DNA of 64,000 nucleotides, taken from positions 1,312,001-1,376,000 of the forward strand of contig OZ241875.1 in assembly GCA_965203325.1 (NCBI GenBank). Reading direction: 5' to 3'. A program made the translations under genes and the position numbers. Positions 1 to 64,000 of the stretch are shown here, in pieces. Below the pieces are notes generated by a model. The model searched no databases, was not told the DNA's origin, and was given only the letters and a program-made list of their open reading frames with translations. Position 1 is the stretch's first letter, and each line of letters opens with the position of its first letter. This DNA comes from a bacterium. Lineage in GTDB: Bacteria > UBA8248.

Positions 1-15
1 GGGGGTGCTTTTTTA

Positions 16-101
16 TACCCCCCTGACAAGGGGGGGTAGGGGGGGCAGGACAGCCCCGAGGAGGGGCTGTCCTTTATCCCCTGACAAAGGGGGTTGGGGG
101 G
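16..101. repeat. Two CCCCTGACAA(A)GGGGG..T(A/T)GGGGGG palindromic repeat units flanking a perfect 11-bp hairpin
   Basis: Units at 16-45 and 75-101; AGGACAGCCCC-GAGGA-GGGGCTGTCCT at 47-73; related inverted copy at 12628-12651. Confidence 0.7.
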
Positions 102-259
102 TCGAACGCGACCGGGGAGGGAGCGTTCGTTCCCTTGACAAAAACTTTTTCAACAACCCCGAAGGCCGGGGTCGATATTCTCATCCGGCGCGGACGGGCC
201 GGATGTCCGATAGGGGATAGCGTCAGAAGACAGAACAGCCAGCCAGGGAGGTGCGAAGA

Positions 260-1366
260 ATGAAATCAGTTCGCGTTGACAGGCGCCGGATACTCTGCGG
301 AGTCCTGCTGAGCGCCTGGGTTTTGCTCCCCGCCGCGGGCCAGGGGGCTGCTCTCGCGCCCCTGCCGGCGCCCAAGGCCCAGAAGCCCGCGCAGGCCGAA
401 CTGGGCCGGTACCTGTTCTTCGACCCCCGGATGTCGGGGGACGGAGGGGTCAGCTGCGCCACCTGCCACCAGCCCGCGAAGGGCTGGGGCGACGGGCAGG
501 CGCTCTCGGCGGGTTATCCGGGGAGCAAGTATTTCCGGAACGCCCAGACGCTCTTGAACGCCGCCTACAACAAGCGCGTCTTCTGGGACGGCCGCCTGAG
601 CGGGGCCGACCTGCCCACGCTCGTGCGGGACCACCTGACCGAAGCCCACTTCATGCTGGTCGACGGCCGCCTGTTCCCCGAGCGCCTCAAGCAGGTGCCG
701 CTTTATGTGAAGAAATTCAAGGAGGTCTACGGCGGAGAGCCCTCCTTCGGCGGCGCGCTCAAGGCCATCGCGGCGTTCCTGCACACCATCGCCTCCAAAA
801 ACGCGCCTTTCGACAACTACCTGAAGGGCGACAAAAAGGCCCTTTCCGCCGAGGCGCAAAAGGGCCTCGCCCTGTTCAGTGGAAAGGCCGGATGCGTTCA
901 GTGCCATAACGGCGCGCTATTGAGCGACGGCGGGTTCCACGCGCTCGGCGTCCCCGAGAACGAACAGATATTCAAGGACCCGCTGCGCCACATCACCTTC
1001 CGGCGGTTCAACAAGGTCATCGGCGTCCCCAACTTCATGAACCTGAGGGCCGACCCCGGCCTCTACGTCGTGACGAAACAGGAGAGCGACCGCGGCAAGT
1101 TCCGCACGCCGACCCTGCGCGAAGTCGCCCGGACGGCGCCCTACATGCACAACGGCGCACTCGCCGCGCTTGAAGACGTCGTCGCCTTCTACGACAGGGG
1201 CGGCGGGAGCGGCCCCAACAAGAGCTCGCGCTTGAAGCCGCTGGGGCTGACTGCGGATGAGAAGAAGGCCCTGGTGGCGTTCCTTAAGAGCCTCTCGGGC
1301 GAGACGGTTTCTGCTGCGGCGCCGAAAATTCCCGATTATGAACTTCGCAAACTCGGCGATAATTGA
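260..1366 (+). CDS. idrP: Di-heme cytochrome c peroxidase, MauG-like (IdrP-type)
   Basis: Sec signal; CATCH and CVQCH heme motifs; FWDGR, FRTPTLR, PYMHNG; GGGAGG RBS favours ATG at 260 over GTG at 251; adjacent to idrBA-like genes. Confidence 0.85.
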   Translation: MKSVRVDRRRILCGVLLSAWVLLPAAGQGAALAPLPAPKAQKPAQAELGRYLFFDPRMSGDGGVSCATCHQPAKGWGDGQALSAGYPGSKYFRNAQTLLNAAYNKRVFWDGRLSGADLPTLVRDHLTEAHFMLVDGRLFPERLKQVPLYVKKFKEVYGGEPSFGGALKAIAAFLHTIASKNAPFDNYLKGDKKALSAEAQKGLALFSGKAGCVQCHNGALLSDGGFHALGVPENEQIFKDPLRHITFRRFNKVIGVPNFMNLRADPGLYVVTKQESDRGKFRTPTLREVARTAPYMHNGALAALEDVVAFYDRGGGSGPNKSSRLKPLGLTADEKKALVAFLKSLSGETVSAAAPKIPDYELRKLGDN

Positions 1367-1376
1367 GGAGACGGCC

Positions 1377-2516
1377 ATGAACGCGCGAATCAAAAACTGC
1401 TTCCTGGGTTCCACGATGGCCGTATGCTTCATCGCCGCTCTTCTGGTGGGAGGAGCAAGCGCGGCCCAGGAGGGGAAATTCCCTCCGCTGGGACCCTTGC
1501 CGCCTGTTCCGGTGCCCGCGGACAACCCCATGTCCGCCGCCAAGGTGGCGCTCGGCAAGCTGCTCTTCTTCGACGCCCGCCTCTCGGGCGACGCCAGCAC
1601 GTCGTGCGCCTCCTGCCACAGCCCCGAGAGCGGCTGGGGGGACGGGGGCGATCTGAGCCGGGGCTACCCCGGCACGCAGCACTGGCGGAACTCCCAGACG
1701 ATCCTCAATTCCGCCTACTACGCCAAACTGTTCTGGGCGGGCGAGTCTACGAGCCTCGAAGCGCAGGCGAAGAGCGCCGCCACGGGCAACGTGGCGGGCA
1801 ACGGCGACACCATGATGATGGAGGAGCGCCTGCGCCAGGTCCCCGAATACGTCAGGCGCTTCCGGGCGGTGTTCGGCTCCCCCTGGCCCACCATCGACGA
1901 CGCCTGGCGGGCCATCTCCGCCTTCGAGCGCACCGTGGTGTCGAACGCGAAGGACGTGCCCTTCGACCGCTTCATGAAAGGCGAGGAGAAGGCGCTCTCG
2001 GACAGCGCTAAGCGCGGGCTGGCTCTCTTCCAGGGAAAGGCCGGGTGCGTCCAGTGCCACAACGGCGCGCTTTTATCGGATGAGGACTACCACAACGTCG
2101 GCGTTCCCAGGAACCCCGCGTTCGAGGAAGACCCCTTAAGGCAGATAACGCTTCGCTACCAGCACGTCATCCGCGGCGTTCCCGAATCCGTCTACCGCAA
2201 GGCGGACCGGGACCTGGGGCTCTTCTACACCACCAAGCGCGAGGCCGATAAGGGGAGGTTCCGCACCCCGAGCCTTAGAGAGCTCAAATACACCGCGCCC
2301 TACATGCACAACGGCGCATTTTTCGAGTTGGATGAGGTCATCGATTTTTATGACGAAGGGGGCGGCGAGGACGCGAACAAGAGTCCCCTCATCAAGAAAC
2401 TGGGACTTTCGGACGAGGAGAAAGAAGACCTGCTGGCGTTTCTGGAATCGCTCTCGAGCGATAAGCCCCTGCTCGTCCGGCCCCCCGAACTGCCGCCGTA
2501 TGCGGCCATGCCGTAA
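1377..2516 (+). CDS. idrP: Second di-heme cytochrome c peroxidase (IdrP-type paralog)
   Basis: GAGGAG RBS then ATG 1377; signal peptide; CASCH and CVQCH; FRTPSLR, PYMHNG; clearly paralogous to the upstream gene. Confidence 0.85.
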   Translation: MNARIKNCFLGSTMAVCFIAALLVGGASAAQEGKFPPLGPLPPVPVPADNPMSAAKVALGKLLFFDARLSGDASTSCASCHSPESGWGDGGDLSRGYPGTQHWRNSQTILNSAYYAKLFWAGESTSLEAQAKSAATGNVAGNGDTMMMEERLRQVPEYVRRFRAVFGSPWPTIDDAWRAISAFERTVVSNAKDVPFDRFMKGEEKALSDSAKRGLALFQGKAGCVQCHNGALLSDEDYHNVGVPRNPAFEEDPLRQITLRYQHVIRGVPESVYRKADRDLGLFYTTKREADKGRFRTPSLRELKYTAPYMHNGAFFELDEVIDFYDEGGGEDANKSPLIKKLGLSDEEKEDLLAFLESLSSDKPLLVRPPELPPYAAMP

Positions 2517-2526
2517 GGAGGAATCC

Positions 2527-3069
2527 ATGACTCAGGAAGCCAAGGAAACCCGGCCTTGCGTCTCGCGGCGCGCCTTTCTCCTGGCCGGCGGAACCGCCGT
2601 GAGCATCGTGCTGGTCCAGGGCATCCCCGGCCTGGCCGGAGCGGCCCTGCAAAGGGCGGAGTATCCCCGCCAGAAAATCGGGACGCTCAGCGCCTTGAAA
2701 GTCGATGCGCCGCAATTCTTCCAGTACCCGTGGAAGGACGTCTTCTCGGGGTGCATGCTGGTCAAACTGGGCGTTCAAGCCGGCGGCGGCGTCGGTCCCA
2801 AGCGGGACGTGGTGGCGTTCAGCACCCTCTGCACCCACATGGGCGGCCCCCTGCAGGGAACCTATAACGCGCAGCACAAGGCCATCGGCCCGTGCCCGTT
2901 CCATCTGACGACCTTCGACCTGATGAAGCACGGCATGGTCGGGGCGGGGCAGGCCACCGAAAGCCTCCCCCAGGTGGTTCTGGAGACCCGAGGAGACGAC
3001 ATCTACGCGATCGGGATGATGGGGCTGCTGTATGGTTATCACTCGAATCTGGCGCCGGTACAGCGCTGA
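2527..3069 (+). CDS. idrB: Rieske [2Fe-2S] small subunit of an arsenite oxidase/iodate reductase family enzyme
   Basis: AAGGAGG RBS; twin-arginine signal SRRAFLL; CTHMGG and CPFH boxes; AioB-like C-terminus GQATESLPQVVLE...IYAIGMMGLLYG. Confidence 0.85.
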   Translation: MTQEAKETRPCVSRRAFLLAGGTAVSIVLVQGIPGLAGAALQRAEYPRQKIGTLSALKVDAPQFFQYPWKDVFSGCMLVKLGVQAGGGVGPKRDVVAFSTLCTHMGGPLQGTYNAQHKAIGPCPFHLTTFDLMKHGMVGAGQATESLPQVVLETRGDDIYAIGMMGLLYGYHSNLAPVQR

Positions 3070-3081
3070 GGAGGACGCATC

Positions 3082-5748
3082 ATGGCAGGAAAGGTGACGA
3101 ACTACTATCTTGCGGAAGACAGTGTCCCCCTCCCCCCGCCGAACGCGGAGGTGTTCACCACGGCGTGCGACTACTGCATCGTGGGCTGCGGGTACAAGGT
3201 CTACCGCTGGCCGATCGGTCGCGAGGGCGGACCCAAGGCGAGCCAGAACGCCCTGCGCGTCGATTTCCCCACCGCCATCATGAGCGGCGGCTGGGTCAGC
3301 CCGAACATGCACAACATCATCATGGTGAACGGCAGTCCCCACCACGTCGTCGTCATGCCGGACAAGGATGCGAATGTCGTGAACGTGGGGGGGAACCACT
3401 CCATCCGGGGCGGCGTCCTGGCCAAGAAGCTCTACAACCCCAACGAACCCTCGCAGGACCGCCTGCGCCAGCCGATGATGCGGGTCCGCGGCACCTTGCA
3501 GGAGGTCTCGTGGGACACGGCGGTGGGCGTCATGGCGGGACTCTCGAAGCACGTCCTCGACAAGTACGGCGAACACGCCTGGGCCATGAAGACGTATTCC
3601 TATCAGTATTTCGAGAACACCTACGCCATCTCCAAGCTCGCTTTCCGCGCCATCGGAACGCCGGCCTACGCCCCGCACGACAAGCCGGGCCCCGGCAAGG
3701 ACACGCCCGGGATCGATTTTTCCGGCATCAACCCCTTCAGCGCCTCCTATGACGACTGGGGAGAGGCCGAGGTCATCTTCTTCTCGGGCGTCGACCCCTG
3801 GGAGACCAAGTCGGTGCTGTTCACCTCGTGGATCATGGGCGGGAAAACGCCGAGCAAGAAACTCGTCTTCGCCATGCCGCGCAAGACCTCGGGCGTGGCC
3901 TACGGCGAGAAGCGCGGCGGCCTCTTTCTCCCCGTCATTCCGGGGACGGACACGGTGCTCCACCTGGCCATCATCCGCCTGATTCTGGAGAACGGCTGGG
4001 AGGACAAGGAGTGGATCGCGCGAAAAATCTCGAACAAGTGGGAGATCGGCTCCGGCATGGGCCGCGGCACCCGCAACACGCCCTGGCAGTGGGTCACGAC
4101 CTGGGGCAAGTACGGGACGGACTTCGAGGGCTACAGGAAGTGGATCATGAGCTACCCCTACGCCGAACTGGAGAGGGCCGCGAAGATCACCGGCGTGCCC
4201 GCGGCGTCCATCCGCCAGACGGCGGAAATACTCGCCAAGCCCAAAGCGGACGGAACGCGCAAGAAGACCTCGTTCATGCTCGAGAAGGGCAATTACTGGT
4301 GCAACAGTTTCGGGAACACGGCTTCCTTCGCGGCGCTGGGGCTGGTCTGCGGCGCCGGGTCGCGGCCGGGCCGGGTGATCTCCCGAGGCGGTGGACACCA
4401 GCGGGGCTGGATGGGAGGGGCCGGTTATCCGAGGAGCCTGTCGCCGGAGAAGGCGCCGGGGCGCCGCAAGAAGGAGATCGACCTCGACCGCTGGGTCGTG
4501 GACGGCCATGTGCGCTTCGCATGGGTCATCGGGACCACCTGGTGCCAGGCCATGGCGGCGTCTCAGGAGTTGATGGACGTCTTCCAGCGATTGACGCGCC
4601 GCAACCCGCACCAGATCGAGAGCTTCGACGTCGATACGGCGGTGGATGCGCTGAAGCGGCGGACGGACGCCGGCGGCATGGTCGTCGCCCACCAGGACAT
4701 CTACCCCGTTTCCCCGATCGGAACCGAGTATGCGGACCTGGTGCTCCCGGCCGCCACCTGGGGCGAGGAGGACTTCACCCGGTGCAACGGCGAGCGCCGC
4801 CTCAGGCTCTACAGCAAGTTCGCCGACCCCCCCGGAGAGGCCCGGCCCGACTGGTGGATCATCGCGGCCTTCGCGCGGAAGATGGGCTTCAAGGGCTTCG
4901 ACTGGAAGGACAGCAACCAGATATTCGAGGAGGCGGCCCGCTTCGGCCGCAAGGGGGTGCTCAACTACCACCCGCTCGTGGTGAAGGCCAAGCGCGAGGG
5001 GAAACGAGGCCACGAGCTGCTCCGCGAATACGGGACCGGCGGCATCCAAACCCCCATCCGCATGGTCAAGGGCGAACTCGTCGGTACGAAGCGCCTCCAC
5101 GACGAGACCCTGGAACTCGGAACCCCCGAGGGACCCACAATGCACCGGAAATGGCTCACCTCCTTCGGCACCCAGAGCGGCAAGGCGGTCTTGCTGAAAA
5201 GCTACTGGGAGGATTTCAAGGATTTCTACGATCGGGTCACCCCGCAGGGAGACGAGCTGTGGGTGACGAACGGCCGGATCAACGAGCTCTGGCAATCCGG
5301 CTACGACGACAAGCGGCGGCCCTACATCATGCAGCGCTGGCCCCAGCAGTTCCTGGAAATTCACCCCAAAGACGCCGGCGCCCGGGGCATCGAATCAGGA
5401 GACCTGGTGGCCATCGAGAACGACGACCTGCTCGTGCAGACGGGCGGATACATCGGCGTCGACGGCAAGGAGCAGACGTTCACCGAGCTCATGAAGGCCG
5501 GGAATATCAAGAAGAGCAAGGGGAGCTTCACCGCTGTGGCCATGGTCACGGACGCGGTCCGGGAGGGCGTCACCTTCGCCTATTTCGGCTTTCCCGAGAA
5601 CCCGGCGAACTCGGTGGTCCACCGGGTGCCGGATCCCCTGACCAACCGCTACCGCTACAAGCTGGGCAAGGGGAAATTGAAGAAGATAGGAGAATCTCCG
5701 CACAAGCATTCGCTGACGAGCTTAAGCTTCGTCCCCCGGACGCTTTGA
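3082..5748 (+). CDS. idrA: DMSO reductase family molybdopterin subunit, AioA/IdrA clade; probable iodate reductase catalytic subunit
   Basis: DSVPLPP..TTACDYCIVGCGYKVYRWP N-terminus ([3Fe-4S] CxxCxxxC plus Ser in NHSIRGG); LVLPAATWGE, NGERR, TNGRINELWQS; two flanking peroxidases as in idr clusters. Confidence 0.8.
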   Translation: MAGKVTNYYLAEDSVPLPPPNAEVFTTACDYCIVGCGYKVYRWPIGREGGPKASQNALRVDFPTAIMSGGWVSPNMHNIIMVNGSPHHVVVMPDKDANVVNVGGNHSIRGGVLAKKLYNPNEPSQDRLRQPMMRVRGTLQEVSWDTAVGVMAGLSKHVLDKYGEHAWAMKTYSYQYFENTYAISKLAFRAIGTPAYAPHDKPGPGKDTPGIDFSGINPFSASYDDWGEAEVIFFSGVDPWETKSVLFTSWIMGGKTPSKKLVFAMPRKTSGVAYGEKRGGLFLPVIPGTDTVLHLAIIRLILENGWEDKEWIARKISNKWEIGSGMGRGTRNTPWQWVTTWGKYGTDFEGYRKWIMSYPYAELERAAKITGVPAASIRQTAEILAKPKADGTRKKTSFMLEKGNYWCNSFGNTASFAALGLVCGAGSRPGRVISRGGGHQRGWMGGAGYPRSLSPEKAPGRRKKEIDLDRWVVDGHVRFAWVIGTTWCQAMAASQELMDVFQRLTRRNPHQIESFDVDTAVDALKRRTDAGGMVVAHQDIYPVSPIGTEYADLVLPAATWGEEDFTRCNGERRLRLYSKFADPPGEARPDWWIIAAFARKMGFKGFDWKDSNQIFEEAARFGRKGVLNYHPLVVKAKREGKRGHELLREYGTGGIQTPIRMVKGELVGTKRLHDETLELGTPEGPTMHRKWLTSFGTQSGKAVLLKSYWEDFKDFYDRVTPQGDELWVTNGRINELWQSGYDDKRRPYIMQRWPQQFLEIHPKDAGARGIESGDLVAIENDDLLVQTGGYIGVDGKEQTFTELMKAGNIKKSKGSFTAVAMVTDAVREGVTFAYFGFPENPANSVVHRVPDPLTNRYRYKLGKGKLKKIGESPHKHSLTSLSFVPRTL

Positions 5749-5795
5749 TGGAGATGGAGGTTTACACAGGCCCGTAGAACCGCGAGGGAGGTTGA

Positions 5796-6182
5796 ATGCG
5801 AATGTCTCGATCGAGAGGATTCATCATCTGCGCAGGCCCTGCGCTCGCAGTGGCGTTCTTTTTCTGGTCTTCGGATGACGGGGCCGCTCAGCAGAAAGGC
5901 GACGTTGCGGCCGGCAACGTCAAATACCAGCAGCTTTGCGCCTCCTGCCACGGTGCATCGGGCAAGGGCGACGGCCCCGCAGCCAAGGCGCTCAACCCGA
6001 AGCCGAGGAATCACACCGACGCCAAATACATGAAGACCATATCGGATGAGTACATCGCCAAGATCACCAAGCTTGGCGGCGTCGCGGTAGGAAAATCGCC
6101 ACTGATGCCCCCCTGGGGCGGGGTTCTTTCGGACGCGGACCTCCAGAACCTGGTCGCGTTCATGCGCTCCCTGGCGAAATAG
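5796..6182 (+). CDS. Monoheme class I cytochrome c
   Basis: N-terminal signal/anchor; CASCH; distal Met in LMPPWG. Confidence 0.85.
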   Translation: MRMSRSRGFIICAGPALAVAFFFWSSDDGAAQQKGDVAAGNVKYQQLCASCHGASGKGDGPAAKALNPKPRNHTDAKYMKTISDEYIAKITKLGGVAVGKSPLMPPWGGVLSDADLQNLVAFMRSLAK

Positions 6183-6192
6183 GACCGCGGGC

Positions 6193-8238
6193 ATGGATTC
6201 CGGGAATCGGGACCCTCTCCCTCCCGAGCGCTCTTTTCGGGTCGAGTTGCCCGGCCACGACCACTGGCGGAAAACGATTTGCTGTCAGGACGCGTGTCCC
6301 GTCCATACGGACGCGCGGGGTTACGTGACCGCCATCTCGGAGGAAGACTTCGAGCGCGCCTACATCATCGCCCGGGGGCCCAACCCCTTCGCGTCGGTTT
6401 GCGGGCGTGTCTGCGCGGCGCCGTGCGAAGCGGCGTGCCGCCGCGGCAACATCGATGCGCCGGTGGCCATCCGGGCGCTCAAGCGATTCGTGACGGAGCG
6501 CTACGGGGTCGAGGCCGATTTGTCGTCCGGCAAGGGAGAATCCTCCTTCTCGCACCGGAGCCTCAGGAGTATGCGCGACCTCCGTTTTCAGCCCGCCACG
6601 CGCACCATCAACGATTTTTCGGTGCTGGAGGCGGCCCGCCGAAAGCCAGAACAGGAAAAGACGGCAGGAAAAAAGGTGGCCGTCGTCGGATCGGGCGTGG
6701 CGGGGCTGACCTGCGCCCACGATCTCGCCCTGCTCGGCTATGACGTGAGTGTTTTCGAGAAACAGGGAGTCCCCGGCGGCATGCTCATGCTCGGGGTTCC
6801 CGAATACCGCCTTCCGCGTGATCTTGTTCAGGCCGAAATCCAGGCCATCCTCAGCCTGGGCGTGGAGCTTCGGCTGAACCAGGCCATCGGGCGGGACTTC
6901 AACCTCTCCTCTCTTCGCGAGGAAGGCTTCGAGGCGGTGTTCGTCGCCATCGGCGCGCACGTGAGCCGCTCTCTCCCCATGGAAGGACAGGACGCGGACG
7001 GCGTTTTCCGGGCCGTCGAGTTTCTGCTGAACGTGAACCTGAACTTCCGCGTCGATCTGGGCGAGCGCGTCGTCGTGATCGGCGGGGGGAACGTGGCCAT
7101 GGACGCCGCCCGGGTCGCCGCCCGGGTCGCCGGCGGGGCGGACGCCCCCGCAAGCGCCGCCGATCAAACCGAAGACGCCGTCCTCATGCGGGAGATGATG
7201 GACGTGGCTCGGGAGGCGATGCGCGTGGGAGCGAGGAACGTCCACGTCATCTGCCTGGAATCGCGCGACGAGATGCCGGCGGCGGATTTCGAGATTGAAG
7301 AAGCGCTCGATGAGGGGATCGATCTCGAGCCCCGGGTGGGGCCCGTCCGCATCATGGAGAAAGAGGGCCGTGTGGTCGGGCTGGAAGTCCAGACGTGCAC
7401 CCGCGTTTTCGATGAGGAAGGCCGCTTCAGCCCCGAATTCGACCCGGACTGCAAGCGCGTGATTCCGTGCGATTCGGTGATCGTCGCCGTCGGCCAGGCC
7501 TCCGATCTCTCCTGGATCAGCGAGGAAGACGGCGTCGAGACGACGCCGCGCGGGACGATCCGCGTCGATTCCGAAACCCTGGCCACGACCGCTCCGGGCG
7601 TGTACGCGGGCGGGGACGTCGCCATGGGCCCCCGGATATTCATCGAGGGCGTGGAGAACGGCCACCGCGCCGCCCGCTCCATCCACACTTATCTATCCGG
7701 CGGTCAGGCAGGCGTCCAGACGCATCTTCAGTGGGCCTCCATCGAACCCTTGCAACAGGCGCTGCTTCAGGAACCGGGAGACGGGTTTTCCTTGCCCATC
7801 GTCAACCCCGGATACCAGAAAGTGTCTCGCCGAAACCCCGACGCGCTGCCCATCGAGCGCCGAATCGGCGTCACCGAGGTGGAGTTAGGTTATTCGCCCG
7901 AGGAGGCCGTCGATCAGGGGCTCCGGTGTCTGCGCTGCAGCGCAAACCCGATCTTCGACGGCGCCAAGTGCATCCTCTGCGGCGGCTGTGTGGACGTGTG
8001 CCCGTCGCGCTGCCTTCGAATGGTTCCCTTGGAAGCCCTCCAGGGTGGAGAAGACCTGGCGGCTCTGGTCCAGGCCCGCTTTGGCACGTCCGCCGGGGCC
8101 GCAGGAGAGAGGGGCGCGGCGATGATCATGGACCCGGACAAGTGCATACGCTGTTCGCTCTGCGCGCAGCGCTGTCCCACGGGCGCCGTCACCATCGAGA
8201 ATTTTTCTTTCCAGGAAGAGTGGGTGGAGATCGGATGA
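6193..8238 (+). CDS. FAD/NAD(P)-dependent Fe-S oxidoreductase (GltD/NfnB/DsrL-like) with C-terminal 2[4Fe-4S] ferredoxin domain
   Basis: CQDACP, CGRVCAAPCEAACRR; GSGVAG and GGGNVAMD Rossmann motifs; AGGD; CILCGGCVDVCP and CIRCSLCAQRCP; no signal peptide. Confidence 0.85.
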   Translation: MDSGNRDPLPPERSFRVELPGHDHWRKTICCQDACPVHTDARGYVTAISEEDFERAYIIARGPNPFASVCGRVCAAPCEAACRRGNIDAPVAIRALKRFVTERYGVEADLSSGKGESSFSHRSLRSMRDLRFQPATRTINDFSVLEAARRKPEQEKTAGKKVAVVGSGVAGLTCAHDLALLGYDVSVFEKQGVPGGMLMLGVPEYRLPRDLVQAEIQAILSLGVELRLNQAIGRDFNLSSLREEGFEAVFVAIGAHVSRSLPMEGQDADGVFRAVEFLLNVNLNFRVDLGERVVVIGGGNVAMDAARVAARVAGGADAPASAADQTEDAVLMREMMDVAREAMRVGARNVHVICLESRDEMPAADFEIEEALDEGIDLEPRVGPVRIMEKEGRVVGLEVQTCTRVFDEEGRFSPEFDPDCKRVIPCDSVIVAVGQASDLSWISEEDGVETTPRGTIRVDSETLATTAPGVYAGGDVAMGPRIFIEGVENGHRAARSIHTYLSGGQAGVQTHLQWASIEPLQQALLQEPGDGFSLPIVNPGYQKVSRRNPDALPIERRIGVTEVELGYSPEEAVDQGLRCLRCSANPIFDGAKCILCGGCVDVCPSRCLRMVPLEALQGGEDLAALVQARFGTSAGAAGERGAAMIMDPDKCIRCSLCAQRCPTGAVTIENFSFQEEWVEIG

Positions 8239-8239
8239 C

Positions 8240-8731
8240 ATGACTGCGAGCCTGGATGAACAGACCCCCCGGCGCCGGATGCTGCTGGGGCTCGGCTGGG
8301 TTTCCTTCCTGATTTCCCTGCTGGGTCCGGTTCTCGCCAACGTCCGGTTCCTGTTCCCCAACGTCGTTTATGAGGGCGAATCGGTTCTGAAGCTCGACTC
8401 CCTGGATAAGTACCCCGTGGGGTCCATCACGTTTTTCGCCGAGAAGAAAATCGTTCTGTTTCGCGAGAAGGACGGGTTCCGTGCCTGCACCGCCGTCTGT
8501 CCGCATCTCCGTTGCGTGATCAGCCCCTTCGTCGGCGCGCCCGGCGCCTCTCCCGATATATTGAGGGCCCGGTGCCCCTGCCACGGCAGCACGTTCGACG
8601 GGCGGGGACAGGTGCTCGGGGGGCCTGCGCCTCGCGGTCTCGACTTTTTCCTCGTAAAGAAATCGCCCGATGGCCGCGTCGTGGTCGATACGCGCAAAGT
8701 CGTCGCCCCCTCCGAACATTTCAAGATCTGA
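8240..8731 (+). CDS. Rieske Fe-S subunit of a Rieske/cytochrome b complex
   Basis: RRR followed by TM anchor; CPHLRC and CPCHGSTF; GGPAPRGL. Confidence 0.9.
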   Translation: MTASLDEQTPRRRMLLGLGWVSFLISLLGPVLANVRFLFPNVVYEGESVLKLDSLDKYPVGSITFFAEKKIVLFREKDGFRACTAVCPHLRCVISPFVGAPGASPDILRARCPCHGSTFDGRGQVLGGPAPRGLDFFLVKKSPDGRVVVDTRKVVAPSEHFKI

Positions 8732-8740
8732 GCCACCACG

Positions 8741-10237
8741 ATGGTCACCGAACCCACACGGAAACCAGGACGCGGAAAAGCCGTATCGTGGCTCAGGAAA
8801 AACCGCGTCGTCCGCTCGATCTTCCGCCGCGGTTATCCGGACAACGATCTGGATCGCGCGGCCGTCATGTTCTCGAATTTCTTCCTGCACGTCCTTCCCG
8901 CGCGAACGCACGTTCACAGCCTGAAACCCACCTACACCTGGGGGCTCGGGATCATCTCCCTGTTCTTGTTCATCATTCTTCTGGGCACCGGCTCCTTACT
9001 CATGTTCTTCTACGTCCCCTCGACCGAGCGCGCCTACAGCGACATGAAGGACCTGCAATTCGTTGTCTCCTACGGTGTCGTCCTGCGGAACCTCCACCGC
9101 TGGGCTGCGCACGCGATGGTCGCCGTCGTCTTTTTACACATGTGCCGCGTGTTCTATACGGCAAGTTATAAAGCGCCGCGTGAGTTCAACTGGGTCATCG
9201 GGGTGCTCCTCTGGGGGGCGACCCTGATGATGAGCTTCACGGGCTACCTCCTCCCCTGGGATCAACTCGCCTATTGGGCCATCACCGTCGGGTCGAGCAT
9301 CGCCAGCTATCCGCCCCTGGTAGGAGAGCACATCCGCACGCTGATGCTCGGCGGCGATACGGTGGGGCAGAACGCGCTGATCCGGTTCTACGTCATGCAC
9401 GTCATCGTCCTGCCGGGGATCATGATGATTCTCATGGGCGTCCATTTCTGGCGGATACGCAAGGACGGCGGCCTCTCCCGGCCGCCCACGCCGCCCTCCG
9501 AGGCCGCCCGGGGCGAGGCAGCGGCTTTTTCGCCGCACAAGACGTACATGCTCGTGGAACTCGCCGAGGGCAAGACGCCCATGGTGGATGCGCAGGCCCC
9601 CGAAGAAGAGGTCATGAGCTGGCCGCACACGGTCTTCCGGATGCTGGTCGTCTTCGTGGGCGTCGTGGCCGTCCTCTCCGCCGTCGCCTACTTCTTCGAT
9701 GCGCCTTTGGAGGAGCTGGCCAACCCGGACCATCCGCCCAACCCGGCCAAGGCGCCCTGGTATTTTCTCGGGCTTCAGGAAATCGTGAGCTATTCCGCCC
9801 TGGCGGGGGGCGTCATCGTTCCCGCCGCCGCGATCATCGGCCTCATGACCATTCCCTACGTCGACCGGGACCCCGAGGGCCAGGGAACCTGGTTCACCTC
9901 GGGCCAGGGCCACCGGATCACGCTCTGGTCGGTCGTGGCGGTCATCCCGGTCGTCCTCGTCCTGACCTGGCTGAACGAGCACTACGCCGTGCGGATACTG
10001 GTTCCGGGCGCCTCGCAGATCTGGGTCGACCTCCTGAATCCGGGGACCATACTGATCGTCCTCTTCGCCGCCGGGTCGCTCTACATCTGGCGGCGGACGG
10101 GGTCGAGCCGGATGGGGGCGTTGGCCCTGTATTCTTATTTTCTGACGTCTTATCTGATTTACACGTTCATCGGGCTGTATTTCCGGGGCGCCAACTGGGC
10201 CTGGATATGGCCGTGGCAGGCGACGGGCCTGCACTGA
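8741..10237 (+). CDS. Cytochrome b (b6-like N-terminal half fused to subunit IV-like half)
   Basis: HRWAAH..LH and MH..VH heme ligand pairs; [26 protein letters not shown] (PEWY equivalent); extra C-terminal TM helices. Confidence 0.9.
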
Positions 10238-10249
10238 GGCGGATGACGA

Positions 10250-11065
10250 ATGGCGAATTCCAATCACAACGATTCCCATGTGCCGTTCGGGTGGGTGGTC
10301 GCCTTCGCCGTCCTGAGCGTATGCGCGGCGTTGTTTTTTCTGCTGTCCGTCTGGAAGGATTACGACCGCGAATGGCGGGGATACCAGCGGACGTTCCGTG
10401 AGATGCTCGTCGAAAGAGCCGGAACCGAAGAGGAGCGCAAGGCCGCTCTGGCGGGCGGGGATCAGTTCGAGCAAATCATCGTGGCCGGCGGCGAGCGTGT
10501 GGACAGGTGCGTCATGTGCCACCGCGGCGTCGAGCACCCGGCGTTCAAGGACGCCGACCAGCCTTTCGCCAGGCATCCCACCATCCCGCCGCACCCCTTC
10601 GAGCGGTTCGGCTGCACCGTGTGCCACCAGGGCCAGGGCCGGGCGACGAGCGTCCAGGACGCCCACGGCGAAGTCGCGTTCTGGGAGGAGCCGCTGCTGC
10701 GGGGAGGGTTTATCCAGGCCAGTTGCGGCCCTTGCCACGCTGGGGCTCTCAAAGACGCCCCCCTCATCCAGAGGGGCAAGCTGCTTTATCTGATGAACGG
10801 CTGCCTCGCCTGCCACAAGATCAGGGGCGCCGGCGGGGTCGTCGGGCCCGACCTGACCTTCGCAGGCGAGCGCAAGAAGGACCCGAAGTGGCACATCGAG
10901 CACTTCAAGTTCCCGCAAAAGGTTTCGCCCGGCTCCGCCATGCCCGCCTACGGCCATTTGAAGCCTGAGGATCTCGAAGCGCTGACGGTCTACATGCTGA
11001 GCCTCCGCAGGGCGCCTTCCGCCCTGGCGCTGGCCGCGCCCAGGCCCGCCGCCGGGAAGAAATAG
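10250..11065 (+). CDS. Membrane-anchored tetraheme cytochrome c
   Basis: N-terminal TM helix; CVMCH, CTVCH, CGPCH, CLACH; C-terminal domain with GPDL and SAMP motifs. Confidence 0.88.
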   Translation: MANSNHNDSHVPFGWVVAFAVLSVCAALFFLLSVWKDYDREWRGYQRTFREMLVERAGTEEERKAALAGGDQFEQIIVAGGERVDRCVMCHRGVEHPAFKDADQPFARHPTIPPHPFERFGCTVCHQGQGRATSVQDAHGEVAFWEEPLLRGGFIQASCGPCHAGALKDAPLIQRGKLLYLMNGCLACHKIRGAGGVVGPDLTFAGERKKDPKWHIEHFKFPQKVSPGSAMPAYGHLKPEDLEALTVYMLSLRRAPSALALAAPRPAAGKK

Positions 11066-11068
11066 CCT

Positions 11069-11096
11069 GCAGGGACAGGTCGCGACCTGTCCCTGC
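11069..11096. repeat. Perfect 28-bp REP-like palindrome, possible operon terminator
   Basis: GCAGGGACAGGTCGCGACCTGTCCCTGC starts 4 nt after the last operon stop codon; near-identical copy at 18787. Confidence 0.8.
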
Positions 11097-11170
11097 CTTC
11101 AGCGCAAAGGCCCTCCCGCATTGCCCAGAGAGAGGCTGCGCGCCAGTTCCGCCTCCCCTCCTCCGAACGC

Positions 11171-11464
11171 CTACTCCTCCGGCTCGTCATAGGAGATGAA
11201 CGTGATGTCCACCGCCTCGTTGCGGCCGGGGATCAGGGCCTGGTAGCCGTCCGAGTAATACCATTTCTCCACCGCCTCCTGATCGGGGAACTTGAGGAGG
11301 ACGAACATTTGCCTGTCGTGCTCGCCGGTGAGGACTTTTACGAGTTGTCCGCTCGCCGCCACCTCGCCGCCGACGGATGCGACGATTGCGAGCCCCTGCT
11401 CGGCGTAGCTGTTGAAGCCTTCTTCGTCCTTGACGGTGATGTGTCCGACCACGTATGCGCCCAT
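11171..11464 (-). CDS. DUF1330 family protein
   Basis: 97 aa; AYVV..ITV, GGEV, LKFPD..AVEKWYYSDGYQAL pattern typical of the family. Confidence 0.8.
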   Translation of the reverse strand: MGAYVVGHITVKDEEGFNSYAEQGLAIVASVGGEVAASGQLVKVLTGEHDRQMFVLLKFPDQEAVEKWYYSDGYQALIPGRNEAVDITFISYDEPEE

Positions 11465-11698
11465 GTCCGCTCCTTTCGCAAATGGGGCCGCCCGCCCGGC
11501 GGCAAATGAATTCAGGGTTTCACGCCGCAGAGGTCGCGGCGTCTCTCATGCCTCCTCGCCAACCGGCCTTCGCCGGGCCTGCAGGTGAAACATCATGTAT
11601 CCCTCGGGATATCCCAAGGTTTCATAAATGGCCTTCGGGATCAACGCCGCCCGTGCGGCGCGGGGTCAAACCCGACACGAAGGAAGGTTTGCCGAGCC

Positions 11699-11726
11699 GT
11701 AGGGGCCGTTCGCGAACGGCCCCTGC
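11699..11726. repeat. GTAG-type REP palindrome
   Basis: GTAGGGGCCGTTCGCGAACGGCCCCTGC. Confidence 0.75.
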
Positions 11727-11968
11727 AACGGAGACGCGAATTACCGTCATTCCGGGCATGCGTGAAAGACGAGCGCGGCGCACGGCACCCCCTCCCCTTT
11801 TTCCGGGACTGGCCGCCGGGTCTCTTTTCGGCTAGTATGAAGCCATACACAACGAGTCGAGCAAGCCACCGCCCATGGTTGGTTTATACGCGCACCAGCG
11901 CAAGAGGGTTTCATACAGGTCCGCCTGTTTGTCTTTTTCGTTTCTGATTTTGTGGGGGAAATCCGGTC

Positions 11969-12484
11969 ATGAAAAAACGAGACGTATTCATTAGCCTGGC
12001 TGTCCTGATGATGGCCGGCGCACTCATCGCCGGCTGCGCGGGCGAGGGGATGATGGACAAGAAGATGATGGGCAAGAAAAAGATGATGAAAGGCGGCGAG
12101 GACCCCGCCGTCACCGCGCGCAAGAAGCTCATGCGCGGCATCGGCGCCGACATGAAGCGTCTCAGAACCGCGATGAAACAAGGCAGCGGCTGGGTGGTCG
12201 AGGAGCAGGTGCGCCAGGCCGCAGGCAACATGTACAAGAAGGCGAGCAAGATCAAAAAGGCGTTCAAGAAGAACACCCTGGCGGGCAAGACGACATCCGT
12301 CGCCGCCATCTGGAAAGACAAGCGGAAATTCGCTCTCATCGCGGACGGCCTGGCCGCGAACGCCGCCGCCCTGGCGCAGATCCACTACAAGGGCGGTCCG
12401 GCAGCCATCAAGAAGGCGGTGGGCCTCATCGGCAGGCAATGCGGCGCATGCCACAAGTCGTTCCGAAAAAAGAAGAAAAGATAG
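11969..12484 (+). CDS. Class II cytochrome c (cytochrome c prime-like), probable lipoprotein
   Basis: Lipobox LIAGC; RKKLM and AIW..F helical bundle motifs; C-terminal CGACH. Confidence 0.8.
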   Translation: MKKRDVFISLAVLMMAGALIAGCAGEGMMDKKMMGKKKMMKGGEDPAVTARKKLMRGIGADMKRLRTAMKQGSGWVVEEQVRQAAGNMYKKASKIKKAFKKNTLAGKTTSVAAIWKDKRKFALIADGLAANAAALAQIHYKGGPAAIKKAVGLIGRQCGACHKSFRKKKKR

Positions 12485-12505
12485 CGACGCTCAAGAGAAA
12501 GAGAG

Positions 12506-12540
12506 AAGCCCCGGCGCGCGCCGCCGGGGTTTTCTTATTT
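12506..12540 (+). terminator. Rho-independent terminator
   Basis: CCCCGGCG-cgcgc-CGCCGGGG stem followed by TTTTCTTATTT, just after the cytochrome c prime gene. Confidence 0.75.
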
Positions 12541-12641
12541 TGGAATGGCAATGATTATCCCGTCCGTGTGGTTGTCCCTACGGGGCGGCGCCTCCCCAGT
12601 CGGTTTGATTGCCCTCTCAGCTGCATGAAAAGCAACCCCCC

Positions 12642-15600
12642 CTACCCCCCTCCACCGATCGATTCATTCCTCATCCGGCTTTTCACCTCGCCGAGGGGGC
12701 CGCTGTCGACCGCGAGGCCGTCGCGGTAGAGGATGACCTCGCGGGACCTGGCCGAAATCTTGGGTCCCGGCGAGATGACGCCCGTCAAATTCATCGGGTC
12801 GCTCGCATGGACGATGGTGGGTTTCCCCCGCGCCGGAATCCGCCGCACGGCGCGAAGCGCCTCCACCGCTTCGGGCAGGGCGAACTGCTCGCCGGTGAAG
12901 CCCGAGACGAAGCGTCCGCCCCGAATCTCGCCCCTGGCTTCCAGGCGCCTGAATTCCCGCACCAGTTCGCGCCAGCGCGGAGCGCCGGCCTCGCGAACGG
13001 CCAGCTCGCGCAGCACGACGCCGTAGCGTTTGAGCAACTGCCGCGCATGGGCCTCGCGCCCCGCTTCCGCGTCGAGCGGTGCGTCCACACTCCCCCAGAG
13101 CGACCAGCGGCCCACGGGCATGAAGCGTTTTTTCGCCTCGCGCGATATGGCCCGTCCGCCCGGCAGGGCGCGCAGCCTGCGCTCGCCTTTTTTCTTCTCG
13201 TTCGCGCCCGCTATCAGCGCCCGCAGGCCCGCCACGCCGTCGCCCGTCACCAGACCGCGCGCGACGAGTTCCCAGAGCGCTTCCTCGGCCTCGGTGCGCA
13301 GCCTGCCCGTCGCCGCCGTGATGTCGGCGAGGAAAGACGCTCCCTTATCCTTCAAAAAATCGAGTATCTCGCATGCCGCGCGGGAGAGATTCCCCCGCCA
13401 GGCGTCTTCGGCTTCTTTTGGTTTCAGGAAAATATCCAGATCCTCTCTCATCAGGAAGGCCAGGAGCGCCCGCCGCGTGGGCGCAGCACTCTGGAGCGTT
13501 CTGGCGCGTTTCCCGTTCATCGCGTCGCCTTCCGGCTCGGGCGGCGCGCCCGGGCGCAGGCGACCCCACGCGACCAGGCCCGAGAGGCAAAGCGCTTCCA
13601 GGTCATCCGGGTCGTAGTTCTTGATGCGCGCGGGCAGAATCTGCTCCTCCCAGGCGGGCGCGGGGAGTTCGAGTCCTTGAAGCTGGCGGACCACTTCCAA
13701 CACGCCGTCGCGCCCGTGGAGCATGGCGTCCTCGTGCACGTGCTGCCACCTCAGCAGATAGCGGACGAATTCCGCAGCCGTCACGGGTTCTATCTCGCGC
13801 CTCAGCTTGCCGAGCGTCATCCGGTGGATGCGGGCGAGCAATACGCGGTCGCACCACTCGGTTTCGGCTTCCGGCGAGAGATTGACGAATCGGCCCCGCA
13901 GCACCGCTCCCTCTCCCTCCAGGGCGGCCAGGGCGATCTCGATATCCGACCGCGCGAGACCGACGCGCGAGGCGAGTTCGCCCGACGTTACGGGGCCGGA
14001 CGCTTCCATCCAGCCCCGGACGATGGCGAGGGCCGCCTCATCCTGCGCGGGCGGTTTCGCCTCATCCCCCTGAAAGGATATTTCGCTCGGGTTCAGACTG
14101 ATTCCCGGAATCGCCGCACGCATCAGCGCCATCCGCTCCGCCGGAACCCAGCCTTCCCGTTCGACACCATCCACCTGCCACTGCCCTTTCGCCAGCCGGT
14201 TGTGAACGAGCAACTCATCCACCCAGGCGGACCATTCACCGGCTTCCTCGGTCGGCAGAACGCATAAAGAAAGCAGCGCGTCGTGCAGCTCATCCGCGTC
14301 GCGCGGAGCTGGCCAGGCCTGCTCGCACACCTCCTCGATGACGTCCGGATCGAGCCGGGCGCCTTCGGCGTCATCGGGCAGGGTTCTTCGTAGCGGCACC
14401 GCGCGCGAGCGGCGCTCCTCCAGCGGGGCGTCGTCGATGAAGGCGTAGGGGTTCGCGTTCAGTATCTCGTGCGACATCGGCGAGGGCGCGGGCGTCTCGA
14501 CGCCATAAGTCTTGATCTTCCCGCTCTCCACGTCGGCGATGAGCGTCCTCAAGCTCTCGATATCCATCGCTTCGCTCAGGCAGTTCTCCACCGTCTCGTT
14601 CACGAGGGGGTGGTCGGGCGGCTCGATGGGGCCGTGGTGGTTGTCCTGACACGCAAGCTGGGCCGGGAAGACGGCGGCGAGCAAATCCTCGGCCCGCATG
14701 CGCTGGATCGCGACGGGCACCTTCTTGCCCCCGCTGTGCCTGGGGAGTGCCAAGGCGCGCGTGGCGTTCCAGCGCCACCGGTTGGTGAACATGGGCGACT
14801 GGAGCGCGGACTGGAGCATGTCCTTTTTGAGAGACGCCAGGCGCGCGAAGCCGAAGATCGATTCGAGCGGAAAGCTATGCTGCGAGGAGAGCGAGAGCAC
14901 GATGCCGTCGTCCGTCGCGGCGGCCTGGAGCTCGAAATCGAAGGTGAGGCAAAAGCGTTTTCTCAGCGTATGGCCCCAAGCGCGGTTGATGCGGCCTCCG
15001 AAGGGCGAGTGAATGACGAGCTGCATGCCACCCGCTTCGTCGAAGAACCGCTCCGCGATTATCTCTTCCTGCGTGGGGACGCGCCCCAGCATCCGAACGG
15101 TCTCGCGGACGTAATCCAGAAGCTGCGACGCGCCCGAGGCGCAAAGCCCGCATTCGGCGCGCATCCAGCGGATCGCTTCAGGAGGCTCCACGAGACGCCC
15201 CGCCAGTTCGGCTCTCAGCGCCGAGACGGCTTCCGAGAGTTCCGCCGTGCGCGAGGGCGCCTCGCCCAGCCAGAAGGGGATGTTCGGCGGAAGGCCTTCG
15301 GCGTCTTCCACACGCACCTTGTCGCGCTCCACGCGCTTCACGCGCCAGGAGTGGTTGCCGAGCAGGAAGATGTCGCCCGCGTTCGACTCGATCGCGAAAT
15401 CCTCGTTCACCTTGCCCACGAAGGTCTCCGCCGCTCCTTCGACCACGTCGTAATCCGCCGTGTCGGGAATCGCACCGCCCGACGTGATGGCGCAAAGCCG
15501 CGCGCCGCGCCGTGGTCTCAAGAGAGCGTTCACCCGGTCCCTGTGCAGATAGGCGGTGCGCCTGCCCCGGCTGGTCGAGATGCCCTCGGTGAGCATCTCG

Positions 15601-16967
15601 AGCACGTCCTCGAAAACGCTCCGCTCAAGCTCCCCGTATGGCTGCGCGCGCCTGACGAGCGACCAGAGCGCCTCCTCCCCGACTTCTTCTTGCGCGGCGA
15701 CCTCGGCCACCATCTGCTGGGCGAGGATGTCGAGCGGCGCTTCGGGGAAAATGACGCGGTCGAGCGCGCCCCCTCGCACCGAGCGGATCGCGGCAGCGCT
15801 CTGCAGGAGTTCGTCCCGCGTCATGGGGAAGACGATTCCCTTAGGGATAGCGCCCTTCCAGTGGCCAGAGCGCCCCACGCGCTGGAGCAAGGAGGCGAGC
15901 GTTCTCGGCGCGCCCAGGTGGCAGACGAGGTCGACGTGGCCGATGTCGATGCCGAGTTCCAGGGACGCCGTGGCGACGATGGCCGAGAGCGCGCCCGATT
16001 TCAGCCGCTCTTCGGCGTCGAGCCTGATCTTGCGTGACAGGGAGCCGTGGTGCGCGGCCACGCGGCCCTCGCCGAGTCTCTCCGTGAGCCGGTGGGCGAC
16101 GCGCTCCGCAAGGCGCCGCGTGTGGACAAACACGATGGTCGTGCGGTGGCTTTCGATGTGGGCAGCGATGCGGTCGAACACCTCGGCCCAGTACTCGTGC
16201 GAGGCGATGGGGCCGATATCCTGATCGGCCACCTCTATGGACAACGCCATCTCTCTCTTGTGGCCCACGTCCACGATCGCGCAATCGGGAGAGTCGTCTT
16301 CACTAGTCCTTTCCGCGCCAATGAGCAGGCGCGCTATCTCATCGATCGGTTTTTGCGTGGCGCTGAGCCCGATGCGCTGGAGCCGCGTGCCGCATAGCGC
16401 GTCCAGCCGCTCCAGTGAAATCGCGAGGTGCGCGCCGCGCTTGTCCCCCGCGACCGCGTGTATCTCGTCCACGATGACGGCGCGCGCGGTCTCCAATACT
16501 TTACGGCTGCGCTCTGCCGTCAGGAGAATGTAGAGCGACTCGGGCGTGGTGATGAGGATGTGGGGGCGTTTTTTGAGCATGAGCCTGCGCTCGCGCGCGG
16601 GCGTGTCGCCCGAGCGCACCGCCACGCGAATCTCGGGCAATTCCACCCCCTCTTTCTTCGCGAGGGCGCGAATTTCGCTCAAGGGCTCCTGCAGGTTCTT
16701 CTGGATGTCGTTGCCGAGCGCCTTCAAGGGAGAGATGTAGACGAGGCGGCATTCGTCATCGAGTGCGCCCGCGAGCGCGTCGCGGATCAGGCCGTCGAGC
16801 GACCACAGGAAGGCGGCCAGCGTCTTGCCCGTGCCCGTGGGCGCCGCGATAAGCGTGTCGCGTCCGGTGGCGATCTCGGGCCAGCCGGCATCCTGCGGAG
16901 CGCTCGGCTCCCCGAATTTCTCAGCGAACCAGCGCGCGATCAGCGGATGAAAGGAGTGTCTGTCCAT
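12642..16967 (-). CDS. lhr: Long Lhr-family SF2 DEAD/H helicase
   Basis: APTGTGKT, YISPLKAL, DEIH, SAT, HHGSLS, SLELGID, QRVGRSGH; 1441 aa with winged-helix-type C-terminal region. Confidence 0.9.
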   Translation of the reverse strand: MDRHSFHPLIARWFAEKFGEPSAPQDAGWPEIATGRDTLIAAPTGTGKTLAAFLWSLDGLIRDALAGALDDECRLVYISPLKALGNDIQKNLQEPLSEIRALAKKEGVELPEIRVAVRSGDTPARERRLMLKKRPHILITTPESLYILLTAERSRKVLETARAVIVDEIHAVAGDKRGAHLAISLERLDALCGTRLQRIGLSATQKPIDEIARLLIGAERTSEDDSPDCAIVDVGHKREMALSIEVADQDIGPIASHEYWAEVFDRIAAHIESHRTTIVFVHTRRLAERVAHRLTERLGEGRVAAHHGSLSRKIRLDAEERLKSGALSAIVATASLELGIDIGHVDLVCHLGAPRTLASLLQRVGRSGHWKGAIPKGIVFPMTRDELLQSAAAIRSVRGGALDRVIFPEAPLDILAQQMVAEVAAQEEVGEEALWSLVRRAQPYGELERSVFEDVLEMLTEGISTSRGRRTAYLHRDRVNALLRPRRGARLCAITSGGAIPDTADYDVVEGAAETFVGKVNEDFAIESNAGDIFLLGNHSWRVKRVERDKVRVEDAEGLPPNIPFWLGEAPSRTAELSEAVSALRAELAGRLVEPPEAIRWMRAECGLCASGASQLLDYVRETVRMLGRVPTQEEIIAERFFDEAGGMQLVIHSPFGGRINRAWGHTLRKRFCLTFDFELQAAATDDGIVLSLSSQHSFPLESIFGFARLASLKKDMLQSALQSPMFTNRWRWNATRALALPRHSGGKKVPVAIQRMRAEDLLAAVFPAQLACQDNHHGPIEPPDHPLVNETVENCLSEAMDIESLRTLIADVESGKIKTYGVETPAPSPMSHEILNANPYAFIDDAPLEERRSRAVPLRRTLPDDAEGARLDPDVIEEVCEQAWPAPRDADELHDALLSLCVLPTEEAGEWSAWVDELLVHNRLAKGQWQVDGVEREGWVPAERMALMRAAIPGISLNPSEISFQGDEAKPPAQDEAALAIVRGWMEASGPVTSGELASRVGLARSDIEIALAALEGEGAVLRGRFVNLSPEAETEWCDRVLLARIHRMTLGKLRREIEPVTAAEFVRYLLRWQHVHEDAMLHGRDGVLEVVRQLQGLELPAPAWEEQILPARIKNYDPDDLEALCLSGLVAWGRLRPGAPPEPEGDAMNGKRARTLQSAAPTRRALLAFLMREDLDIFLKPKEAEDAWRGNLSRAACEILDFLKDKGASFLADITAATGRLRTEAEEALWELVARGLVTGDGVAGLRALIAGANEKKKGERRLRALPGGRAISREAKKRFMPVGRWSLWGSVDAPLDAEAGREAHARQLLKRYGVVLRELAVREAGAPRWRELVREFRRLEARGEIRGGRFVSGFTGEQFALPEAVEALRAVRRIPARGKPTIVHASDPMNLTGVISPGPKISARSREVILYRDGLAVDSGPLGEVKSRMRNESIGGGG

Positions 16968-16970
16968 AGC

Positions 16971-16996
16971 GGGGGTATTCTACCCCAAACGGGGCG
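16971..16996. repeat. 26-bp direct repeat, copy 1 (contains the minus-strand TAGAAT -10 box of lhr)
   Basis: GGGGGTATTCTACCCCAAACGGGGCG; 23/26 identical to 18719-18744. Confidence 0.65.
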
Positions 16997-17133
16997 CGAT
17001 GGAAGGGGGGTCTAAAAGAGGCGATTGTGGCACTACGTGTGAAGAATTACAGCGAGGGTTAAGTGAGTAGCACACTCAAAGAAACCTAAGCTATGCTCAA
17101 CGGGACCATAATCCCAATTGGAGATACTAGGTA

Positions 17134-17634
17134 ATGTCGCATCTGGAATTATTAATTGCTGAATACCTTGAGTGGGACGGCTTCATCGTTCGCAAAAATA
17201 TAAAAGTTGGAAGGCTGGACCGCGGCGGTTGGGCGGGAGAACTCGATATCGTCGGCTTTCATCCGCAAACCAATCGTCTTGTGCATTATGAACCATCCCT
17301 TGATGCGTTGAGTTGGTCGAAGCGAGAGAGCAAGTTCGACAAAAAATTCAAGGCGGGTCGAAAATATATTTTCAAGGACATCTTTCCTTGGTTGTCAAAG
17401 GCTCACCTGAAATTAGAGCAATTCGTAGTCCTGCCAAACCATCCAATGGGTCGGGATACTCTCTCAGGTGGAGTTTTAATTTCAGTCGATGAACTCATGG
17501 CAGAGATACGTGCAAAAGTAGCTGAATGCGGCCCGATGGTGACAAACGCTATACCAGAAAATTTTTCACTATTAAGAACCATTCAAATGTCGGAATTTGG
17601 TTACCACAAGAGAAAGTTCATGAATAATTCGTAG
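17134..17634 (+). CDS. Putative PD-(D/E)XK restriction-endonuclease-like protein
   Basis: E..L...GF..RKNI...GELDIVG...LVHYE pattern; GGAG RBS; visibly AT-richer than flanks. Confidence 0.6.
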   Translation: MSHLELLIAEYLEWDGFIVRKNIKVGRLDRGGWAGELDIVGFHPQTNRLVHYEPSLDALSWSKRESKFDKKFKAGRKYIFKDIFPWLSKAHLKLEQFVVLPNHPMGRDTLSGGVLISVDELMAEIRAKVAECGPMVTNAIPENFSLLRTIQMSEFGYHKRKFMNNS

Positions 17635-17699
17635 TGTCAATCATTCCCGAACCAAAAAGCGTCTGGCAACGATGGGTCAGGTTCCAAACTTCCTAATTC

Positions 17700-18638
17700 T
17701 TACTCCGCCCGCGGGTGTAAATCCCCAAAAAACTCCCGCACCTCGGCCTCCGCTTTCTCGAAAGACTTGCGACCGAGCCCGAATATGGCCCGGAGCTTGC
17801 GGGGGTCGTGCTCCATGAAGTCCGTCTCATAGGCGCTGTCGGTGAAAGAGTCGTTGATGCGCAGGGTACAGATATCGGGGAAGAAGAGTTCGCGCAGCGT
17901 ATCGACGGTGTTCGAACTCGTCCTCGATAGCGTCATGTAGGTCTTGAGCGGCCTTATCCCTGCGATGATCCGCCGCGTCCATTGCCTCGACTCGGGATAA
18001 CTGCCTGTCCCGACGCTCAGGATGCGGATATCCTCCCGGGCGATGCCGAGCGGCCCGGTGGCGTCCGCGATGGCGAAAAGGGTGGGGTTGTTCGCCGTGA
18101 ACCCGCCGTCGAGCGCCGTGCGTTCCTCGATTTTGGGCGCGGCGATGCGTTTTTGCTTCAGGAACGGATGCGCGGCGCAAGACGCCAGTATCGCGTCCGA
18201 TATCTTCATGCCCTCGCCCGACAAGAAACTATCGAGATCGCCGTGCGATGGGCCGATGGTGCGCTTGAATACCATGGGGCGGTCGTATTCCTCATGGGTA
18301 ACAAGGATTCCCACGTCCAGCCTGAAATCCTCAAAAGTCCTCTCGCCGTATATCGCTTGCGAATGCCTTTGCAGCGCGTTCGTCTTGTTGCGCGCGAGCA
18401 AGGGCCCCAGCACGTCGGGCGCGAGTTCGAAATAGCGATCCGCAATCGTCGGCTCGACCTCATCGCCCAGTGCAATCATCGTGGCGATGATCGAGCCCGT
18501 GCTGACGCCGTAGGCGAGATCAAAGGCCTCGTGCAGGGGGCGTCCCAGGGTGCGCTCAATCCCGGCCAGCACACCCAGGGTGTAGACCCCGAGCGAGCCG
18601 CCGCCGTCGAGCGAGAGGATGTAGAAGGGCTTGCTCAT
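17700..18638 (-). CDS. Patatin-like phospholipase
   Basis: LSLDGGGSLG, GVSTG nucleophile elbow, DGG catalytic Asp, LSVGTG. Confidence 0.88.
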   Translation of the reverse strand: MSKPFYILSLDGGGSLGVYTLGVLAGIERTLGRPLHEAFDLAYGVSTGSIIATMIALGDEVEPTIADRYFELAPDVLGPLLARNKTNALQRHSQAIYGERTFEDFRLDVGILVTHEEYDRPMVFKRTIGPSHGDLDSFLSGEGMKISDAILASCAAHPFLKQKRIAAPKIEERTALDGGFTANNPTLFAIADATGPLGIAREDIRILSVGTGSYPESRQWTRRIIAGIRPLKTYMTLSRTSSNTVDTLRELFFPDICTLRINDSFTDSAYETDFMEHDPRKLRAIFGLGRKSFEKAEAEVREFFGDLHPRAE

Positions 18639-18718
18639 CGAGGGCTGGCCCGGAGGAACACGAGCAGATTTCGCCCAAAAGGATTTGTGAATTTCGCCGG
18701 GGAACGTCGGTTATTCAT

Positions 18719-18744
18719 GGGGGCATTCTAGCGCAAACGGGGCG
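18719..18744. repeat. 26-bp direct repeat, copy 2
   Basis: GGGGGCATTCTAGCGCAAACGGGGCG. Confidence 0.65.
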
Positions 18745-18786
18745 GGGTTGTTCAGTGGGGTGCATAGACGATTTATGCAGGATCTC

Positions 18787-18861
18787 GTAGGGACAGGTCG
18801 CGACCTGTCCCTGCATATGCGGTGGCGACCAAACCGTAGGGGTCAGACATATATGTCTGAC
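18787..18861. repeat. Cluster of GTAG-type REP palindromes
   Basis: GTAGGGACAGGTCGCGACCTGTCCCTGC (18787-18814); GTAGGG followed by the perfect palindrome GTCAGACATATATGTCTGAC (18842-18861). Confidence 0.8.
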
Positions 18862-19015
18862 TGTGTGTCCGCCCGCAACAGGAAGGGCACAAAACCCATC
18901 CTCGAATAAATCATAATCAAAAACCGGGCAGAGGCGCAGGCCGTCGCCTTGCAAACCACTCCTTTATCCACAGAAAAGGGGGGGGTTCAACAGGCCCTCC
19001 TCGCTCGGGATTGAC

Positions 19016-20746
19016 CTAATCCATCCTCACATATTCATGTGCGCGGAAGGGCACGCCCAGTTCTTCTGTCGCCACCTTCTCGCACGCTTCGATGTCGATG
19101 AGGCCGCTCATCTTGACGGCCGTCACCTCCACCTCGGGGATGTAGTTCTTGGACCAGCGGACGAATTCCTTGACCAGCGGGTAGGGTTCTTCGATGCCTT
19201 TGGTCTTGCAGACTTTCGCGTAGGCCTCCGGGCCTTCCGCCTGCATGCTGATGGATACCGCGTCCACGAGGCCGCGGAGTTCGGGCAGAATGTTTCTCTC
19301 GTGCGTCTTGTTGGCGAGCCCGTTCGTCACCAGGCGGATCCGCCGGGCGCCGCGGCGCTTGAGTTCGCCGGCCACCTCCTTCACCACGTCGAGCCTGAGC
19401 GTCGGCTCGCCGAATCCGCTGAAGACGACTTCGGTGAAGCGCGACGGGTCGCCCGCGGCGGCGAGCACCTCCGCCGCGTCGGGTTCCTGCGCGAGTTTCA
19501 GATTGTGTCCCTTGTAGACGCAATCGCTCAGAAGCCCGCAGAAAAAACACGAATTCTGGCAATCGTTCGTCACGTTGAGGTAGAGCGTCTCGCCGACCGT
19601 GTAGGCGATGCTTCCCCCGTCAGGCTCCGGCCCTACCCCGAACAGACGGCGTACGTTCTCCGTCGTGAGGCGCGTCACCGCCTCCGTCGACATTCCGTGG
19701 AGTTCGGCCAGGGACTCCGCCACGCGCGCGACGTAGGCCGGTTCGTTCCGCTTGCCCCGGTGCGGCGGGGGAGCGAGATAGGGGCTGTCCGTCTCGAGCA
19801 GAACGCGCTCTACAGGAACCCGCTCGAAGATTTCCCTCAACTCTTCCGAGCGCGAGAACGTGATGGCTCCACCCGCGCCCAGGTGAAAATCGATGTCCAG
19901 GAATTTCCGGGCCTGTTCGTCATCGCCCGTAAAGCAATGGATGACACCGCCCGCGCGCCACGCCCTTTCTTCCTCCAGAATCTCATAGATGTCATCCGCA
20001 GAGTCGCGGCAATGGACGATGATGGGCTTGCCCACATCGACGGCCACCCTGATTTGCTCCCGGAACCACCTGCGCTGGGCCTTGCGCGGGGCGCCCTCCC
20101 GGTAGTAGTCCAGGCCTATCTCGCCGACGGCCACCACCTTGGGATCCGCCGTGAGTTTGGCGATATCCTTGATGGTTCTCTCGTTCACGCCGTTCACGTC
20201 GCTCGGATGCACGCCGACCGCCGCGTAGACGCCCGCGTAGGAAGCCGCGAGGTCGACGGTCCGTCGGCTCGATTCCAGGCAGGTGCCCATCGAGATGATG
20301 TAGTGCACGCCCTCCTCGATGGCGCGCTCCACCGCCCCCTGGCGGTCCGAATCGAACGCCTTGTCGATGAGATGCGCATGGGTATCGACCAGCACGGGCA
20401 GCCCGTTCGTATCCGGCAAGTCGGCGATGATGACCTGGGGCCGGGCTTTTTTCCTCCGCTCGTGCCGCCAGCGGTTCTTGGTCCTGCGTCCGCCTCGCCC
20501 GCGCCGGGAATCGCTATCGCGCGCGCCACCGTTTTCAGTGCGCTGGGCGGTTTTCTCTCCGTTTTGCGAGTGCGCGGCGGGTTCGGTCGCCCCGGATGTA
20601 TTCTGACGTTCTTTGTGTTCCGGACGTTTTCCGCCCCTTCGGCCGCGTCTTCTTCTGCGGCGCTGGGAGCGTCCCTTTCTGTCCTTACCCGCGAATGAGT
20701 CCTTATCGCCGGATGAATCCGGCCCGGATTCCATAGATTCGTTCAC
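19016..20746 (-). CDS. tatD: TatD-family nuclease fused to a TatD-associated radical SAM domain, with Arg-rich N-terminal extension
   Basis: DTHAH, GVHP, GEIGLDY, IVHCRD, IHCF, ETDSPY; then YLNVTNDCQNSCFFC and FSGFGEP. Confidence 0.85.
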   Translation of the reverse strand: MNESMESGPDSSGDKDSFAGKDRKGRSQRRRRRRGRRGGKRPEHKERQNTSGATEPAAHSQNGEKTAQRTENGGARDSDSRRGRGGRRTKNRWRHERRKKARPQVIIADLPDTNGLPVLVDTHAHLIDKAFDSDRQGAVERAIEEGVHYIISMGTCLESSRRTVDLAASYAGVYAAVGVHPSDVNGVNERTIKDIAKLTADPKVVAVGEIGLDYYREGAPRKAQRRWFREQIRVAVDVGKPIIVHCRDSADDIYEILEEERAWRAGGVIHCFTGDDEQARKFLDIDFHLGAGGAITFSRSEELREIFERVPVERVLLETDSPYLAPPPHRGKRNEPAYVARVAESLAELHGMSTEAVTRLTTENVRRLFGVGPEPDGGSIAYTVGETLYLNVTNDCQNSCFFCGLLSDCVYKGHNLKLAQEPDAAEVLAAAGDPSRFTEVVFSGFGEPTLRLDVVKEVAGELKRRGARRIRLVTNGLANKTHERNILPELRGLVDAVSISMQAEGPEAYAKVCKTKGIEEPYPLVKEFVRWSKNYIPEVEVTAVKMSGLIDIEACEKVATEELGVPFRAHEYVRMD

Positions 20747-20784
20747 TCCACAAACTCCAATCTCCCGGGCGGGTCGTCTTGCCG

Positions 20785-22734
20785 CTACCGGATCGGCGCA
20801 CCCGGCGTTGCCGTCTCGTCCACGCCTGCGAGCAGGAGATTCTTCCCGTCCTCGGCGGCGAGAACCATGCCCTGGGACTCCACGCCCATCAGCCTGGCGG
20901 GTTCGAGGTTGGCCACCAGAATCACCTTGCGGCCCGGCAAATCCTCGGGCGCGTAGTGTTTCGCAATGCCCGCCACGACGGTCCGGGGTTCCTCGCCGAG
21001 AGAGACGGTGAGCTTCAGCAGGTTTTTCGACTTGGGTATCCGCTCGGCCTCGAGCACCTCGGCGACGCGCAAATCCATCTTTTGAAATTCCTCGAAAGAT
21101 ATTCGTTCTGTCGCATCCTCTTCGGGCGCTGCCTCGTCGCCGCCCGCGATGCGCAGGGCCACCTTCTCCTGTATGGCTTCTTTCGCCTCATCCTCGATGC
21201 GCGGGAAAAGAGGAGCGCCGATGTTGGTCACCAACTCCTCCGGCAGCCTCCGCATGTCCATCAATTCCGAATAAGGCGCATTCGCCCAGTCTTCGGCCAG
21301 GCCGATTTGCGCCGCTATCTTTTGGGCCGAGGCGGGCATGGCGGGCGATATCATGGCTGCGACGACGCGCATCGACGCCACGGCGTGCCAGAGCACCGAG
21401 CACAGGCGGGCCTCCTCACCCTCTTTCGCGAGCGTCCAGGGAGCGTTCGCGTCGATGTATTTATTCGCGCAGGAAATCACCTCCCAGGCGGCTCTCAGGC
21501 CGTTCTGGAAGTGGGTCGCCGCCATGCCGCTCTCGTATTTCCCGGCCGCATCGGCGACGAATTCGCAGAATGCGCTCTCCGCCTCGGTATCGCCCGCCGC
21601 GGAGCGCTCGAGGCGGCCGTCCCGGTAGCGCTTCACCATGTTCAGCGTGCGGTAGAGCAGGTTGCCCAGATCGTTCGCCAGATCGCTGTTGATGCGGTCG
21701 ATCAGCGCGCTGTGGGAGAAATCCCCATCCAGCCCGAAGGGGATCTCCTTGAGCAGGAAATACCGGATGGCGTCGACGCCGTATTCCTCGATGAGCCAGT
21801 GCGGGTCGACCGCGTTGCCCAGGCTCTTGGACATCTTCTGGCCCTCGACCGTCCACCACCCGTGACTGAAGACCTGGCCCGGCAGGGGGACGCCTGCGGA
21901 GAGGAGAAAGGCGGGCCAGTAGACCGCGTGGAACCTCAGGATGTCCTTGCCGATGAAGTGCTGGTCCGTCGGCCAGGAGCTTCCCTCGTGCATCCCGCTC
22001 TCATCGAAGCCCGGAGCGGTCAGGTAGTTGCTGAGCGCGTCGAACCACACGTAGATCACGTGTTTCTCATCTCCCGGCACGGGGATGCCCCACTGAAAGC
22101 TCGTGCGCGAGAGCGACAGGTCCTTGAGTCCCCCCCGCACGAAGCTCATCACCTCGTTTCTACGGCTCTCGGGCTGAACGAATTGGGGATTTTTCTCGTA
22201 ATGTTCAAGAAGCGGCTCGGCGTACTCGCTGAGGCGGAAGAAATAACTCGGTTCCTCCACCCATTCGACCTCCGCACCCGTGGGCGCGAGTTTCACGCCG
22301 TCGGGGCCTTCGGTGAGTTCGCTCTCGGTGTAGAACGCTTCGTCGCGAACGGCGTACCAGCCCGCGTAGGCGCCCAGGTAGATGTCGCCCGCGGCCTCCA
22401 CGCGCCGCCAAAGCTCCTGCACGCCGCGGATGTGGCGCTCCTCGGTCGTGCGGATGTAATCGTCGTAGGAGATGTCGAGCTTCTCCCAGAGCTCGCGGAA
22501 TTTCGCGCTGTTCATGTCGCAGAACGCGAGGGGTTCCATGCCGGCCTCTCGGGCCGCGCGCTCGAGTTTCTGGCCGTGCTCGTCGGTTCCGGTGAGAAAC
22601 TGCGTCGGCTCGCCCCTGAGCCTGTGGAAGCGCGCCTTGGCGTCGCAGGCCACCGTCGTATAGGCATGGCCGAGGTGCGGCTTGTCGTTGACGTAATATA
22701 TCGGCGTGGTGACGTAAAACGGTTTTCTGCTCAT
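20785..22734 (-). CDS. metG: Methionine--tRNA ligase
   Basis: TTPIYYVN..PHLGH, KMSKS, YVWFDAL, C-terminal tRNA-binding domain GVESQGM. Confidence 0.97.
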   Translation of the reverse strand: MSRKPFYVTTPIYYVNDKPHLGHAYTTVACDAKARFHRLRGEPTQFLTGTDEHGQKLERAAREAGMEPLAFCDMNSAKFRELWEKLDISYDDYIRTTEERHIRGVQELWRRVEAAGDIYLGAYAGWYAVRDEAFYTESELTEGPDGVKLAPTGAEVEWVEEPSYFFRLSEYAEPLLEHYEKNPQFVQPESRRNEVMSFVRGGLKDLSLSRTSFQWGIPVPGDEKHVIYVWFDALSNYLTAPGFDESGMHEGSSWPTDQHFIGKDILRFHAVYWPAFLLSAGVPLPGQVFSHGWWTVEGQKMSKSLGNAVDPHWLIEEYGVDAIRYFLLKEIPFGLDGDFSHSALIDRINSDLANDLGNLLYRTLNMVKRYRDGRLERSAAGDTEAESAFCEFVADAAGKYESGMAATHFQNGLRAAWEVISCANKYIDANAPWTLAKEGEEARLCSVLWHAVASMRVVAAMISPAMPASAQKIAAQIGLAEDWANAPYSELMDMRRLPEELVTNIGAPLFPRIEDEAKEAIQEKVALRIAGGDEAAPEEDATERISFEEFQKMDLRVAEVLEAERIPKSKNLLKLTVSLGEEPRTVVAGIAKHYAPEDLPGRKVILVANLEPARLMGVESQGMVLAAEDGKNLLLAGVDETATPGAPIR

Positions 22735-23669
22735 CGTTTCGGGCCGTTTTCCCTGGACAAGACGTTGAGGGATGTATCGTTCTGGACGCCGGTTTTAAGA
22801 GAAAACTGGCCTGTGGGCAAACGCATGAGATCCTCCGCGCGCACCGTCATGAAGTCCCCCGTCTCGAGAGCGAGGGTCACCTCTTCCTTGAGCAGGTCCT
22901 GGCGCACGACGGTCGCGCCGCAGTCGCAGCCGCCGACTTTCTTCTTGCACGCCGGCAATTTCTTCTTCACCGACACGTAGTGGGAATGCTCGAAGCGGAG
23001 GCAGCACTTGAGCCGCCCGCAGCCGCCGGAGAGTTTTACGGGGTTCAAGCTCAGGTTCTGGTCCTTCGCCATGCGGACCGAAATGGGGTCGAACGACTTG
23101 AGAAAGGAACTGCAGCAATAGGTGCGCCCGCAATCGCCGCAGCCGCCCTTCATGCCCGCCTCGTCGCGCACGCCGATCTGGCGCATCTCCACGCGAACCG
23201 AGAGGCGCTCGGCGAGCACCCGCACCAGCTTGCGGAAATCCACGCGGCCGTCGGAGGAGAAATAAAACGTCGCCTTCTTGTTCGAGTGGATGTAGCGAAC
23301 CTCGATGAGGCGCATGGGAAGTTTGAGCTCGGATATCTTCATGCGGCAAAAATCATAGGCGCTCTTCTCGTTCGCCTCGTTGCGGGCCACCTTTTTATCG
23401 TCATCTTCGGTGGCCACCCGCAACACCTCGGGCAGCGGATCGGGAAAATAGCGCGAATCCATGACCCGGGGGTTTTCGGATATCTCGCCGAACTCCGTAT
23501 CCCCGTCCCTGGTCTTGACCATCACCTTCATGCCGACCCGAAGCCTAAGATCCCCGTAGGTGTGATGTACCGGCCGTGCGCCGAAGCGCGTCTTGACCCC
23601 GACCACGCCGATCTTGCGCGGCTCGGGCGGCGCCGCGAGGGCCGCGCCGCCATTGGTTGTTTCACTCAT
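22731..23669 (-). CDS. ricT: PSP1 domain protein (RicT/YaaT family)
   Basis: RVDFR.LV, RQIGVRDEA, CCSSFL, SG.CGRLKCCL; canonical holB-PSP1-metG context. Confidence 0.88.
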   Translation of the reverse strand: MSETTNGGAALAAPPEPRKIGVVGVKTRFGARPVHHTYGDLRLRVGMKVMVKTRDGDTEFGEISENPRVMDSRYFPDPLPEVLRVATEDDDKKVARNEANEKSAYDFCRMKISELKLPMRLIEVRYIHSNKKATFYFSSDGRVDFRKLVRVLAERLSVRVEMRQIGVRDEAGMKGGCGDCGRTYCCSSFLKSFDPISVRMAKDQNLSLNPVKLSGGCGRLKCCLRFEHSHYVSVKKKLPACKKKVGGCDCGATVVRQDLLKEEVTLALETGDFMTVRAEDLMRLPTGQFSLKTGVQNDTSLNVLSRENGPKR

Positions 23670-23678
23670 TCGTTCACC

Positions 23679-24704
23679 TCAAACCCCGGCGGGAACCGTC
23701 TCCCGCAGGGAATATACCAGAGTCTCGAGCGTCAGGGACGGGTTGGTATTCCCGCCGTCCACGTCGCGCATGGCCTCTCCCACCCTCTCGAGGGCACGGG
23801 TCAAGCCTGCGCTCCCCCAGCGCTCTCCCATGGCGGCCAACGCCGCCCGAATGTCCGTGTGCCACAAATCTATCGCCTCGGGCGCTTCCTGGGTGATGAG
23901 TATATCGCGAAGCAGCCCCCGAAGCATTTCCAAAAAGAGAATTGTTTCATTTCTGCCAGTTGCCCCGCTGCCCGCCCGCTCGGAGGCGAGCGTGATGAGG
24001 GTCACCTCGTCCGCCCGGCCCGCCGGCGCGCTCAACTCCTCCAGGAAACGCATCGCCTCCTCCCTGCGCTCGGAGAGGGCCTCGGTGTCGGAAGACACCG
24101 CGACACCCAGCCGTCCCATGCTGAGGGAGACGAGTTTGTCCACGTCGGCGGCGGCGTCACCGAGTCGCTCCTCCAGAATGGCGGCCATATCCGACCGCGC
24201 CAGAGCCTGGAACCTGAGCCTCCGGCAACGCGAGACGATCGTCGGCAGCAGGGTGTGGAGGTTCGGCGTCACCAGTATCAATACCGTGTCTGCGCCAGGC
24301 TCTTCCAGCGTCTTGAGCAGGACGTTCTGGCTCACCCGCGTCAGCAGATGGGCGTCTTCGATGATGAAGACCTGCCGCATCCCCTCGTTGGGACGCTGGT
24401 GGGCGCGCCAGATCACTTCCTCTCGGACCGACTCCGCCTTGATGGAGCGAGACCCCGCGACGGGGCCGATGGAGACGACGTCGGGGTGTACGTTCGCGCG
24501 CACCTTCTCGCACGCCGCACAGACTCCGCACGGCGGCGCATCGCCCGTGCATTGGAGGGCCTGGGCGAACAGGCGCGCAGCGCTCGCCTTACCGACCCCG
24601 TCGGGGCCATAAAACAGATAAGCGCCCGCCACCTGGCCGGAGGATAAGTCTCTTCGCAGCAGGTCTAGGGCCGCGTCCTGGCCGCGGATGGATTCCCAGC
24701 CCAT
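23679..24704 (-). CDS. holB: DNA polymerase III subunit delta prime
   Basis: YLFYGPDGVGK, zinc motif C..PCGVCAAC, HPD, LLKTLEEP, TIVSRC. Confidence 0.92.
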   Translation of the reverse strand: MGWESIRGQDAALDLLRRDLSSGQVAGAYLFYGPDGVGKASAARLFAQALQCTGDAPPCGVCAACEKVRANVHPDVVSIGPVAGSRSIKAESVREEVIWRAHQRPNEGMRQVFIIEDAHLLTRVSQNVLLKTLEEPGADTVLILVTPNLHTLLPTIVSRCRRLRFQALARSDMAAILEERLGDAAADVDKLVSLSMGRLGVAVSSDTEALSERREEAMRFLEELSAPAGRADEVTLITLASERAGSGATGRNETILFLEMLRGLLRDILITQEAPEAIDLWHTDIRAALAAMGERWGSAGLTRALERVGEAMRDVDGGNTNPSLTLETLVYSLRETVPAGV

Positions 24705-25318
24705 TCGAATCTTTCCTTTACGATGCGCACCACTTCTTCGTGCACCTGTTCAATCGCGCCCTCGCCCAAGGTGCGGAACCGTCCGGGCTCGCGCTTCGCC
24801 AGCGCCTCGAAGCCCGCCTGCACCTTGCGGTGAAACGCCAGGCTCTCGCCCTCGAGTCGGTCGCCCGCGCTTTCGCCGCGCGCGCGATCGAGACCTTCCT
24901 CAATCGATACGGAGAACAACAGCGTGAGGTCGGGGATAATCCCCCCGCTCGCCATCCGGTTCAACTCCCGCACCATCTCCTCGTCCAGCCCCCGTCCGAA
25001 CGCCTGGTACGCCGTCGTGGAGTCGAAGAACCGGTCGCAAAGAACGTGGACGCCCGCCTCCAGGGCCGGCCGAATCACCTCGCTCACGTGCTGCGCCCGC
25101 GCCGCCTCGTAGAGCAGGAGCTCCGTGGCGGCATCCAGGCCCTCATCGCGTGGAGCGAGCAATAACTCGCGAATCCCCTCGCCGACCTTCGTACCGCCGG
25201 GTTCGCGCGTGGCGCGAACCGGCAGCCCCCCTTCTTCCATCCACTCCTTCAAGCGCGCCATCTGGGTCGACTTGCCGCAACCCTCCACACCCTCGAACGT
25301 AATGAAACGACCCCGCAT
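24665..25318 (-). CDS. tmk: Thymidylate kinase
   Basis: FITFEGVEGCGKSTQ, TREPGGT, CDRF.DST.AYQ. Confidence 0.95.
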   Translation of the reverse strand: MRGRFITFEGVEGCGKSTQMARLKEWMEEGGLPVRATREPGGTKVGEGIRELLLAPRDEGLDAATELLLYEAARAQHVSEVIRPALEAGVHVLCDRFFDSTTAYQAFGRGLDEEMVRELNRMASGGIIPDLTLLFSVSIEEGLDRARGESAGDRLEGESLAFHRKVQAGFEALAKREPGRFRTLGEGAIEQVHEEVVRIVKERFEWAGNPSAARTRP

Positions 25319-25391
25319 CGGCAAACTCCCAGAAAATTCCCGCGCCACACCTTACCACAACCCGCTCATGGGGCGGGCGGCATGCGAGCGA

Positions 25392-26771
25392 TCAGTTCCC
25401 GTCCAGCTTCCGGTATATGGTGCGCGTGGCGATTCCCAGGAGGCGGGCGGCGGCGCTCTTGTCGCCGCCCGTATGCCGGAGAGTCTCCAGAATGACCCGC
25501 CGCTCGACTTCCGCGAGCGGGGTGCCGACCTCGAGATTGATGAGCGGCGAGTCCGACGCCACGGACTGCTCTCCATTCGTGGGCTCGCCCCGGGCGATTT
25601 GCGCGGGCAAATCATCCACCGAGAGAATCTCTCCGCGGCTCAGCACCACGGCGCGCTCCACCATGTTCTCGAGTTCACGCACATTTCCCGGCCAGTGGTA
25701 GTTCGACATCGCATCGAGCGCCTCGCGCGAAAACGCGAGAACGGGCCGGTTGTTCTTCGCGGCGAAGCGCTGGAGGAAATGCTCGGCGAGCAGCGGAATG
25801 TCGCTGCGTCTGTCCCTCAGGGCCGGCATGTGAATGGTGATCACGTTCAGGCGATAATAGAGGTCCTCGCGAAACCTCTTGTCGGCCACGGCGGTTTGCA
25901 AGTCCGCGTTGGTGGAGGCCACGATACGCGCGTCCACCCTCAAAGTCTGCGTCCCGCCGACGCGCTCGAATTCGCCCTCCTGTAAAACCCGGAGAATCTT
26001 CGGCTGCAAAACGAGGGGCATATCCCCGATTTCATCGAGAAACAGCGTGCCCTCGTGCGCGATCTTGAACCGGCCCTCCTTCCGGCCCGCCGCGCCCGTG
26101 AACGCCCCGCGCTCGTAGCCGAACAGTTCGCTCTCGAGGAGCGTCTCGGGCAACGCTGCGCAGTTCACCTTCACCATCGCCTTGCCCGCCCGCTCGCTTC
26201 CCTCGTGCAGGGCGTTCGCCACCAGTTCCTTGCCCGTGCCGCTTTCGCCCAGTATCAGCACCGTGGCGGAGGTGGGCGCGACCTGGCGAACCATGTCCTT
26301 CACCCGGCGAATCGAGGGGTGGTCCCCCATCATGCCCGAGGTGTCTCTCAGGCTCTGGAGTTGCGCCCGCAAATCCGCGTTCTCGCGCAGGAGGGCCTGT
26401 TTTTCGAGCGCCTTGTCTATCGCCTTGAGGACAACCACGCGCTCGAGGGGCTTGGTGAGAAAATCATACGCCCCCTCACGCATCGCCTCGACGGCCGACT
26501 CGATGCTCCCGGCGCCGGAGATCAGGATCACTTCCGTATTCGGGCTGAGACGCTTCACCTCCTTGAGCAGGCCGATGCCGTCCATCCCGGGCATTCTGAG
26601 ATCGGTGATCACCAGATTTGCGGGCTCTGCGCCGAACATCTCTGCGGCGGTTTCCGCGTCGTGCGCCATGGCGACGTCGAACCCCTCTTTGGTGATCATC
26701 TTCTGGAGGGCCTCGCGGCTGCCACGCTTGTCGTCCACCACCAGCACGCGCGCCCCGGCGTGGTCGCTCAT
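25392..26771 (-). CDS. Sigma-54-dependent response regulator (NtrC/AtoC family)
   Basis: Receiver (VVDD, TDLRMP, KP); GESGTGKE, GAFTGA, WPGNVREL; C-terminal HTH. Confidence 0.93.
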   Translation of the reverse strand: MSDHAGARVLVVDDKRGSREALQKMITKEGFDVAMAHDAETAAEMFGAEPANLVITDLRMPGMDGIGLLKEVKRLSPNTEVILISGAGSIESAVEAMREGAYDFLTKPLERVVVLKAIDKALEKQALLRENADLRAQLQSLRDTSGMMGDHPSIRRVKDMVRQVAPTSATVLILGESGTGKELVANALHEGSERAGKAMVKVNCAALPETLLESELFGYERGAFTGAAGRKEGRFKIAHEGTLFLDEIGDMPLVLQPKILRVLQEGEFERVGGTQTLRVDARIVASTNADLQTAVADKRFREDLYYRLNVITIHMPALRDRRSDIPLLAEHFLQRFAAKNNRPVLAFSREALDAMSNYHWPGNVRELENMVERAVVLSRGEILSVDDLPAQIARGEPTNGEQSVASDSPLINLEVGTPLAEVERRVILETLRHTGGDKSAAARLLGIATRTIYRKLDGN

Positions 26772-28996
26772 GCTTTCGCCTCCTGCGCAACCGGGAGCGG
26801 GAGCTCGACGATGAAGGTGGCGCCCGCCCCCTCCCTGCTCTCGAAGTGGATGCCGCCGTCGTGCTCGGTGATGATTTGCCGGCTCAACACGAGGCCGAGG
26901 CCGGTCCCGTTCGCCTTCGTCGTGAAAAACGGCGTGAACAACGAGGCCTGATCCTCGCGGCTGATGCCTTCCCCGCTGTCCGATATACGGATGGCGAGAT
27001 GCCGGTTTTCGAGTTCCGTTTTCACCAGGAGGCGACCGCCGTCGGGCATTGCGTCGAAACCGTTCAGGATAAGGTTCTGAATCGCGACGCGCATTTGCGT
27101 TTCATCCAGGACGACCTCGGGGATGTCCCTTTCGAGTTCCTTTTCGACCTGGATTTTTCTGCTCGCCGCCACTTCCGCGTGCAGGTCCAGCAAATCCTCG
27201 ATCATTTCGTTGCAATTGACCGGCGTTCTCTCCAGACTGGGCATGCGCACGAATTTGAGATAATCGGCCGTCACCTGGCTGAGGATAGCCACCTCCGCCC
27301 TCACGGATTTGAGCAGCGCCCACGCCTCGGAGGTGTCCGCCTCCTGGAATTGCGACAACTCATCGCCGAGCAATTCCGCGCTCAGATTGATGGCCGAGAG
27401 AGGGTTGCGTATGGAATGCGCCACCTGCTCGCTCATCTTGCCGACGATCGAGAGCCTCTCGCTTTGGAGAACCTCTTTTTCGAGCGCTTTGCGCTCCGTC
27501 ACGTCCTTCAAATACAAAATCACCTGCAACGTTGCTCCCGAGGCGTCGAGAATCGGATAGGTATAGTATTCCATGGCCATCCGGCGCCCATCTTCCCATG
27601 AAATCGACTTTTCGAAAAAACCCGGCTCGCCGGTCGCGAACGTGTCGACCACGATGGCGCGCTCGACAAAAGACGCCGGCACCGGGGTGAGCGGCGATAT
27701 CTCCCATTTCTGATCCAGCAAATCGGACGTATCGCGCCCGAAGAGCCCGCCCATCGAGCGATTGAGCATCCGTATGCGGAAATCCTTGTCCAGAATGCCG
27801 ATGGCGTCCGTGATGCCGTCGAACAGCGCCTGAAGCCGCCTGTTGCTCTCGAACACCTGCTGGGACCAGATAATTCTGTCCTCGGCCCGTATGCGCCTGC
27901 GCTCACGGTCGAGTATCAAAAGAGCCGCCAGAACCAGGGCGATGAACCCGAAACCCGTCAACAGCCAGCCTTTTCGGAAAAGTCGTCCGATTAACCCGAC
28001 GAACTCGGTGGACGGCGCCGTGAGGGCGAAAGTCCATTTCTCGCCCCCTACCGGGAAGTTGCTGAATGCCGTCAGGTAACGCATGCGTTTTTCTTCATTC
28101 CCGGGTCTCAAGTCGAGGTGCCAGTCGAACCCTTTCACTTCTTTCTTCATCCGACCAACGAGTTTTTCGAGCCTCTCATCCTGCAGCTCACGCGCGAGGG
28201 TGGACAAATGAACGCCCTCCAGCCGCGGAATTCCCGGAGGGAGGATGATTCTGCCTTCGCCGTCCACGAGCCACGCCCGCTCGCGACCGCCCGATTGAAC
28301 GGGTTCGATGAAGGAACGCACCAGATTCGGCATGGCAATTCGCGCGTAGAGCCAGTCGCGTTTTCGCTGCGCCTCGGATCCTTCGGTCTCATCCCCGATT
28401 AACGCCACGGGGACAGCCGCGAACAGGGAGGAAACCCTTTGAGCATCATCGCGAATCACGATGATGCAGGCGCCCTGCGACAAGGAGCAGTTCGCAAGTT
28501 TTTCGAGTAATCCCTCGGGAATCGCGGCGATCTGCTGACCCGCTCCCTGCAGGTAGCCCAGTTCATTTACTTGAAACCCTCCGCCCAGCCTTTCATACAG
28601 CCCCATCATCACCGCCATACGTCCTGGATGATCGGGCTCGATGGTGCGCAGAAACCCCGCGCTGTAGCGCAAAGAGGCCGTGAGCGCCTCCAGAAAGGAG
28701 GCGATACGATCGCCGGCCTGCTCCACGAGAAGAAGCTGCCGGCGATTGGATCTTTCCTCTATCTCGATCTTGGTATCCACGTAGATGCGATAGGAAAGAA
28801 AACTCAATATCACTATCAACACGAACGTCGCGCCTATCGTGCAGTACTGGAACTTCCGGTTCGCCCGGCGTGAGCGGGCGATGCGCGAACGCGCCGAATC
28901 GCCGGTTTCATGGCTCGTCTCGTCGCGCGGCGGCGTCCGCCGCCCGAACCATCGCCTCCGTATGACTCGAAAGGCTCTCGTCCATGCGTTCGGCAT
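26768..28996 (-). CDS. Membrane sensor histidine kinase with periplasmic Cache-like and PAS domains
   Basis: Two TM segments; PAS ending in DVTERK; H-box AHSIRNPL; N, G1, F and G2 boxes; start position uncertain. Confidence 0.88.
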   Translation of the reverse strand: MPNAWTRAFRVIRRRWFGRRTPPRDETSHETGDSARSRIARSRRANRKFQYCTIGATFVLIVILSFLSYRIYVDTKIEIEERSNRRQLLLVEQAGDRIASFLEALTASLRYSAGFLRTIEPDHPGRMAVMMGLYERLGGGFQVNELGYLQGAGQQIAAIPEGLLEKLANCSLSQGACIIVIRDDAQRVSSLFAAVPVALIGDETEGSEAQRKRDWLYARIAMPNLVRSFIEPVQSGGRERAWLVDGEGRIILPPGIPRLEGVHLSTLARELQDERLEKLVGRMKKEVKGFDWHLDLRPGNEEKRMRYLTAFSNFPVGGEKWTFALTAPSTEFVGLIGRLFRKGWLLTGFGFIALVLAALLILDRERRRIRAEDRIIWSQQVFESNRRLQALFDGITDAIGILDKDFRIRMLNRSMGGLFGRDTSDLLDQKWEISPLTPVPASFVERAIVVDTFATGEPGFFEKSISWEDGRRMAMEYYTYPILDASGATLQVILYLKDVTERKALEKEVLQSERLSIVGKMSEQVAHSIRNPLSAINLSAELLGDELSQFQEADTSEAWALLKSVRAEVAILSQVTADYLKFVRMPSLERTPVNCNEMIEDLLDLHAEVAASRKIQVEKELERDIPEVVLDETQMRVAIQNLILNGFDAMPDGGRLLVKTELENRHLAIRISDSGEGISREDQASLFTPFFTTKANGTGLGLVLSRQIITEHDGGIHFESREGAGATFIVELPLPVAQEAKA

Positions 28997-29100
28997 CGGC
29001 TTCCCTCGAAAAGCGGCTTCTTTCGCTCAGCCCCGGCACCGGGTCTCAGGGTACGGGTTTCTAATTCGGGAAATCCCTTCCCCGCCCCGGCGCCGCGCGC

Positions 29101-29129
29101 TTGACAGAGGGAAAATCCCCCCATATCTT
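29101..29129 (+). promoter_or_regulatory. Sigma-70 promoter of hrcA
   Basis: TTGACA-N17-TATCTT. Confidence 0.8.
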
Positions 29130-29136
29130 GCACAAA

Positions 29137-29163
29137 TTAGCACTCCATGCGCCGGAGTGCCAC
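29137..29163 (+). promoter_or_regulatory. CIRCE operator (HrcA binding site)
   Basis: TTAGCACTC-N9-GAGTGCCAC versus consensus TTAGCACTC-N9-GAGTGCTAA, directly upstream of hrcA. Confidence 0.9.
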
Positions 29164-29207
29164 ACCAAAATTCAGCGCGAAAGACGCCTCAGCGGGAGAC
29201 TCGCGAA

Positions 29208-30260
29208 ATGGACGCCCTGGAACTTGCCCAGAGAAACCGGGAAATCCTGCGCGCCATCATCAACACTTTCGTGGACACGGGCGAACCCGTGGGGAGCCGC
29301 ACGCTCTCGAAACACGCGGACATCGCCTTGAGCCCCGCCACCATCCGGAACATCATGAGCGACCTGGCCGATGCGGGCTTCCTCACCAAGCCCCACGTCT
29401 CCTCGGGCAGGCTCCCCACCGACCTGGGCTACCGCGTCTTCGTCGACGATCTGATGGATTCTCACACCCTCACGAGCGAGGAGCAGGAATCCATGCGCCT
29501 GGGCGCTTCCGCACAGGCCGCCCAGATCGAACAGGTGCTCGCGCAGGCGACGCGCGTGCTATCGGAACTCACCAACACGGCGGGGCTCGTGCTCCTGCCC
29601 GCAGGCGAACAGCTCCACTTCAAGCACATCAACTTCGTGAAGATGTCGGAGGAAAAGACCCTGGCCGTCATCGTCTCCATGAGCGGGGTGGTGCAAAACC
29701 GCGTCATCCCGACCGAGACCCCCATGAGCCAGGACGAATTGAACAGGATATCGAACATGCTGAACGAGGAGTTCGGCGGCCTCGCCCTGAGAGAAGTGCG
29801 CGAGAAGATTATTCAGAAAATGGCCCATGCGCGCGATGACCTCGACATCCTCTACCGGCAGGCCCTCAAACTCAGCAAAGAGGCGCTCTCGGAAAGCGAA
29901 GCGGCGCAGGAATCCATTTTCGTCGAGGGGGCCTCGCGCGTGTTCTCGCAGCCTGATTTCGCCACCAACGCCGAAAAGCTCCAGACGCTCTACCGCACGT
30001 TCGAGGAGCGGGAAAAACTGGTGCGCCTGCTGGACAAGTGCCTGGAATCCTCGGACATCACCATTCTCATCGGTTCGGAGAACGATTTCGACGAGATGAA
30101 GGACTGCAGCGTCGTCGCCCAGCGCTACTATATGGACGACCGCCCGCTCGGCAGCATCGGCATCATCGGTCCCAAGCGCATGCGCTACGATCGCGCCGTA
30201 TCGCTGGTGGAATGGACGGCGGATTCGGTGTCGAAATTCCTCTCCTCGGGCGAGCGATAG
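29208..30260 (+). CDS. hrcA: Heat-inducible transcription repressor HrcA
   Basis: EPVGSRTL, SPATIRN.M.DL, PH.SSGR.PT..GYR, IGPKRM.Y. Confidence 0.95.
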   Translation: MDALELAQRNREILRAIINTFVDTGEPVGSRTLSKHADIALSPATIRNIMSDLADAGFLTKPHVSSGRLPTDLGYRVFVDDLMDSHTLTSEEQESMRLGASAQAAQIEQVLAQATRVLSELTNTAGLVLLPAGEQLHFKHINFVKMSEEKTLAVIVSMSGVVQNRVIPTETPMSQDELNRISNMLNEEFGGLALREVREKIIQKMAHARDDLDILYRQALKLSKEALSESEAAQESIFVEGASRVFSQPDFATNAEKLQTLYRTFEEREKLVRLLDKCLESSDITILIGSENDFDEMKDCSVVAQRYYMDDRPLGSIGIIGPKRMRYDRAVSLVEWTADSVSKFLSSGER

Positions 30261-30308
30261 ACGAACCGCGCTTTCCTCCCAGCTCCCCCCGGCGGAGGTC
30301 ATGATTCC

Positions 30309-31394
30309 TTGAAGATCGCCGACGCCCTGAAAATCCTTGGCCTGGAGAAAAACCCCTCGGGGTCCCGACTCAAAAGCGCCTACAAGAAACTGGCCCTGGA
30401 ATTCCATCCGGACAGAAACCCCGGCGACGCGGAAGCCGAAAGGCGCTTCAAAGAAGTCGTCATCGCCCACGAAATCCTCCAGAACCCGAAACGCCCAAGC
30501 CCCGGCGGGACGCCTCGGGGGCGGAAATCGGCGCGCCAAAGAGGCGAATACGAGGAAAAATGGGAGGACATTTTCTCCCATATCTTCCGGAGCGCGCGTG
30601 AACCGGGGGATGAGAAAAAACCCAAGTCTCGGGACTTGCACGCCCAGGTGGAGGTGACACTCGAGGAACTGACGCGGGACTCCGAAAAAGAGGTCTCCAT
30701 TTCGCGCCGTATTCGCTGCGCCTCATGCGAGGGTCGCGGCTTTGAGGCGGGAGCGCGGATGAGCGCCTGCCCGGCGTGTAAGGGCGCGGGCGAGGTTCGC
30801 TACAGGCAGGGACTCGCGGAGTTGTGGGTTCCCTGCTCGGCTTGTGATGGAAACGGTGCTCACACAGGTCTTGCATGCCGGGACTGTGGAGGAGAGGGTC
30901 GCGTTAGCAGGCGGGAGAACCTGAGAGTGACGATTCCCGCCGCGACCAGAGAGGGCGCTCAAATCAGGCTCAAGGGCAAGGGCGATGAGGAGGCGCGATC
31001 GGGTGAGGCGGGAGACCTCATCGTCACGGTGCGTGCGAAGCCGCACCCCCTCTTCCGAAGGGAGGGCAACAACATCCTCTTCGACCTGCCGGTGAGCATC
31101 TCCCAGGCCGCCCTCGGCCACGAAGCCCTCGCCCCCACGCTCCAGGACGCGCGAACGATCAAGATTCCCGCAGGAACCCAGTCGGGTCGGGTTTTCCGCC
31201 TGAAGGGAGAGGGGCTCTCGCCTGCAGGCGGACGCAACACGGGCGACCTGCTCATCCGCGTGATCGTCGAAACACCCACCAAGCTGAACGAGCGCCAGCG
31301 TGAAATTCTCGATGAGTTCCAGAAAATCTCCTCGCCGTCCACGCACCCGAGAACCCGGTCGTTTCTGGAGAAGATGAGAGGCCTTCTCGAATGA
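30309..31394 (+). CDS. dnaJ: DnaJ-family co-chaperone
   Basis: J domain with HPD; four CxxCxGxG repeats; C-terminal domain IPAGTQSG; TTG start. Confidence 0.88.
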   Translation: MKIADALKILGLEKNPSGSRLKSAYKKLALEFHPDRNPGDAEAERRFKEVVIAHEILQNPKRPSPGGTPRGRKSARQRGEYEEKWEDIFSHIFRSAREPGDEKKPKSRDLHAQVEVTLEELTRDSEKEVSISRRIRCASCEGRGFEAGARMSACPACKGAGEVRYRQGLAELWVPCSACDGNGAHTGLACRDCGGEGRVSRRENLRVTIPAATREGAQIRLKGKGDEEARSGEAGDLIVTVRAKPHPLFRREGNNILFDLPVSISQAALGHEALAPTLQDARTIKIPAGTQSGRVFRLKGEGLSPAGGRNTGDLLIRVIVETPTKLNERQREILDEFQKISSPSTHPRTRSFLEKMRGLLE

Positions 31395-31510
31395 GGGACC
31401 CGGGCCGCCTTGTTGCGCCCTGGAATTCCTGCTACATAACTCATCCAGAAATCGAATTTCACCGCACAATTCAGTATACCCCCGTACAAAAGACACAGGA
31501 GCATCCTACA

Positions 31511-32596
31511 TTGTCGAATCAAGCACATATCGATGAGTTCATCGAGAAGACACAAGCACTGAACGGCAAGCCCGTGCGCGAGCGCGAGGCGTGGAACAAC
31601 GAGGCGAGCGCCGACGCCATCCGCCATTTCGCCTACGGCATCGACGACGACAACCCGCTCTGGCTGGACGCCGGATACGCATCCGGCACATCTCACAAGC
31701 ACATCATGGCGCCGCCGGCGTTTCTGGTGTCGGTCCTATACCCGATTCTCCACGGCGCGCCCATGGAAGTGCCCCTCTCCTCCCTCATCGGGGGCGTGGA
31801 ATTCGAGTGGGAAAAACCCGTCTCCCAGGGAACCAGGCTGCGCGCGGAGTCGGTTCAGAAGGATTCGTTCGTCAAGACGAACAAGGCGGGCCGACAGCTC
31901 ATCTTCATCATCTCGGAGTGCACCTACTGGAACGAGGTGGATGAGGTCGTCGCCAGGGGCATCGGCACGATGATCAGGACTCTGCAGGAAGGGAACACGC
32001 TCCTCTACGAGAGGCCCGTCAAGAAGTACGACGAAGCGGAATTCGCAGAAATCGAAAACGCCTACCAGGCGGAGGAAAGAAGAGGGGGTGAGAAGCGCCG
32101 CTTCGCGGACGTATCCGTCGGCGATGAACTCCCGCCCATGCTCCGCGGCCCCCTCACCATCGGCGACATGGTGGCCTGGAACGCGGGCAACGGGCCCTCC
32201 TACAAGGCGGGCAGGCGCGGCTATCTCGACCTCAAAAAAGCGCCGCACAACGCCGTGCTTATCCCCCAGATCGGGATCCAGGTGAAAAACTCCCAGCAGC
32301 ACGAGGACTTCAACCTCGCTTCGGGGCGCGGGATGCCCGGACCGTTCGACAACGGCGTCATGCGCTTCGCCTGGGTGAGCCCCTTCATCACGAACTGGAT
32401 GGGAGACGACGCGTTCCTGAAGAATCTCTACGTCCAGGTGCGCCGCCCCATGATCTACGGCGACACCATCTGGCATAAGGGGGAGGTGGTCGAAAAAAAC
32501 GAGGCCGAGCGCACCGTGAAAGTGGAGATCACCGGAACCAACCAGGAGGGCGAGCTGGCGACGGCGGGCTCGGCCGTGGTCCGCCTGCCGGAGTAA
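31511..32596 (+). CDS. Double hot-dog MaoC-like dehydratase
   Basis: DAIRHFA.GI.D.NPLW, APP.F, second domain with QQHED and GDTI; AGGAG RBS before TTG 31511. Confidence 0.75.
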   Translation: MSNQAHIDEFIEKTQALNGKPVREREAWNNEASADAIRHFAYGIDDDNPLWLDAGYASGTSHKHIMAPPAFLVSVLYPILHGAPMEVPLSSLIGGVEFEWEKPVSQGTRLRAESVQKDSFVKTNKAGRQLIFIISECTYWNEVDEVVARGIGTMIRTLQEGNTLLYERPVKKYDEAEFAEIENAYQAEERRGGEKRRFADVSVGDELPPMLRGPLTIGDMVAWNAGNGPSYKAGRRGYLDLKKAPHNAVLIPQIGIQVKNSQQHEDFNLASGRGMPGPFDNGVMRFAWVSPFITNWMGDDAFLKNLYVQVRRPMIYGDTIWHKGEVVEKNEAERTVKVEITGTNQEGELATAGSAVVRLPE

Positions 32597-32609
32597 GTCG
32601 CGAGAGCCT

Positions 32610-33488
32610 GTGAAGAAAAAATGGCTCGAACTCATCATCGAGGTTTCTGAGACCCTGGCCGAGGACGCCGCCGCCGGGATACTGGCGGCGGGCGCTTCCG
32701 CCGTGGAGGAGCGAGAAGGCGCTGCGGGCGCATCCGTGCTCATCACGCACATCGCTTTTAAGGACGGCGCGACCAAAAAACTCCGCGCGATAGAGTCGCT
32801 CCTCGCCAACCTGGGCGTCGAGAAAAGCGCCATCACGTTAAAAAACATCGAAGATCAGGACTGGGTCGCCCGGTCGCGCGGTCATTTCAAGGGCGAAGCC
32901 TACGGGGAGAAACTCTGGGTGAGGCCGCCCTGGGATGAAGGCGAGACGCCGGACGGACGCGTCGAGTTGACACTGGAACCCGGCCTCGCCTTCGGCACGG
33001 GCAGACACCCTTCCACCCGCCTGGCTCTCCTCGCAATTGAGCGCCAATTCGCACGAAAACCTCCCGAGCGTATGGTGGACTTGGGCTGCGGTTCCGGCAT
33101 CCTGGGCGTCGCCGCCCTTCTCTATGGCGCAAACCACGTAACGGGGTTCGACCTCGACCCCAAAGCCGTGGAGGAGACCATCGCCCTAGCGGAGCGAAAC
33201 GGAGTGGGAGACCGCATGACGGCGCTGGGCACAACACTTGCGCCAACTGCGCTTGGAGAATGGTGGGGCCGGGTCGATTTCATCGCGGCGAACATTTTTC
33301 TGGATGCTCTCAGGGAACTCGCGTCGCCTATCCACGGAGCGCTCGCTCCTCGGGGCCGGGCCGTTCTCTCGGGAATCGGCTACGAGCAGGCCGAGTCTCT
33401 CGCCCGTATTTACGAAGAAGCCGGTTTCAAGGCCGAGAAAACGAACCGGATCGAGGAATGGGCGAGCATCGAGGTAATGAAACCATGA
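32610..33488 (+). CDS. prmA: Ribosomal protein L11 methyltransferase
   Basis: EPGLAFGTGRHPST, DLGCGSGIL, ANI, LSGI. Confidence 0.92.
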   Translation: MKKKWLELIIEVSETLAEDAAAGILAAGASAVEEREGAAGASVLITHIAFKDGATKKLRAIESLLANLGVEKSAITLKNIEDQDWVARSRGHFKGEAYGEKLWVRPPWDEGETPDGRVELTLEPGLAFGTGRHPSTRLALLAIERQFARKPPERMVDLGCGSGILGVAALLYGANHVTGFDLDPKAVEETIALAERNGVGDRMTALGTTLAPTALGEWWGRVDFIAANIFLDALRELASPIHGALAPRGRAVLSGIGYEQAESLARIYEEAGFKAEKTNRIEEWASIEVMKP

Positions 33489-34255
33489 CGCGCGACGGAC
33501 TGCGGCTTTTCTACATCGCTCCAGAGGCGGTTCAGGATGAGCAGGTCATCCTCGGAGCGGAGGAATCCGCGCACATACGCCGCGTGCTCAAGATGGGGGC
33601 GGGGGCGATCTGTCGCGCCGCGACCGAGGATGGCCAGGAATACAAGGTGGAACTTACCGAAATCTCCGCAAGCGAAACCACCGCCCGAATCATCGAGCGA
33701 CTGCCCGGAAGACCGCCCTCTCCCCTTTCGGTCGCCTTGGGCCTTCCCCTCCTCAAAGGAGAGCGCTTCGAGTGGGTACTCCAGAAAGGCTGCGAGCTGG
33801 GCGCCGATGCGTTCCATCCGCTCGCGCTCGAACGCTGTGAAGTCAGGATTCAGGAGAAAAGGCGTGCGGAGCGCCACAGGCGTTGGCGGCGCATCGTCCT
33901 GGAAGCCGCCAAGCAGTGCGACCGCGTGCCCCCGCCTGCTGCGCATCCACTCGGAGGGCTGGGAGGGTTTCTCGCCGCGACGGAGGATTTCGACCTCAAA
34001 CTAATGGGCTACCTGGGAGAAAATGCGCTTCCGGTCAAAGAGGCTTTATCACGCGAGACTGGAGGCAAAACCACCGGGCCCCTTCGCATCGCCATCCTGA
34101 CGGGTCCCGAGGGCGACCTCACGGACGAGGAAGCGGAAGGAGCGATGGATTGCGGTTTCCTGCCGGTATCCTTGGGTCCCCGGATCCTGCGCGCGGACAC
34201 AGCGCCTGTCTCGCTCCTCACCATTGTGCAGCACGCCCTGGGCGACATGGGCTGA
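33485..34255 (+). CDS. rsmE: 16S rRNA m3U1498 methyltransferase
   Basis: HIRRVL, QKGCELG, EAAKQC, GPEG, LGPRILRADTA. Confidence 0.92.
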   Translation: MTRDGLRLFYIAPEAVQDEQVILGAEESAHIRRVLKMGAGAICRAATEDGQEYKVELTEISASETTARIIERLPGRPPSPLSVALGLPLLKGERFEWVLQKGCELGADAFHPLALERCEVRIQEKRRAERHRRWRRIVLEAAKQCDRVPPPAAHPLGGLGGFLAATEDFDLKLMGYLGENALPVKEALSRETGGKTTGPLRIAILTGPEGDLTDEEAEGAMDCGFLPVSLGPRILRADTAPVSLLTIVQHALGDMG

Positions 34256-34331
34256 TGCGTCCAGATCGTTTGACACCTTTTTCGCGCCGCCTTAGGTTGT
34301 GGGCATCACTATTTTCTCACGGGAACATCCG

Positions 34332-35612
34332 ATGAAGGTCATCATTGTCGGCGGGGGCGGGCGCGAGCACACCCTGGCCTGGAAGCTCAGCCAAAGCCCG
34401 GACGTGGAGACGATAGTCTGCGCGCCCGGTAACGCGGGCACCGCGCGGGTCGGGCGGAATGTATCCGTCGGCGCGGAGGATATCGCTGGTCTCCTCTCGC
34501 TGGCGAAAGAAGAATCTCCGGGCCTGGTCGTCGTCGGCCCGGAAGCCCCTCTCGCCCTGGGGCTGGTGGATGAACTCGAAGCGCTCGGGGTTCCGGCGTT
34601 CGGTCCATCCGCCAAGGCCGCCCGCATCGAGGCGAGCAAGGCGTTCTCCAAGGCCCTGATGGACGAGGCGGGAATCCCCACCGCCGCCTACGGCGTCTTC
34701 GAGGATGCAGGCGCAGCCAGAGATTTCGTATCAGAGCGCGGCGGCGCGTGGGCGGTGAAAGCCGACGGTCTCGCCGCGGGCAAGGGCGTGCTCCTTTGCC
34801 CCGACGCCTCGAGCGCGCACGCGGCCATCGCGCAAATCATGGAGGAAAGAGCGTTCGGTGAGGCGGGCGCCACTTGCGTGGTCGAGGAATTCCTGGAAGG
34901 CGAGGAGGCGAGTTTTCTCGCGTTCGCGGACGGAGAAACCGCGCTCCCGATGGCTTCGGCGCAGGATCACAAGGCTATCGGCGAGGGCGACACCGGCCCC
35001 AACACGGGCGGCATGGGTGCTTATTCGCCTGCGCCCGTGCTCTCGGGCGCGTTAGAGGAACGCGCGCTCGAAACCGTGGTCAAGCCCGCCATCCGCGTCA
35101 TGGCGAAGCGGGGTACCCCCTACCGGGGGATTCTCTACGCCGGCCTCATGGTGCAGGGCGATGATTTGAAGGTGCTGGAATTCAACTGTCGCTTCGGCGA
35201 CCCCGAATGCCAGCCCCTGCTCACGCGCATGGAGGGGGACTTGCTGCCCGTCCTCATGGCGTGCGTCGAGGGGCGGCTGCATGAGACGAGCATCCGCTAT
35301 ACGCAAGACGCCGCCGTGTGCGTCGTCATGGCGGCGGGCGGCTACCCGGACGCCTACCGAAGGGGCGACGCGATACAGGGAATCGAGGATGCAGATGATC
35401 TTCCCGGCGTTCACGTCTTTCATGCCGGTACTGCCCTGAACGACTCGGGCGGCGTCGTGACCGCAGGCGGCCGCGTCCTGGGCGTCACGGCGCGCGGGCT
35501 GGACATCCGCGCCGCCATCGCGCGCGCCTATGAGGCGTGCGACCAGATTTACTGGGAAGACGTTTATTTCCGAAAAGACATCGGCGCCAAGGCTTTAAGG
35601 CGTCTCGGCTGA
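34332..35612 (+). CDS. purD: Phosphoribosylamine--glycine ligase
   Basis: GGGGREH, VKADGLAAGKGV, QDHK, GPNTGGMGAYSP, EFNCRFGDPE. Confidence 0.97.
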   Translation: MKVIIVGGGGREHTLAWKLSQSPDVETIVCAPGNAGTARVGRNVSVGAEDIAGLLSLAKEESPGLVVVGPEAPLALGLVDELEALGVPAFGPSAKAARIEASKAFSKALMDEAGIPTAAYGVFEDAGAARDFVSERGGAWAVKADGLAAGKGVLLCPDASSAHAAIAQIMEERAFGEAGATCVVEEFLEGEEASFLAFADGETALPMASAQDHKAIGEGDTGPNTGGMGAYSPAPVLSGALEERALETVVKPAIRVMAKRGTPYRGILYAGLMVQGDDLKVLEFNCRFGDPECQPLLTRMEGDLLPVLMACVEGRLHETSIRYTQDAAVCVVMAAGGYPDAYRRGDAIQGIEDADDLPGVHVFHAGTALNDSGGVVTAGGRVLGVTARGLDIRAAIARAYEACDQIYWEDVYFRKDIGAKALRRLG

Positions 35613-35634
35613 TCCGGCAGGCTCCCGGTTCCGC

Positions 35635-36741
35635 ATGCGCGCTCTCATCATCCTCATCGACGGGGGCGACCCCGCCTATTTCGAGGCCTCCCACACGCCG
35701 AACCTCGACAGAATCGAGAGCGAGGGGGCACGCTACACCGTCTCGTGCCAGATGCCCTCTGTCACCAACGTGAACAACGTCTCGATGATCTGCGGCGCGC
35801 CCCCCGCCGCGCACGGGATCACGGCCAACTATTTCCTGAACGCAGAGACGGGCGAGGAAGTCTATATGGAATCGGGGGATTTCGTTCTTGCGCCCACCCT
35901 CATGGAAACGGGCCGTAAGGCTGCGCGCAAGACCGCCGTCCTGGCGTCCAAGCAAAAGCTCTGCGACATGATCGGCAAGGGAGCGCGGACTGTCGTCACC
36001 GCGGAAGACCCGCCTGGGTGGCTCATCCAAAAAGCGGGCGCCCAGGAGAATATCTACAGTGGGGCCGTGAACCTCTGGCTCCTGCGGGCGGCGCGTGCGG
36101 TGCTCGAAGAGGAAAAACCGGACCTTCTCTACGTCACCACCACGGACTACATGCAGCACAAATACGGGCCTGAAAGCGAAGAGGCGCAGGCGCACCACGC
36201 CGCCCTCGATGCGGAAGTCGGAAGGCTCGTCGATAGCTGGCTTCGTATTCACAAGGACGGGGCGGTCTTCATCACCGCAGATCACGGGATGTGTGATAAG
36301 ACGCGGGCGCTCGACCCGGGCGTCATTTTGAGAGCTGGGGGCGTCGGCGCGGAAGCCGTTCCCATCATCAAGGACCGCTACGTCGTCCACCACGGAAACC
36401 AGGGCGGCGCGGCCTATGTCCACCTGGAAAACGAGAATTCACTTGCAGAGGCCGTCGCCATCCTCAAAGCGCATCCGGGAATTGACGATGCGCTTACGCG
36501 TCAGGAGGCCGCCGCGCGCTTCCAGTTGATGCCCGAGCGGGTGGGCGAGGTCATGGTGTTGGCGGACGCCGAGACCGTATTCGGCGTGATGGACGAGGCC
36601 GAACGCGAGGTCAGGCTCAGAAGCCACGGCTCGCTGCATGAGAGCATCGTGCCGCTATGGGCCCTGAACGCGCCTGGTTTCGCGCCGAACGAACCGCCCC
36701 GCCATTTCGACTGCGTCCGCTACCTGATGGAAAGACTGTAA
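35635..36741 (+). CDS. Alkaline phosphatase superfamily enzyme, phosphonoacetate hydrolase (PhnA)-like
   Basis: IDG, MPSVTNVNN (Thr nucleophile), TTDY.QHK, TADHG, RSHG. Confidence 0.75.
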   Translation: MRALIILIDGGDPAYFEASHTPNLDRIESEGARYTVSCQMPSVTNVNNVSMICGAPPAAHGITANYFLNAETGEEVYMESGDFVLAPTLMETGRKAARKTAVLASKQKLCDMIGKGARTVVTAEDPPGWLIQKAGAQENIYSGAVNLWLLRAARAVLEEEKPDLLYVTTTDYMQHKYGPESEEAQAHHAALDAEVGRLVDSWLRIHKDGAVFITADHGMCDKTRALDPGVILRAGGVGAEAVPIIKDRYVVHHGNQGGAAYVHLENENSLAEAVAILKAHPGIDDALTRQEAAARFQLMPERVGEVMVLADAETVFGVMDEAEREVRLRSHGSLHESIVPLWALNAPGFAPNEPPRHFDCVRYLMERL

Positions 36742-36778
36742 TACGGGACAGGTGAAGGCCGCGCGAATCGGACGCCCA

Positions 36779-37162
36779 TCACGGATTGCGCTTCACCCAC
36801 GGGAATTTCTCGTCGATGCCCGGCCAAATCTCGCGGATGGCGAAAAAACATATCGCTATCCAGATGGCGAGGCCGACGTCGAAGCCCTCGAGCACCCGCA
36901 CCATCCAGATGAAATCGAACACGCCCAGCACCAGGACCGAGAGATAACTACACCACGCAAACCCCCGCAGGGTCGCCAGCCCGAACAGGCCCAGGGCCGC
37001 TCCCGCCCCCAGCGTCGCCCAGCCGTAGCCCACCCTGCCCGGCTGGTTCGTATACATGGCGGACGCGGTGAAGACGATGAGCAACGCGCCGACCAGCAGC
37101 GTGGTCCTGGCCGCGCGCTGCGCGTCGAACACTCTCTCTTCACTTACGGGGGGTTCGTTCAT
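36779..37162 (-). CDS. Small integral membrane protein of unknown function
   Basis: About four hydrophobic segments; fills the gap between neighbouring genes. Confidence 0.6.
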   Translation of the reverse strand: MNEPPVSEERVFDAQRAARTTLLVGALLIVFTASAMYTNQPGRVGYGWATLGAGAALGLFGLATLRGFAWCSYLSVLVLGVFDFIWMVRVLEGFDVGLAIWIAICFFAIREIWPGIDEKFPWVKRNP

Positions 37163-37291
37163 CTTCTCTCGCTTTCCCTTCGGACGCCGCCCCGTGAGGT
37201 TACGCCATCCGCTCCTCGTTGCCTAGGCGCTCTCCCGTGTGTTGTAATCGCGTGGCTGAAATCCCATCCATTTATTTGAGGAGGACGCCCA

Positions 37292-38332
37292 TTGAAGGCG
37301 ATGGTGTTGAGAGGACCTGGAGAACCCTTTGTCGAGGAAGAATATCCGGACCCCGTGGTGGGGCCGGGGGAAGCGGTCGCGAAGGTACTGGCCTGCGGCG
37401 CCGGGCTGACCATCCACCACGCCCGCATGGGCCGGGTGCCCGATGTGACCTATCCCCTCATCATCGGCCATGAGATCACCGCCGTCATCACCGCCCTGGG
37501 CGAAGGCGTGGAGGGCCTCCAGGAGGGCGACGCGGTGACCGCGCACTTCTACGTCACCTGCGGGAGGTGCAAGTGGTGCCTCATCAACCGCGAAACGCTG
37601 TGCGAGAACTTCACGGGCTACATCGGCCGCCAGGTGCAGGGCGCCTATGCGGAATACATCAAGCTGCCCGCGCGGAATTTCATCAAAATCCCCGCCGGGC
37701 TGGATTACGAGAACAACGCGGCGGAGGTCTCCGTCATCTGCGACGCGATAGCCACCCCGTATAAAGTAACGAAGCGCGCGCGCATCGCGCCGCTCGAGAA
37801 CGTGGCCGTCATCGGCGCGGGCGGCGGCGTGGGCATCCACATGGTGATGATGGCCAAGTGGGCGCACGCGAGGGTCATCGCCGTGGACGCCGCGGCGAAC
37901 AAGCTGGGCAAGTGCCGCGACGTGGGCGCGGACGAGGTCGTCGACGCATCCCAGGGAGACGTGGCGGGCGCGCTCATGGACTTGACGAACGGGGAGGGCG
38001 TGGACGTGGTGGTCGACTTCGTCTCCTCCGCTTCCACGATGGAAGCGGGCGTTCAGGCCCTGGGAACCGGCGGGCGCCTCGTAACCTTGGGCGGCACGGG
38101 GCAGTCGTTCCAGGCCGCGGCGCGCGACATGGTGACGAAAGAACTCGAACTCTTGGGCAGCCGATACTGTTCGAAACAGGAAATCAAGGAATCGCTCGAC
38201 CTGGTGGCGCGGGGCGACGTCTGGCCCGTGGTGACGGAGACCTATTCGTTCAACGCCGAAGAAGTGGAAAAAGTGCACGAACGGCTGGAAGTCGCGGCCG
38301 TCACGGGCCGCGCGGTCATCATGATGGATTAG
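37292..38332 (+). CDS. Zinc-dependent medium-chain alcohol dehydrogenase
   Basis: GAGGAGG RBS and TTG start; GHE, CGRCKWC..C structural Zn site, GAGGGVG. Confidence 0.9.
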   Translation: MKAMVLRGPGEPFVEEEYPDPVVGPGEAVAKVLACGAGLTIHHARMGRVPDVTYPLIIGHEITAVITALGEGVEGLQEGDAVTAHFYVTCGRCKWCLINRETLCENFTGYIGRQVQGAYAEYIKLPARNFIKIPAGLDYENNAAEVSVICDAIATPYKVTKRARIAPLENVAVIGAGGGVGIHMVMMAKWAHARVIAVDAAANKLGKCRDVGADEVVDASQGDVAGALMDLTNGEGVDVVVDFVSSASTMEAGVQALGTGGRLVTLGGTGQSFQAAARDMVTKELELLGSRYCSKQEIKESLDLVARGDVWPVVTETYSFNAEEVEKVHERLEVAAVTGRAVIMMD

Positions 38333-38350
38333 GCTGTAAGCGTCAGCGGG

Positions 38351-39112
38351 CTAGTTGGCGAGCTTCCACTGGCCGTCAGGCTGCCTGCAGGCGGTGCCGT
38401 AGGCGTTTTGCTTTTTGCCGTCTACGACGATCGTCTGCTGGAACTCCCGGCAGTACTGATCGAGTTCGTTTTTGAAGGCCGGCCTGGGAACGACGACGCC
38501 GCACACCCGCCTGTCGGGGTTGTCCCAAACGGTGCGCGTGCCGGAGCGCTGGTTCTCGAGCGCGTACTGCGTGGCGCTTGCGAGCCTGAGCCGCTCCGCT
38601 TCATCGAGGTCGCGACCGATCTGCCCGCCCACCACGCTGCCGAGAAGCACGCCCGCGAAGGTGGCCAGTCCGCGACCGCTTCCCTTGCCGACCTGATGGC
38701 CGATGACGCCGCCGCCGATCGCGCCGATGACCGAGCCGAGAACCTCGTTGTCGTTGTTCACATAATAGGCCGCGCAATCATCGCCCGTCGAATGATAGAC
38801 GTAACGCTCGCGCGGGTAGGGGCGATAAATGACGCGCGGGCCGGTCCAGACCGGATAGCCGTACCAGACGGGCGCGACGACGCTGGGGCCGAACCAGTAC
38901 CTGTGGCGAACGATCACACGGGGACGGCGATGATGACGATGATGGCGATGCCATTTGCGGTGCTGACGCGCTCTGTGGTGCCGGTGCGATTTATATTTAT
39001 GATGCCGCTTGATTCCGTGGCGCCTGCCTCGACGGTCATCCGCCGCCGCAGTATTGATCAGAAAAACAACCGCCAAAACGCTCAATGCAACGATGACCCC
39101 ATAGCGCTTCAT
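38351..39112 (-). CDS. Glycine-zipper surface antigen (17-kDa/RT0821-like) with His/Arg-rich N-terminal region
   Basis: Signal peptide; GAIGGGVIG..G.GSG glycine zipper; YCREFQQ...AYGTACRQPDGQW. Confidence 0.8.
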   Translation of the reverse strand: MKRYGVIVALSVLAVVFLINTAAADDRRGRRHGIKRHHKYKSHRHHRARQHRKWHRHHRHHRRPRVIVRHRYWFGPSVVAPVWYGYPVWTGPRVIYRPYPRERYVYHSTGDDCAAYYVNNDNEVLGSVIGAIGGGVIGHQVGKGSGRGLATFAGVLLGSVVGGQIGRDLDEAERLRLASATQYALENQRSGTRTVWDNPDRRVCGVVVPRPAFKNELDQYCREFQQTIVVDGKKQNAYGTACRQPDGQWKLAN

Positions 39113-39211
39113 CTGTCCGTCTCCCCTGTAACTTTACCCGTTTGCCGGGAAAAGACGTGAACCAGCGACTTGCCTATTATACTATTCGACGCTGCCGGGT
39201 TCCATCTCATC

Positions 39212-39224
39212 TAACTTGTTGATA
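39212..39224 (-). promoter_or_regulatory. Putative IHF-binding site
   Basis: Minus strand TATCAACAAGTTA matches WATCAANNNNTTR, in a divergent intergenic region. Confidence 0.4.
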
Positions 39225-39266
39225 TTTTGATGATTACCCTGTTTCACCCCAACGCGCCTCTCAGCG

Positions 39267-39314
39267 GCAGGGACAGGTCGCAACCTCGGACAGGCGCAGG
39301 GTCCTGTCCGCTAC
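39267..39314. repeat. Degenerate REP of the GGACAGG family
   Basis: GCAGGGACAGGTCGCAACCT followed by a CGGACAGG..CCTGTCCG hairpin and CTAC. Confidence 0.6.
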
Positions 39315-39480
39315 AGACGAACGCCAACCATTCTCACGTCAAACCCCATCCGGCCGTAGAGGCTTTTTCAACTGCTCTCCCCCAGCGAAGAAAACCCCCG
39401 CGAACTTTGAAGATTTTCGCCCCCGCCTGTAGAATCGCCTCCCGCGGAATCACACCACCATTCAGGAGGTTTCAGGTTTC

Positions 39481-39936
39481 ATGAGCGAAGGCGTCGCGTT
39501 CGAAAAATGGGAAGTCGGGAGCAAATTCACCACCCGGGGCAGGACCATCACCGAGACCGACGTGGTGAACTACGTCAACCTCGTTGGCTATACGGAAAGC
39601 CTGTTTCTCGACATGGAGTTTTTAAGGGAAAAGGGCCACGAAAGGCGCATGGCGCCCGCCCTGTTCACCTGCGGCATCGCTGATACCCTCATCGTCCAGA
39701 CGGGCGTTTTGCACGATTACGCGATCGCGCTTTTGGGCGTGGACGGCCTCGTCGCGCGCGCGCCGGTCTACGTGGGCGATACACTCACGGTGGAAGTCGA
39801 GACGACCGACGTTCGCCCCTCCAGGAGCAGGCCCGATCGCGGCGTCGTCGCGACGCACCAGAGGGTCCTCAACCAGAACGGCGAGGTGGTGCTCGAATAC
39901 GACGTGAAGCGCATGCTGCTCAGAAGCGACGCGTAA
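39481..39936 (+). CDS. MaoC-family dehydratase
   Basis: GRTITETD, PVYVGDTL, SRPDRGVV, NQNGEVV. Confidence 0.85.
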   Translation: MSEGVAFEKWEVGSKFTTRGRTITETDVVNYVNLVGYTESLFLDMEFLREKGHERRMAPALFTCGIADTLIVQTGVLHDYAIALLGVDGLVARAPVYVGDTLTVEVETTDVRPSRSRPDRGVVATHQRVLNQNGEVVLEYDVKRMLLRSDA

Positions 39937-39946
39937 GAAAAGCGCT

Positions 39947-40924
39947 CTACAAACCGAAAAACGCTTTCGCCGTGCCGCTCCAGATTCGCTCCGCGTCTTC
40001 CGCAGAAATATCCAGCGCGTCCATCATGTCGGCGTGGCGCTTCACGGGCACCCAGGGGGCGTCGCTCGCGAACATCATGCGCGATGCGCCCATCTCTTTG
40101 AGAGAAAATTCGAGCGCCGTCTGGGAGTGAACCACCGTGTCCGTGTAGAAGCGCGCGAAGTATTCGCTCGGGTCGCGTGTGATGAGGTCCTGATCCTCGC
40201 GGTAGCGCGAACTCAGGTTGTCCACCCGCCCGATGAACAGCGGAAGCGACGCGCCCCCGTGCGGCAGGAGCACCTTGAGATTCGGGTGGCGCTCCAGCAC
40301 GCCGCTCAGGATGAGCCGCAGCGCCGCCAGGCATTCATCGAACATGAAGCCTATCATCGGCCCCAGCCAGTGATCCTTATACTGCGGCCCCGATGGAGAA
40401 GGCCCCGGGTGCAGCACGAGCGGAACGCCGCGCTCCGCCAGAAGGCCCCACAAGGGCTCATGGGCCGCGTCGTCGATGTAGCGCCTGCCGCCGATGTAAG
40501 AGAACACCTGCAGGCCCACGAAACCGAGTTCGTCCACGCAGCGCTCGAGTTCGCGGCAGGTCGCGTCCATATCCCCGAAACCGAGCGACGCCAGCCCGCG
40601 GAAGCGCCCTGGATGAAGCGCCGCCGCCTCGGCGAGGCCGTCGTTCCCGATTCGCGCGAGTTCGTCCGCGTCCCCGGGGGTTTTGGCGAGGTCCGGGCCT
40701 GGAATGTTCATGCTGATTAGGGCAATATCGATTTCCTGCTCATCCATTTCGGCGAGCTTGATGGAGATGTCCAGCGCGGGAGAACGCATCGGGAGCTTTT
40801 CGTCCGGGCTCGCCCACGCCCACCAGAAATCCTCCGCTTTCTCGTAGTGCGGAAAATCGGAGCGGGCGGCGAGCGCTTTGACGTAGGCTTGTGGTACATG
40901 ATGGGTCTGAACATCGATGCGCAT
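39947..40924 (-). CDS. Amidohydrolase_2 family protein (ACMSD/decarboxylase-like)
   Basis: IDVQTH, LHP, PHGG, YTDT, FASDAP. Confidence 0.85.
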   Translation of the reverse strand: MRIDVQTHHVPQAYVKALAARSDFPHYEKAEDFWWAWASPDEKLPMRSPALDISIKLAEMDEQEIDIALISMNIPGPDLAKTPGDADELARIGNDGLAEAAALHPGRFRGLASLGFGDMDATCRELERCVDELGFVGLQVFSYIGGRRYIDDAAHEPLWGLLAERGVPLVLHPGPSPSGPQYKDHWLGPMIGFMFDECLAALRLILSGVLERHPNLKVLLPHGGASLPLFIGRVDNLSSRYREDQDLITRDPSEYFARFYTDTVVHSQTALEFSLKEMGASRMMFASDAPWVPVKRHADMMDALDISAEDAERIWSGTAKAFFGL

Positions 40925-41014
40925 GGAATTCTCCAGATATATGACGGGAACCTTGATATTGGACAGAGGGGATTATTCCCCCAGAATGAACCGGATGCAA
41001 ATTAAAGTGAGGAG

Positions 41015-42079
41015 ATGATTGTGAAAACGACAGGAGTAGCCGTCATCGGCGCGGGCGGCATCGGAACGCTCAGGGCGCATTCTTGCGCGCAAATCCCCCA
41101 GGTGGACTACCTCGCCGTGTGCGACATCGTGCCCGAGAAGCTCGACCGCCTCGCGGAGTCGGTTCGGGCCGACGTGGCGACTGAAGAATACGAGGTGGCG
41201 ATACGGGACGAGCGCGTGGGCGCCGTCATCGTCTCCTCGGACGAGGAGTACCACCACGGCCCGGCGGCCCTGGCGGCCGAACTCGGAAAGCCCGTGCTCA
41301 TCGAAAAGCCCTTCGTCCTCGATCTGGACGAGGCGGACGACATTCTAGCCAAGGCCGACGAATCGGGCGCCGAGATTTTCGTGGGCTACACCCAGCGCTA
41401 CAGGAGGCGCTTTCTGCTCGCGAAACAGGCGGCCTTCGCCGGACAGCTCGGCGACATCGTGATGGCGCTCGGCAAGATCTACGTCACCCGCGCCGTGGGC
41501 GAGGCGGTGGCGAGGCGCTCGCCCAACACCACGCCTTCCATCAACACCCTCACCTACATGGTCGACCTCATCCTCTGGTACATGGAGGGGAAAAAACCCG
41601 TCGAGGTCTACGCCCGCGCGGCGAGCTTCGTGTTCAAGAAATACAACCGCGACGATTTCCAGTGGATGATCGTCACCTTCGACGACGGGAGCGTGGCCAC
41701 GCTCGGCACGAGTTGGCTCCCGCCCCACCACTGGCCCGCCTATACGGCGACGATGGAGATCGACCTCCAAGGCACGAAAGGATCGCTGAACGTGGACGAC
41801 GCCCACCGCGACGTCATCCTCGCGCCTGAGGATCCGATTCCCTGCCCCTACACGCCCGAACACCAGGTGAACGTGGCTTTCCTCGGCTCCGCCATGCCGG
41901 GGGATTTCGTGATGGGCGAGTTCTTCGGCCCCATGAAGGAAGAAACCGACGCCTTCGTGCGCCACATATTGGGAATCGGAGGCGTGGGACTCGCCACGGG
42001 CGCGCACGCGAGAGAGGTGCTCGCCCTCACCATGGCGGCGGACCGTTCGTGCAAGGAGGGACAGCCCGTTACGCTTTAG
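41015..42079 (+). CDS. Gfo/Idh/MocA family oxidoreductase
   Basis: GAGGIG Rossmann motif, IEKP, VGYTQRY; true start may be GTG 41021. Confidence 0.85.
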   Translation: MIVKTTGVAVIGAGGIGTLRAHSCAQIPQVDYLAVCDIVPEKLDRLAESVRADVATEEYEVAIRDERVGAVIVSSDEEYHHGPAALAAELGKPVLIEKPFVLDLDEADDILAKADESGAEIFVGYTQRYRRRFLLAKQAAFAGQLGDIVMALGKIYVTRAVGEAVARRSPNTTPSINTLTYMVDLILWYMEGKKPVEVYARAASFVFKKYNRDDFQWMIVTFDDGSVATLGTSWLPPHHWPAYTATMEIDLQGTKGSLNVDDAHRDVILAPEDPIPCPYTPEHQVNVAFLGSAMPGDFVMGEFFGPMKEETDAFVRHILGIGGVGLATGAHAREVLALTMAADRSCKEGQPVTL

Positions 42080-42137
42080 GGCCCGGGTCGATAACGAATA
42101 GGTTTTCCTGGGTGGGTAGTTCTTGCCCGCATTCCCG

Positions 42138-43640
42138 CTAGCGCGGCATGAGGTTCCTGATCTGCGCCTCGAGCGGTTCGGTGGTGAGCCGCCGGTAGCC
42201 GAGGTGGCGGGAGAGGGAATCGCCGTCGTGGCGCTGGCCGTCGCGCCAGATTTCCGCCAGGAATCCGCCGCTCTTTTGATTGGCCCACCACTTTTTGCCG
42301 AACCTGGTCTTCAGGACTTCGGCCATCTGCGCCTGCAGCATCCACGCCCGAAGATAATTCGCGCAGTAGAAAAACGGGTCCACGTCGTCGAGATAGGAGA
42401 CGCCAGGGTATTCCACACCCGTCGCCGCGCTCAGCTTCTCCTTATAAGCGGCATCCTTGCCTTCCAGACCTGCGCCCTGATGGAGCGTCAACTCATAGTC
42501 GATTTTCGCCGCATAGCGCCTGAGCATATAGAGTTCGAAAAGCGCGTGATGCGCCAGAAACGCCGCGTAGTCCGACGCCTCCCCGCCCAGGGCGTCTTCC
42601 AGCCAGAGCGGTTCGAATAGAAGGTGATCGAAGAGCATGGCGAACCCCTCCGTCACGGAGTTGTCCCCCAGGCGCTTCCACTCGAAAGGCGCATCCGCCG
42701 CCACGCCCGCGAAATGAAGCGCGTGGCCGAGTTCGTGCCAGAACGCGCGGTAATCGTCATAACCGCCCCGGGGCCTGATGACGAGATAGACCTCATCCGG
42801 CACGTTCAAGGAAGCGCAAAACGCGCGGGGGCTCTTCAGCGGGCGGTCCTCGATGTCGAGGCGCACCCTGCCCTCCGCCGAGAGATCGAGGCCCATCGAC
42901 GCGCAAATCTCCCGCGCAGAAGTTTCGATCTTCTCCGCCGGGAAAAGAGCGTCATACTCCGCACCCCGAAAACAGTACTGCGCGTCGTGTCGCTGCGCGG
43001 ACGCCGGGGGAACCCCCGTCTGGCTCAGTTCCTCTCCCATCGCCTCGGCGTAAAGCGCTTCGGTGCGTTCGAGAAAGTGCTGCATCTCTTCACGAACAGG
43101 CTCAAGCGGGTAGCGTTTGAGCGCCGCCATCATCCCCAGGTAGCCATTGAACCCCAAATCATCGGCCATCTCGTGGGTCGTGCGATGAATTTGCTCCAGA
43201 AATTCGTTCTTATCCCCTAAGGCCTCACAGCGGGCGTTTTCCAGAAAACGCCGCTTCTCTCGGTCCGATTCGTTCAGGAGCGCGACGGCGCTTTGCCGGT
43301 AGGGGATGGATTCGCCCTCGGACGTTTTCACGGTGGTTTTGGTTTCGAAGAGAAGCGCCTGCTCGCTCAACTCCCTCGTCGCGTCGCGTATGTGGCCCAG
43401 GGTCAGAAACCCGCGCAACTCGGCCAATTTCAGGGCTTCGCCCGCATCTTCCTCCGGTCCGGCGAGGGAAGCGAACGCCTCGACGTTCTCGCGCGTGAAG
43501 AGATCGGCGTATTCGGCGAAAATCTCGCTTATGCGCACTTCTTCCTTGAGACCGGCGCCGACCTCGTACCACTCTTTTCGCGATTCGCCGAGAAAAGCCT
43601 CGGCGCGGGTCCTGATTTCCGATATTTCCATTGAATTCAT
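42138..43640 (-). CDS. Zinc metallopeptidase, M3-like
   Basis: KSPRAFC, HELGH zincin motif, downstream TEGFA. Confidence 0.7.
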   Translation of the reverse strand: MNSMEISEIRTRAEAFLGESRKEWYEVGAGLKEEVRISEIFAEYADLFTRENVEAFASLAGPEEDAGEALKLAELRGFLTLGHIRDATRELSEQALLFETKTTVKTSEGESIPYRQSAVALLNESDREKRRFLENARCEALGDKNEFLEQIHRTTHEMADDLGFNGYLGMMAALKRYPLEPVREEMQHFLERTEALYAEAMGEELSQTGVPPASAQRHDAQYCFRGAEYDALFPAEKIETSAREICASMGLDLSAEGRVRLDIEDRPLKSPRAFCASLNVPDEVYLVIRPRGGYDDYRAFWHELGHALHFAGVAADAPFEWKRLGDNSVTEGFAMLFDHLLFEPLWLEDALGGEASDYAAFLAHHALFELYMLRRYAAKIDYELTLHQGAGLEGKDAAYKEKLSAATGVEYPGVSYLDDVDPFFYCANYLRAWMLQAQMAEVLKTRFGKKWWANQKSGGFLAEIWRDGQRHDGDSLSRHLGYRRLTTEPLEAQIRNLMPR

Positions 43641-44866
43641 ATGACGGGCCGGGTGAACCCGCGCGGCAGGACGATGATGCCGGAAGGGTCGGAGACGGCG
43701 CCGGGGAAGGAATCGGCCCTTTCAATCGCCACCGAAGCGCCCGCTTCTATCTGGTTGAACCTGTCGACAATCGCTTTTTGCAGATGCGCCCCCGCCCCGA
43801 TGTGGGTGTGATCCATGACGATGGAATCGACGATCTCCGCCCCTTTTTCGATTACCACGCCGCGGCCGATGACGGAGCGCTCGATTCGCGCCCCCACAAT
43901 CTGGCATCCCTCTCCGATCAAGGCGTCTTCCACCTGCGTGGACACGATGCGGCTGCCCGGCCCCGGATAGGCGCTGGTGTGAATCGGCCAGTCGGGGTTG
44001 CTCAAGTCAAGGAGCGGCGTCTCCCCCAAAAGGTCCATCTGCGTCTCCCAGTAGCTCTTGATGGTGCCCACGTCGCGCCAGTAGCCCCTCTCCTCGGTGG
44101 GCCGAACCCCTGGAATCTCGTTTTTCATGAAATCGTAGGCGTAGAGTTTTTTACGCTCGCCGAGAAGAGCGGGGATGATCGTTCGCCCGAAGTCGTGCTC
44201 CCCCTCACGCGCCGCATCGCTGATGAGCGCATCCATCAGCACCTGGGAGGAAAACACGTAGTTTCCCATCGAGCACAGCGCGCGCGAGGGATCGCCCGGC
44301 ATGGGGCGGGGGCGGGCGGGCTTTTCGTCAAAACGCTCCACTCGTCCCTCCTCGTTCACGGCCAGCACGCCGAATTCCCGGGCGTCTTCGACCGGCGCTG
44401 GCAGGGCCGATATCGTCGCGTCCGCCCCGCTTTCGAGGTGAAAGCGAACCAACTGGCTCACGTCCATGCGGTAGATGTGGTCCGCCCCGAACACCAGCAC
44501 GATATCGGGCGCATTGTCGGTCACCAGGTTCCTGTTCTGATGGATGGAATCGGCCGTGCCCTTGAACCAGAACTCGCCTGCGCGCTGCTGGGGCGGAACG
44601 GCCGTCACGAAATTCTTGCCGAGCGTTCCGCTGATGTTCCACGAGCGCCTCAAATGCTCGATCAGCGATTGCGCCAGGTACTGCACCAGCACGTAGATGG
44701 ACTGATAGCCCGAGTTCACCAGGTTGCTCAGCACGAAGTCGATGATGCGGTATTTCGAACCGAACGGAACGGCCGGCTTGCCGCGCGCGACCGTGAGGGG
44801 GCGGAGCCTGTTTCCGGCGCCGCCCGCCATGACGAAAGATATGACTCTGGGATCACGCGAATCCAA
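43637..44866 (-). CDS. glgC: Glucose-1-phosphate adenylyltransferase
   Basis: AGG.G.RL.PLT..R.KPAVPFG, GTADS, DHIYRMD, SMGNYVF, YWRDVGT; GAGGAG RBS before TTG 44866. Confidence 0.95.
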   Translation of the reverse strand: MDSRDPRVISFVMAGGAGNRLRPLTVARGKPAVPFGSKYRIIDFVLSNLVNSGYQSIYVLVQYLAQSLIEHLRRSWNISGTLGKNFVTAVPPQQRAGEFWFKGTADSIHQNRNLVTDNAPDIVLVFGADHIYRMDVSQLVRFHLESGADATISALPAPVEDAREFGVLAVNEEGRVERFDEKPARPRPMPGDPSRALCSMGNYVFSSQVLMDALISDAAREGEHDFGRTIIPALLGERKKLYAYDFMKNEIPGVRPTEERGYWRDVGTIKSYWETQMDLLGETPLLDLSNPDWPIHTSAYPGPGSRIVSTQVEDALIGEGCQIVGARIERSVIGRGVVIEKGAEIVDSIVMDHTHIGAGAHLQKAIVDRFNQIEAGASVAIERADSFPGAVSDPSGIIVLPRGFTRPVI

Positions 44867-44892
44867 TATCCGGCTCCTCTGTTCGATTCGTC

Positions 44893-46353
44893 TCAACGCG
44901 GCTGCGGGCGCATCGCCTTTTCGTACAAATCGACGTAGCGCGGCGCGACGCCGTCCCAACCGGAGTCCTTCTCCATCGCGTTGCGCATCATCATACGCCA
45001 AAGGCCCTGATCCAAAAACACCCGGCAAATCCTCTCCATCCCGGTGAGGAAATCAGCCGGGGCGAACGCGTCGAAATGGAAGCCGGTGTCGACATCCGGG
45101 TCGGGCGTGGGCGATGAGGAAACGGAATCCGCCAATCCGCCGACCCGCCGCACGTAAGGCAGGGTTCCGTAGCGCATGGCGTACAGCTGGTTCAGGCCCG
45201 AAGGCTCATAGCGTGAGGGCATGAGCAGGACGTCGCCGCCTGCGTACATGCGGTGGGAGAGCGCCTCGTCATAGGCGGGCACGAAGGCCACCCGGCCCGG
45301 ATGGGTCGAAGCGGCCTCGGTGAGGCCATCTTCCAACGCCTCCTCGCCGGTTCCCAGAACGGCCAGGCTAACGCCCAGCCTCATCCATTCATCCATCGTT
45401 TCGAGGATCAGGTCGATTCCCTTCTGATGCGCCAGCCGCGAGACGACGACGCACAATGCCCCCCCCGCGCCTGCGTCCAGCCCCAGTTCCTCCAGAAGCG
45501 CCGCCTTGCACTTCGCCTTGCCCTCCGGGCGCGCGATCGAGAACGGAGCCGGAACGTGGGGGTCGGTCTCCGGGTTCCAGACCGCATCGTCGATGCCGTT
45601 CATGATGCCGAACAAAGAATCCCTTCTGAGAGCGACCACTCCTTCGAGCCCTTCTCCCTGCTCTTCCGTCAGCATCTCCTGCGCATAACGCTCGCTCACG
45701 GTGGAGACCGCGCCGCTGAACAGGATGCCGCCCTTCATGAAGTTGACGTCGCCGTGAAACTCAAGCCCCTCCATGCCCATCGCCTCATCGGGCAGACAAG
45801 TGTGCGCGAAATCATCCGGCTGGAACCGGCCCTGGTACGCCAGGTTGTGAACCGTGAAAACACTGGAGACCCCGCGCCATTTCGCATCGTCAGCGCGGCG
45901 ATACTGCAGCAAGGGCGGTATCAGGGCGCTTTGCCAGTCATGGCAGTGGATGATGAACGGATACGCTTTTTCGCTCTCCATGTGGGAGAGCGCGCCCCGG
46001 GCGAAACGGGCGAAGCGCTCCGCGTTGTCGGGAAACGCTCCGCGCGCATCTCCGTAGAATCCATCCCGATCGAACAGATCGTCAGCGGCGACGAGTCTGA
46101 CCGAAACCCCCTCGTGTTCGAGCGAGAAGACATCGTAGGGCGCTTCGGCAAAGACGTCTGCGACCTGCGCGGGAGAACCGGGGTCATATTCATTGAGAAC
46201 AGCACGGTACGCGGGCAGGTAGACGCAAACCCGGTGGCCCATCCTCGCCAGGGCCAAAGGCAGCGCGCCGATGACGTCGCCCAGCCCGCCAGATTTGGCG
46301 AAGGGAAACATCTCGCTCGCCACCATGGTGATCTCGATCGGTTTGTCCGTCAT
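44893..46353 (-). CDS. glgA: Glycogen synthase
   Basis: KSGGLGDV, HCHDWQ, HNLAYQG, QKGID, PSRYEP.GL.Q. Confidence 0.95.
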   Translation of the reverse strand: MTDKPIEITMVASEMFPFAKSGGLGDVIGALPLALARMGHRVCVYLPAYRAVLNEYDPGSPAQVADVFAEAPYDVFSLEHEGVSVRLVAADDLFDRDGFYGDARGAFPDNAERFARFARGALSHMESEKAYPFIIHCHDWQSALIPPLLQYRRADDAKWRGVSSVFTVHNLAYQGRFQPDDFAHTCLPDEAMGMEGLEFHGDVNFMKGGILFSGAVSTVSERYAQEMLTEEQGEGLEGVVALRRDSLFGIMNGIDDAVWNPETDPHVPAPFSIARPEGKAKCKAALLEELGLDAGAGGALCVVVSRLAHQKGIDLILETMDEWMRLGVSLAVLGTGEEALEDGLTEAASTHPGRVAFVPAYDEALSHRMYAGGDVLLMPSRYEPSGLNQLYAMRYGTLPYVRRVGGLADSVSSSPTPDPDVDTGFHFDAFAPADFLTGMERICRVFLDQGLWRMMMRNAMEKDSGWDGVAPRYVDLYEKAMRPQPR

Positions 46354-46495
46354 CCCGCCTATTCCAGGGTTTATGGGCTCCTCGCCCTGCCGCCTTACGC
46401 CCTCGACAATCCGAAGCATTCGGCAATCTATACATGAATCATATCGTGTATGTTACAATCGAATGAAGGGTTTATGAAAAAGGCGTGGAGGTTCC

Positions 46496-46903
46496 ATGCG
46501 TTATCTGGTGCGCGGAAAAGTCATCGAGGGCAAGAGCGCCGCCCTGCTCGAAGCCATCGAATCGGGCGAACTCGGGCGAGGCTCCATCGCGCACCGGACG
46601 TTTCTCAAGTGCATGAAAGAGGCGAGGCTCACCGAGAAAGGCCAGGTTCGCTGGCTTGAGGTCTGCTACTGCCGCGAGGCGTTCGGGCCGGGTTATGAGC
46701 TGTATGAGGAACTACCCTACTGGGAGGCGTATTTCGAGGAGATCGACGTGCGCTTCGCCCGCAAACTTGAAGATTGCGAAGGCTATCCCGTCTGCGGCGA
46801 TTGCGACTGCACGGAAAAGCTCGAGGCGAAACTCGAAAAACTGGGAATTCCCTTCTTCAAGCATCTGAAAGAAACCGCATCCTCCCCTGAAGCTTCAACT
46901 TGA
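46496..46903 (+). CDS. Hypothetical Cys-motif protein
   Basis: GGAGG RBS; EVCYC and C..YPVCGDCDC motifs. Confidence 0.65.
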   Translation: MRYLVRGKVIEGKSAALLEAIESGELGRGSIAHRTFLKCMKEARLTEKGQVRWLEVCYCREAFGPGYELYEELPYWEAYFEEIDVRFARKLEDCEGYPVCGDCDCTEKLEAKLEKLGIPFFKHLKETASSPEAST

Positions 46904-47881
46904 ATCGGCCCACCGGGACGGTCCCTGGCTCTTGGTGAGCTTCCACCTGTCATGGATCCATAAATACTGCTCCGGTCCTTTTCGGACTAATTTTTCCGTC
47001 TCCTCGTTCACCAACTTTGTAAGCCTCTCCATCTCTTGCTTCGCACTTTTTGCGTTCATATCGGGCGCTATCGGCTCGCTCAGCAATATCTCATAGCGCC
47101 GGGCGTCGCCTTTCCTCAGGCACGAGATGAGAACGAGGGGCCGGTTGTACAAAACCGCGAGTGCTGCGGGAGCGGGCGTCGTCCTGGCGGGCCTGCCGAA
47201 AAACGGCGCGTCAATCCCCTCGCCTCCCGCGTTCTGATCCGCCAGAATCGCCACCGAGCGGCCCTTGCGCAGCGCCTCGCGCAGGTGGAAGAAGGCGTTT
47301 TTCTTCGAAAGAATCTCCTGCCCCGACGATGCGCGCATTTCATACAGCGAGGCTTCGAGCTTTCGGTTGTCCAGGGGACGCACGGGGACGGTGAGCGGAA
47401 TCCCCGCCAGCGCGCCGGCATGGGCGAGAAATTCCCAGTTCCCCAGATGCGGCACGACGAACACGCAGCCGCCCGCATCTTCGTGAATCGCGCGCACCTT
47501 ATCTATCGTATCCTCCGCGTCGTCCACTATCTCGCGCACCGTTTTCTCCGCGCGTCGCAAGTCGAAGCGGGTGAGAAATTTCGCTCCCTCCAGACAGGTG
47601 AGGATGAACGAACGGCAACTGCGCCTCGCAAGATTCAGGCGCTGCGCCTCGTCGAGTTCGGGGAACGCGATGCGCAGGTTGGCGCGCGCGATGCGCCTTC
47701 TCCTGGGAGCGAACCGGAAAATCGCCTCTCCCGCGGCGGCGGCGACCGCGCGGCAGACACCGTAGGGCAGCAGGCGGATCAACCTCAGAAACGAAGCGAT
47801 CACGGCGTATTCCACCCATTGGTGAAGCGCGCCCTTGTCCTTGCTGCGCTTTCTCCCGGGGCGCTTCGCGGATTCGTTCAC
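46895..47881 (-). CDS. LpxL/HtrB-family (lipid A-type) acyltransferase
   Basis: PHLGNWE (HX4E), LADQ, PFFG, PEQYLWIHDRWK; GTG start overlaps the upstream KS stop codon. Confidence 0.88.
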   Translation of the reverse strand: MNESAKRPGRKRSKDKGALHQWVEYAVIASFLRLIRLLPYGVCRAVAAAAGEAIFRFAPRRRRIARANLRIAFPELDEAQRLNLARRSCRSFILTCLEGAKFLTRFDLRRAEKTVREIVDDAEDTIDKVRAIHEDAGGCVFVVPHLGNWEFLAHAGALAGIPLTVPVRPLDNRKLEASLYEMRASSGQEILSKKNAFFHLREALRKGRSVAILADQNAGGEGIDAPFFGRPARTTPAPAALAVLYNRPLVLISCLRKGDARRYEILLSEPIAPDMNAKSAKQEMERLTKLVNEETEKLVRKGPEQYLWIHDRWKLTKSQGPSRWADSS

Positions 47882-49176
47882 TGCGCGGCGACGATGGTCG
47901 CGGAGGATTGCCCGCCGATGCCGTGACTCAGGGACAGGAACGCGGCCCCGGCGACGGCGCATTCTTCGGTGGGGATGTGGAGGGCCTCGAAGGCATCGTC
48001 TTTTTGCTCAAAGCCCGGCGTGGGCGGAAGGCGGCCCTCTTTGAGGGCGGAGAGTCCCAGCACGATCTCGGCCAAATCGCTGGCGGAGCCCATGTGTCCC
48101 GTATAGGGCTTCCAGCCAGCAAGCGGAACCGGGTCCTTCGCCATATCGCCGTATTCCAGCAAGGCGGAGAGTTCGCCCGCGTCTCCCAGGGGCGTCGCAC
48201 TCCCGTGGGGAAGAACGAAGGCCAGATCATCGCTCGTGACGCCCGCCTCGGCCACCGCCGATTCCACCGAATGGCGCACCGCGCCGGTGGGAACGGGAAT
48301 ATAGCGCTCAGAGGAGTATTCCTGGCAGTTCGCCGTCCCCAGAACGCGGCCCAGGGGCTTCGCGCCCCGCGCACGGGCGGATTCGGCGCTCTCGAGCACC
48401 AGGGCGGCGGCGCCCTCTCCGGGGAAGAATCCATCGCGTCTTTTATCGAAGGGCCGGAACGACGCGGCCCCATCTTTCGCCCGGGAGAGAATGCCCAGCC
48501 CGTCGAGTTCCAGGAGCACCATGGGGTGCGCCCAACTCCCGCAGCCCACGACGAGGCCGACGTCGGCCTCGCCGAAGCGAAGCACGCGATCGCAATTCTC
48601 GAGCGCCTGCGCGCCGCAGGATGAAAGGCTGGAAAAACTGCCGTTCGGCCCCATGAACTCGTAGATGCCCGAGAGATAGCTGAAAAGATTGTTGGGCAAT
48701 CCCTCGAGCAGGAAAAAAGGGCTTACCCTGTGGAGCGACGCCTCGTTGAGGGAGGCGGGTTCGGGCGCGTCCCACGTCTCGCCGGCCGTTTGTTTGAGAG
48801 CGGCATAGAAATCCACATAGCCCACCCTCGTAAAATCACCCGAACCGACGTAGAGGGACTTTCTCTCGGGCGCCACCTCTCCCATGTCGAGACCAGAGCA
48901 GGCCACCGCCTCGGCGGCGGCGTAAAGCCCCAGGATGGAGCTCCTGTTCAGGAATTTGCGCTGGCTCGCGAGTTTGGGCGGCACCTCGGGCGGGTCTTCA
49001 TGGCCGGGGATGGCGCCATGGTAGGCGAAATTATCCGGAAGAGAACCGTTATCCTCGCTTGGATGACAGGCGACCCCGCATTTTCCGGCGCAAAGCGACT
49101 CCCAGTTTTCCCCGGCATTCTCGCCTATGGAAGTCAGCAACCCCACGCCCGTAATCCAGACTTCCTCGCCTCGCAT
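47878..49176 (-). CDS. Beta-ketoacyl synthase homolog with Ser at the catalytic Cys position
   Basis: WITGVG, RPFD..RDG..PGEGA, HGSAT, GHMG; FSSLSSCGAQ aligns with ITSACAAxxQ. Confidence 0.8.
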   Translation of the reverse strand: MRGEEVWITGVGLLTSIGENAGENWESLCAGKCGVACHPSEDNGSLPDNFAYHGAIPGHEDPPEVPPKLASQRKFLNRSSILGLYAAAEAVACSGLDMGEVAPERKSLYVGSGDFTRVGYVDFYAALKQTAGETWDAPEPASLNEASLHRVSPFFLLEGLPNNLFSYLSGIYEFMGPNGSFSSLSSCGAQALENCDRVLRFGEADVGLVVGCGSWAHPMVLLELDGLGILSRAKDGAASFRPFDKRRDGFFPGEGAAALVLESAESARARGAKPLGRVLGTANCQEYSSERYIPVPTGAVRHSVESAVAEAGVTSDDLAFVLPHGSATPLGDAGELSALLEYGDMAKDPVPLAGWKPYTGHMGSASDLAEIVLGLSALKEGRLPPTPGFEQKDDAFEALHIPTEECAVAGAAFLSLSHGIGGQSSATIVAAQ

Positions 49177-49179
49177 CGC

Positions 49180-49641
49180 TCATCCCGCCTGGCTCAACCG
49201 AATCTCGCGTCCGAGAACGCGAAAATGATGGCGCTGCTCCTCGGGATCCTCATAATCCGCGAGCGGCACCGCCTTTCCGCCAAAATCGGCGACCACCCGA
49301 CGCTCGCCCTCCACGGTGGCAACGCCCCGGAAGTTCTTGAGACCGTCTTCCTCTCCCCGCGCCTCCACGTTCAGGAGGACCTGATCCCCCGGAAAGGCGA
49401 ATCCATAGTACCTGACGCTTCGAACCTTTTCCAAAAGAATCCACCGGGTGAAATCGGATTCCGCCGCTTCGAGCCAGCCTGCCAGCTGCACCAGGCCTTC
49501 GAATATCAGCGCGCCCGGCATGACGGGAAACCGGGGAAAGTGAAACTCAAGAAAATCCTCGCTCATCGTAATGTTCTTCACCCCTTCGATGGAGGCCCCC
49601 GCCTCCCACGCCGTTACCCTGTCCACAAGCATATATCTCAA
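49180..49641 (-). CDS. FabZ/FabA-like hydroxyacyl-ACP dehydratase
   Basis: LVDRV, HFPRFPVMPG.L..E. Confidence 0.88.
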   Translation of the reverse strand: MRYMLVDRVTAWEAGASIEGVKNITMSEDFLEFHFPRFPVMPGALIFEGLVQLAGWLEAAESDFTRWILLEKVRSVRYYGFAFPGDQVLLNVEARGEEDGLKNFRGVATVEGERRVVADFGGKAVPLADYEDPEEQRHHFRVLGREIRLSQAG

Positions 49642-49650
49642 AACAAACTC

Positions 49651-50085
49651 CTAGCCGGCTTCTTCCGGCGCGTCTTCGCCCAGGAGAATCACCTGTGCCA
49701 CCGCCAACTCCAGCGTATGGCTCATCGAAATCGTTAGCTGATTGATCTTCTTTCGTGCGCTCATGCGCTCCATCGAACCGCTAAGCTTGAGGCTGGGCTT
49801 TCCCGATGCCGCCGATTCCACTTCGATCTCGCGCAGCCGGCCCCTGCCGCCCAGTCCTCCCGGTTCGGATATCCCGAGGCCGAAGGCCTTGAGGCAGGCT
49901 TCTTTCGCCGCGAAGCGGGCAGCAAAGTGGGGATAGGGATTCCGGCGCTTCAGGCAATACGCCCGCTCGGCTTCGGTGAACACGTCCTCGCCGAACGCTT
50001 CGTGGCGTTCGTAGGCCTCCTTCAAGCGCGCAACCTCCACTAAATCCACCCCCTGGTACAGACGCATCCCGAATATCCCCCGCAC
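49651..50085 (-). CDS. acpS: Holo-[ACP] synthase
   Basis: GVDLVE, FT..E, ARFAAKEA, GKP, SMSH. Confidence 0.92.
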   Translation of the reverse strand: MRGIFGMRLYQGVDLVEVARLKEAYERHEAFGEDVFTEAERAYCLKRRNPYPHFAARFAAKEACLKAFGLGISEPGGLGGRGRLREIEVESAASGKPSLKLSGSMERMSARKKINQLTISMSHTLELAVAQVILLGEDAPEEAG

Positions 50086-50838
50086 TCAGCCGGTGAGCAG
50101 ACCGCCGTCCACGGCTATCGCCTGTCCGTTGATGTAATCCGACTCCGCCGAAGCCAGGAAGACCACGAGCCTGGCCACGTCCTCTGGTTCGCCGAAGCGG
50201 CCCGCCGGTATGCGTCCCATAATCACGTCGCCGCCCTTCTCGCGCACGCGCTCGCTCATGTCGGTGACAATCATGCCCGGCAAGATGGTGTTGAACTGGA
50301 TGCCCCTCTTTCCCATCTCGGCGGCGCAGGCGCGCATGAAAGCGATGATGCCCGCCTTGGCGGAGGCGTAGTTCGTCTGTCCGGCCCCGCCCGAAACCCC
50401 CATGACGGAGGAGATGCTGATCACCTTGCCGGAGCGCTTCCGGAGCATGATCTCGCCGGCCGCCTTCGTGCAGTGGTAAGCGCCGTCCAGGCTCACGCCG
50501 AGCACCTTGCGCCAGCCTGCGGGCTTCATGGTGAGCAGCAAGCCGTCCTGTATCACGCCCGCGTTGTTGACGAGAATATCGAGCGTGCCGAAATCCTCTT
50601 TTACCTGCTCGAACATCGCCGATACGTCCTCGAAAGAGGAGACGTCGGCCTGGTAGGTATTCGCCTGCCCGCCGGCCGCCTCGATCTCCCCCCTCAACTC
50701 CTCGGCGGCCTCCGCCGAGCGGCTGTAGTTGATCGCCACCGAAGCGCCCGCCTCGGCCAGGGCCGTACAGCAGGCGCGCCCGATGCCCCGCCCGCCTCCG
50801 GTCACCAGCGCGATTTTTCCGCTCAAATCGATTTTCAT
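50086..50838 (-). CDS. fabG: 3-oxoacyl-ACP reductase
   Basis: TGGGRGIG, NNAG, GQTNYASAK, YINGQ. Confidence 0.92.
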   Translation of the reverse strand: MKIDLSGKIALVTGGGRGIGRACCTALAEAGASVAINYSRSAEAAEELRGEIEAAGGQANTYQADVSSFEDVSAMFEQVKEDFGTLDILVNNAGVIQDGLLLTMKPAGWRKVLGVSLDGAYHCTKAAGEIMLRKRSGKVISISSVMGVSGGAGQTNYASAKAGIIAFMRACAAEMGKRGIQFNTILPGMIVTDMSERVREKGGDVIMGRIPAGRFGEPEDVARLVVFLASAESDYINGQAIAVDGGLLTG

Positions 50839-50855
50839 TCCGTATCACCTCTCAT

Positions 50856-52121
50856 CTAGGCCGCCTTTCTCACGAGCAAGGTGGCGTTTTGCCCGCCGAA
50901 ACCAAAGGAATTCGTGATGGCGGCGGGCACGGGCATCTCCCTCGCCCCCCCGGCCACATAGTCGAGATCGCACTTCGGGTCCGGGTTCTCAAGGCACGTC
51001 GTAGGATGCACGATATCGCGCGCGACGCTCAAGGCCGTGAAGATGAACTCGGGCGCGCCGCAGGCGGCGATGAGATGCCCGATCATGGATTTGGACGAAC
51101 TCACCGCCAGCGCATCCGCCCGCGCGCCGAACACCTCGCGAATCGCCCTGGTCTCGACCGGATCGTTGAGCTTCGTGCCCGTGCCGTGCGCGTTGACGTA
51201 GGCGACATCATCAGGAGCCAGGCCCGCATCCTCCATCGCTTCGCTCATCGACCGAACGGCGCCCCGCCCTGCCGGGTGCGGCGCCGTCACCTGATGGGCG
51301 TCCATGCTCGCGCCGTAGCCCGATAGAACAGCGTAGGGCGCAGCGCCCCGCGCGCGCGCATGGTCTTGCGATTCCAAAACCACCACGCCCGCCCCTTCGC
51401 CCACGGCGAGACCGGAGCGTCTTCTGTCGAAAGGACGGCAGATGGGGTCTTTCGATTTGGAGGCCGCGCCCAGCAGGAGGAATATGGCCATCCCGACGGG
51501 ATGGATCATCGAATCGGCCCCGCCGCAAAGAACCACCTCCGCCTCGCCCCTGCGGATCATGCGCATCCCGATGCCAATCGCCTGCCCCGCCGCTGCGCAG
51601 GCGGAGGTGATGGTGCCTGTGGGACCGGCGAGTTCGAACCACTCCGCCATCAGGGAGGTCGCACGCTCGGGCGGGTTGTTGAAGTAACCGGAGGCTTGCG
51701 TCATCTCAAGCTCTTCAGCGAAGCGGGCGGCGTCGAAGCCGTTTTCAGGGTCCGCCCAGGCGGCGAAATCCTCCAGCCGGTAGCTGCTCAGCCCGGTTCC
51801 CATCACCACGCCCGCGCGCTCGGGGGCATAATCGCCGGGGCGCATTCCGGCGTCCGTCATCGCGTTCTGCGCTGCGTCGAGCGCGAACAACACCCTGCGC
51901 TCCCCCTCTCCCGCATATTCCTCGGGAAGCCTCTCCCTGATGGCGCGGAGCGTCTCCTCTGAAACCTCGCCCGCTCCGGCGACGGGCAGCGCTTTCGCAT
52001 CGAAAGACGTTATCGGCGCGAGGCCCGATTCGCCGGCCAGCGCCCGCCGCCAGCAAGTCTCCACGTCGGCGCCGAGGGAGGTCACCATGCCGAGTCCGGT
52101 GATGAATACCTGTGCGCTCAT
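50856..52121 (-). CDS. fabF: Beta-ketoacyl-ACP synthase (FabF-like), catalytic triad intact
   Basis: TSACAA, NAHGTGT, KSMIGH, NSFGFGG. Confidence 0.9.
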   Translation of the reverse strand: MSAQVFITGLGMVTSLGADVETCWRRALAGESGLAPITSFDAKALPVAGAGEVSEETLRAIRERLPEEYAGEGERRVLFALDAAQNAMTDAGMRPGDYAPERAGVVMGTGLSSYRLEDFAAWADPENGFDAARFAEELEMTQASGYFNNPPERATSLMAEWFELAGPTGTITSACAAAGQAIGIGMRMIRRGEAEVVLCGGADSMIHPVGMAIFLLLGAASKSKDPICRPFDRRRSGLAVGEGAGVVVLESQDHARARGAAPYAVLSGYGASMDAHQVTAPHPAGRGAVRSMSEAMEDAGLAPDDVAYVNAHGTGTKLNDPVETRAIREVFGARADALAVSSSKSMIGHLIAACGAPEFIFTALSVARDIVHPTTCLENPDPKCDLDYVAGGAREMPVPAAITNSFGFGGQNATLLVRKAA

Positions 52122-52570
52122 GCCGTCTCCTCGAACGCCAGCCAGCCGTAGTTCCTGAAGCGCTCCTTGAGGCCTTCGGGATCGTCGTTGGGAAAGTGGG
52201 GATACACGAACCGCTCGGCCCTGGCCACCGCGACGCCGTCTTTTTCGATACGCGCGCGGCACAGGCTCGCCCGTTCGTTCGTATCGATAATCTCGCCATG
52301 AACCTCCACGGTTACGCCCGGACGCAGGTCGCTCGCCACCTCCACGTCGTCTATGAGCGATATGACGCACGAGGTCTTGAAATCATACGTGTAGATCACG
52401 AGCCACCCCGTGATCTGCGCCATCGCCTCGATGAGGATCGATCCGGGCACGCGGGGGGCGCGCCGGAAATGGGCGTTCAAATATGCTTCCGAAAGCGGAA
52501 ACGTCTTGACGCCCACGATGCGCTCGCCGCGCACCATCTCCTTGATCTGATCGAAAAAGAGAAACCGCAA
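52118..52570 (-). CDS. Second FabZ-like dehydratase
   Basis: FFDQI, HF..APRVPG.I.IEAMAQ. Confidence 0.82.
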   Translation of the reverse strand: MRFLFFDQIKEMVRGERIVGVKTFPLSEAYLNAHFRRAPRVPGSILIEAMAQITGWLVIYTYDFKTSCVISLIDDVEVASDLRPGVTVEVHGEIIDTNERASLCRARIEKDGVAVARAERFVYPHFPNDDPEGLKERFRNYGWLAFEETA

Positions 52571-52585
52571 TTTCCCGTTCCCCCG

Positions 52586-53776
52586 TCAAGCGCCTTTTCC
52601 CACCACCAGCCCCGAGCATACGCCGTCGAAACCCTGGAGAAGCACGAGCGCGTTTTGGAGTTCATCGCGCCCGGAGACATCCGCCGCATCCCGGAATAAT
52701 TCCTTCTCCGATGCGGGAGATGGCGGCGGCGCGCCTTCGGCCAGGGCTTTCATCGCCATAATCAGGTCCAGCGCAGGGCTTCCCCCCCAAAGGTGGCCGA
52801 ATACGCCCTTCGTCGCAAGCCCCCAAGGTTTATGATCCCCGAAAACGGCGGAAATCGCTTCCGCCTCCGCGCCATCCACCCGAGATTCCCCTTCCCCATG
52901 AATCACGAGAAGGTCGACCCCCTCGGGCTTGATCCCGGCACACGCGAGCGCGCCCTGGGCCGAATCTTGAATTGCCCGGACGAGGCCGCCTCTTTTTTCA
53001 AGGGCGCGCACGGAAGAATATCCTTTGAGCCAACCTAGTACTTTAGATGTGTCGGCATCCTCAGGACTATTGAGGCGAATCACGCCCGCTCCCTCGCCCA
53101 GCCCCCCCGCAGCGGGCCATGCGCCCCGCCGCTTCGCGCGGGCCAGCATTCTTGCGGAAACCACCCCGCTCACGCCGGCGCAGAGAGCGAGTCTCGACTT
53201 GCCTGATCCGACCGAGTCCGCCGCCTCGCAGAGGGCGCGCGCCGTCGCCTCCGGGCCCGCGCTGAAAACGGCGTTCTCGCCCCGCCACCTGTGCTGAATC
53301 GCCGCCTGGCTGAAGCCTATCGCGTTCAACAGACCCAGCGGCCAAAGCGGGGGGATGGTGTCCATCCCCTCGCTGAAGAAATGCCCCAAATCCACCCGAC
53401 CTCCCGATTCCCTCACTGAGCCCACCAAATCGTCTTTATCCGGATCGACAGAGTCCATGCCAGCGAAAAAGGCGATTTCCTCTTCCGTCATCTCCGGGTC
53501 GGCGGGGGCGTCGGCCATCATATCTTGAGCCGCCGCCAGGAGCATGTGGGTGTGGTGGCCCATGATTCTCGCGCTGCGGCGATCCGCGCCGACCGATTCG
53601 GGGTCGATTCGCGCGCACCGCGCCGTTTCGATGGGGGGAAAACCGGCGAGTTCGGGGTCAGCGTCCGGAGCAAGGAGGGAGCGGCCCGCGCAAAGGGCCT
53701 TCCAGGCGGGTTCGACGCCTCGACCCGCCGCCGTTACCAGGCCGACGCCGGTGATCGGAATGGGCGGAAAATTCAC
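52586..53776 (-). CDS. Ketosynthase-like protein lacking the catalytic Cys (chain-length-factor-like)
   Basis: ITGVG, GEGAG, IHGEG, KG.FGH; active-site loop reads FSAGPEATA; GTG start overlaps the upstream stop codon. Confidence 0.75.
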   Translation of the reverse strand: MNFPPIPITGVGLVTAAGRGVEPAWKALCAGRSLLAPDADPELAGFPPIETARCARIDPESVGADRRSARIMGHHTHMLLAAAQDMMADAPADPEMTEEEIAFFAGMDSVDPDKDDLVGSVRESGGRVDLGHFFSEGMDTIPPLWPLGLLNAIGFSQAAIQHRWRGENAVFSAGPEATARALCEAADSVGSGKSRLALCAGVSGVVSARMLARAKRRGAWPAAGGLGEGAGVIRLNSPEDADTSKVLGWLKGYSSVRALEKRGGLVRAIQDSAQGALACAGIKPEGVDLLVIHGEGESRVDGAEAEAISAVFGDHKPWGLATKGVFGHLWGGSPALDLIMAMKALAEGAPPPSPASEKELFRDAADVSGRDELQNALVLLQGFDGVCSGLVVGKGA

Positions 53777-55083
53777 GCGATCTCGGGACCACCCAGGCAA
53801 AGACAGGCGTTCTGCCCGCCGAAACCGAAGCTGTTGGAGAGAGCCACGCGATGGGCCTGCGTCCTCGTCTCGTTGGGCACGTAGTCGAGGTCGCACTTGG
53901 GGTCGCGGTTCTGGTAGTTGATGGTCGGCAGTATCTCCGAGCGGCGCATCCCTTCCACGGCCAGAATCGCCTCGACGGCCCCCGCCCCGCCGATGGTGTG
54001 GCCGATCATGGACTTATTGGAGCTGACGGGCATCTTCTCCGCGTGGACGCCGAACACCTCCTTGATGGCCCTGGTTTCGGTGGAATCGTTCTTGGGCGTC
54101 GATGTGCCGTGCGCGTTGATGTATTCGACGGCATCGGGCGTGAGCCGCGCGTCCTCGATCGCCTTTTTCATGGCGAACACCGCGCCGAGACCCTTCGGGT
54201 GCATGTCGGTGATGCGAAACGCATCCGAGGAATCGCCGTAGCCGAGCACTTCGCCGAGGACCTCGGCGCCTCGCGCACGCGCGTGTTCGTAGCTCTCGAG
54301 TATCATCGCGCCCGCGCCTTCGGACATCACGAAGCCATTCCGCCTCCTGTCGAAGGGCCGAGACGCGCTCTGCGGGGTTTCGTATCTCTCCACGAGCGCG
54401 GTGAGCAGGACGAACCCGAGAAACCCCACGTACGTGATGGGCGCCTCGCAGCCTCCCGCCACCATGACGTCCGCCTTCGCGTCGCGGATGAGGCGCACCG
54501 ACTCGCCTATCGCCTGCGCCCCCGCCGCACAAGCCGAGCATATGGAAACCATGGGACCCCGGCAGTCGAAATCCAAGGCGACGACCGAAGTCGCCACGTC
54601 GGACTTTCTTCTGAAAAACGTCATCAGATCATAGGCGCCGCGGCTTTTGAGGCCTTCGATGTCCCACCCGCCCTGTAAGGGATCGCTGCCTTCCGGCTTC
54701 CAGTAGGGAAAGATACGGAGCAACTCTTCGACATCGGGGTGATCGCCGTGGGAGCCGAGCGCGACGCCGATTCGCTTTCTCTCGGGAACTTCGTCCAAGC
54801 GCGCCGTCTGCGCCGCCTGGGATACGGCCACGCGCATCATCCGCACGCCCCGGGTGGAGAATTTATCGAGCCTGCGCGCAGCACCGTTTTCCTGCGAGGC
54901 TATCCACTCGTCGTCCACCTCGCCGGCAATGCGGCAGGGAAGCTTTTCGGGGTCGAAGCGGCGGACCACGTCGATTCCCGAGCGTCCCTCACGAGCGGCG
55001 TCGAACGTGGAGGCGACGTCCCTGCCCAGGGGCGTCATCGCCCCGTATCCGGTGATCACGACCCGCCTGTCGTTACCGGCCAT
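53773..55083 (-). CDS. fabF: Beta-ketoacyl-ACP synthase (FabF-like), catalytic triad intact
   Basis: RRVVITG, CSACAAG, NAHGTST, KSMIGH, NSFGFGGQN. Confidence 0.92.
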   Translation of the reverse strand: MAGNDRRVVITGYGAMTPLGRDVASTFDAAREGRSGIDVVRRFDPEKLPCRIAGEVDDEWIASQENGAARRLDKFSTRGVRMMRVAVSQAAQTARLDEVPERKRIGVALGSHGDHPDVEELLRIFPYWKPEGSDPLQGGWDIEGLKSRGAYDLMTFFRRKSDVATSVVALDFDCRGPMVSICSACAAGAQAIGESVRLIRDAKADVMVAGGCEAPITYVGFLGFVLLTALVERYETPQSASRPFDRRRNGFVMSEGAGAMILESYEHARARGAEVLGEVLGYGDSSDAFRITDMHPKGLGAVFAMKKAIEDARLTPDAVEYINAHGTSTPKNDSTETRAIKEVFGVHAEKMPVSSNKSMIGHTIGGAGAVEAILAVEGMRRSEILPTINYQNRDPKCDLDYVPNETRTQAHRVALSNSFGFGGQNACLCLGGPEIA

Positions 55084-55127
55084 TCACATGTTCTCCCGGT
55101 AAAACGGCTTGAATGAAGCCTGCGGCC

Positions 55128-55691
55128 TCAGGAGGAGAAGAGGCCCCTTTCCTCCTGCACCCGGTTCAGCCAGTTCTGGACCACTTCATCCCCGCTGGGC
55201 AAAGAGGCGGGTTCGTTCGTCTGCGCGCATACGATGCGCGTTCCATCCTCGGCCTTCCAGTCCGCCCCCGCCGGGCTCTTCTCGGGCAGGCAGTTCAGTA
55301 CGTCGCGCACCGCGCCCGCCAGCGTCTTCGGCGTAACGAGGGCCGGCAGCTCATCCACGGGGATGCCGGGCTCGAGATCCGCAGCGGCTTCGTTCAAGCG
55401 CAGCCTCAAGACCTCGACCCCGGTTTCCGTCACCTCGCTCTCCTCGTTGATGGCCACACCCTCGCCGAACATCTCCTCCACGTGCTCCAGAACGAAATTG
55501 CGCGCCATCTTGATGCCGAACACCTGCTCGAGGCGAAAGTTCACGTCCAGAAAATCGAGCGACAAGACGCCCAGGTCGTCCACCAGGGAGCTGTCCGGCT
55601 CGATGGTTTCCTCGTCGATTCCCGTGGTGTGGGCGATCGCCTTTTTCACCTCTTCCAAAATCGTATCGTCTGATACCAGGTTTTGCGACAT
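55128..55691 (-). CDS. Atypical long acyl carrier protein
   Basis: DDLGVLSLDFLD..FRLEQVFGI ACP core plus roughly 100 extra residues. Confidence 0.8.
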   Translation of the reverse strand: MSQNLVSDDTILEEVKKAIAHTTGIDEETIEPDSSLVDDLGVLSLDFLDVNFRLEQVFGIKMARNFVLEHVEEMFGEGVAINEESEVTETGVEVLRLRLNEAAADLEPGIPVDELPALVTPKTLAGAVRDVLNCLPEKSPAGADWKAEDGTRIVCAQTNEPASLPSGDEVVQNWLNRVQEERGLFSS

Positions 55692-55826
55692 GGTTGTCCT
55701 CTGTAACGATCAAGCGCGGCCCGTCCTCGTGTAGGGACGCATGCAAACCTCCCCCACGCATCCAAGCGTATACAACCAAGGAGGGGAACGAAAATCAACC
55801 TTCTCCGAGGAATCTCCCCCGCTCCA

Positions 55827-56609
55827 TCACCCCGGGGGGCGGTTCAGGCGGTTGCTGAGTCCCCTGTCGACCACGAGGATCTGCCCGCGTATGGAAGCCG
55901 CGCCGGCGCCCGCGAGAAAATAGACGGATTCCGCCACTTCTTCCGGCGTCACGAAATAACGCTCCGGCAACTCTTCCAGCTCCGGCTGAACCATGCGCAG
56001 CGTCTTGAACGAATCGGTCTTCACCAGCCCCGCGCAGACGGCGTTGACCGATACGCCTCTCTCCTCGAAACTTTCCGCCCAGTGCCTGACCGCCGCCTCC
56101 ATGGCCGCCTTCATGGGCCCCAGCGGGTATTCGGGGTGATAAAAGCGGCCCCCCAGACTCGATATGAACACGACGGCCCCGCCCTGGCGCGAGAGCAGCG
56201 GAAGCGCCCCCTGCAGGCAGAAGACGTTGCCCAGAAAATTCGTCTCCACCAAGAGCTTGAGGTCGCGCTCCAGGAGCTTCTCCCACGGCTTGAAGGGCGC
56301 GCGCGCCGCGTTCAGGACGAGCACGTCGAGTCGCCCGAACTCCTCTTCCACCTGCGCGAACATGGCCTTTACGGCGTCTTTTTTCGAAATATCCGCAGGG
56401 ATGGCGACCGCCCGTCCTCCGGCGGCCTCAAACTCGCGGCAAAGTTCGTCCGCCATCTGGACGGACCTGCCCTTCCCGTCCCTGTGGTTCAAGGCCAGAT
56501 GCGCGCCCTCGCGCGCGAATCGCCACGCAATGGCCGCGCCGATGCCGCGCGAGCCGCCGGTCACCAGAACGACCTTATCCTTCATATCCGCCGATTCAGG
56601 GGCGTTCAT
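55827..56609 (-). CDS. SDR oxidoreductase, FabL-like enoyl-ACP reductase
   Basis: TGGSRGIG, LNAA, ISSLG, Y....MKAAME, GLVKTD. Confidence 0.72.
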   Translation of the reverse strand: MNAPESADMKDKVVLVTGGSRGIGAAIAWRFAREGAHLALNHRDGKGRSVQMADELCREFEAAGGRAVAIPADISKKDAVKAMFAQVEEEFGRLDVLVLNAARAPFKPWEKLLERDLKLLVETNFLGNVFCLQGALPLLSRQGGAVVFISSLGGRFYHPEYPLGPMKAAMEAAVRHWAESFEERGVSVNAVCAGLVKTDSFKTLRMVQPELEELPERYFVTPEEVAESVYFLAGAGAASIRGQILVVDRGLSNRLNRPPG

Positions 56610-56781
56610 AACCGATCCCTCACGTTCCACCCGCATTCGGCCCGCTCCTCTACATCTCTGCCCCGGAAGAAGGAAGATCGCCTCCCCCCGCCGGAAAACG
56701 CCGCAGGCTCACGGGCTGAAAATTTATATCCCACCGGCGCGCCTCCATCAAACGCCGCACGAGAATCCCCGAAATAAAGGA

Positions 56782-56810
56782 TTGAATCCCCTCCCGAGAC
56801 CTCATACAAT
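56782..56810 (+). promoter_or_regulatory. Sigma-70 promoter of the PAC2 gene
   Basis: TTGAAT-N17-TACAAT. Confidence 0.65.
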
Positions 56811-56886
56811 GGTTTTCTTTCTTTTCTCCTTGAACCGATAAAGTCTTTGTTCTTGGATTCATAAGGCGGACTGGGGGGACAAACAA

Positions 56887-57774
56887 ATGGAACATCTCGA
56901 CATCAAGGAAACGCCGAAGCTCAGAGACCCCGCTTTACTCATGGCTTTCGCGGGCTGGAACGACGCCAGCAGCGCCGCCACGACCGCCGCCAGTTTCATC
57001 ACCGAGAAAATGGGGGGGTCGGAATTCGCCCGGATCGATTCCGACCCGTTCTACAATTTTCAGGACATGCGGCCCCACGTCAGCCTCGATGAGGACAGCC
57101 GCCGGAAAATCACCTGGCCCTCGAACACGTTCTACGCATGCGAGACGCCGAACCTCGAACACGACGTGGTGGTGTTCCTGGGCGTAGAACCTCATCTGCA
57201 ATGGGAGCGCTTTTCGAAAATCATATTGTCCATGGTGCGCGAATGCCGGGTGCGGATGGCCGTGACGGTGGGCGCCCTGCTCGCCGACGTCTACCACCGA
57301 AACAGGGTCCGGATTACCGGCACCTCCACGAACCCCGATCTCGCCTCTCAACTGGGCCTCAAACCCTCGCGCTATGAGGGACCCACCGGAATCGTCGGCG
57401 TGCTGAACAATCTGTTCCGCGACGAAAACCTCCCCGCCGTCAGCGTATGGGCGAACGTGCCCCACTACGTGAACGTGACGCCCAACCCGAAGGCGGCGCT
57501 CGCTCTGGTGGAGCGGCTCAGCGAGTTTCTCTCCTATCCCCTCAATCTCTCCGAGCTCGAGGCGGGTGCGCATGAATTCGAAGAGAAAGTCGACGAGGCG
57601 CTCGACAAGAACAAATCGGTGAGAGACTACGTGGAGCAGCTAAAACTCAGAGACGACGGCTTCGATGAAGAAACCCAGCCGGGCGAGCTTCCCTCGGGAG
57701 ATGAACTGGCCAGGGAACTGGAGCGCTTCCTGAGAAACCGGGGCGCCGATGAGGATGCGCCCGAGGAGAACTAG
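56887..57774 (+). CDS. PAC2 (proteasome assembly chaperone) family protein
   Basis: AFAGWNDA, GVEP...W, GALLADV, YEGPTGIVG, WANVPHY, ELERFL. Confidence 0.85.
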   Translation: MEHLDIKETPKLRDPALLMAFAGWNDASSAATTAASFITEKMGGSEFARIDSDPFYNFQDMRPHVSLDEDSRRKITWPSNTFYACETPNLEHDVVVFLGVEPHLQWERFSKIILSMVRECRVRMAVTVGALLADVYHRNRVRITGTSTNPDLASQLGLKPSRYEGPTGIVGVLNNLFRDENLPAVSVWANVPHYVNVTPNPKAALALVERLSEFLSYPLNLSELEAGAHEFEEKVDEALDKNKSVRDYVEQLKLRDDGFDEETQPGELPSGDELARELERFLRNRGADEDAPEEN

Positions 57775-57866
57775 CAACACATTTCAGCCCGACACGGGCG
57801 TGACCACAAGCCACCGCCATGAAAATCACGGGGCTGCGCCGATTTGGCTCCCGATGCCGAACGCGC

Positions 57867-58469
57867 CTAAGGGGACCTCCAGCGATTCAGGACGGCCTCT
57901 TTCACCAGATTCCTGAGACCCACGGAGTCCACCGGCTTGGGGAGGCAATGCGCCGCGCCCATATCGAGAATGCGCTTGCGTTCGTCCCCATCGACGCCGC
58001 CGAGCGCCACGACGCACGTTTCGCCGCCGGCCTCGCTCTGTTTTATCTGGCGGCACACCTCGCAACCATCCACGCTGGAATGATTCAGATCGAGTATCAC
58101 CACATCCGGATGCGAGCTGGAATAGAGGACACCGGCCCGGAACCCGTCGTGCGCCACCTGAATTTCATAGCCCGGCTCATCGAACGAGAGCGCTTCTTTG
58201 AGAGAGTCGGCAAGGCCCTGGTCGCCGTTCACGATCAGCACCCGGGGAACACCCCCCTTTTCCCGAAAGGGATGGGGCATGTCGCGTGATTCCAGGAAAG
58301 AGAGAAGCGCCTCTTTCCTCACCCTTCTATGGCCTCCCGGCGTTCGGTATGCGAGCAGCCAGCCCTTGTCTATCCAGTTTTGAATCGTGACCGGCGTGAC
58401 GTCGCAAATTTCCGCGACTTCGAACGTGGTGAACACTTTTTTTCTGGACAATTTTTCCGCGCTGGACAA
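57867..58469 (-). CDS. Response regulator with N-terminal excisionase/MerR-like HTH
   Basis: FTTFEVA..C.V..TIQNWID.G.L.AYRTPGGHRR plus receiver domain (ILDL, KP). Confidence 0.85.
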   Translation of the reverse strand: MSSAEKLSRKKVFTTFEVAEICDVTPVTIQNWIDKGWLLAYRTPGGHRRVRKEALLSFLESRDMPHPFREKGGVPRVLIVNGDQGLADSLKEALSFDEPGYEIQVAHDGFRAGVLYSSSHPDVVILDLNHSSVDGCEVCRQIKQSEAGGETCVVALGGVDGDERKRILDMGAAHCLPKPVDSVGLRNLVKEAVLNRWRSP

Positions 58470-58746
58470 TGGCCGCCCCGATTGTGGCTAGGATATGATG
58501 CCGCATTCGCTATATGTGAATGAGTGGTGCGAAAAATTCGCAAATGATTTCTCGCACATTGCTCCCCGCATTTCAACCAAGGAAAACGACAAAGCGAACT
58601 TGAAAACGCCGCGCGGGCGGGGCGATGTTTCAAGGCGTTGAATTTCAAGAGACTCGCCGTATATTCTGGACCCATCGCCGACATACGGTGGAACAGAGAT
58701 AGCGGCGGCCCGGAGATAATAAAATGACCCCGCGGGACAAGCGAAC

Positions 58747-59196
58747 ATGAGAGCCGTCGTTCAGCGCGTGAGCAAGGCCTGTGTCCGGGTGGATTCCGAG
58801 GTGGTTGGAGAAATCCGGGGCGGACTCCTTGTTTTCCTGGGGGTCGGACGCGAGGATACTGAAAAAGACGTCGATTTCCTCGCCGATAAAACCACCAACT
58901 TGAGGATATTCCCCGATGAGGCGCAGAAAATGAACCTCTCGCTTCTCGACACAGGCGGAGCGTTGCTCGTCGTCAGCCAGTTCACCCTGCACGGCGATTG
59001 CCGAAAGGGGAGGCGTCCCGCCTTCATCGCCGCGGCCCCGCCCGAGCAGGCGGAACCTCTGTATGAGCGATTCGTGGTGCGGGTCGAAAATCTCGGGGTT
59101 CGCGTCGCGACGGGCCGCTTCGGCGCGATGATGGAGGTCGAACTCGTGAACGACGGCCCCGTCACCCTGCTGCTGGATTCCAGGGGCGCGTTCTAG
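58747..59196 (+). CDS. dtd: D-aminoacyl-tRNA deacylase
   Basis: [24 protein letters not shown]. Confidence 0.97.
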
Positions 59197-60113
59197 TGCC
59201 TCTGAGGGCGGGAGACGTGCCGCTTCTCAAGGAAAAACTCGACGCGCTCGCCCGCGCGTATCACGACGGCTATCTGGCCACCGACCCGCTCGGCCTGGCG
59301 CACGCCTACCGGGGCGCGCGGGATCGCGAGGTCGCGGCGTTTCTGAGCGCATCGCTGGCCTTCGGCAACGCCGCCGCGATACGGATGAGCGTAAAGCGCA
59401 TCATGGAGCGCCTCGGCCCCCGGCCCGCCGACGCGCTGCGCAGTCATCTTCCCGAGCAGAGCGCCCGCCTCTTCGAGGGTCTCTACCACCGCTGGGTGGG
59501 TCCCGAGGCCATCGGCGTTTTCGCCCAGGCGATCGGGGCCGCGCTCAGGAACGAGGGATCGCTCGAAGCGCTTTTTCTCAAAGGCTACCGCGCCGAGGAG
59601 GAGACGCTCCAGGGGGCGCTCAAAAGATTCAGGGAGCGCCTGTTCCGCTCCCTCCCGGCGGCGCCAGCGGACGCGAAAATCGAGCGCGGCATTCACTATC
59701 TCCTGCCCGATCCTGCGAGCGGCAGCGCGTGCAAGCGTCTCCACCTGTTTCTCAGGTGGATGGTGCGGCCCGACGACGGCCTGGACCTGGGTCTCTGGAA
59801 GACGCCGAAAACCCATCAACTCATCATACCGCTCGACACCCACATCGCGCGCATCGGGCGTCTTTTGGGGCTCACCGACAGGAAGACGCCCGACCTCAAG
59901 ATGGCGCTCGATATCACGAGAAACTTGAAGCGCATCGACCCCGACGACCCGGTGCGCTACGATTTCGCCATCTCGCGGATGGGCATCTTGAAGCATTGTC
60001 CGAGCAAAAGAGACATCAAACTCTGCGCGGGCTGCCCCCTGCAGGATGCCTGCCGCTACTGGCGGCGTCTGCCCCGGCGAAGAAAAGACGCCGCGATTCA
60101 GGCGCGCGGGTGA
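59196..60113 (+). CDS. TIGR02757/DUF2400 family protein (HhH-GPD-like) with C-terminal Cys cluster
   Basis: SACKR..LFLRWMVR, IPLDTH, DPVRYDFA; C..CAGCPL..AC. Confidence 0.85.
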   Translation: MPLRAGDVPLLKEKLDALARAYHDGYLATDPLGLAHAYRGARDREVAAFLSASLAFGNAAAIRMSVKRIMERLGPRPADALRSHLPEQSARLFEGLYHRWVGPEAIGVFAQAIGAALRNEGSLEALFLKGYRAEEETLQGALKRFRERLFRSLPAAPADAKIERGIHYLLPDPASGSACKRLHLFLRWMVRPDDGLDLGLWKTPKTHQLIIPLDTHIARIGRLLGLTDRKTPDLKMALDITRNLKRIDPDDPVRYDFAISRMGILKHCPSKRDIKLCAGCPLQDACRYWRRLPRRRKDAAIQARG

Positions 60114-60186
60114 ACGGCGGGCGCGGTTGCCGGGGCGCAGACCCTGGGATACCTTGCCACCGAGGCTGATTCGGGAGATTCATCAC

Positions 60187-61092
60187 GTGGCGACGAACAT
60201 TGAGCGCATCGCACTGACCGCATGGGCGGAGGCGCAAAAAAGCCCGCTCGACTTCACCGGCCTTACCGCGTGGCTGAAGGAGAGAGGCTTCGAGGTCCAT
60301 CTCGATTTGGACACGGCCCGGATGGCGGGAGAGGAAACGGGCGCAGCGCGCGAGGAGGTCGTCAAGCGCGCCGACCTGGTCATCGTCTTCGGCGGCGACG
60401 GCTCCATGCTGCGCACCGCGCACAACATCGGGGCGGAATGCCCGCTCCTGTTAGGCATCAACACCGGGCACCTGGGCTTTCTGGCGGACATCCCCCAAGC
60501 CGAACTCTACCCGGCGCTCGAGCGGATACTGATAAAAAAAGAATTCTCTATCGAATCGCGCATGCGGCTCGGCGCGGAGGTTCAAATCAACGGGGGCGCG
60601 GCGCCTGCGCTGTCCGATACGCTGAACGATATCGTGCTCACCACCGGGCCTCTGGCGCGCATGGTCGAATACGAGGTTCAGATGGAAGGCAGGCATCTGG
60701 GCTATTTCCGCGCGGACGGCCTCATCGTCGCCACGCCCACGGGCTCCACGGCCTACTCCCTCTCCGCGGGCGGGCCGCTCGTGCTGCCCGATCTGAACGT
60801 AATGCTCATCAACCCGATATGCCCGCACACGCTCAGCAACCGGCCCATCGTCGTTCCCGCCGAGACGGAACTGGAAATCACGATCTTCCCGGATACCGAA
60901 GCGGAAGGCCGAGAGGTTCTCCTCACGCTCGACGGCTTCCCGGGTTGCGAACTCGAAGCGGGCGATTCGGTGAGAATCCGCAAAAGCCGCACCCCCGTGC
61001 GGATCATCCGGCCCAAGGGTGCGGATTTTTTTCAGACCTTGAGAGAAAAGCTCTTGTGGGAGACCCACCCGCGCGGCGGGCGGAAGATGTAA
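60187..61092 (+). CDS. nadK: NAD kinase
   Basis: GGDG, G.LGFL, LND, DGLIVATPTGSTAYSLSAGG. Confidence 0.95.
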   Translation: MATNIERIALTAWAEAQKSPLDFTGLTAWLKERGFEVHLDLDTARMAGEETGAAREEVVKRADLVIVFGGDGSMLRTAHNIGAECPLLLGINTGHLGFLADIPQAELYPALERILIKKEFSIESRMRLGAEVQINGGAAPALSDTLNDIVLTTGPLARMVEYEVQMEGRHLGYFRADGLIVATPTGSTAYSLSAGGPLVLPDLNVMLINPICPHTLSNRPIVVPAETELEITIFPDTEAEGREVLLTLDGFPGCELEAGDSVRIRKSRTPVRIIRPKGADFFQTLREKLLWETHPRGGRKM

Positions 61093-61097
61093 CCCCC

Positions 61098-62813
61098 ATG
61101 CTCCGCCTCCTCAAGATCACGAATTTCGCCATCATCGACGACCTGGAAATCGCCTTCGGCTCTGGCCTGAACGTCCTGACGGGCGAGACGGGCGCCGGGA
61201 AATCCATCATCTTCGACGCCCTGAACCTCACTCTGGGCGCCCGCGCAGGGGGAGACCTCGTTCGCGGTGGCGCAAAAGAAGCGATCGTCGAATCGCTCTT
61301 CGAGATACCCGACACCGCGGGCGGCAGTGCGGCCCGCTCCCTGCTCGAAGAAGCGGGCGTGGAAATGGAAGATGGCGGCGAACTCATCGTGCGGCGCCGG
61401 GTCGCGGAGGCGGGCAGAAGCCGCATCTATCTGAACGGCGTCCTCGGCACGGCCTCGCTGCTCTCCCGGGTGGGCGAGCGCCTCGTGAACATCCACGGCC
61501 AGCACGCGCACCAAAGCCTCCTGCGCCCCGCCTCCCACCTGGGCCTTCTGGACGACTTTGCGGACACTAGCGGAGAAAGAGCCGCCCTGGGCGGGATGGT
61601 GCGCGAACTCAAATCCGCCGAGGAAAAACTGAACGCGCACCGCGAAGGCGTGCGCGAACGCGCCCAGAGGGCGGACCTCCTGCGCTTCCAGGTGGAGGAA
61701 CTGGAGAAAGCAGCCCTGCGCGCAGGTGAACTCTCGGAGATCGAGACCGAACTGCCGAGGCTCAGGAACGCGGGCCGTCTGATAGAAGGCGCGGCGGCGC
61801 TTTATGAGCGACTCTACGAGGCGGATGGGTCGGTCGTCGAAAAAACGGGAGAAATCGCGCGCGAACTCGAAGGCATGGCCGCCCTTGACCAATCCCTGGC
61901 TTCCCTTGCGGAGGAAGCCGCATCCGCACAAGCGCAGCTTGAAAGCCTTGCCGATTCGCTCCGCGATTACACAGATGGAATCGAGCACGACCCCGAACGC
62001 CTCGAAGCCCTGGAAGCCAGACGCGCGCTGATAAGAGAGATGATCAGGAAATACGGGAGCGACGAGGCGGAATGCCTGGCCTTTCTCGATGAATGCCGGG
62101 ATCAGCTCGCCGCGATTTCGGATGAGGAGGGGACCGAGGCGCGCCTCGTGGACGCGCGCGACGCGCTCAGGGCCGAACTCGCAAAAGCCGCCTTCGCTCT
62201 TTCCGAGAAAAGAATACGCGCCGCAGAAAGCCTCGATGCCCGCATGGAAGAGGCGTTGGGTGAACTGGGCCTCACGGGCGCGAAGTTCCAGACGCTCATT
62301 ACGCATCAGGAAGACCCCGAGGGCTTCATCCATGTGGAAGGACGCCCCGTGGCCGTTCGCGCCGACGGGGTAGACCGCGCCCAGTTCCACTTCTCGCCCA
62401 ACCCCGGCGAGCCGCCGCGCTCTTTAAGCCGCGTCGCCTCGGGCGGGGAACTATCGCGGCTGATGCTGGCCCTGGAATCCGTCCTGAGGCGCGCCGACTT
62501 GATCCCCACCCTCATTTTCGACGAGGTGGACGCAGGGATCGGCGGAGCGGTGGCCGAGGTCGTGGGCAGAAAACTGAAAGGTGTATCGGCGAACCATCAG
62601 GTGTTCGTCGTCACTCACCTGCCGCAGGTCGCGAGCCTGGGTGATCGCCATTTCCGGGTGGAAAAGCACGTCGCGGGGGAGCGCACGCAGACGCGCGTCG
62701 AGGTGCTGGATGACGATGAGCGCGTGGAGGAGATCGCCCGCATGGGAACGGGCCTCGAAATCACCGACGCCGCCCGCGAACACGCGAGAGAGATGTTGGG
62801 GAAGGCTGTGTGA
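61098..62813 (+). CDS. recN: DNA repair protein RecN
   Basis: TGETGAGKS, IHGQH, ASGGELSR, FDEVDAG, VTHLPQVA. Confidence 0.96.
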   Translation: MLRLLKITNFAIIDDLEIAFGSGLNVLTGETGAGKSIIFDALNLTLGARAGGDLVRGGAKEAIVESLFEIPDTAGGSAARSLLEEAGVEMEDGGELIVRRRVAEAGRSRIYLNGVLGTASLLSRVGERLVNIHGQHAHQSLLRPASHLGLLDDFADTSGERAALGGMVRELKSAEEKLNAHREGVRERAQRADLLRFQVEELEKAALRAGELSEIETELPRLRNAGRLIEGAAALYERLYEADGSVVEKTGEIARELEGMAALDQSLASLAEEAASAQAQLESLADSLRDYTDGIEHDPERLEALEARRALIREMIRKYGSDEAECLAFLDECRDQLAAISDEEGTEARLVDARDALRAELAKAAFALSEKRIRAAESLDARMEEALGELGLTGAKFQTLITHQEDPEGFIHVEGRPVAVRADGVDRAQFHFSPNPGEPPRSLSRVASGGELSRLMLALESVLRRADLIPTLIFDEVDAGIGGAVAEVVGRKLKGVSANHQVFVVTHLPQVASLGDRHFRVEKHVAGERTQTRVEVLDDDERVEEIARMGTGLEITDAAREHAREMLGKAV

Positions 62814-62864
62814 GAAGGGCGGGCGACGTAATACGCCTCGAAATCACTTCCCCTTGCGGATCGA

Positions 62865-63176
62865 TTACTCGATCCCGTTTCCGGTGCGGCGGATGAGCTC
62901 TTTCAGCGCGGCCATGTTTTCGGCATGTTGCCTTTCCATAGCCGCCATCGTTTCCGCGTGAGACGCCATGGTTTCTTCGTGAGCCGCCATAGTTTGCGCG
63001 TGACGCGATTCCATAGCCGCCATGGTTTCTGCGTGCAACTGCTCCCGCGCGCGCGAGGCCTCCCGCATCTGCCGGAGTCCGCTGAAGATCAGCAGGCATT
63101 GCGCGCCGCCGACGGCGAGCGCCACGAGGGGACCGGCGGCCGTGGCCAGCAACATGTAGAACTGGTAATCCGTCAT
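62865..63176 (-). CDS. Small membrane-anchored protein with His/Met tandem repeats
   Basis: Hydrophobic N-terminus, then five H[AE][EQ][TN]MA[AS] units; start may be 63176 or 63188. Confidence 0.7.
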   Translation of the reverse strand: MTDYQFYMLLATAAGPLVALAVGGAQCLLIFSGLRQMREASRAREQLHAETMAAMESRHAQTMAAHEETMASHAETMAAMERQHAENMAALKELIRRTGNGIE

Positions 63177-63404
63177 CTCTCGCCCCACCTTTCAGAATAA
63201 AGTCAGAATGAAGATTCAGATGGGTCGTTGAACGTCCTCGCGCACAGCCACGATACCATGTCCTCACATTCGCTGCCAAATTCCGGGAATCCCGGAGGAA
63301 CCCTCTCCCGGTGGACGGGAGAGCGTTTCCCCTCGAAAACGCACGGCCTTTGAACTCCGGGATCGGTGGCGGAAAAACGATTCGCCTCGTTCACCCGCAC
63401 TCGT

Positions 63405-63758
63405 TCATTCGCGGAATTTCCTGCACTTTTTCCGCCGAGTATCCCACCCCGAACCGGCGGGGCAAGCAGGACAGCCGGGCGGACACGCGCGGGGGACGGC
63501 GGTCTGGACGACGACGCACGTCGGGCAAATCTCTCTCAACTCCTCGAGCAATTGCAGCGTCTTGTTCTCGATGGATTGCGCAGCGCCCTTGGCCGCCGGT
63601 TTGGTTCTGGTCTGAGCCAGCCGCCGGCCCTGCTCCGGCGGATGCCCTGCTTTCACGGCTCCCACGGGGCGGAGGGAACCACCGGGCTCGTGCGCGAAGG
63701 CGGCCGCCACCGAGGCGGAAAGGATAAGAAAAACCAGGAAGCTCCACCTCGTTTTCAT
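63405..63758 (-). CDS. Small secreted Cys-rich hypothetical protein
   Basis: GGGGAG RBS; signal peptide ending AFA; CPTC and CPPGCPACP. Confidence 0.55.
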   Translation of the reverse strand: MKTRWSFLVFLILSASVAAAFAHEPGGSLRPVGAVKAGHPPEQGRRLAQTRTKPAAKGAAQSIENKTLQLLEELREICPTCVVVQTAVPRACPPGCPACPAGSGWDTRRKKCRKFRE

Positions 63759-63843
63759 CGTATTCTCCCCTTGCGGCAGGCTATGGAGTGGGTCGGCATC
63801 GACGCTGAACTCCCCGCCAGATTCCTTTCAGGATTCGCGGGCG

Positions 63844-64000
63844 TCAGCGTTCAATCAATTTCAATTCGGAACCGAATTTCACGCCCGCGACTTCACAGGC
63901 GATTTTAATGTGTTCCTTTATCTCCTTCGTTGTAGAACGTGTTCCCTTCTGCAACCACCACCCGTTCTCCAAATCCTCTTTATGTTTTTCCCTATTAGGG
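63844..64000 (-). CDS. 3-prime end of an AT-rich gene entering from beyond the window
   Basis: Open frame from 63999: PNREKHKEDLENGWWLQKGTRSTTKEIKEHIKIACEVAGVKFGSELKLIER-stop. Confidence 0.5.
   Translation of the reverse strand, partial: PNREKHKEDLENGWWLQKGTRSTTKEIKEHIKIACEVAGVKFGSELKLIER

What the first reader, a model, noticed from the sequence alone, without database searches (positions are those of the whole stretch)
260..11065. Iodate-reductase-type module joined in one operon with an anammox-like, NAD(P)-linked Rieske/cytochrome b complex
Seen: nine co-oriented genes with gaps of 1-47 nt, closed by a palindrome at 11069. The order is peroxidase, peroxidase, Rieske(Tat), Mo enzyme, cytochrome c, FAD/Fe-S NAD(P) oxidoreductase, Rieske, cytochrome b, tetraheme cytochrome c. 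Established: idrABP1P2 mediates dissimilatory iodate reduction in Pseudomonas sp. SCT and Denitromonas, and Rieske/cytb complexes carrying an NAD(P)-oxidoreductase subunit are known from anammox bacteria, where bifurcation has been proposed. Inference: this operon encodes a self-contained chain, NAD(P)H/quinol <-> Rieske/b <-> tetraheme c <-> cytochrome c <-> IdrAB/IdrP. It would either supply the electrons for iodate and peroxide reduction with energy conservation, or run in reverse (oxidation of a reduced halogen or metalloid substrate with reverse electron flow to NAD(P)+). I do not know of this coupling being described.
Basis: partly seen in the sequence, partly recalled or inferred. Interest (0 to 1): 0.92.

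Follow-up and report, generated by a model that had tools for sequence, protein, structure and literature searches.

The report
Iodate reductase operon with private flavo-bc complex
An uncultured bacterium carries the known iodate-reductase genes in one operon with their own quinol-oxidising membrane complex that bears an extra NAD(P)-binding flavoprotein, which gives that poorly understood type of complex a probable electron acceptor.

Summary
Nine + strand genes (260-11065, gaps 1-47 nt) encode IdrP2, IdrP1, IdrB, IdrA, a monohaem cytochrome c, a GltD/NfnB-like FAD/Fe-S protein, a Rieske protein, a fused b6/subunit-IV cytochrome b and a membrane-anchored tetrahaem c.

The Mo subunit is IdrA-type, not AioA. 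It is 61% identical to IdrA of Denitromonas iodatirespirans IR-12 and 58% to that of Azonexus hydrophilus NCP973, against 28-32% to AioA. It falls in a clade with SH-aLRT 100.

The last five genes are an autonomous module. It occurs without idr in relatives and in Methylomirabilota. Its Rieske protein is closest to Kuenenia Kuste4569. A model docks the flavoprotein's ferredoxin domain on cytochrome b (0.61 against 0.00 for the best control).

The idr linkage is confined to one lineage: 8 of 80 idr loci, plus an inverted arrangement in G028. There it is gained and lost as a unit inside an 18.7-kb accessory segment. RNA-library contigs bridge idrA, the cytochrome c gene and the flavoprotein gene.

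The closing palindrome is a multi-copy REP-like repeat.

Best reading: a dedicated menaquinol-to-cytochrome-c supply line for iodate reduction with an NAD(P) branch. The direction of that branch is unresolved. I found the coupling in no paper. This scan noted it earlier on two other genomes. I rate it a new variant of a known kind.

The parts
260..1366 (+). idrP2-like di-haem cytochrome c peroxidase (368 aa, Sec signal, 2 CxxCH)
   Evidence: PF03150 scores 143.7 bits. The gene sits upstream of idrP1-B-A in nearly all of the 80 loci.
1377..2516 (+). idrP1-like di-haem cytochrome c peroxidase (379 aa, Sec signal, 2 CxxCH)
   Evidence: PF03150 scores 146.9 bits. It is 49% identical to g1.
2527..3069 (+). 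idrB: Tat-exported Rieske small subunit (180 aa; SRRAFL; CTH...CPFH)
   Evidence: TIGR02694 scores 123.3 bits against a cut-off of 95.65. It is 62% identical to the Denitromonas IR-12 copy (L068).
3082..5748 (+). idrA: Mo-bisPGD catalytic subunit (888 aa; CDYCIVGC 3Fe-4S motif)
   Evidence: Domains are. It is 61% identical to Denitromonas iodatirespirans IR-12 and 58% to Azonexus hydrophilus NCP973. It is 28-32% identical to AioA. It lies inside the IdrA-like clade, SH-aLRT 100.
5796..6182 (+). periplasmic monohaem cytochrome c (128 aa); first gene of the five-gene bc module
   Evidence: PF13442 and PF00034. It is 69-72% identical to the cytochrome c that heads the module in loci L101 and L103, which hold no idr genes. 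The 47-nt gap before it has no stable fold, z = +0.91.
6193..8238 (+). cytoplasmic GltD/NfnB-like FAD/NAD(P) oxidoreductase with N-terminal Fer4_20 and C-terminal 2x[4Fe-4S] domains (681 aa)
   Evidence: Domains are. The best PDB matches are 9bov/9bp5 (NfnABC) and NfnB 4ylf/5jca. Cysteines are invariant in 20 of 20 sequences. The model docks residues 586-665 on cytochrome b.
8240..8731 (+). membrane-anchored Rieske [2Fe-2S] subunit (163 aa; CPH...CPCH; Ser/Phe at the potential-tuning pair)
   Evidence: PF00355. The best PDB hit is 9rk4, E = 2.4e-15, which is Kuenenia Kuste4569 according to Table 1 of PMC12954380.
8741..10237 (+). fused cytochrome b6-like plus subunit-IV-like protein (498 aa)
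   Evidence: It resembles b6 at E = 3.6e-43. H119, H133, H220 and H235 are invariant in 21 of 21 sequences. The CxGG haem-cn motif reads TWGLG. The PEWY motif reads APWY. An NFFLH50 motif is invariant.
10250..11065 (+). membrane-anchored tetrahaem cytochrome c (271 aa; 1 TM, 4 CxxCH)
   Evidence: It follows cytochrome b in every copy of the module examined.
11066..11094 (.). 12-bp-stem palindrome after the last gene; a copy of a genome-wide REP-like repeat
   Evidence: It folds at -25.5 kcal/mol, z = -4.55, with no T-run after it. It gives 102 blastn hits in the genome.
1..140 (.). hairpin-rich repeat units built of G/C homopolymer runs, upstream of the operon
   Evidence: The folds score z = -4.2 and -4.9. 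The stretch gives 193 blastn hits in the genome.

Best explanation
The nine genes form one accessory respiratory unit. IdrAB is a periplasmic Mo/Rieske iodate reductase. IdrP1 and IdrP2 are di-haem peroxidases that remove the H2O2 or other reactive by-products. The unit also carries its own quinol-oxidising Rieske/cytochrome b complex.

Proposed path (inferred, not shown): menaquinol is oxidised at the p-side site of the fused cytochrome b. One electron passes through the Rieske cluster, the membrane-anchored tetrahaem c and the soluble monohaem c to IdrB, IdrA and the peroxidases. The second electron crosses the two b haems to the n-side.

On the n-side the haem-cn Cys of b6-type complexes is absent. 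The ferredoxin-like C-terminal domain of the GltD/NfnB-type flavoprotein is predicted to sit there. That domain would link haem bH through four Fe-S clusters to FAD and NAD(P).

My split on the direction of that branch: about 55% that iodate's high potential drives NAD(P)+ reduction, which is the bifurcation proposed for anammox complexes. About 30% that NAD(P)H feeds electrons in. The rest is undecided.
For: SHOWN
- Gene content, order and short gaps.
- IdrA membership. It is 61% identical to IdrA of Denitromonas IR-12 and 58% to that of Azonexus NCP973, against 28-32% to AioA. The 81 IdrA-like rows form a clade with SH-aLRT 100 apart from 5 AioA references. P2-P1-B-A synteny is shared by nearly all of the 80 loci.
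- The module is of the anammox kind. The Rieske protein's best PDB hit is Kuste4569 (9rk4). The flavoprotein's best PDB relatives are NfnABC and NfnB, the same structural homologue that Hauser et al. used for Kuste4570. The cytochrome b is b6-like with four invariant His.
- Predicted docking of flavoprotein residues 500-681 on cytochrome b. The score is 0.61 and the best of 3 controls is 0.00. That mark was reached by 116 of 157 solved complexes and 2 of 215 mismatched pairs. The runs agree in at least 88% of contacts and the partner's pLDDT is at least 76. My own alignments were used, so the counts hold only roughly. The contacts are cytochrome b 34-55, 241 and 262-287.
- Linkage in relatives. 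The full nine-gene order occurs in L001-L005 and L007-L009. In genus g1, 13 of 22 genomes have both idrA and the flavoprotein, 8 have neither, and 1 has the flavoprotein at a contig end. In 12 of the 13 the two genes lie about 445 nt apart on one contig.
- A second arrangement. In G028 the order is Flav-Rieske-cytb-mhc followed by idrP2-P1-B-A on one contig.
- There is no stable structure in the 47-nt idrA-cytochrome c gap.
- Contigs from RNA libraries bridge the junction: X19 spans 4596-7432, X20 spans 5257-6373 and X21 spans 5611-6016. These come from 2 studies. In X19 and X22 the depth falls to 0 in the bin after the operon.
- The genome has MqnA/D of the futalosine route, which points to menaquinone. 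It also has a separate housekeeping split b6-type complex.

FROM THE LITERATURE
- The accepted route is QH2 to bc1 to cytochrome c to IdrAB (PMC8692401, section 9 read).
- NAD(P)H generation by bifurcation has been proposed for the Kuenenia complexes (PMC12954380, introduction, section 3.3 and discussion passages read).
Against: - The module is not a general partner of idr. 71 of 80 idr loci lack it within the DNA held, although some of those contigs end near idrA. Five other idr-bearing genomes (G061-G065) gave no flavoprotein match at E <= 1e-60.
- The module lives without idr. G025 has it and no IdrA was found there (95% complete). G035 has the two on separate contigs. Four Methylomirabilota loci also carry it alone.
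- No activity, transcript start or protein complex has been measured.
- RNA-library contigs cannot prove a single transcript, and carried-over DNA is not excluded.
- The organism appears to be a heterotroph: no RuBisCO, no narG-type enzyme over the cut-off and no NiFe hydrogenase were found. The need for bifurcation-made NAD(P)H is therefore less obvious than in anammox bacteria.
- No deep-branching IdrA of this subclade has been assayed, so iodate as the substrate is inferred.
Confidence: 0.62

Rival explanations
1. The two halves are merely neighbours. On this reading two independent modules, an idr island and a general-purpose flavoprotein-bearing Rieske/cytochrome b complex, were brought together on a mobile accessory segment. 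They share transcription at most, and the bc module serves respiration in general, for example delivery to the cytochrome c oxidase.
For: - The module stands alone behind an Rrf2-family regulator in G025 and G035.
- It stands alone in 4 of the 5 fetched Methylomirabilota loci.
- 71 of 80 idr loci lack it.
- The operon lies in an 18.7-kb insert that carries an integrase-family gene and many repeats.
Against: - Linkage arose or persisted in two different gene orders, in genus g1 plus G041 and in G028.
- Presence and absence are strictly joint within genus g1: 13 genomes have both and 8 have neither.
- In the linked form the module has lost its Rrf2 gene and sits 47 nt behind idrA with no hairpin.
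- A housekeeping b6-type complex is already present in the genome.
- RNA-library contigs bridge the junction.
Confidence: 0.18
2. The chain works the same way but the substrate is different. The deep-branching IdrA-like enzyme of this subclade would reduce another high-potential oxyanion, such as bromate, chlorate or selenate, rather than iodate, with the same electron supply.
For: - Only proteobacterial IdrA proteins come from proven iodate respirers (L068 and L106; PMC8692401).
- The window's subclade, which includes Methylomirabilota and Rokubacteria, is 58-61% identical to them and has not been assayed.
Against: - All 81 rows form one clade, and nearly all of the 80 loci carry the diagnostic idrP2-P1-B-A synteny. 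That synteny is the published criterion for calling an organism an iodate reducer.
- Methylomirabilota copies have been published as Idr (PMC10989891).
Confidence: 0.12
3. The chain runs in reverse. The Mo enzyme would oxidise a reduced substrate such as arsenite or a reduced iodine species, and the electrons would climb through cytochrome c, the Rieske/b complex and the flavoprotein to NAD(P)+.
For: - IdrA descends from AioA-like oxidases. In the PDB alignment, positions I recall as arsenite-binding residues (His, Arg and His, with Glu replaced by Asp) look retained (the residue roles are recalled, not tested).
- A flavoprotein able to reduce NAD(P)+ is present.
Against: - The Mo subunit is not in the AioA clade.
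- According to PMC8692401, aio loci lack the two peroxidases.
- By my own reasoning on standard potentials, iodide oxidation to iodate is too high in potential to reduce cytochrome c or quinone.
- No autotrophy marker that would demand reverse electron flow was found.
Confidence: 0.05

Closest known systems
IdrABP1P2 dissimilatory iodate reductase (Pseudomonas sp. SCT; Denitromonas iodatirespirans IR-12; Azonexus hydrophilus NCP973; predicted in Ca. Methylomirabilis iodofontis)
   Same: The four genes are in the same order, P2-P1-B-A. IdrB has a Tat signal and a Rieske domain. IdrA has the 3Fe-4S and Mo-bisPGD domains. The peroxidases have Sec signals. IdrA is 58-61% identical to the copies from proven iodate respirers and falls in the same clade.
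   Different: The published clusters end after idrA or carry only a small cytochrome c, as on the Azonexus plasmid. The published model draws electrons from the cell's general bc1 complex (PMC8692401). Here a complete private Rieske/cytochrome b complex with a flavoprotein follows within the same unit.
Anammox Rieske/cytochrome b complexes with an NAD(P) oxidoreductase subunit (Kuenenia stuttgartiensis Kuste4569-4574 and Kustd1480-1485)
   Same: Both have a b6-type cytochrome b, an enlarged subunit-IV part, a Rieske subunit (the best PDB hit is Kuste4569) and a GltD/NfnB-like FAD/Fe-S subunit encoded in the operon. Both have a multihaem c in place of cytochrome f or c1. An invariant His lies ahead of helix A, where the Kuenenia models place an extra haem b.
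   Different: Here cytochrome b and subunit IV are fused. The CxGG haem-cn motif is absent. The cytochrome is a tetrahaem rather than a hexa- or octahaem, and there is no HAO-like partner. The linked periplasmic enzyme is a Mo iodate reductase. The host looks like an aerobic or facultative heterotroph rather than an anammox autotroph.
Cytochrome b subfamily G / G' of Dibrova et al. (2013, 2017), which co-occurs with NAD(P)-binding Fe-S oxidoreductases in many phyla
   Same: It is a long or fused cytochrome b without a full CxGG motif, in a conserved operon with a large NAD(P)-binding Fe-S protein. The closest named relative, P0288, is labelled by its source as a Ca. Methylomirabilis menaquinol-cytochrome c reductase cytochrome b.
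   Different: I did not place the window's protein on their tree, so subfamily membership is inferred from the features and from 60% identity to a Methylomirabilis homologue. In the passages I read, their papers do not mention idr.
Clade II nosZ clusters with a dedicated Fe-S flavoprotein / Rieske / cytochrome b / cytochrome c module
   Same: The logic is the same: a periplasmic terminal reductase is hard-wired in one operon to a private flavoprotein-bearing Rieske/cytochrome b module.
   Different: The terminal enzyme differs (Cu NosZ), the cytochrome is a pentahaem, and the flavoprotein is only distantly related, sharing 3-4 of 180 short words. I did not test this here. No Sec-type NosZ was found in the 51 genomes of this phylum, and no control genome matched that family either, so the empty answer does not show absence. 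I found no text passage describing such clusters in the held papers I opened.

Membership tests
IdrABP1P2 iodate reductase | The catalytic subunit falls in the IdrA clade, sister to and distinct from AioA | tested here: met
   IQ-TREE (quick search, LG+G4) on 86 rows. The 81 IdrA-like rows, including the window, Denitromonas IR-12 and Azonexus NCP973, are separated from 5 AioA references with SH-aLRT 100. Identity is 58-61% to IdrA against 28-32% to AioA. The 'unknown clade' of Halorubrum and one Dehalococcoidia genome in PMC8692401 was not in my tree.
IdrABP1P2 iodate reductase | Conserved synteny of idrA and idrB with two di-haem cytochrome c peroxidases (the published criterion, PMC8692401 section 10) | tested here: met
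   P2-P1-B-A lie at 260-5748. The same order is found in nearly all of the 80 loci.
IdrABP1P2 iodate reductase | Periplasmic location: Tat signal on IdrB, Sec signals on IdrP1 and IdrP2, and no signal on IdrA | tested here: met
   SRRAFL is present in g3, hydrophobic N-termini in g1 and g2, and none in g4. This was read by eye and by hydropathy; no signal-peptide predictor was run.
IdrABP1P2 iodate reductase | Iodate reduction activity or iodate-dependent growth | not testable with these tools
   The lineage is uncultured and no assay was possible.
NAD(P)-oxidoreductase-bearing Rieske/cytochrome b complex (anammox type) | A b6-like cytochrome b with four haem-ligating His, and a Rieske subunit, in one operon | tested here: met
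   H119, H133, H220 and H235 are invariant in 21 of 21 sequences.
NAD(P)-oxidoreductase-bearing Rieske/cytochrome b complex (anammox type) | A GltD/NfnB-like FAD/NAD(P) subunit with several Fe-S clusters encoded in the operon and bound on the n-side | tested here: met
   The gene is present and is conserved next to the Rieske and cytochrome b genes in every module copy examined. Binding is supported by a model only: score 0.61 against 0.00 for the best control. It has not been measured.
NAD(P)-oxidoreductase-bearing Rieske/cytochrome b complex (anammox type) | Haem cN bound through the CxGG motif | tested here: not met
   The motif reads TWGLG (or T-x-G/A-L-G), with no Cys in any of the 21 sequences.
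NAD(P)-oxidoreductase-bearing Rieske/cytochrome b complex (anammox type) | A subunit-IV part with five rather than three TM helices | tested here: inconclusive
   A crude hydropathy scan finds 4-5 hydrophobic segments after residue 290. No structure was predicted.
NAD(P)-oxidoreductase-bearing Rieske/cytochrome b complex (anammox type) | An N-terminal His that ligates an extra interfacial haem b (His43 of Kuste4571 in the AF3 models) | tested here: inconclusive
   An invariant NFFLH50 motif lies ahead of helix A, next to the predicted flavoprotein contact at residues 34-55. Its equivalence to His43 was not established because no Kuenenia cytochrome b sequence was in hand.
Arsenite oxidase AioAB | Membership of the AioA clade and an aio-type neighbourhood without peroxidases | tested here: not met
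   The protein lies outside the AioA reference group, and two peroxidase genes are adjacent. The NCBIfam model TIGR02693 does score above its cut-off (452 against 359 bits), which explains the database label.

The most novel reading that the evidence does not exclude
The operon encodes an electron-bifurcating menaquinol:iodate/NAD(P)+ oxidoreductase chain. The very high potential of iodate reduction would pull one electron of menaquinol through the Rieske protein, the tetrahaem c and the monohaem c to IdrAB. The other electron would be pushed across the b haems into the docked flavoprotein, which would then make NAD(P)H. If so, this is a case in which the long-sought exergonic partner reaction of a flavoprotein-bearing Rieske/cytochrome b complex is identified by gene linkage. 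It would also mean that iodate respiration in this lineage yields reducing power directly.
Probability: 0.3. Interest if true: 0.85.

Novelty: new variant of a known kind. Interest (0 to 1): 0.62.

Why it matters
Two things are known separately. One is the idr iodate-reductase island. The other is the class of Rieske/cytochrome b complexes that carry an NAD(P)-binding flavoprotein. The function of that class has been debated since the anammox genomes were sequenced. For one of the two Kuenenia complexes, no driving reaction has been proposed at all (PMC12954380).

Here the two are wired into one transferable unit. The high-potential end of the chain is therefore named: IdrAB and the peroxidases. 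That makes the bifurcation hypothesis concretely testable with nine genes, for example by heterologous expression and assays of iodate- or cytochrome-c-dependent NAD(P)+ reduction.

The finding also changes the electron-supply picture for iodate respiration outside the Proteobacteria. It adds an uncultured lineage, recovered from sponge metagenomes among other sources, to the candidate iodate reducers.

Three things limit its weight. The organisms are uncultured. The linkage is confined to one small phylum-level group. According to this scan's earlier notes, analogous hard-wiring exists for clade II NosZ in culturable bacteria, which may be the easier test bed.

Tried and rejected
- AioA identity. 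NCBIfam names g4 'arsenate reductase (azurin) large subunit' above its cut-off. The tree, the identities and the neighbourhood reject this.
- A nitrite-oxidiser reading, suggested by the NCBI label 'Nitrospinota'. No narG-type match exceeded the cut-off, and no RuBisCO was found. I dropped the idea of nitrite oxidation coupled to iodate.
- A promoter or terminator inside the operon. The consensus scan found 0 promoter-like sites. It found 15 terminator-like sites against 9.8 +/- 3.1 in shuffles, none in the idrA-cytochrome c gap. This is uninformative for a 65% GC organism.
- GC content as a sign of transfer. The operon is 64.6% GC against a mean of 60.4%, which puts it at the 95th percentile of 10.8-kb windows. 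This is suggestive only.
- tRNA genes as an integration site. None was found in 14.3 kb upstream or 30 kb downstream.
- Joints in the RNA contigs between positions 45 and 11071 or 137. Their short sides are 20-23 nt and they lie in repeats, so I read them as repeat-mediated graph joins and not as circles.
- The nosZ linkage. I looked for Sec-type NosZ in the 51 genomes of the phylum and found none. No control genome matched either, so the answer is empty.
- Text support for nos-linked Rieske/cytochrome b clusters. The papers I opened only cite Hein et al. 2017, and PMC3511753 is not held.
- The extra haem-b ligand. I could not map H50 onto Kuste4571 His43 without that sequence.
- Flavoprotein homologues in five other idr-bearing genomes. 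None was found at E <= 1e-60. I report this only as 'not found with this query'.

Full report
OBSERVATION

The window's first 11.1 kb holds nine + strand genes with gaps of 10, 10, 12, 47, 10, 1, 9 and 12 nt. Most have Shine-Dalgarno-like sequences ahead of an ATG. Pfam and NCBIfam and motif counts give the following assignments.

- g1 (260-1366) and g2 (1377-2516) are di-haem cytochrome c peroxidase/MauG-family proteins. Each has a Sec-type N-terminus and two CxxCH motifs.
- g3 (2527-3069) is a Tat-signal (SRRAFL) Rieske protein. It matches the arsenite-oxidase small-subunit model above its cut-off.
- g4 (3082-5748) is an 888-aa Mo-bisPGD subunit with the CDYCIVGC 3Fe-4S motif.
- g5 (5796-6182) is a Sec-exported monohaem cytochrome c.
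- g6 (6193-8238) is a 681-aa cytoplasmic GltD/NfnB-like protein. It has an N-terminal Fer4_20 domain, an FAD/NAD(P) domain and a C-terminal 2x[4Fe-4S] domain.
- g7 (8240-8731) is a Rieske protein anchored by one TM segment.
- g8 (8741-10237) is a fused cytochrome b6-like plus subunit-IV-like protein.
- g9 (10250-11065) is a tetrahaem cytochrome c anchored by one TM segment.

The palindrome after g9 (11066-11094) folds well, at -25.5 kcal/mol with z = -4.55. It lacks a T-run. It is also one copy of a genome-wide repeat, with 102 blastn hits. The region ahead of g1 (1-140) likewise consists of multi-copy hairpin units, with 193 hits. The operon is real. Its 'closing palindrome' is a REP-like element and not a dedicated terminator.

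WHAT THE Mo ENZYME IS

A word-indexed search found hundreds of 62-93% identical proteins in MAGs labelled Nitrospinota, Rokubacteria, NC10, Acidobacteria, Chloroflexi, Pirellulaceae, Lindowbacteria and others. All carry 'arsenite oxidase' labels.

A scan of one genome per species matched 584 relatives and kept the best 80. One of them is Denitromonas iodatirespirans IR-12, a proven iodate respirer, at 61% identity. In the plasmid collection the protein splits cleanly. It is 58% identical to Azonexus hydrophilus NCP973 and to Thiothrix, and 28-32% identical to every bona fide AioA, including Thermus, Hydrogenophaga, NT-25 and Ensifer. Solved AioA structures match only at E of about 1e-80.

An 86-row tree puts all 81 IdrA-like rows in one clade with SH-aLRT 100, apart from five AioA references. 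The window sits in a subclade with Methylomirabilota and Rokubacteria (SH-aLRT 99).

My tblastn map of the 80 loci shows idrP2-P1-B-A in the same order in nearly all of them. That synteny is the published criterion for calling Idr (PMC8692401, section 10). The same order has been published for Ca. Methylomirabilis iodofontis (PMC10989891, whole text read). One caveat remains: the paper's 'unknown clade' was not in my tree.

WHAT THE OTHER FIVE GENES ARE

They form an autonomous module.

- In relatives of the same family, G035 (L101) and G025 (L103) carry cytc-Flav-Rieske-cytb-tetrahaem c at 51-72% identity with no idr beside it. In both, an Rrf2-family regulator gene comes first. In G025 a NAD-type formate dehydrogenase lies further upstream.
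- 8 of 151 Methylomirabilota genomes hold a flavoprotein about 60% identical. In 4 of the 5 loci I fetched, the order Flav-Rieske-cytb-tetrahaem c is kept, again without idr.
- g5 therefore belongs to this module and not to idr.

Several results place the module with the anammox-type complexes.

- The Rieske protein's best solved relative is 9rk4 (E = 2.4e-15), and 9rk3 is third. Table 1 of Hauser et al. [quoted passage not shown]
- The flavoprotein's best solved relatives are NfnABC (9bov/9bp5) and NfnB. Those authors used the same homologue to place clusters in Kuste4570.
- Cytochrome b aligns with b6. The four haem His are invariant in 21 of 21 family members.

Three features differ from b6f and from the anammox complexes. 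The b6 and subunit-IV parts are fused. The haem-cn CxGG motif is TWGLG, without Cys. The PEWY motif reads APWY.

An invariant NFFLH50 motif lies just ahead of helix A. In the Kuenenia models, a His in this region (His43 of Kuste4571) binds a proposed extra haem b at the dimer interface. I could not establish that H50 is its equivalent.

Dibrova et al. had already noted that cytochrome b 'subfamily G' co-occurs with NAD(P)-binding Fe-S oxidoreductases in many phyla (passages read). The module is therefore a member of a known but functionally unsolved kind.

DOES THE FLAVOPROTEIN SIT ON THE COMPLEX?

I folded cytochrome b with flavoprotein residues 500-681, each with an alignment of 20-21 rows.

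- The score was 0.61 (0.60-0.62 over three runs), and the best of three controls scored 0.00.
- That mark was reached by 116 of 157 solved complexes and 2 of 215 mismatched pairs.
- The runs agree in at least 88% of contacts, and the partner's pLDDT is at least 76.
- My own alignments were used, so these counts hold only roughly.

The contacts are n-side elements of cytochrome b: residues 34-55, 241, and the conserved 262-287 linker between the two fused halves. They meet the ferredoxin-like domain of the flavoprotein, residues 586-665. My PDB searches found no solved complex of this kind. This is model support and not a measurement.

HOW FAR THE LINKAGE GOES

- Of the 80 idr loci, only L001-L005 and L007-L009 have the module directly downstream. 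L006 ends inside the cytochrome c gene. The other 71 lack it in the DNA held.
- Five other idr-bearing genomes gave no flavoprotein match at E <= 1e-60.
- Among 61 relatives, 17 have IdrA and 19 have the flavoprotein.
- In genus g1, 13 of 22 genomes have both. In 12 of these the two genes lie about 445 nt apart on one contig. Eight genomes have neither. One has the flavoprotein at a contig end.
- G041, from another family of the same class, keeps the nine-gene order at 70-82% identity.
- G028 has the reverse order on one contig: Flav-Rieske-cytb-mhc, then two unknown ORFs, then idrP2-P1-B-A.
- G035 has both sets on different contigs.
- The phylum holds only 51 genomes in the collection.

The coupling is thus recurrent within one small lineage, in two arrangements. 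The module is not a general companion of idr.

GENOMIC SETTING

In the congeners without idr, the conserved flanks lie 75 bp (G006), 268 bp (G019) and 1.8 kb (G001) apart. These flanks are L112 at about 6450 and the DUF1330 gene at window 11171-11464. In G000 they are 18.7 kb apart.

The extra DNA holds the operon, a phage-integrase-family gene (L112:10588-11730), ORFs without a Pfam match and several multi-copy repeats.

In G010 the operon lies 1.3 Mb away from these flanks. This fits the published view of idr as a transferable island. Here the island is enlarged by the bc module.

EXPRESSION

Six RNA-labelled runs hold parts of the stretch. I laid four of them, from two studies, at 88% or more likeness. 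Their contigs are 90-99% identical to the window, so they come from relatives. In three of the four runs they cover nearly the whole operon.

Three contigs bridge the idr-module junction:
- X19 record 5, 2837 nt, spans 4596-7432.
- X20 record 14 spans 5257-6373.
- X21 record 21 spans 5611-6016.

In X19 and X22 the depth is zero in the bin after the operon. Contigs cannot prove one transcript, and carried-over DNA is not excluded. This is a consistent but weak hint of co-expression. The 47-nt gap has no stable fold (z = +0.91).

MECHANISM

The accepted route for iodate respiration is quinol to bc1 to cytochrome c to IdrAB, with IdrP1 and IdrP2 removing H2O2. The simplest reading is that this lineage carries a private version of that route.

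The genome has the futalosine genes MqnA/D, so menaquinone is likely. It has one haem-copper oxidase and a separate housekeeping split b6-type complex. No narG-type enzyme above the cut-off, no RuBisCO and no NiFe hydrogenase were found. The host looks like a facultative heterotroph. The module is an extra complex, not the only one.

The unresolved part is the flavoprotein. With menaquinol at about -74 mV and a high-potential Rieske centre, the b-haem branch can in principle reach the NAD(P) couple. The Kuenenia homologues measure +303 and +335 mV, and the window's protein has the Ser/Phe pair like Kustd1480. This is the energetics argued in PMC12954380. The loss of the haem-cn site and the predicted docking over the n-side face fit electrons leaving bH for the Fe-S chain. 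NAD(P)H input is the alternative.

I give about 55:30 in favour of NAD(P)+ reduction. I hold the core claim, a dedicated supply line to Idr, at 0.62.

NOVELTY

I found no paper that describes idr joined to a Rieske/cytochrome b complex.
- Literature searches.
- PMC8692401: passages and sections 9-10 read.
- PMC10989891: parts 1 and 2 of 3 read, which hold all the text down to the start of the reference list.
- PMC13455634 and PMC10839748: term look-ups only.
- I did not see the supplementary neighbourhood figures of PMC8692401.

This scan has noted the same linkage before on two other genomes (e1-4714732 and e1-6690127). It has also noted analogous flavoprotein-Rieske/b modules wired to clade II nosZ; I did not test that here. 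Both halves are known kinds. Their fusion into one transferable operon is a new variant.

Noticed in passing
window 11066-11094; window 1-140; L112:12373-12502 and L112:13810-13990 (G000:C1:1310373-1311990): The operon is bracketed by multi-copy palindromic or hairpin repeats. Blastn hits in the genome number 102, 193, 64 and 131 respectively, and some copies are 97-99% identical. They are built from G/C homopolymer runs and probably belong to the repeat family noted elsewhere in this genome (e1-775022).
   Followed up: partly
G000:C1:about 1304500-1323165 (L112:6500 to window 11165): This 18.7-kb accessory segment is absent from three congeners that lack idr, where the flanks lie 75 bp to 1.8 kb apart. 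It holds a phage-integrase-family gene (L112:10588-11730), a 754-aa ORF and others without a Pfam match, and the idr-bc operon. In G010 the operon sits at another chromosomal site, and the same site holds other DNA.
   Followed up: partly
L026, L028, L030, L031, L032, L036 (marine Dehalococcoidia/Chloroflexota loci): In these idrA loci, tblastn found only one peroxidase gene directly upstream of idrA. It found no IdrB-like Rieske gene and no second peroxidase. This may be a reduced or divergent idr variant.
   Followed up: no
L101:8538-9023 and L103:14896-15363: An Rrf2-family (IscR/NsrR-like) regulator gene directly precedes the five-gene cytc-Flav-Rieske-cytb-tetrahaem module where it stands without idr. 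The idr-linked copies lack this gene.
   Followed up: partly
L103:15811-19946 (G025): A NAD-type formate dehydrogenase alpha subunit (TIGR01591, 811 bits) and a NuoF-like subunit lie just upstream of the Rrf2 gene and the module. This could hint at a link between formate or NADH metabolism and this module.
   Followed up: no
L121:2530-8427 (G073): Six tandem ankyrin-repeat genes lie immediately upstream of the flavoprotein-Rieske-cytochrome b module in a Methylomirabilota genome. A SLAC1/TehA-like channel gene and a NarH-like gene lie downstream on the other strand.
   Followed up: no
L018 (JACQPP010000123.1): A contig labelled 'Methanobacteriota archaeon' carries idrP1-B-A. Its IdrA nests among Planctomycetota and Lindowbacteria sequences, so this is a probable binning error or a transfer.
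   Followed up: no
L106 (Azonexus hydrophilus NCP973 plasmid, 238994-253648): The idr cluster of this iodate respirer is plasmid-borne. A histidine-kinase-like gene and a sigma-54 regulator precede it. A small c-type cytochrome gene and moaA follow it, and TnsA-like and IS21 genes are nearby.
   Followed up: no
window 17001-18000: GC content drops sharply to 48.8% against about 65% on either side. The stretch covers an ORF with no Pfam match (17134-17634) and the start of a patatin-like phospholipase gene (17700-18638).
   Followed up: no
G000:C1:4281917-4283610 and 4290868-4291584: The genome has a second, housekeeping Rieske plus split cytochrome b6/subunit IV complex, 51-55% identical to the b6-like part of g8. 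It is present in nearly all relatives. A g9-like multihaem cytochrome gene lies about 7 kb away.
   Followed up: partly
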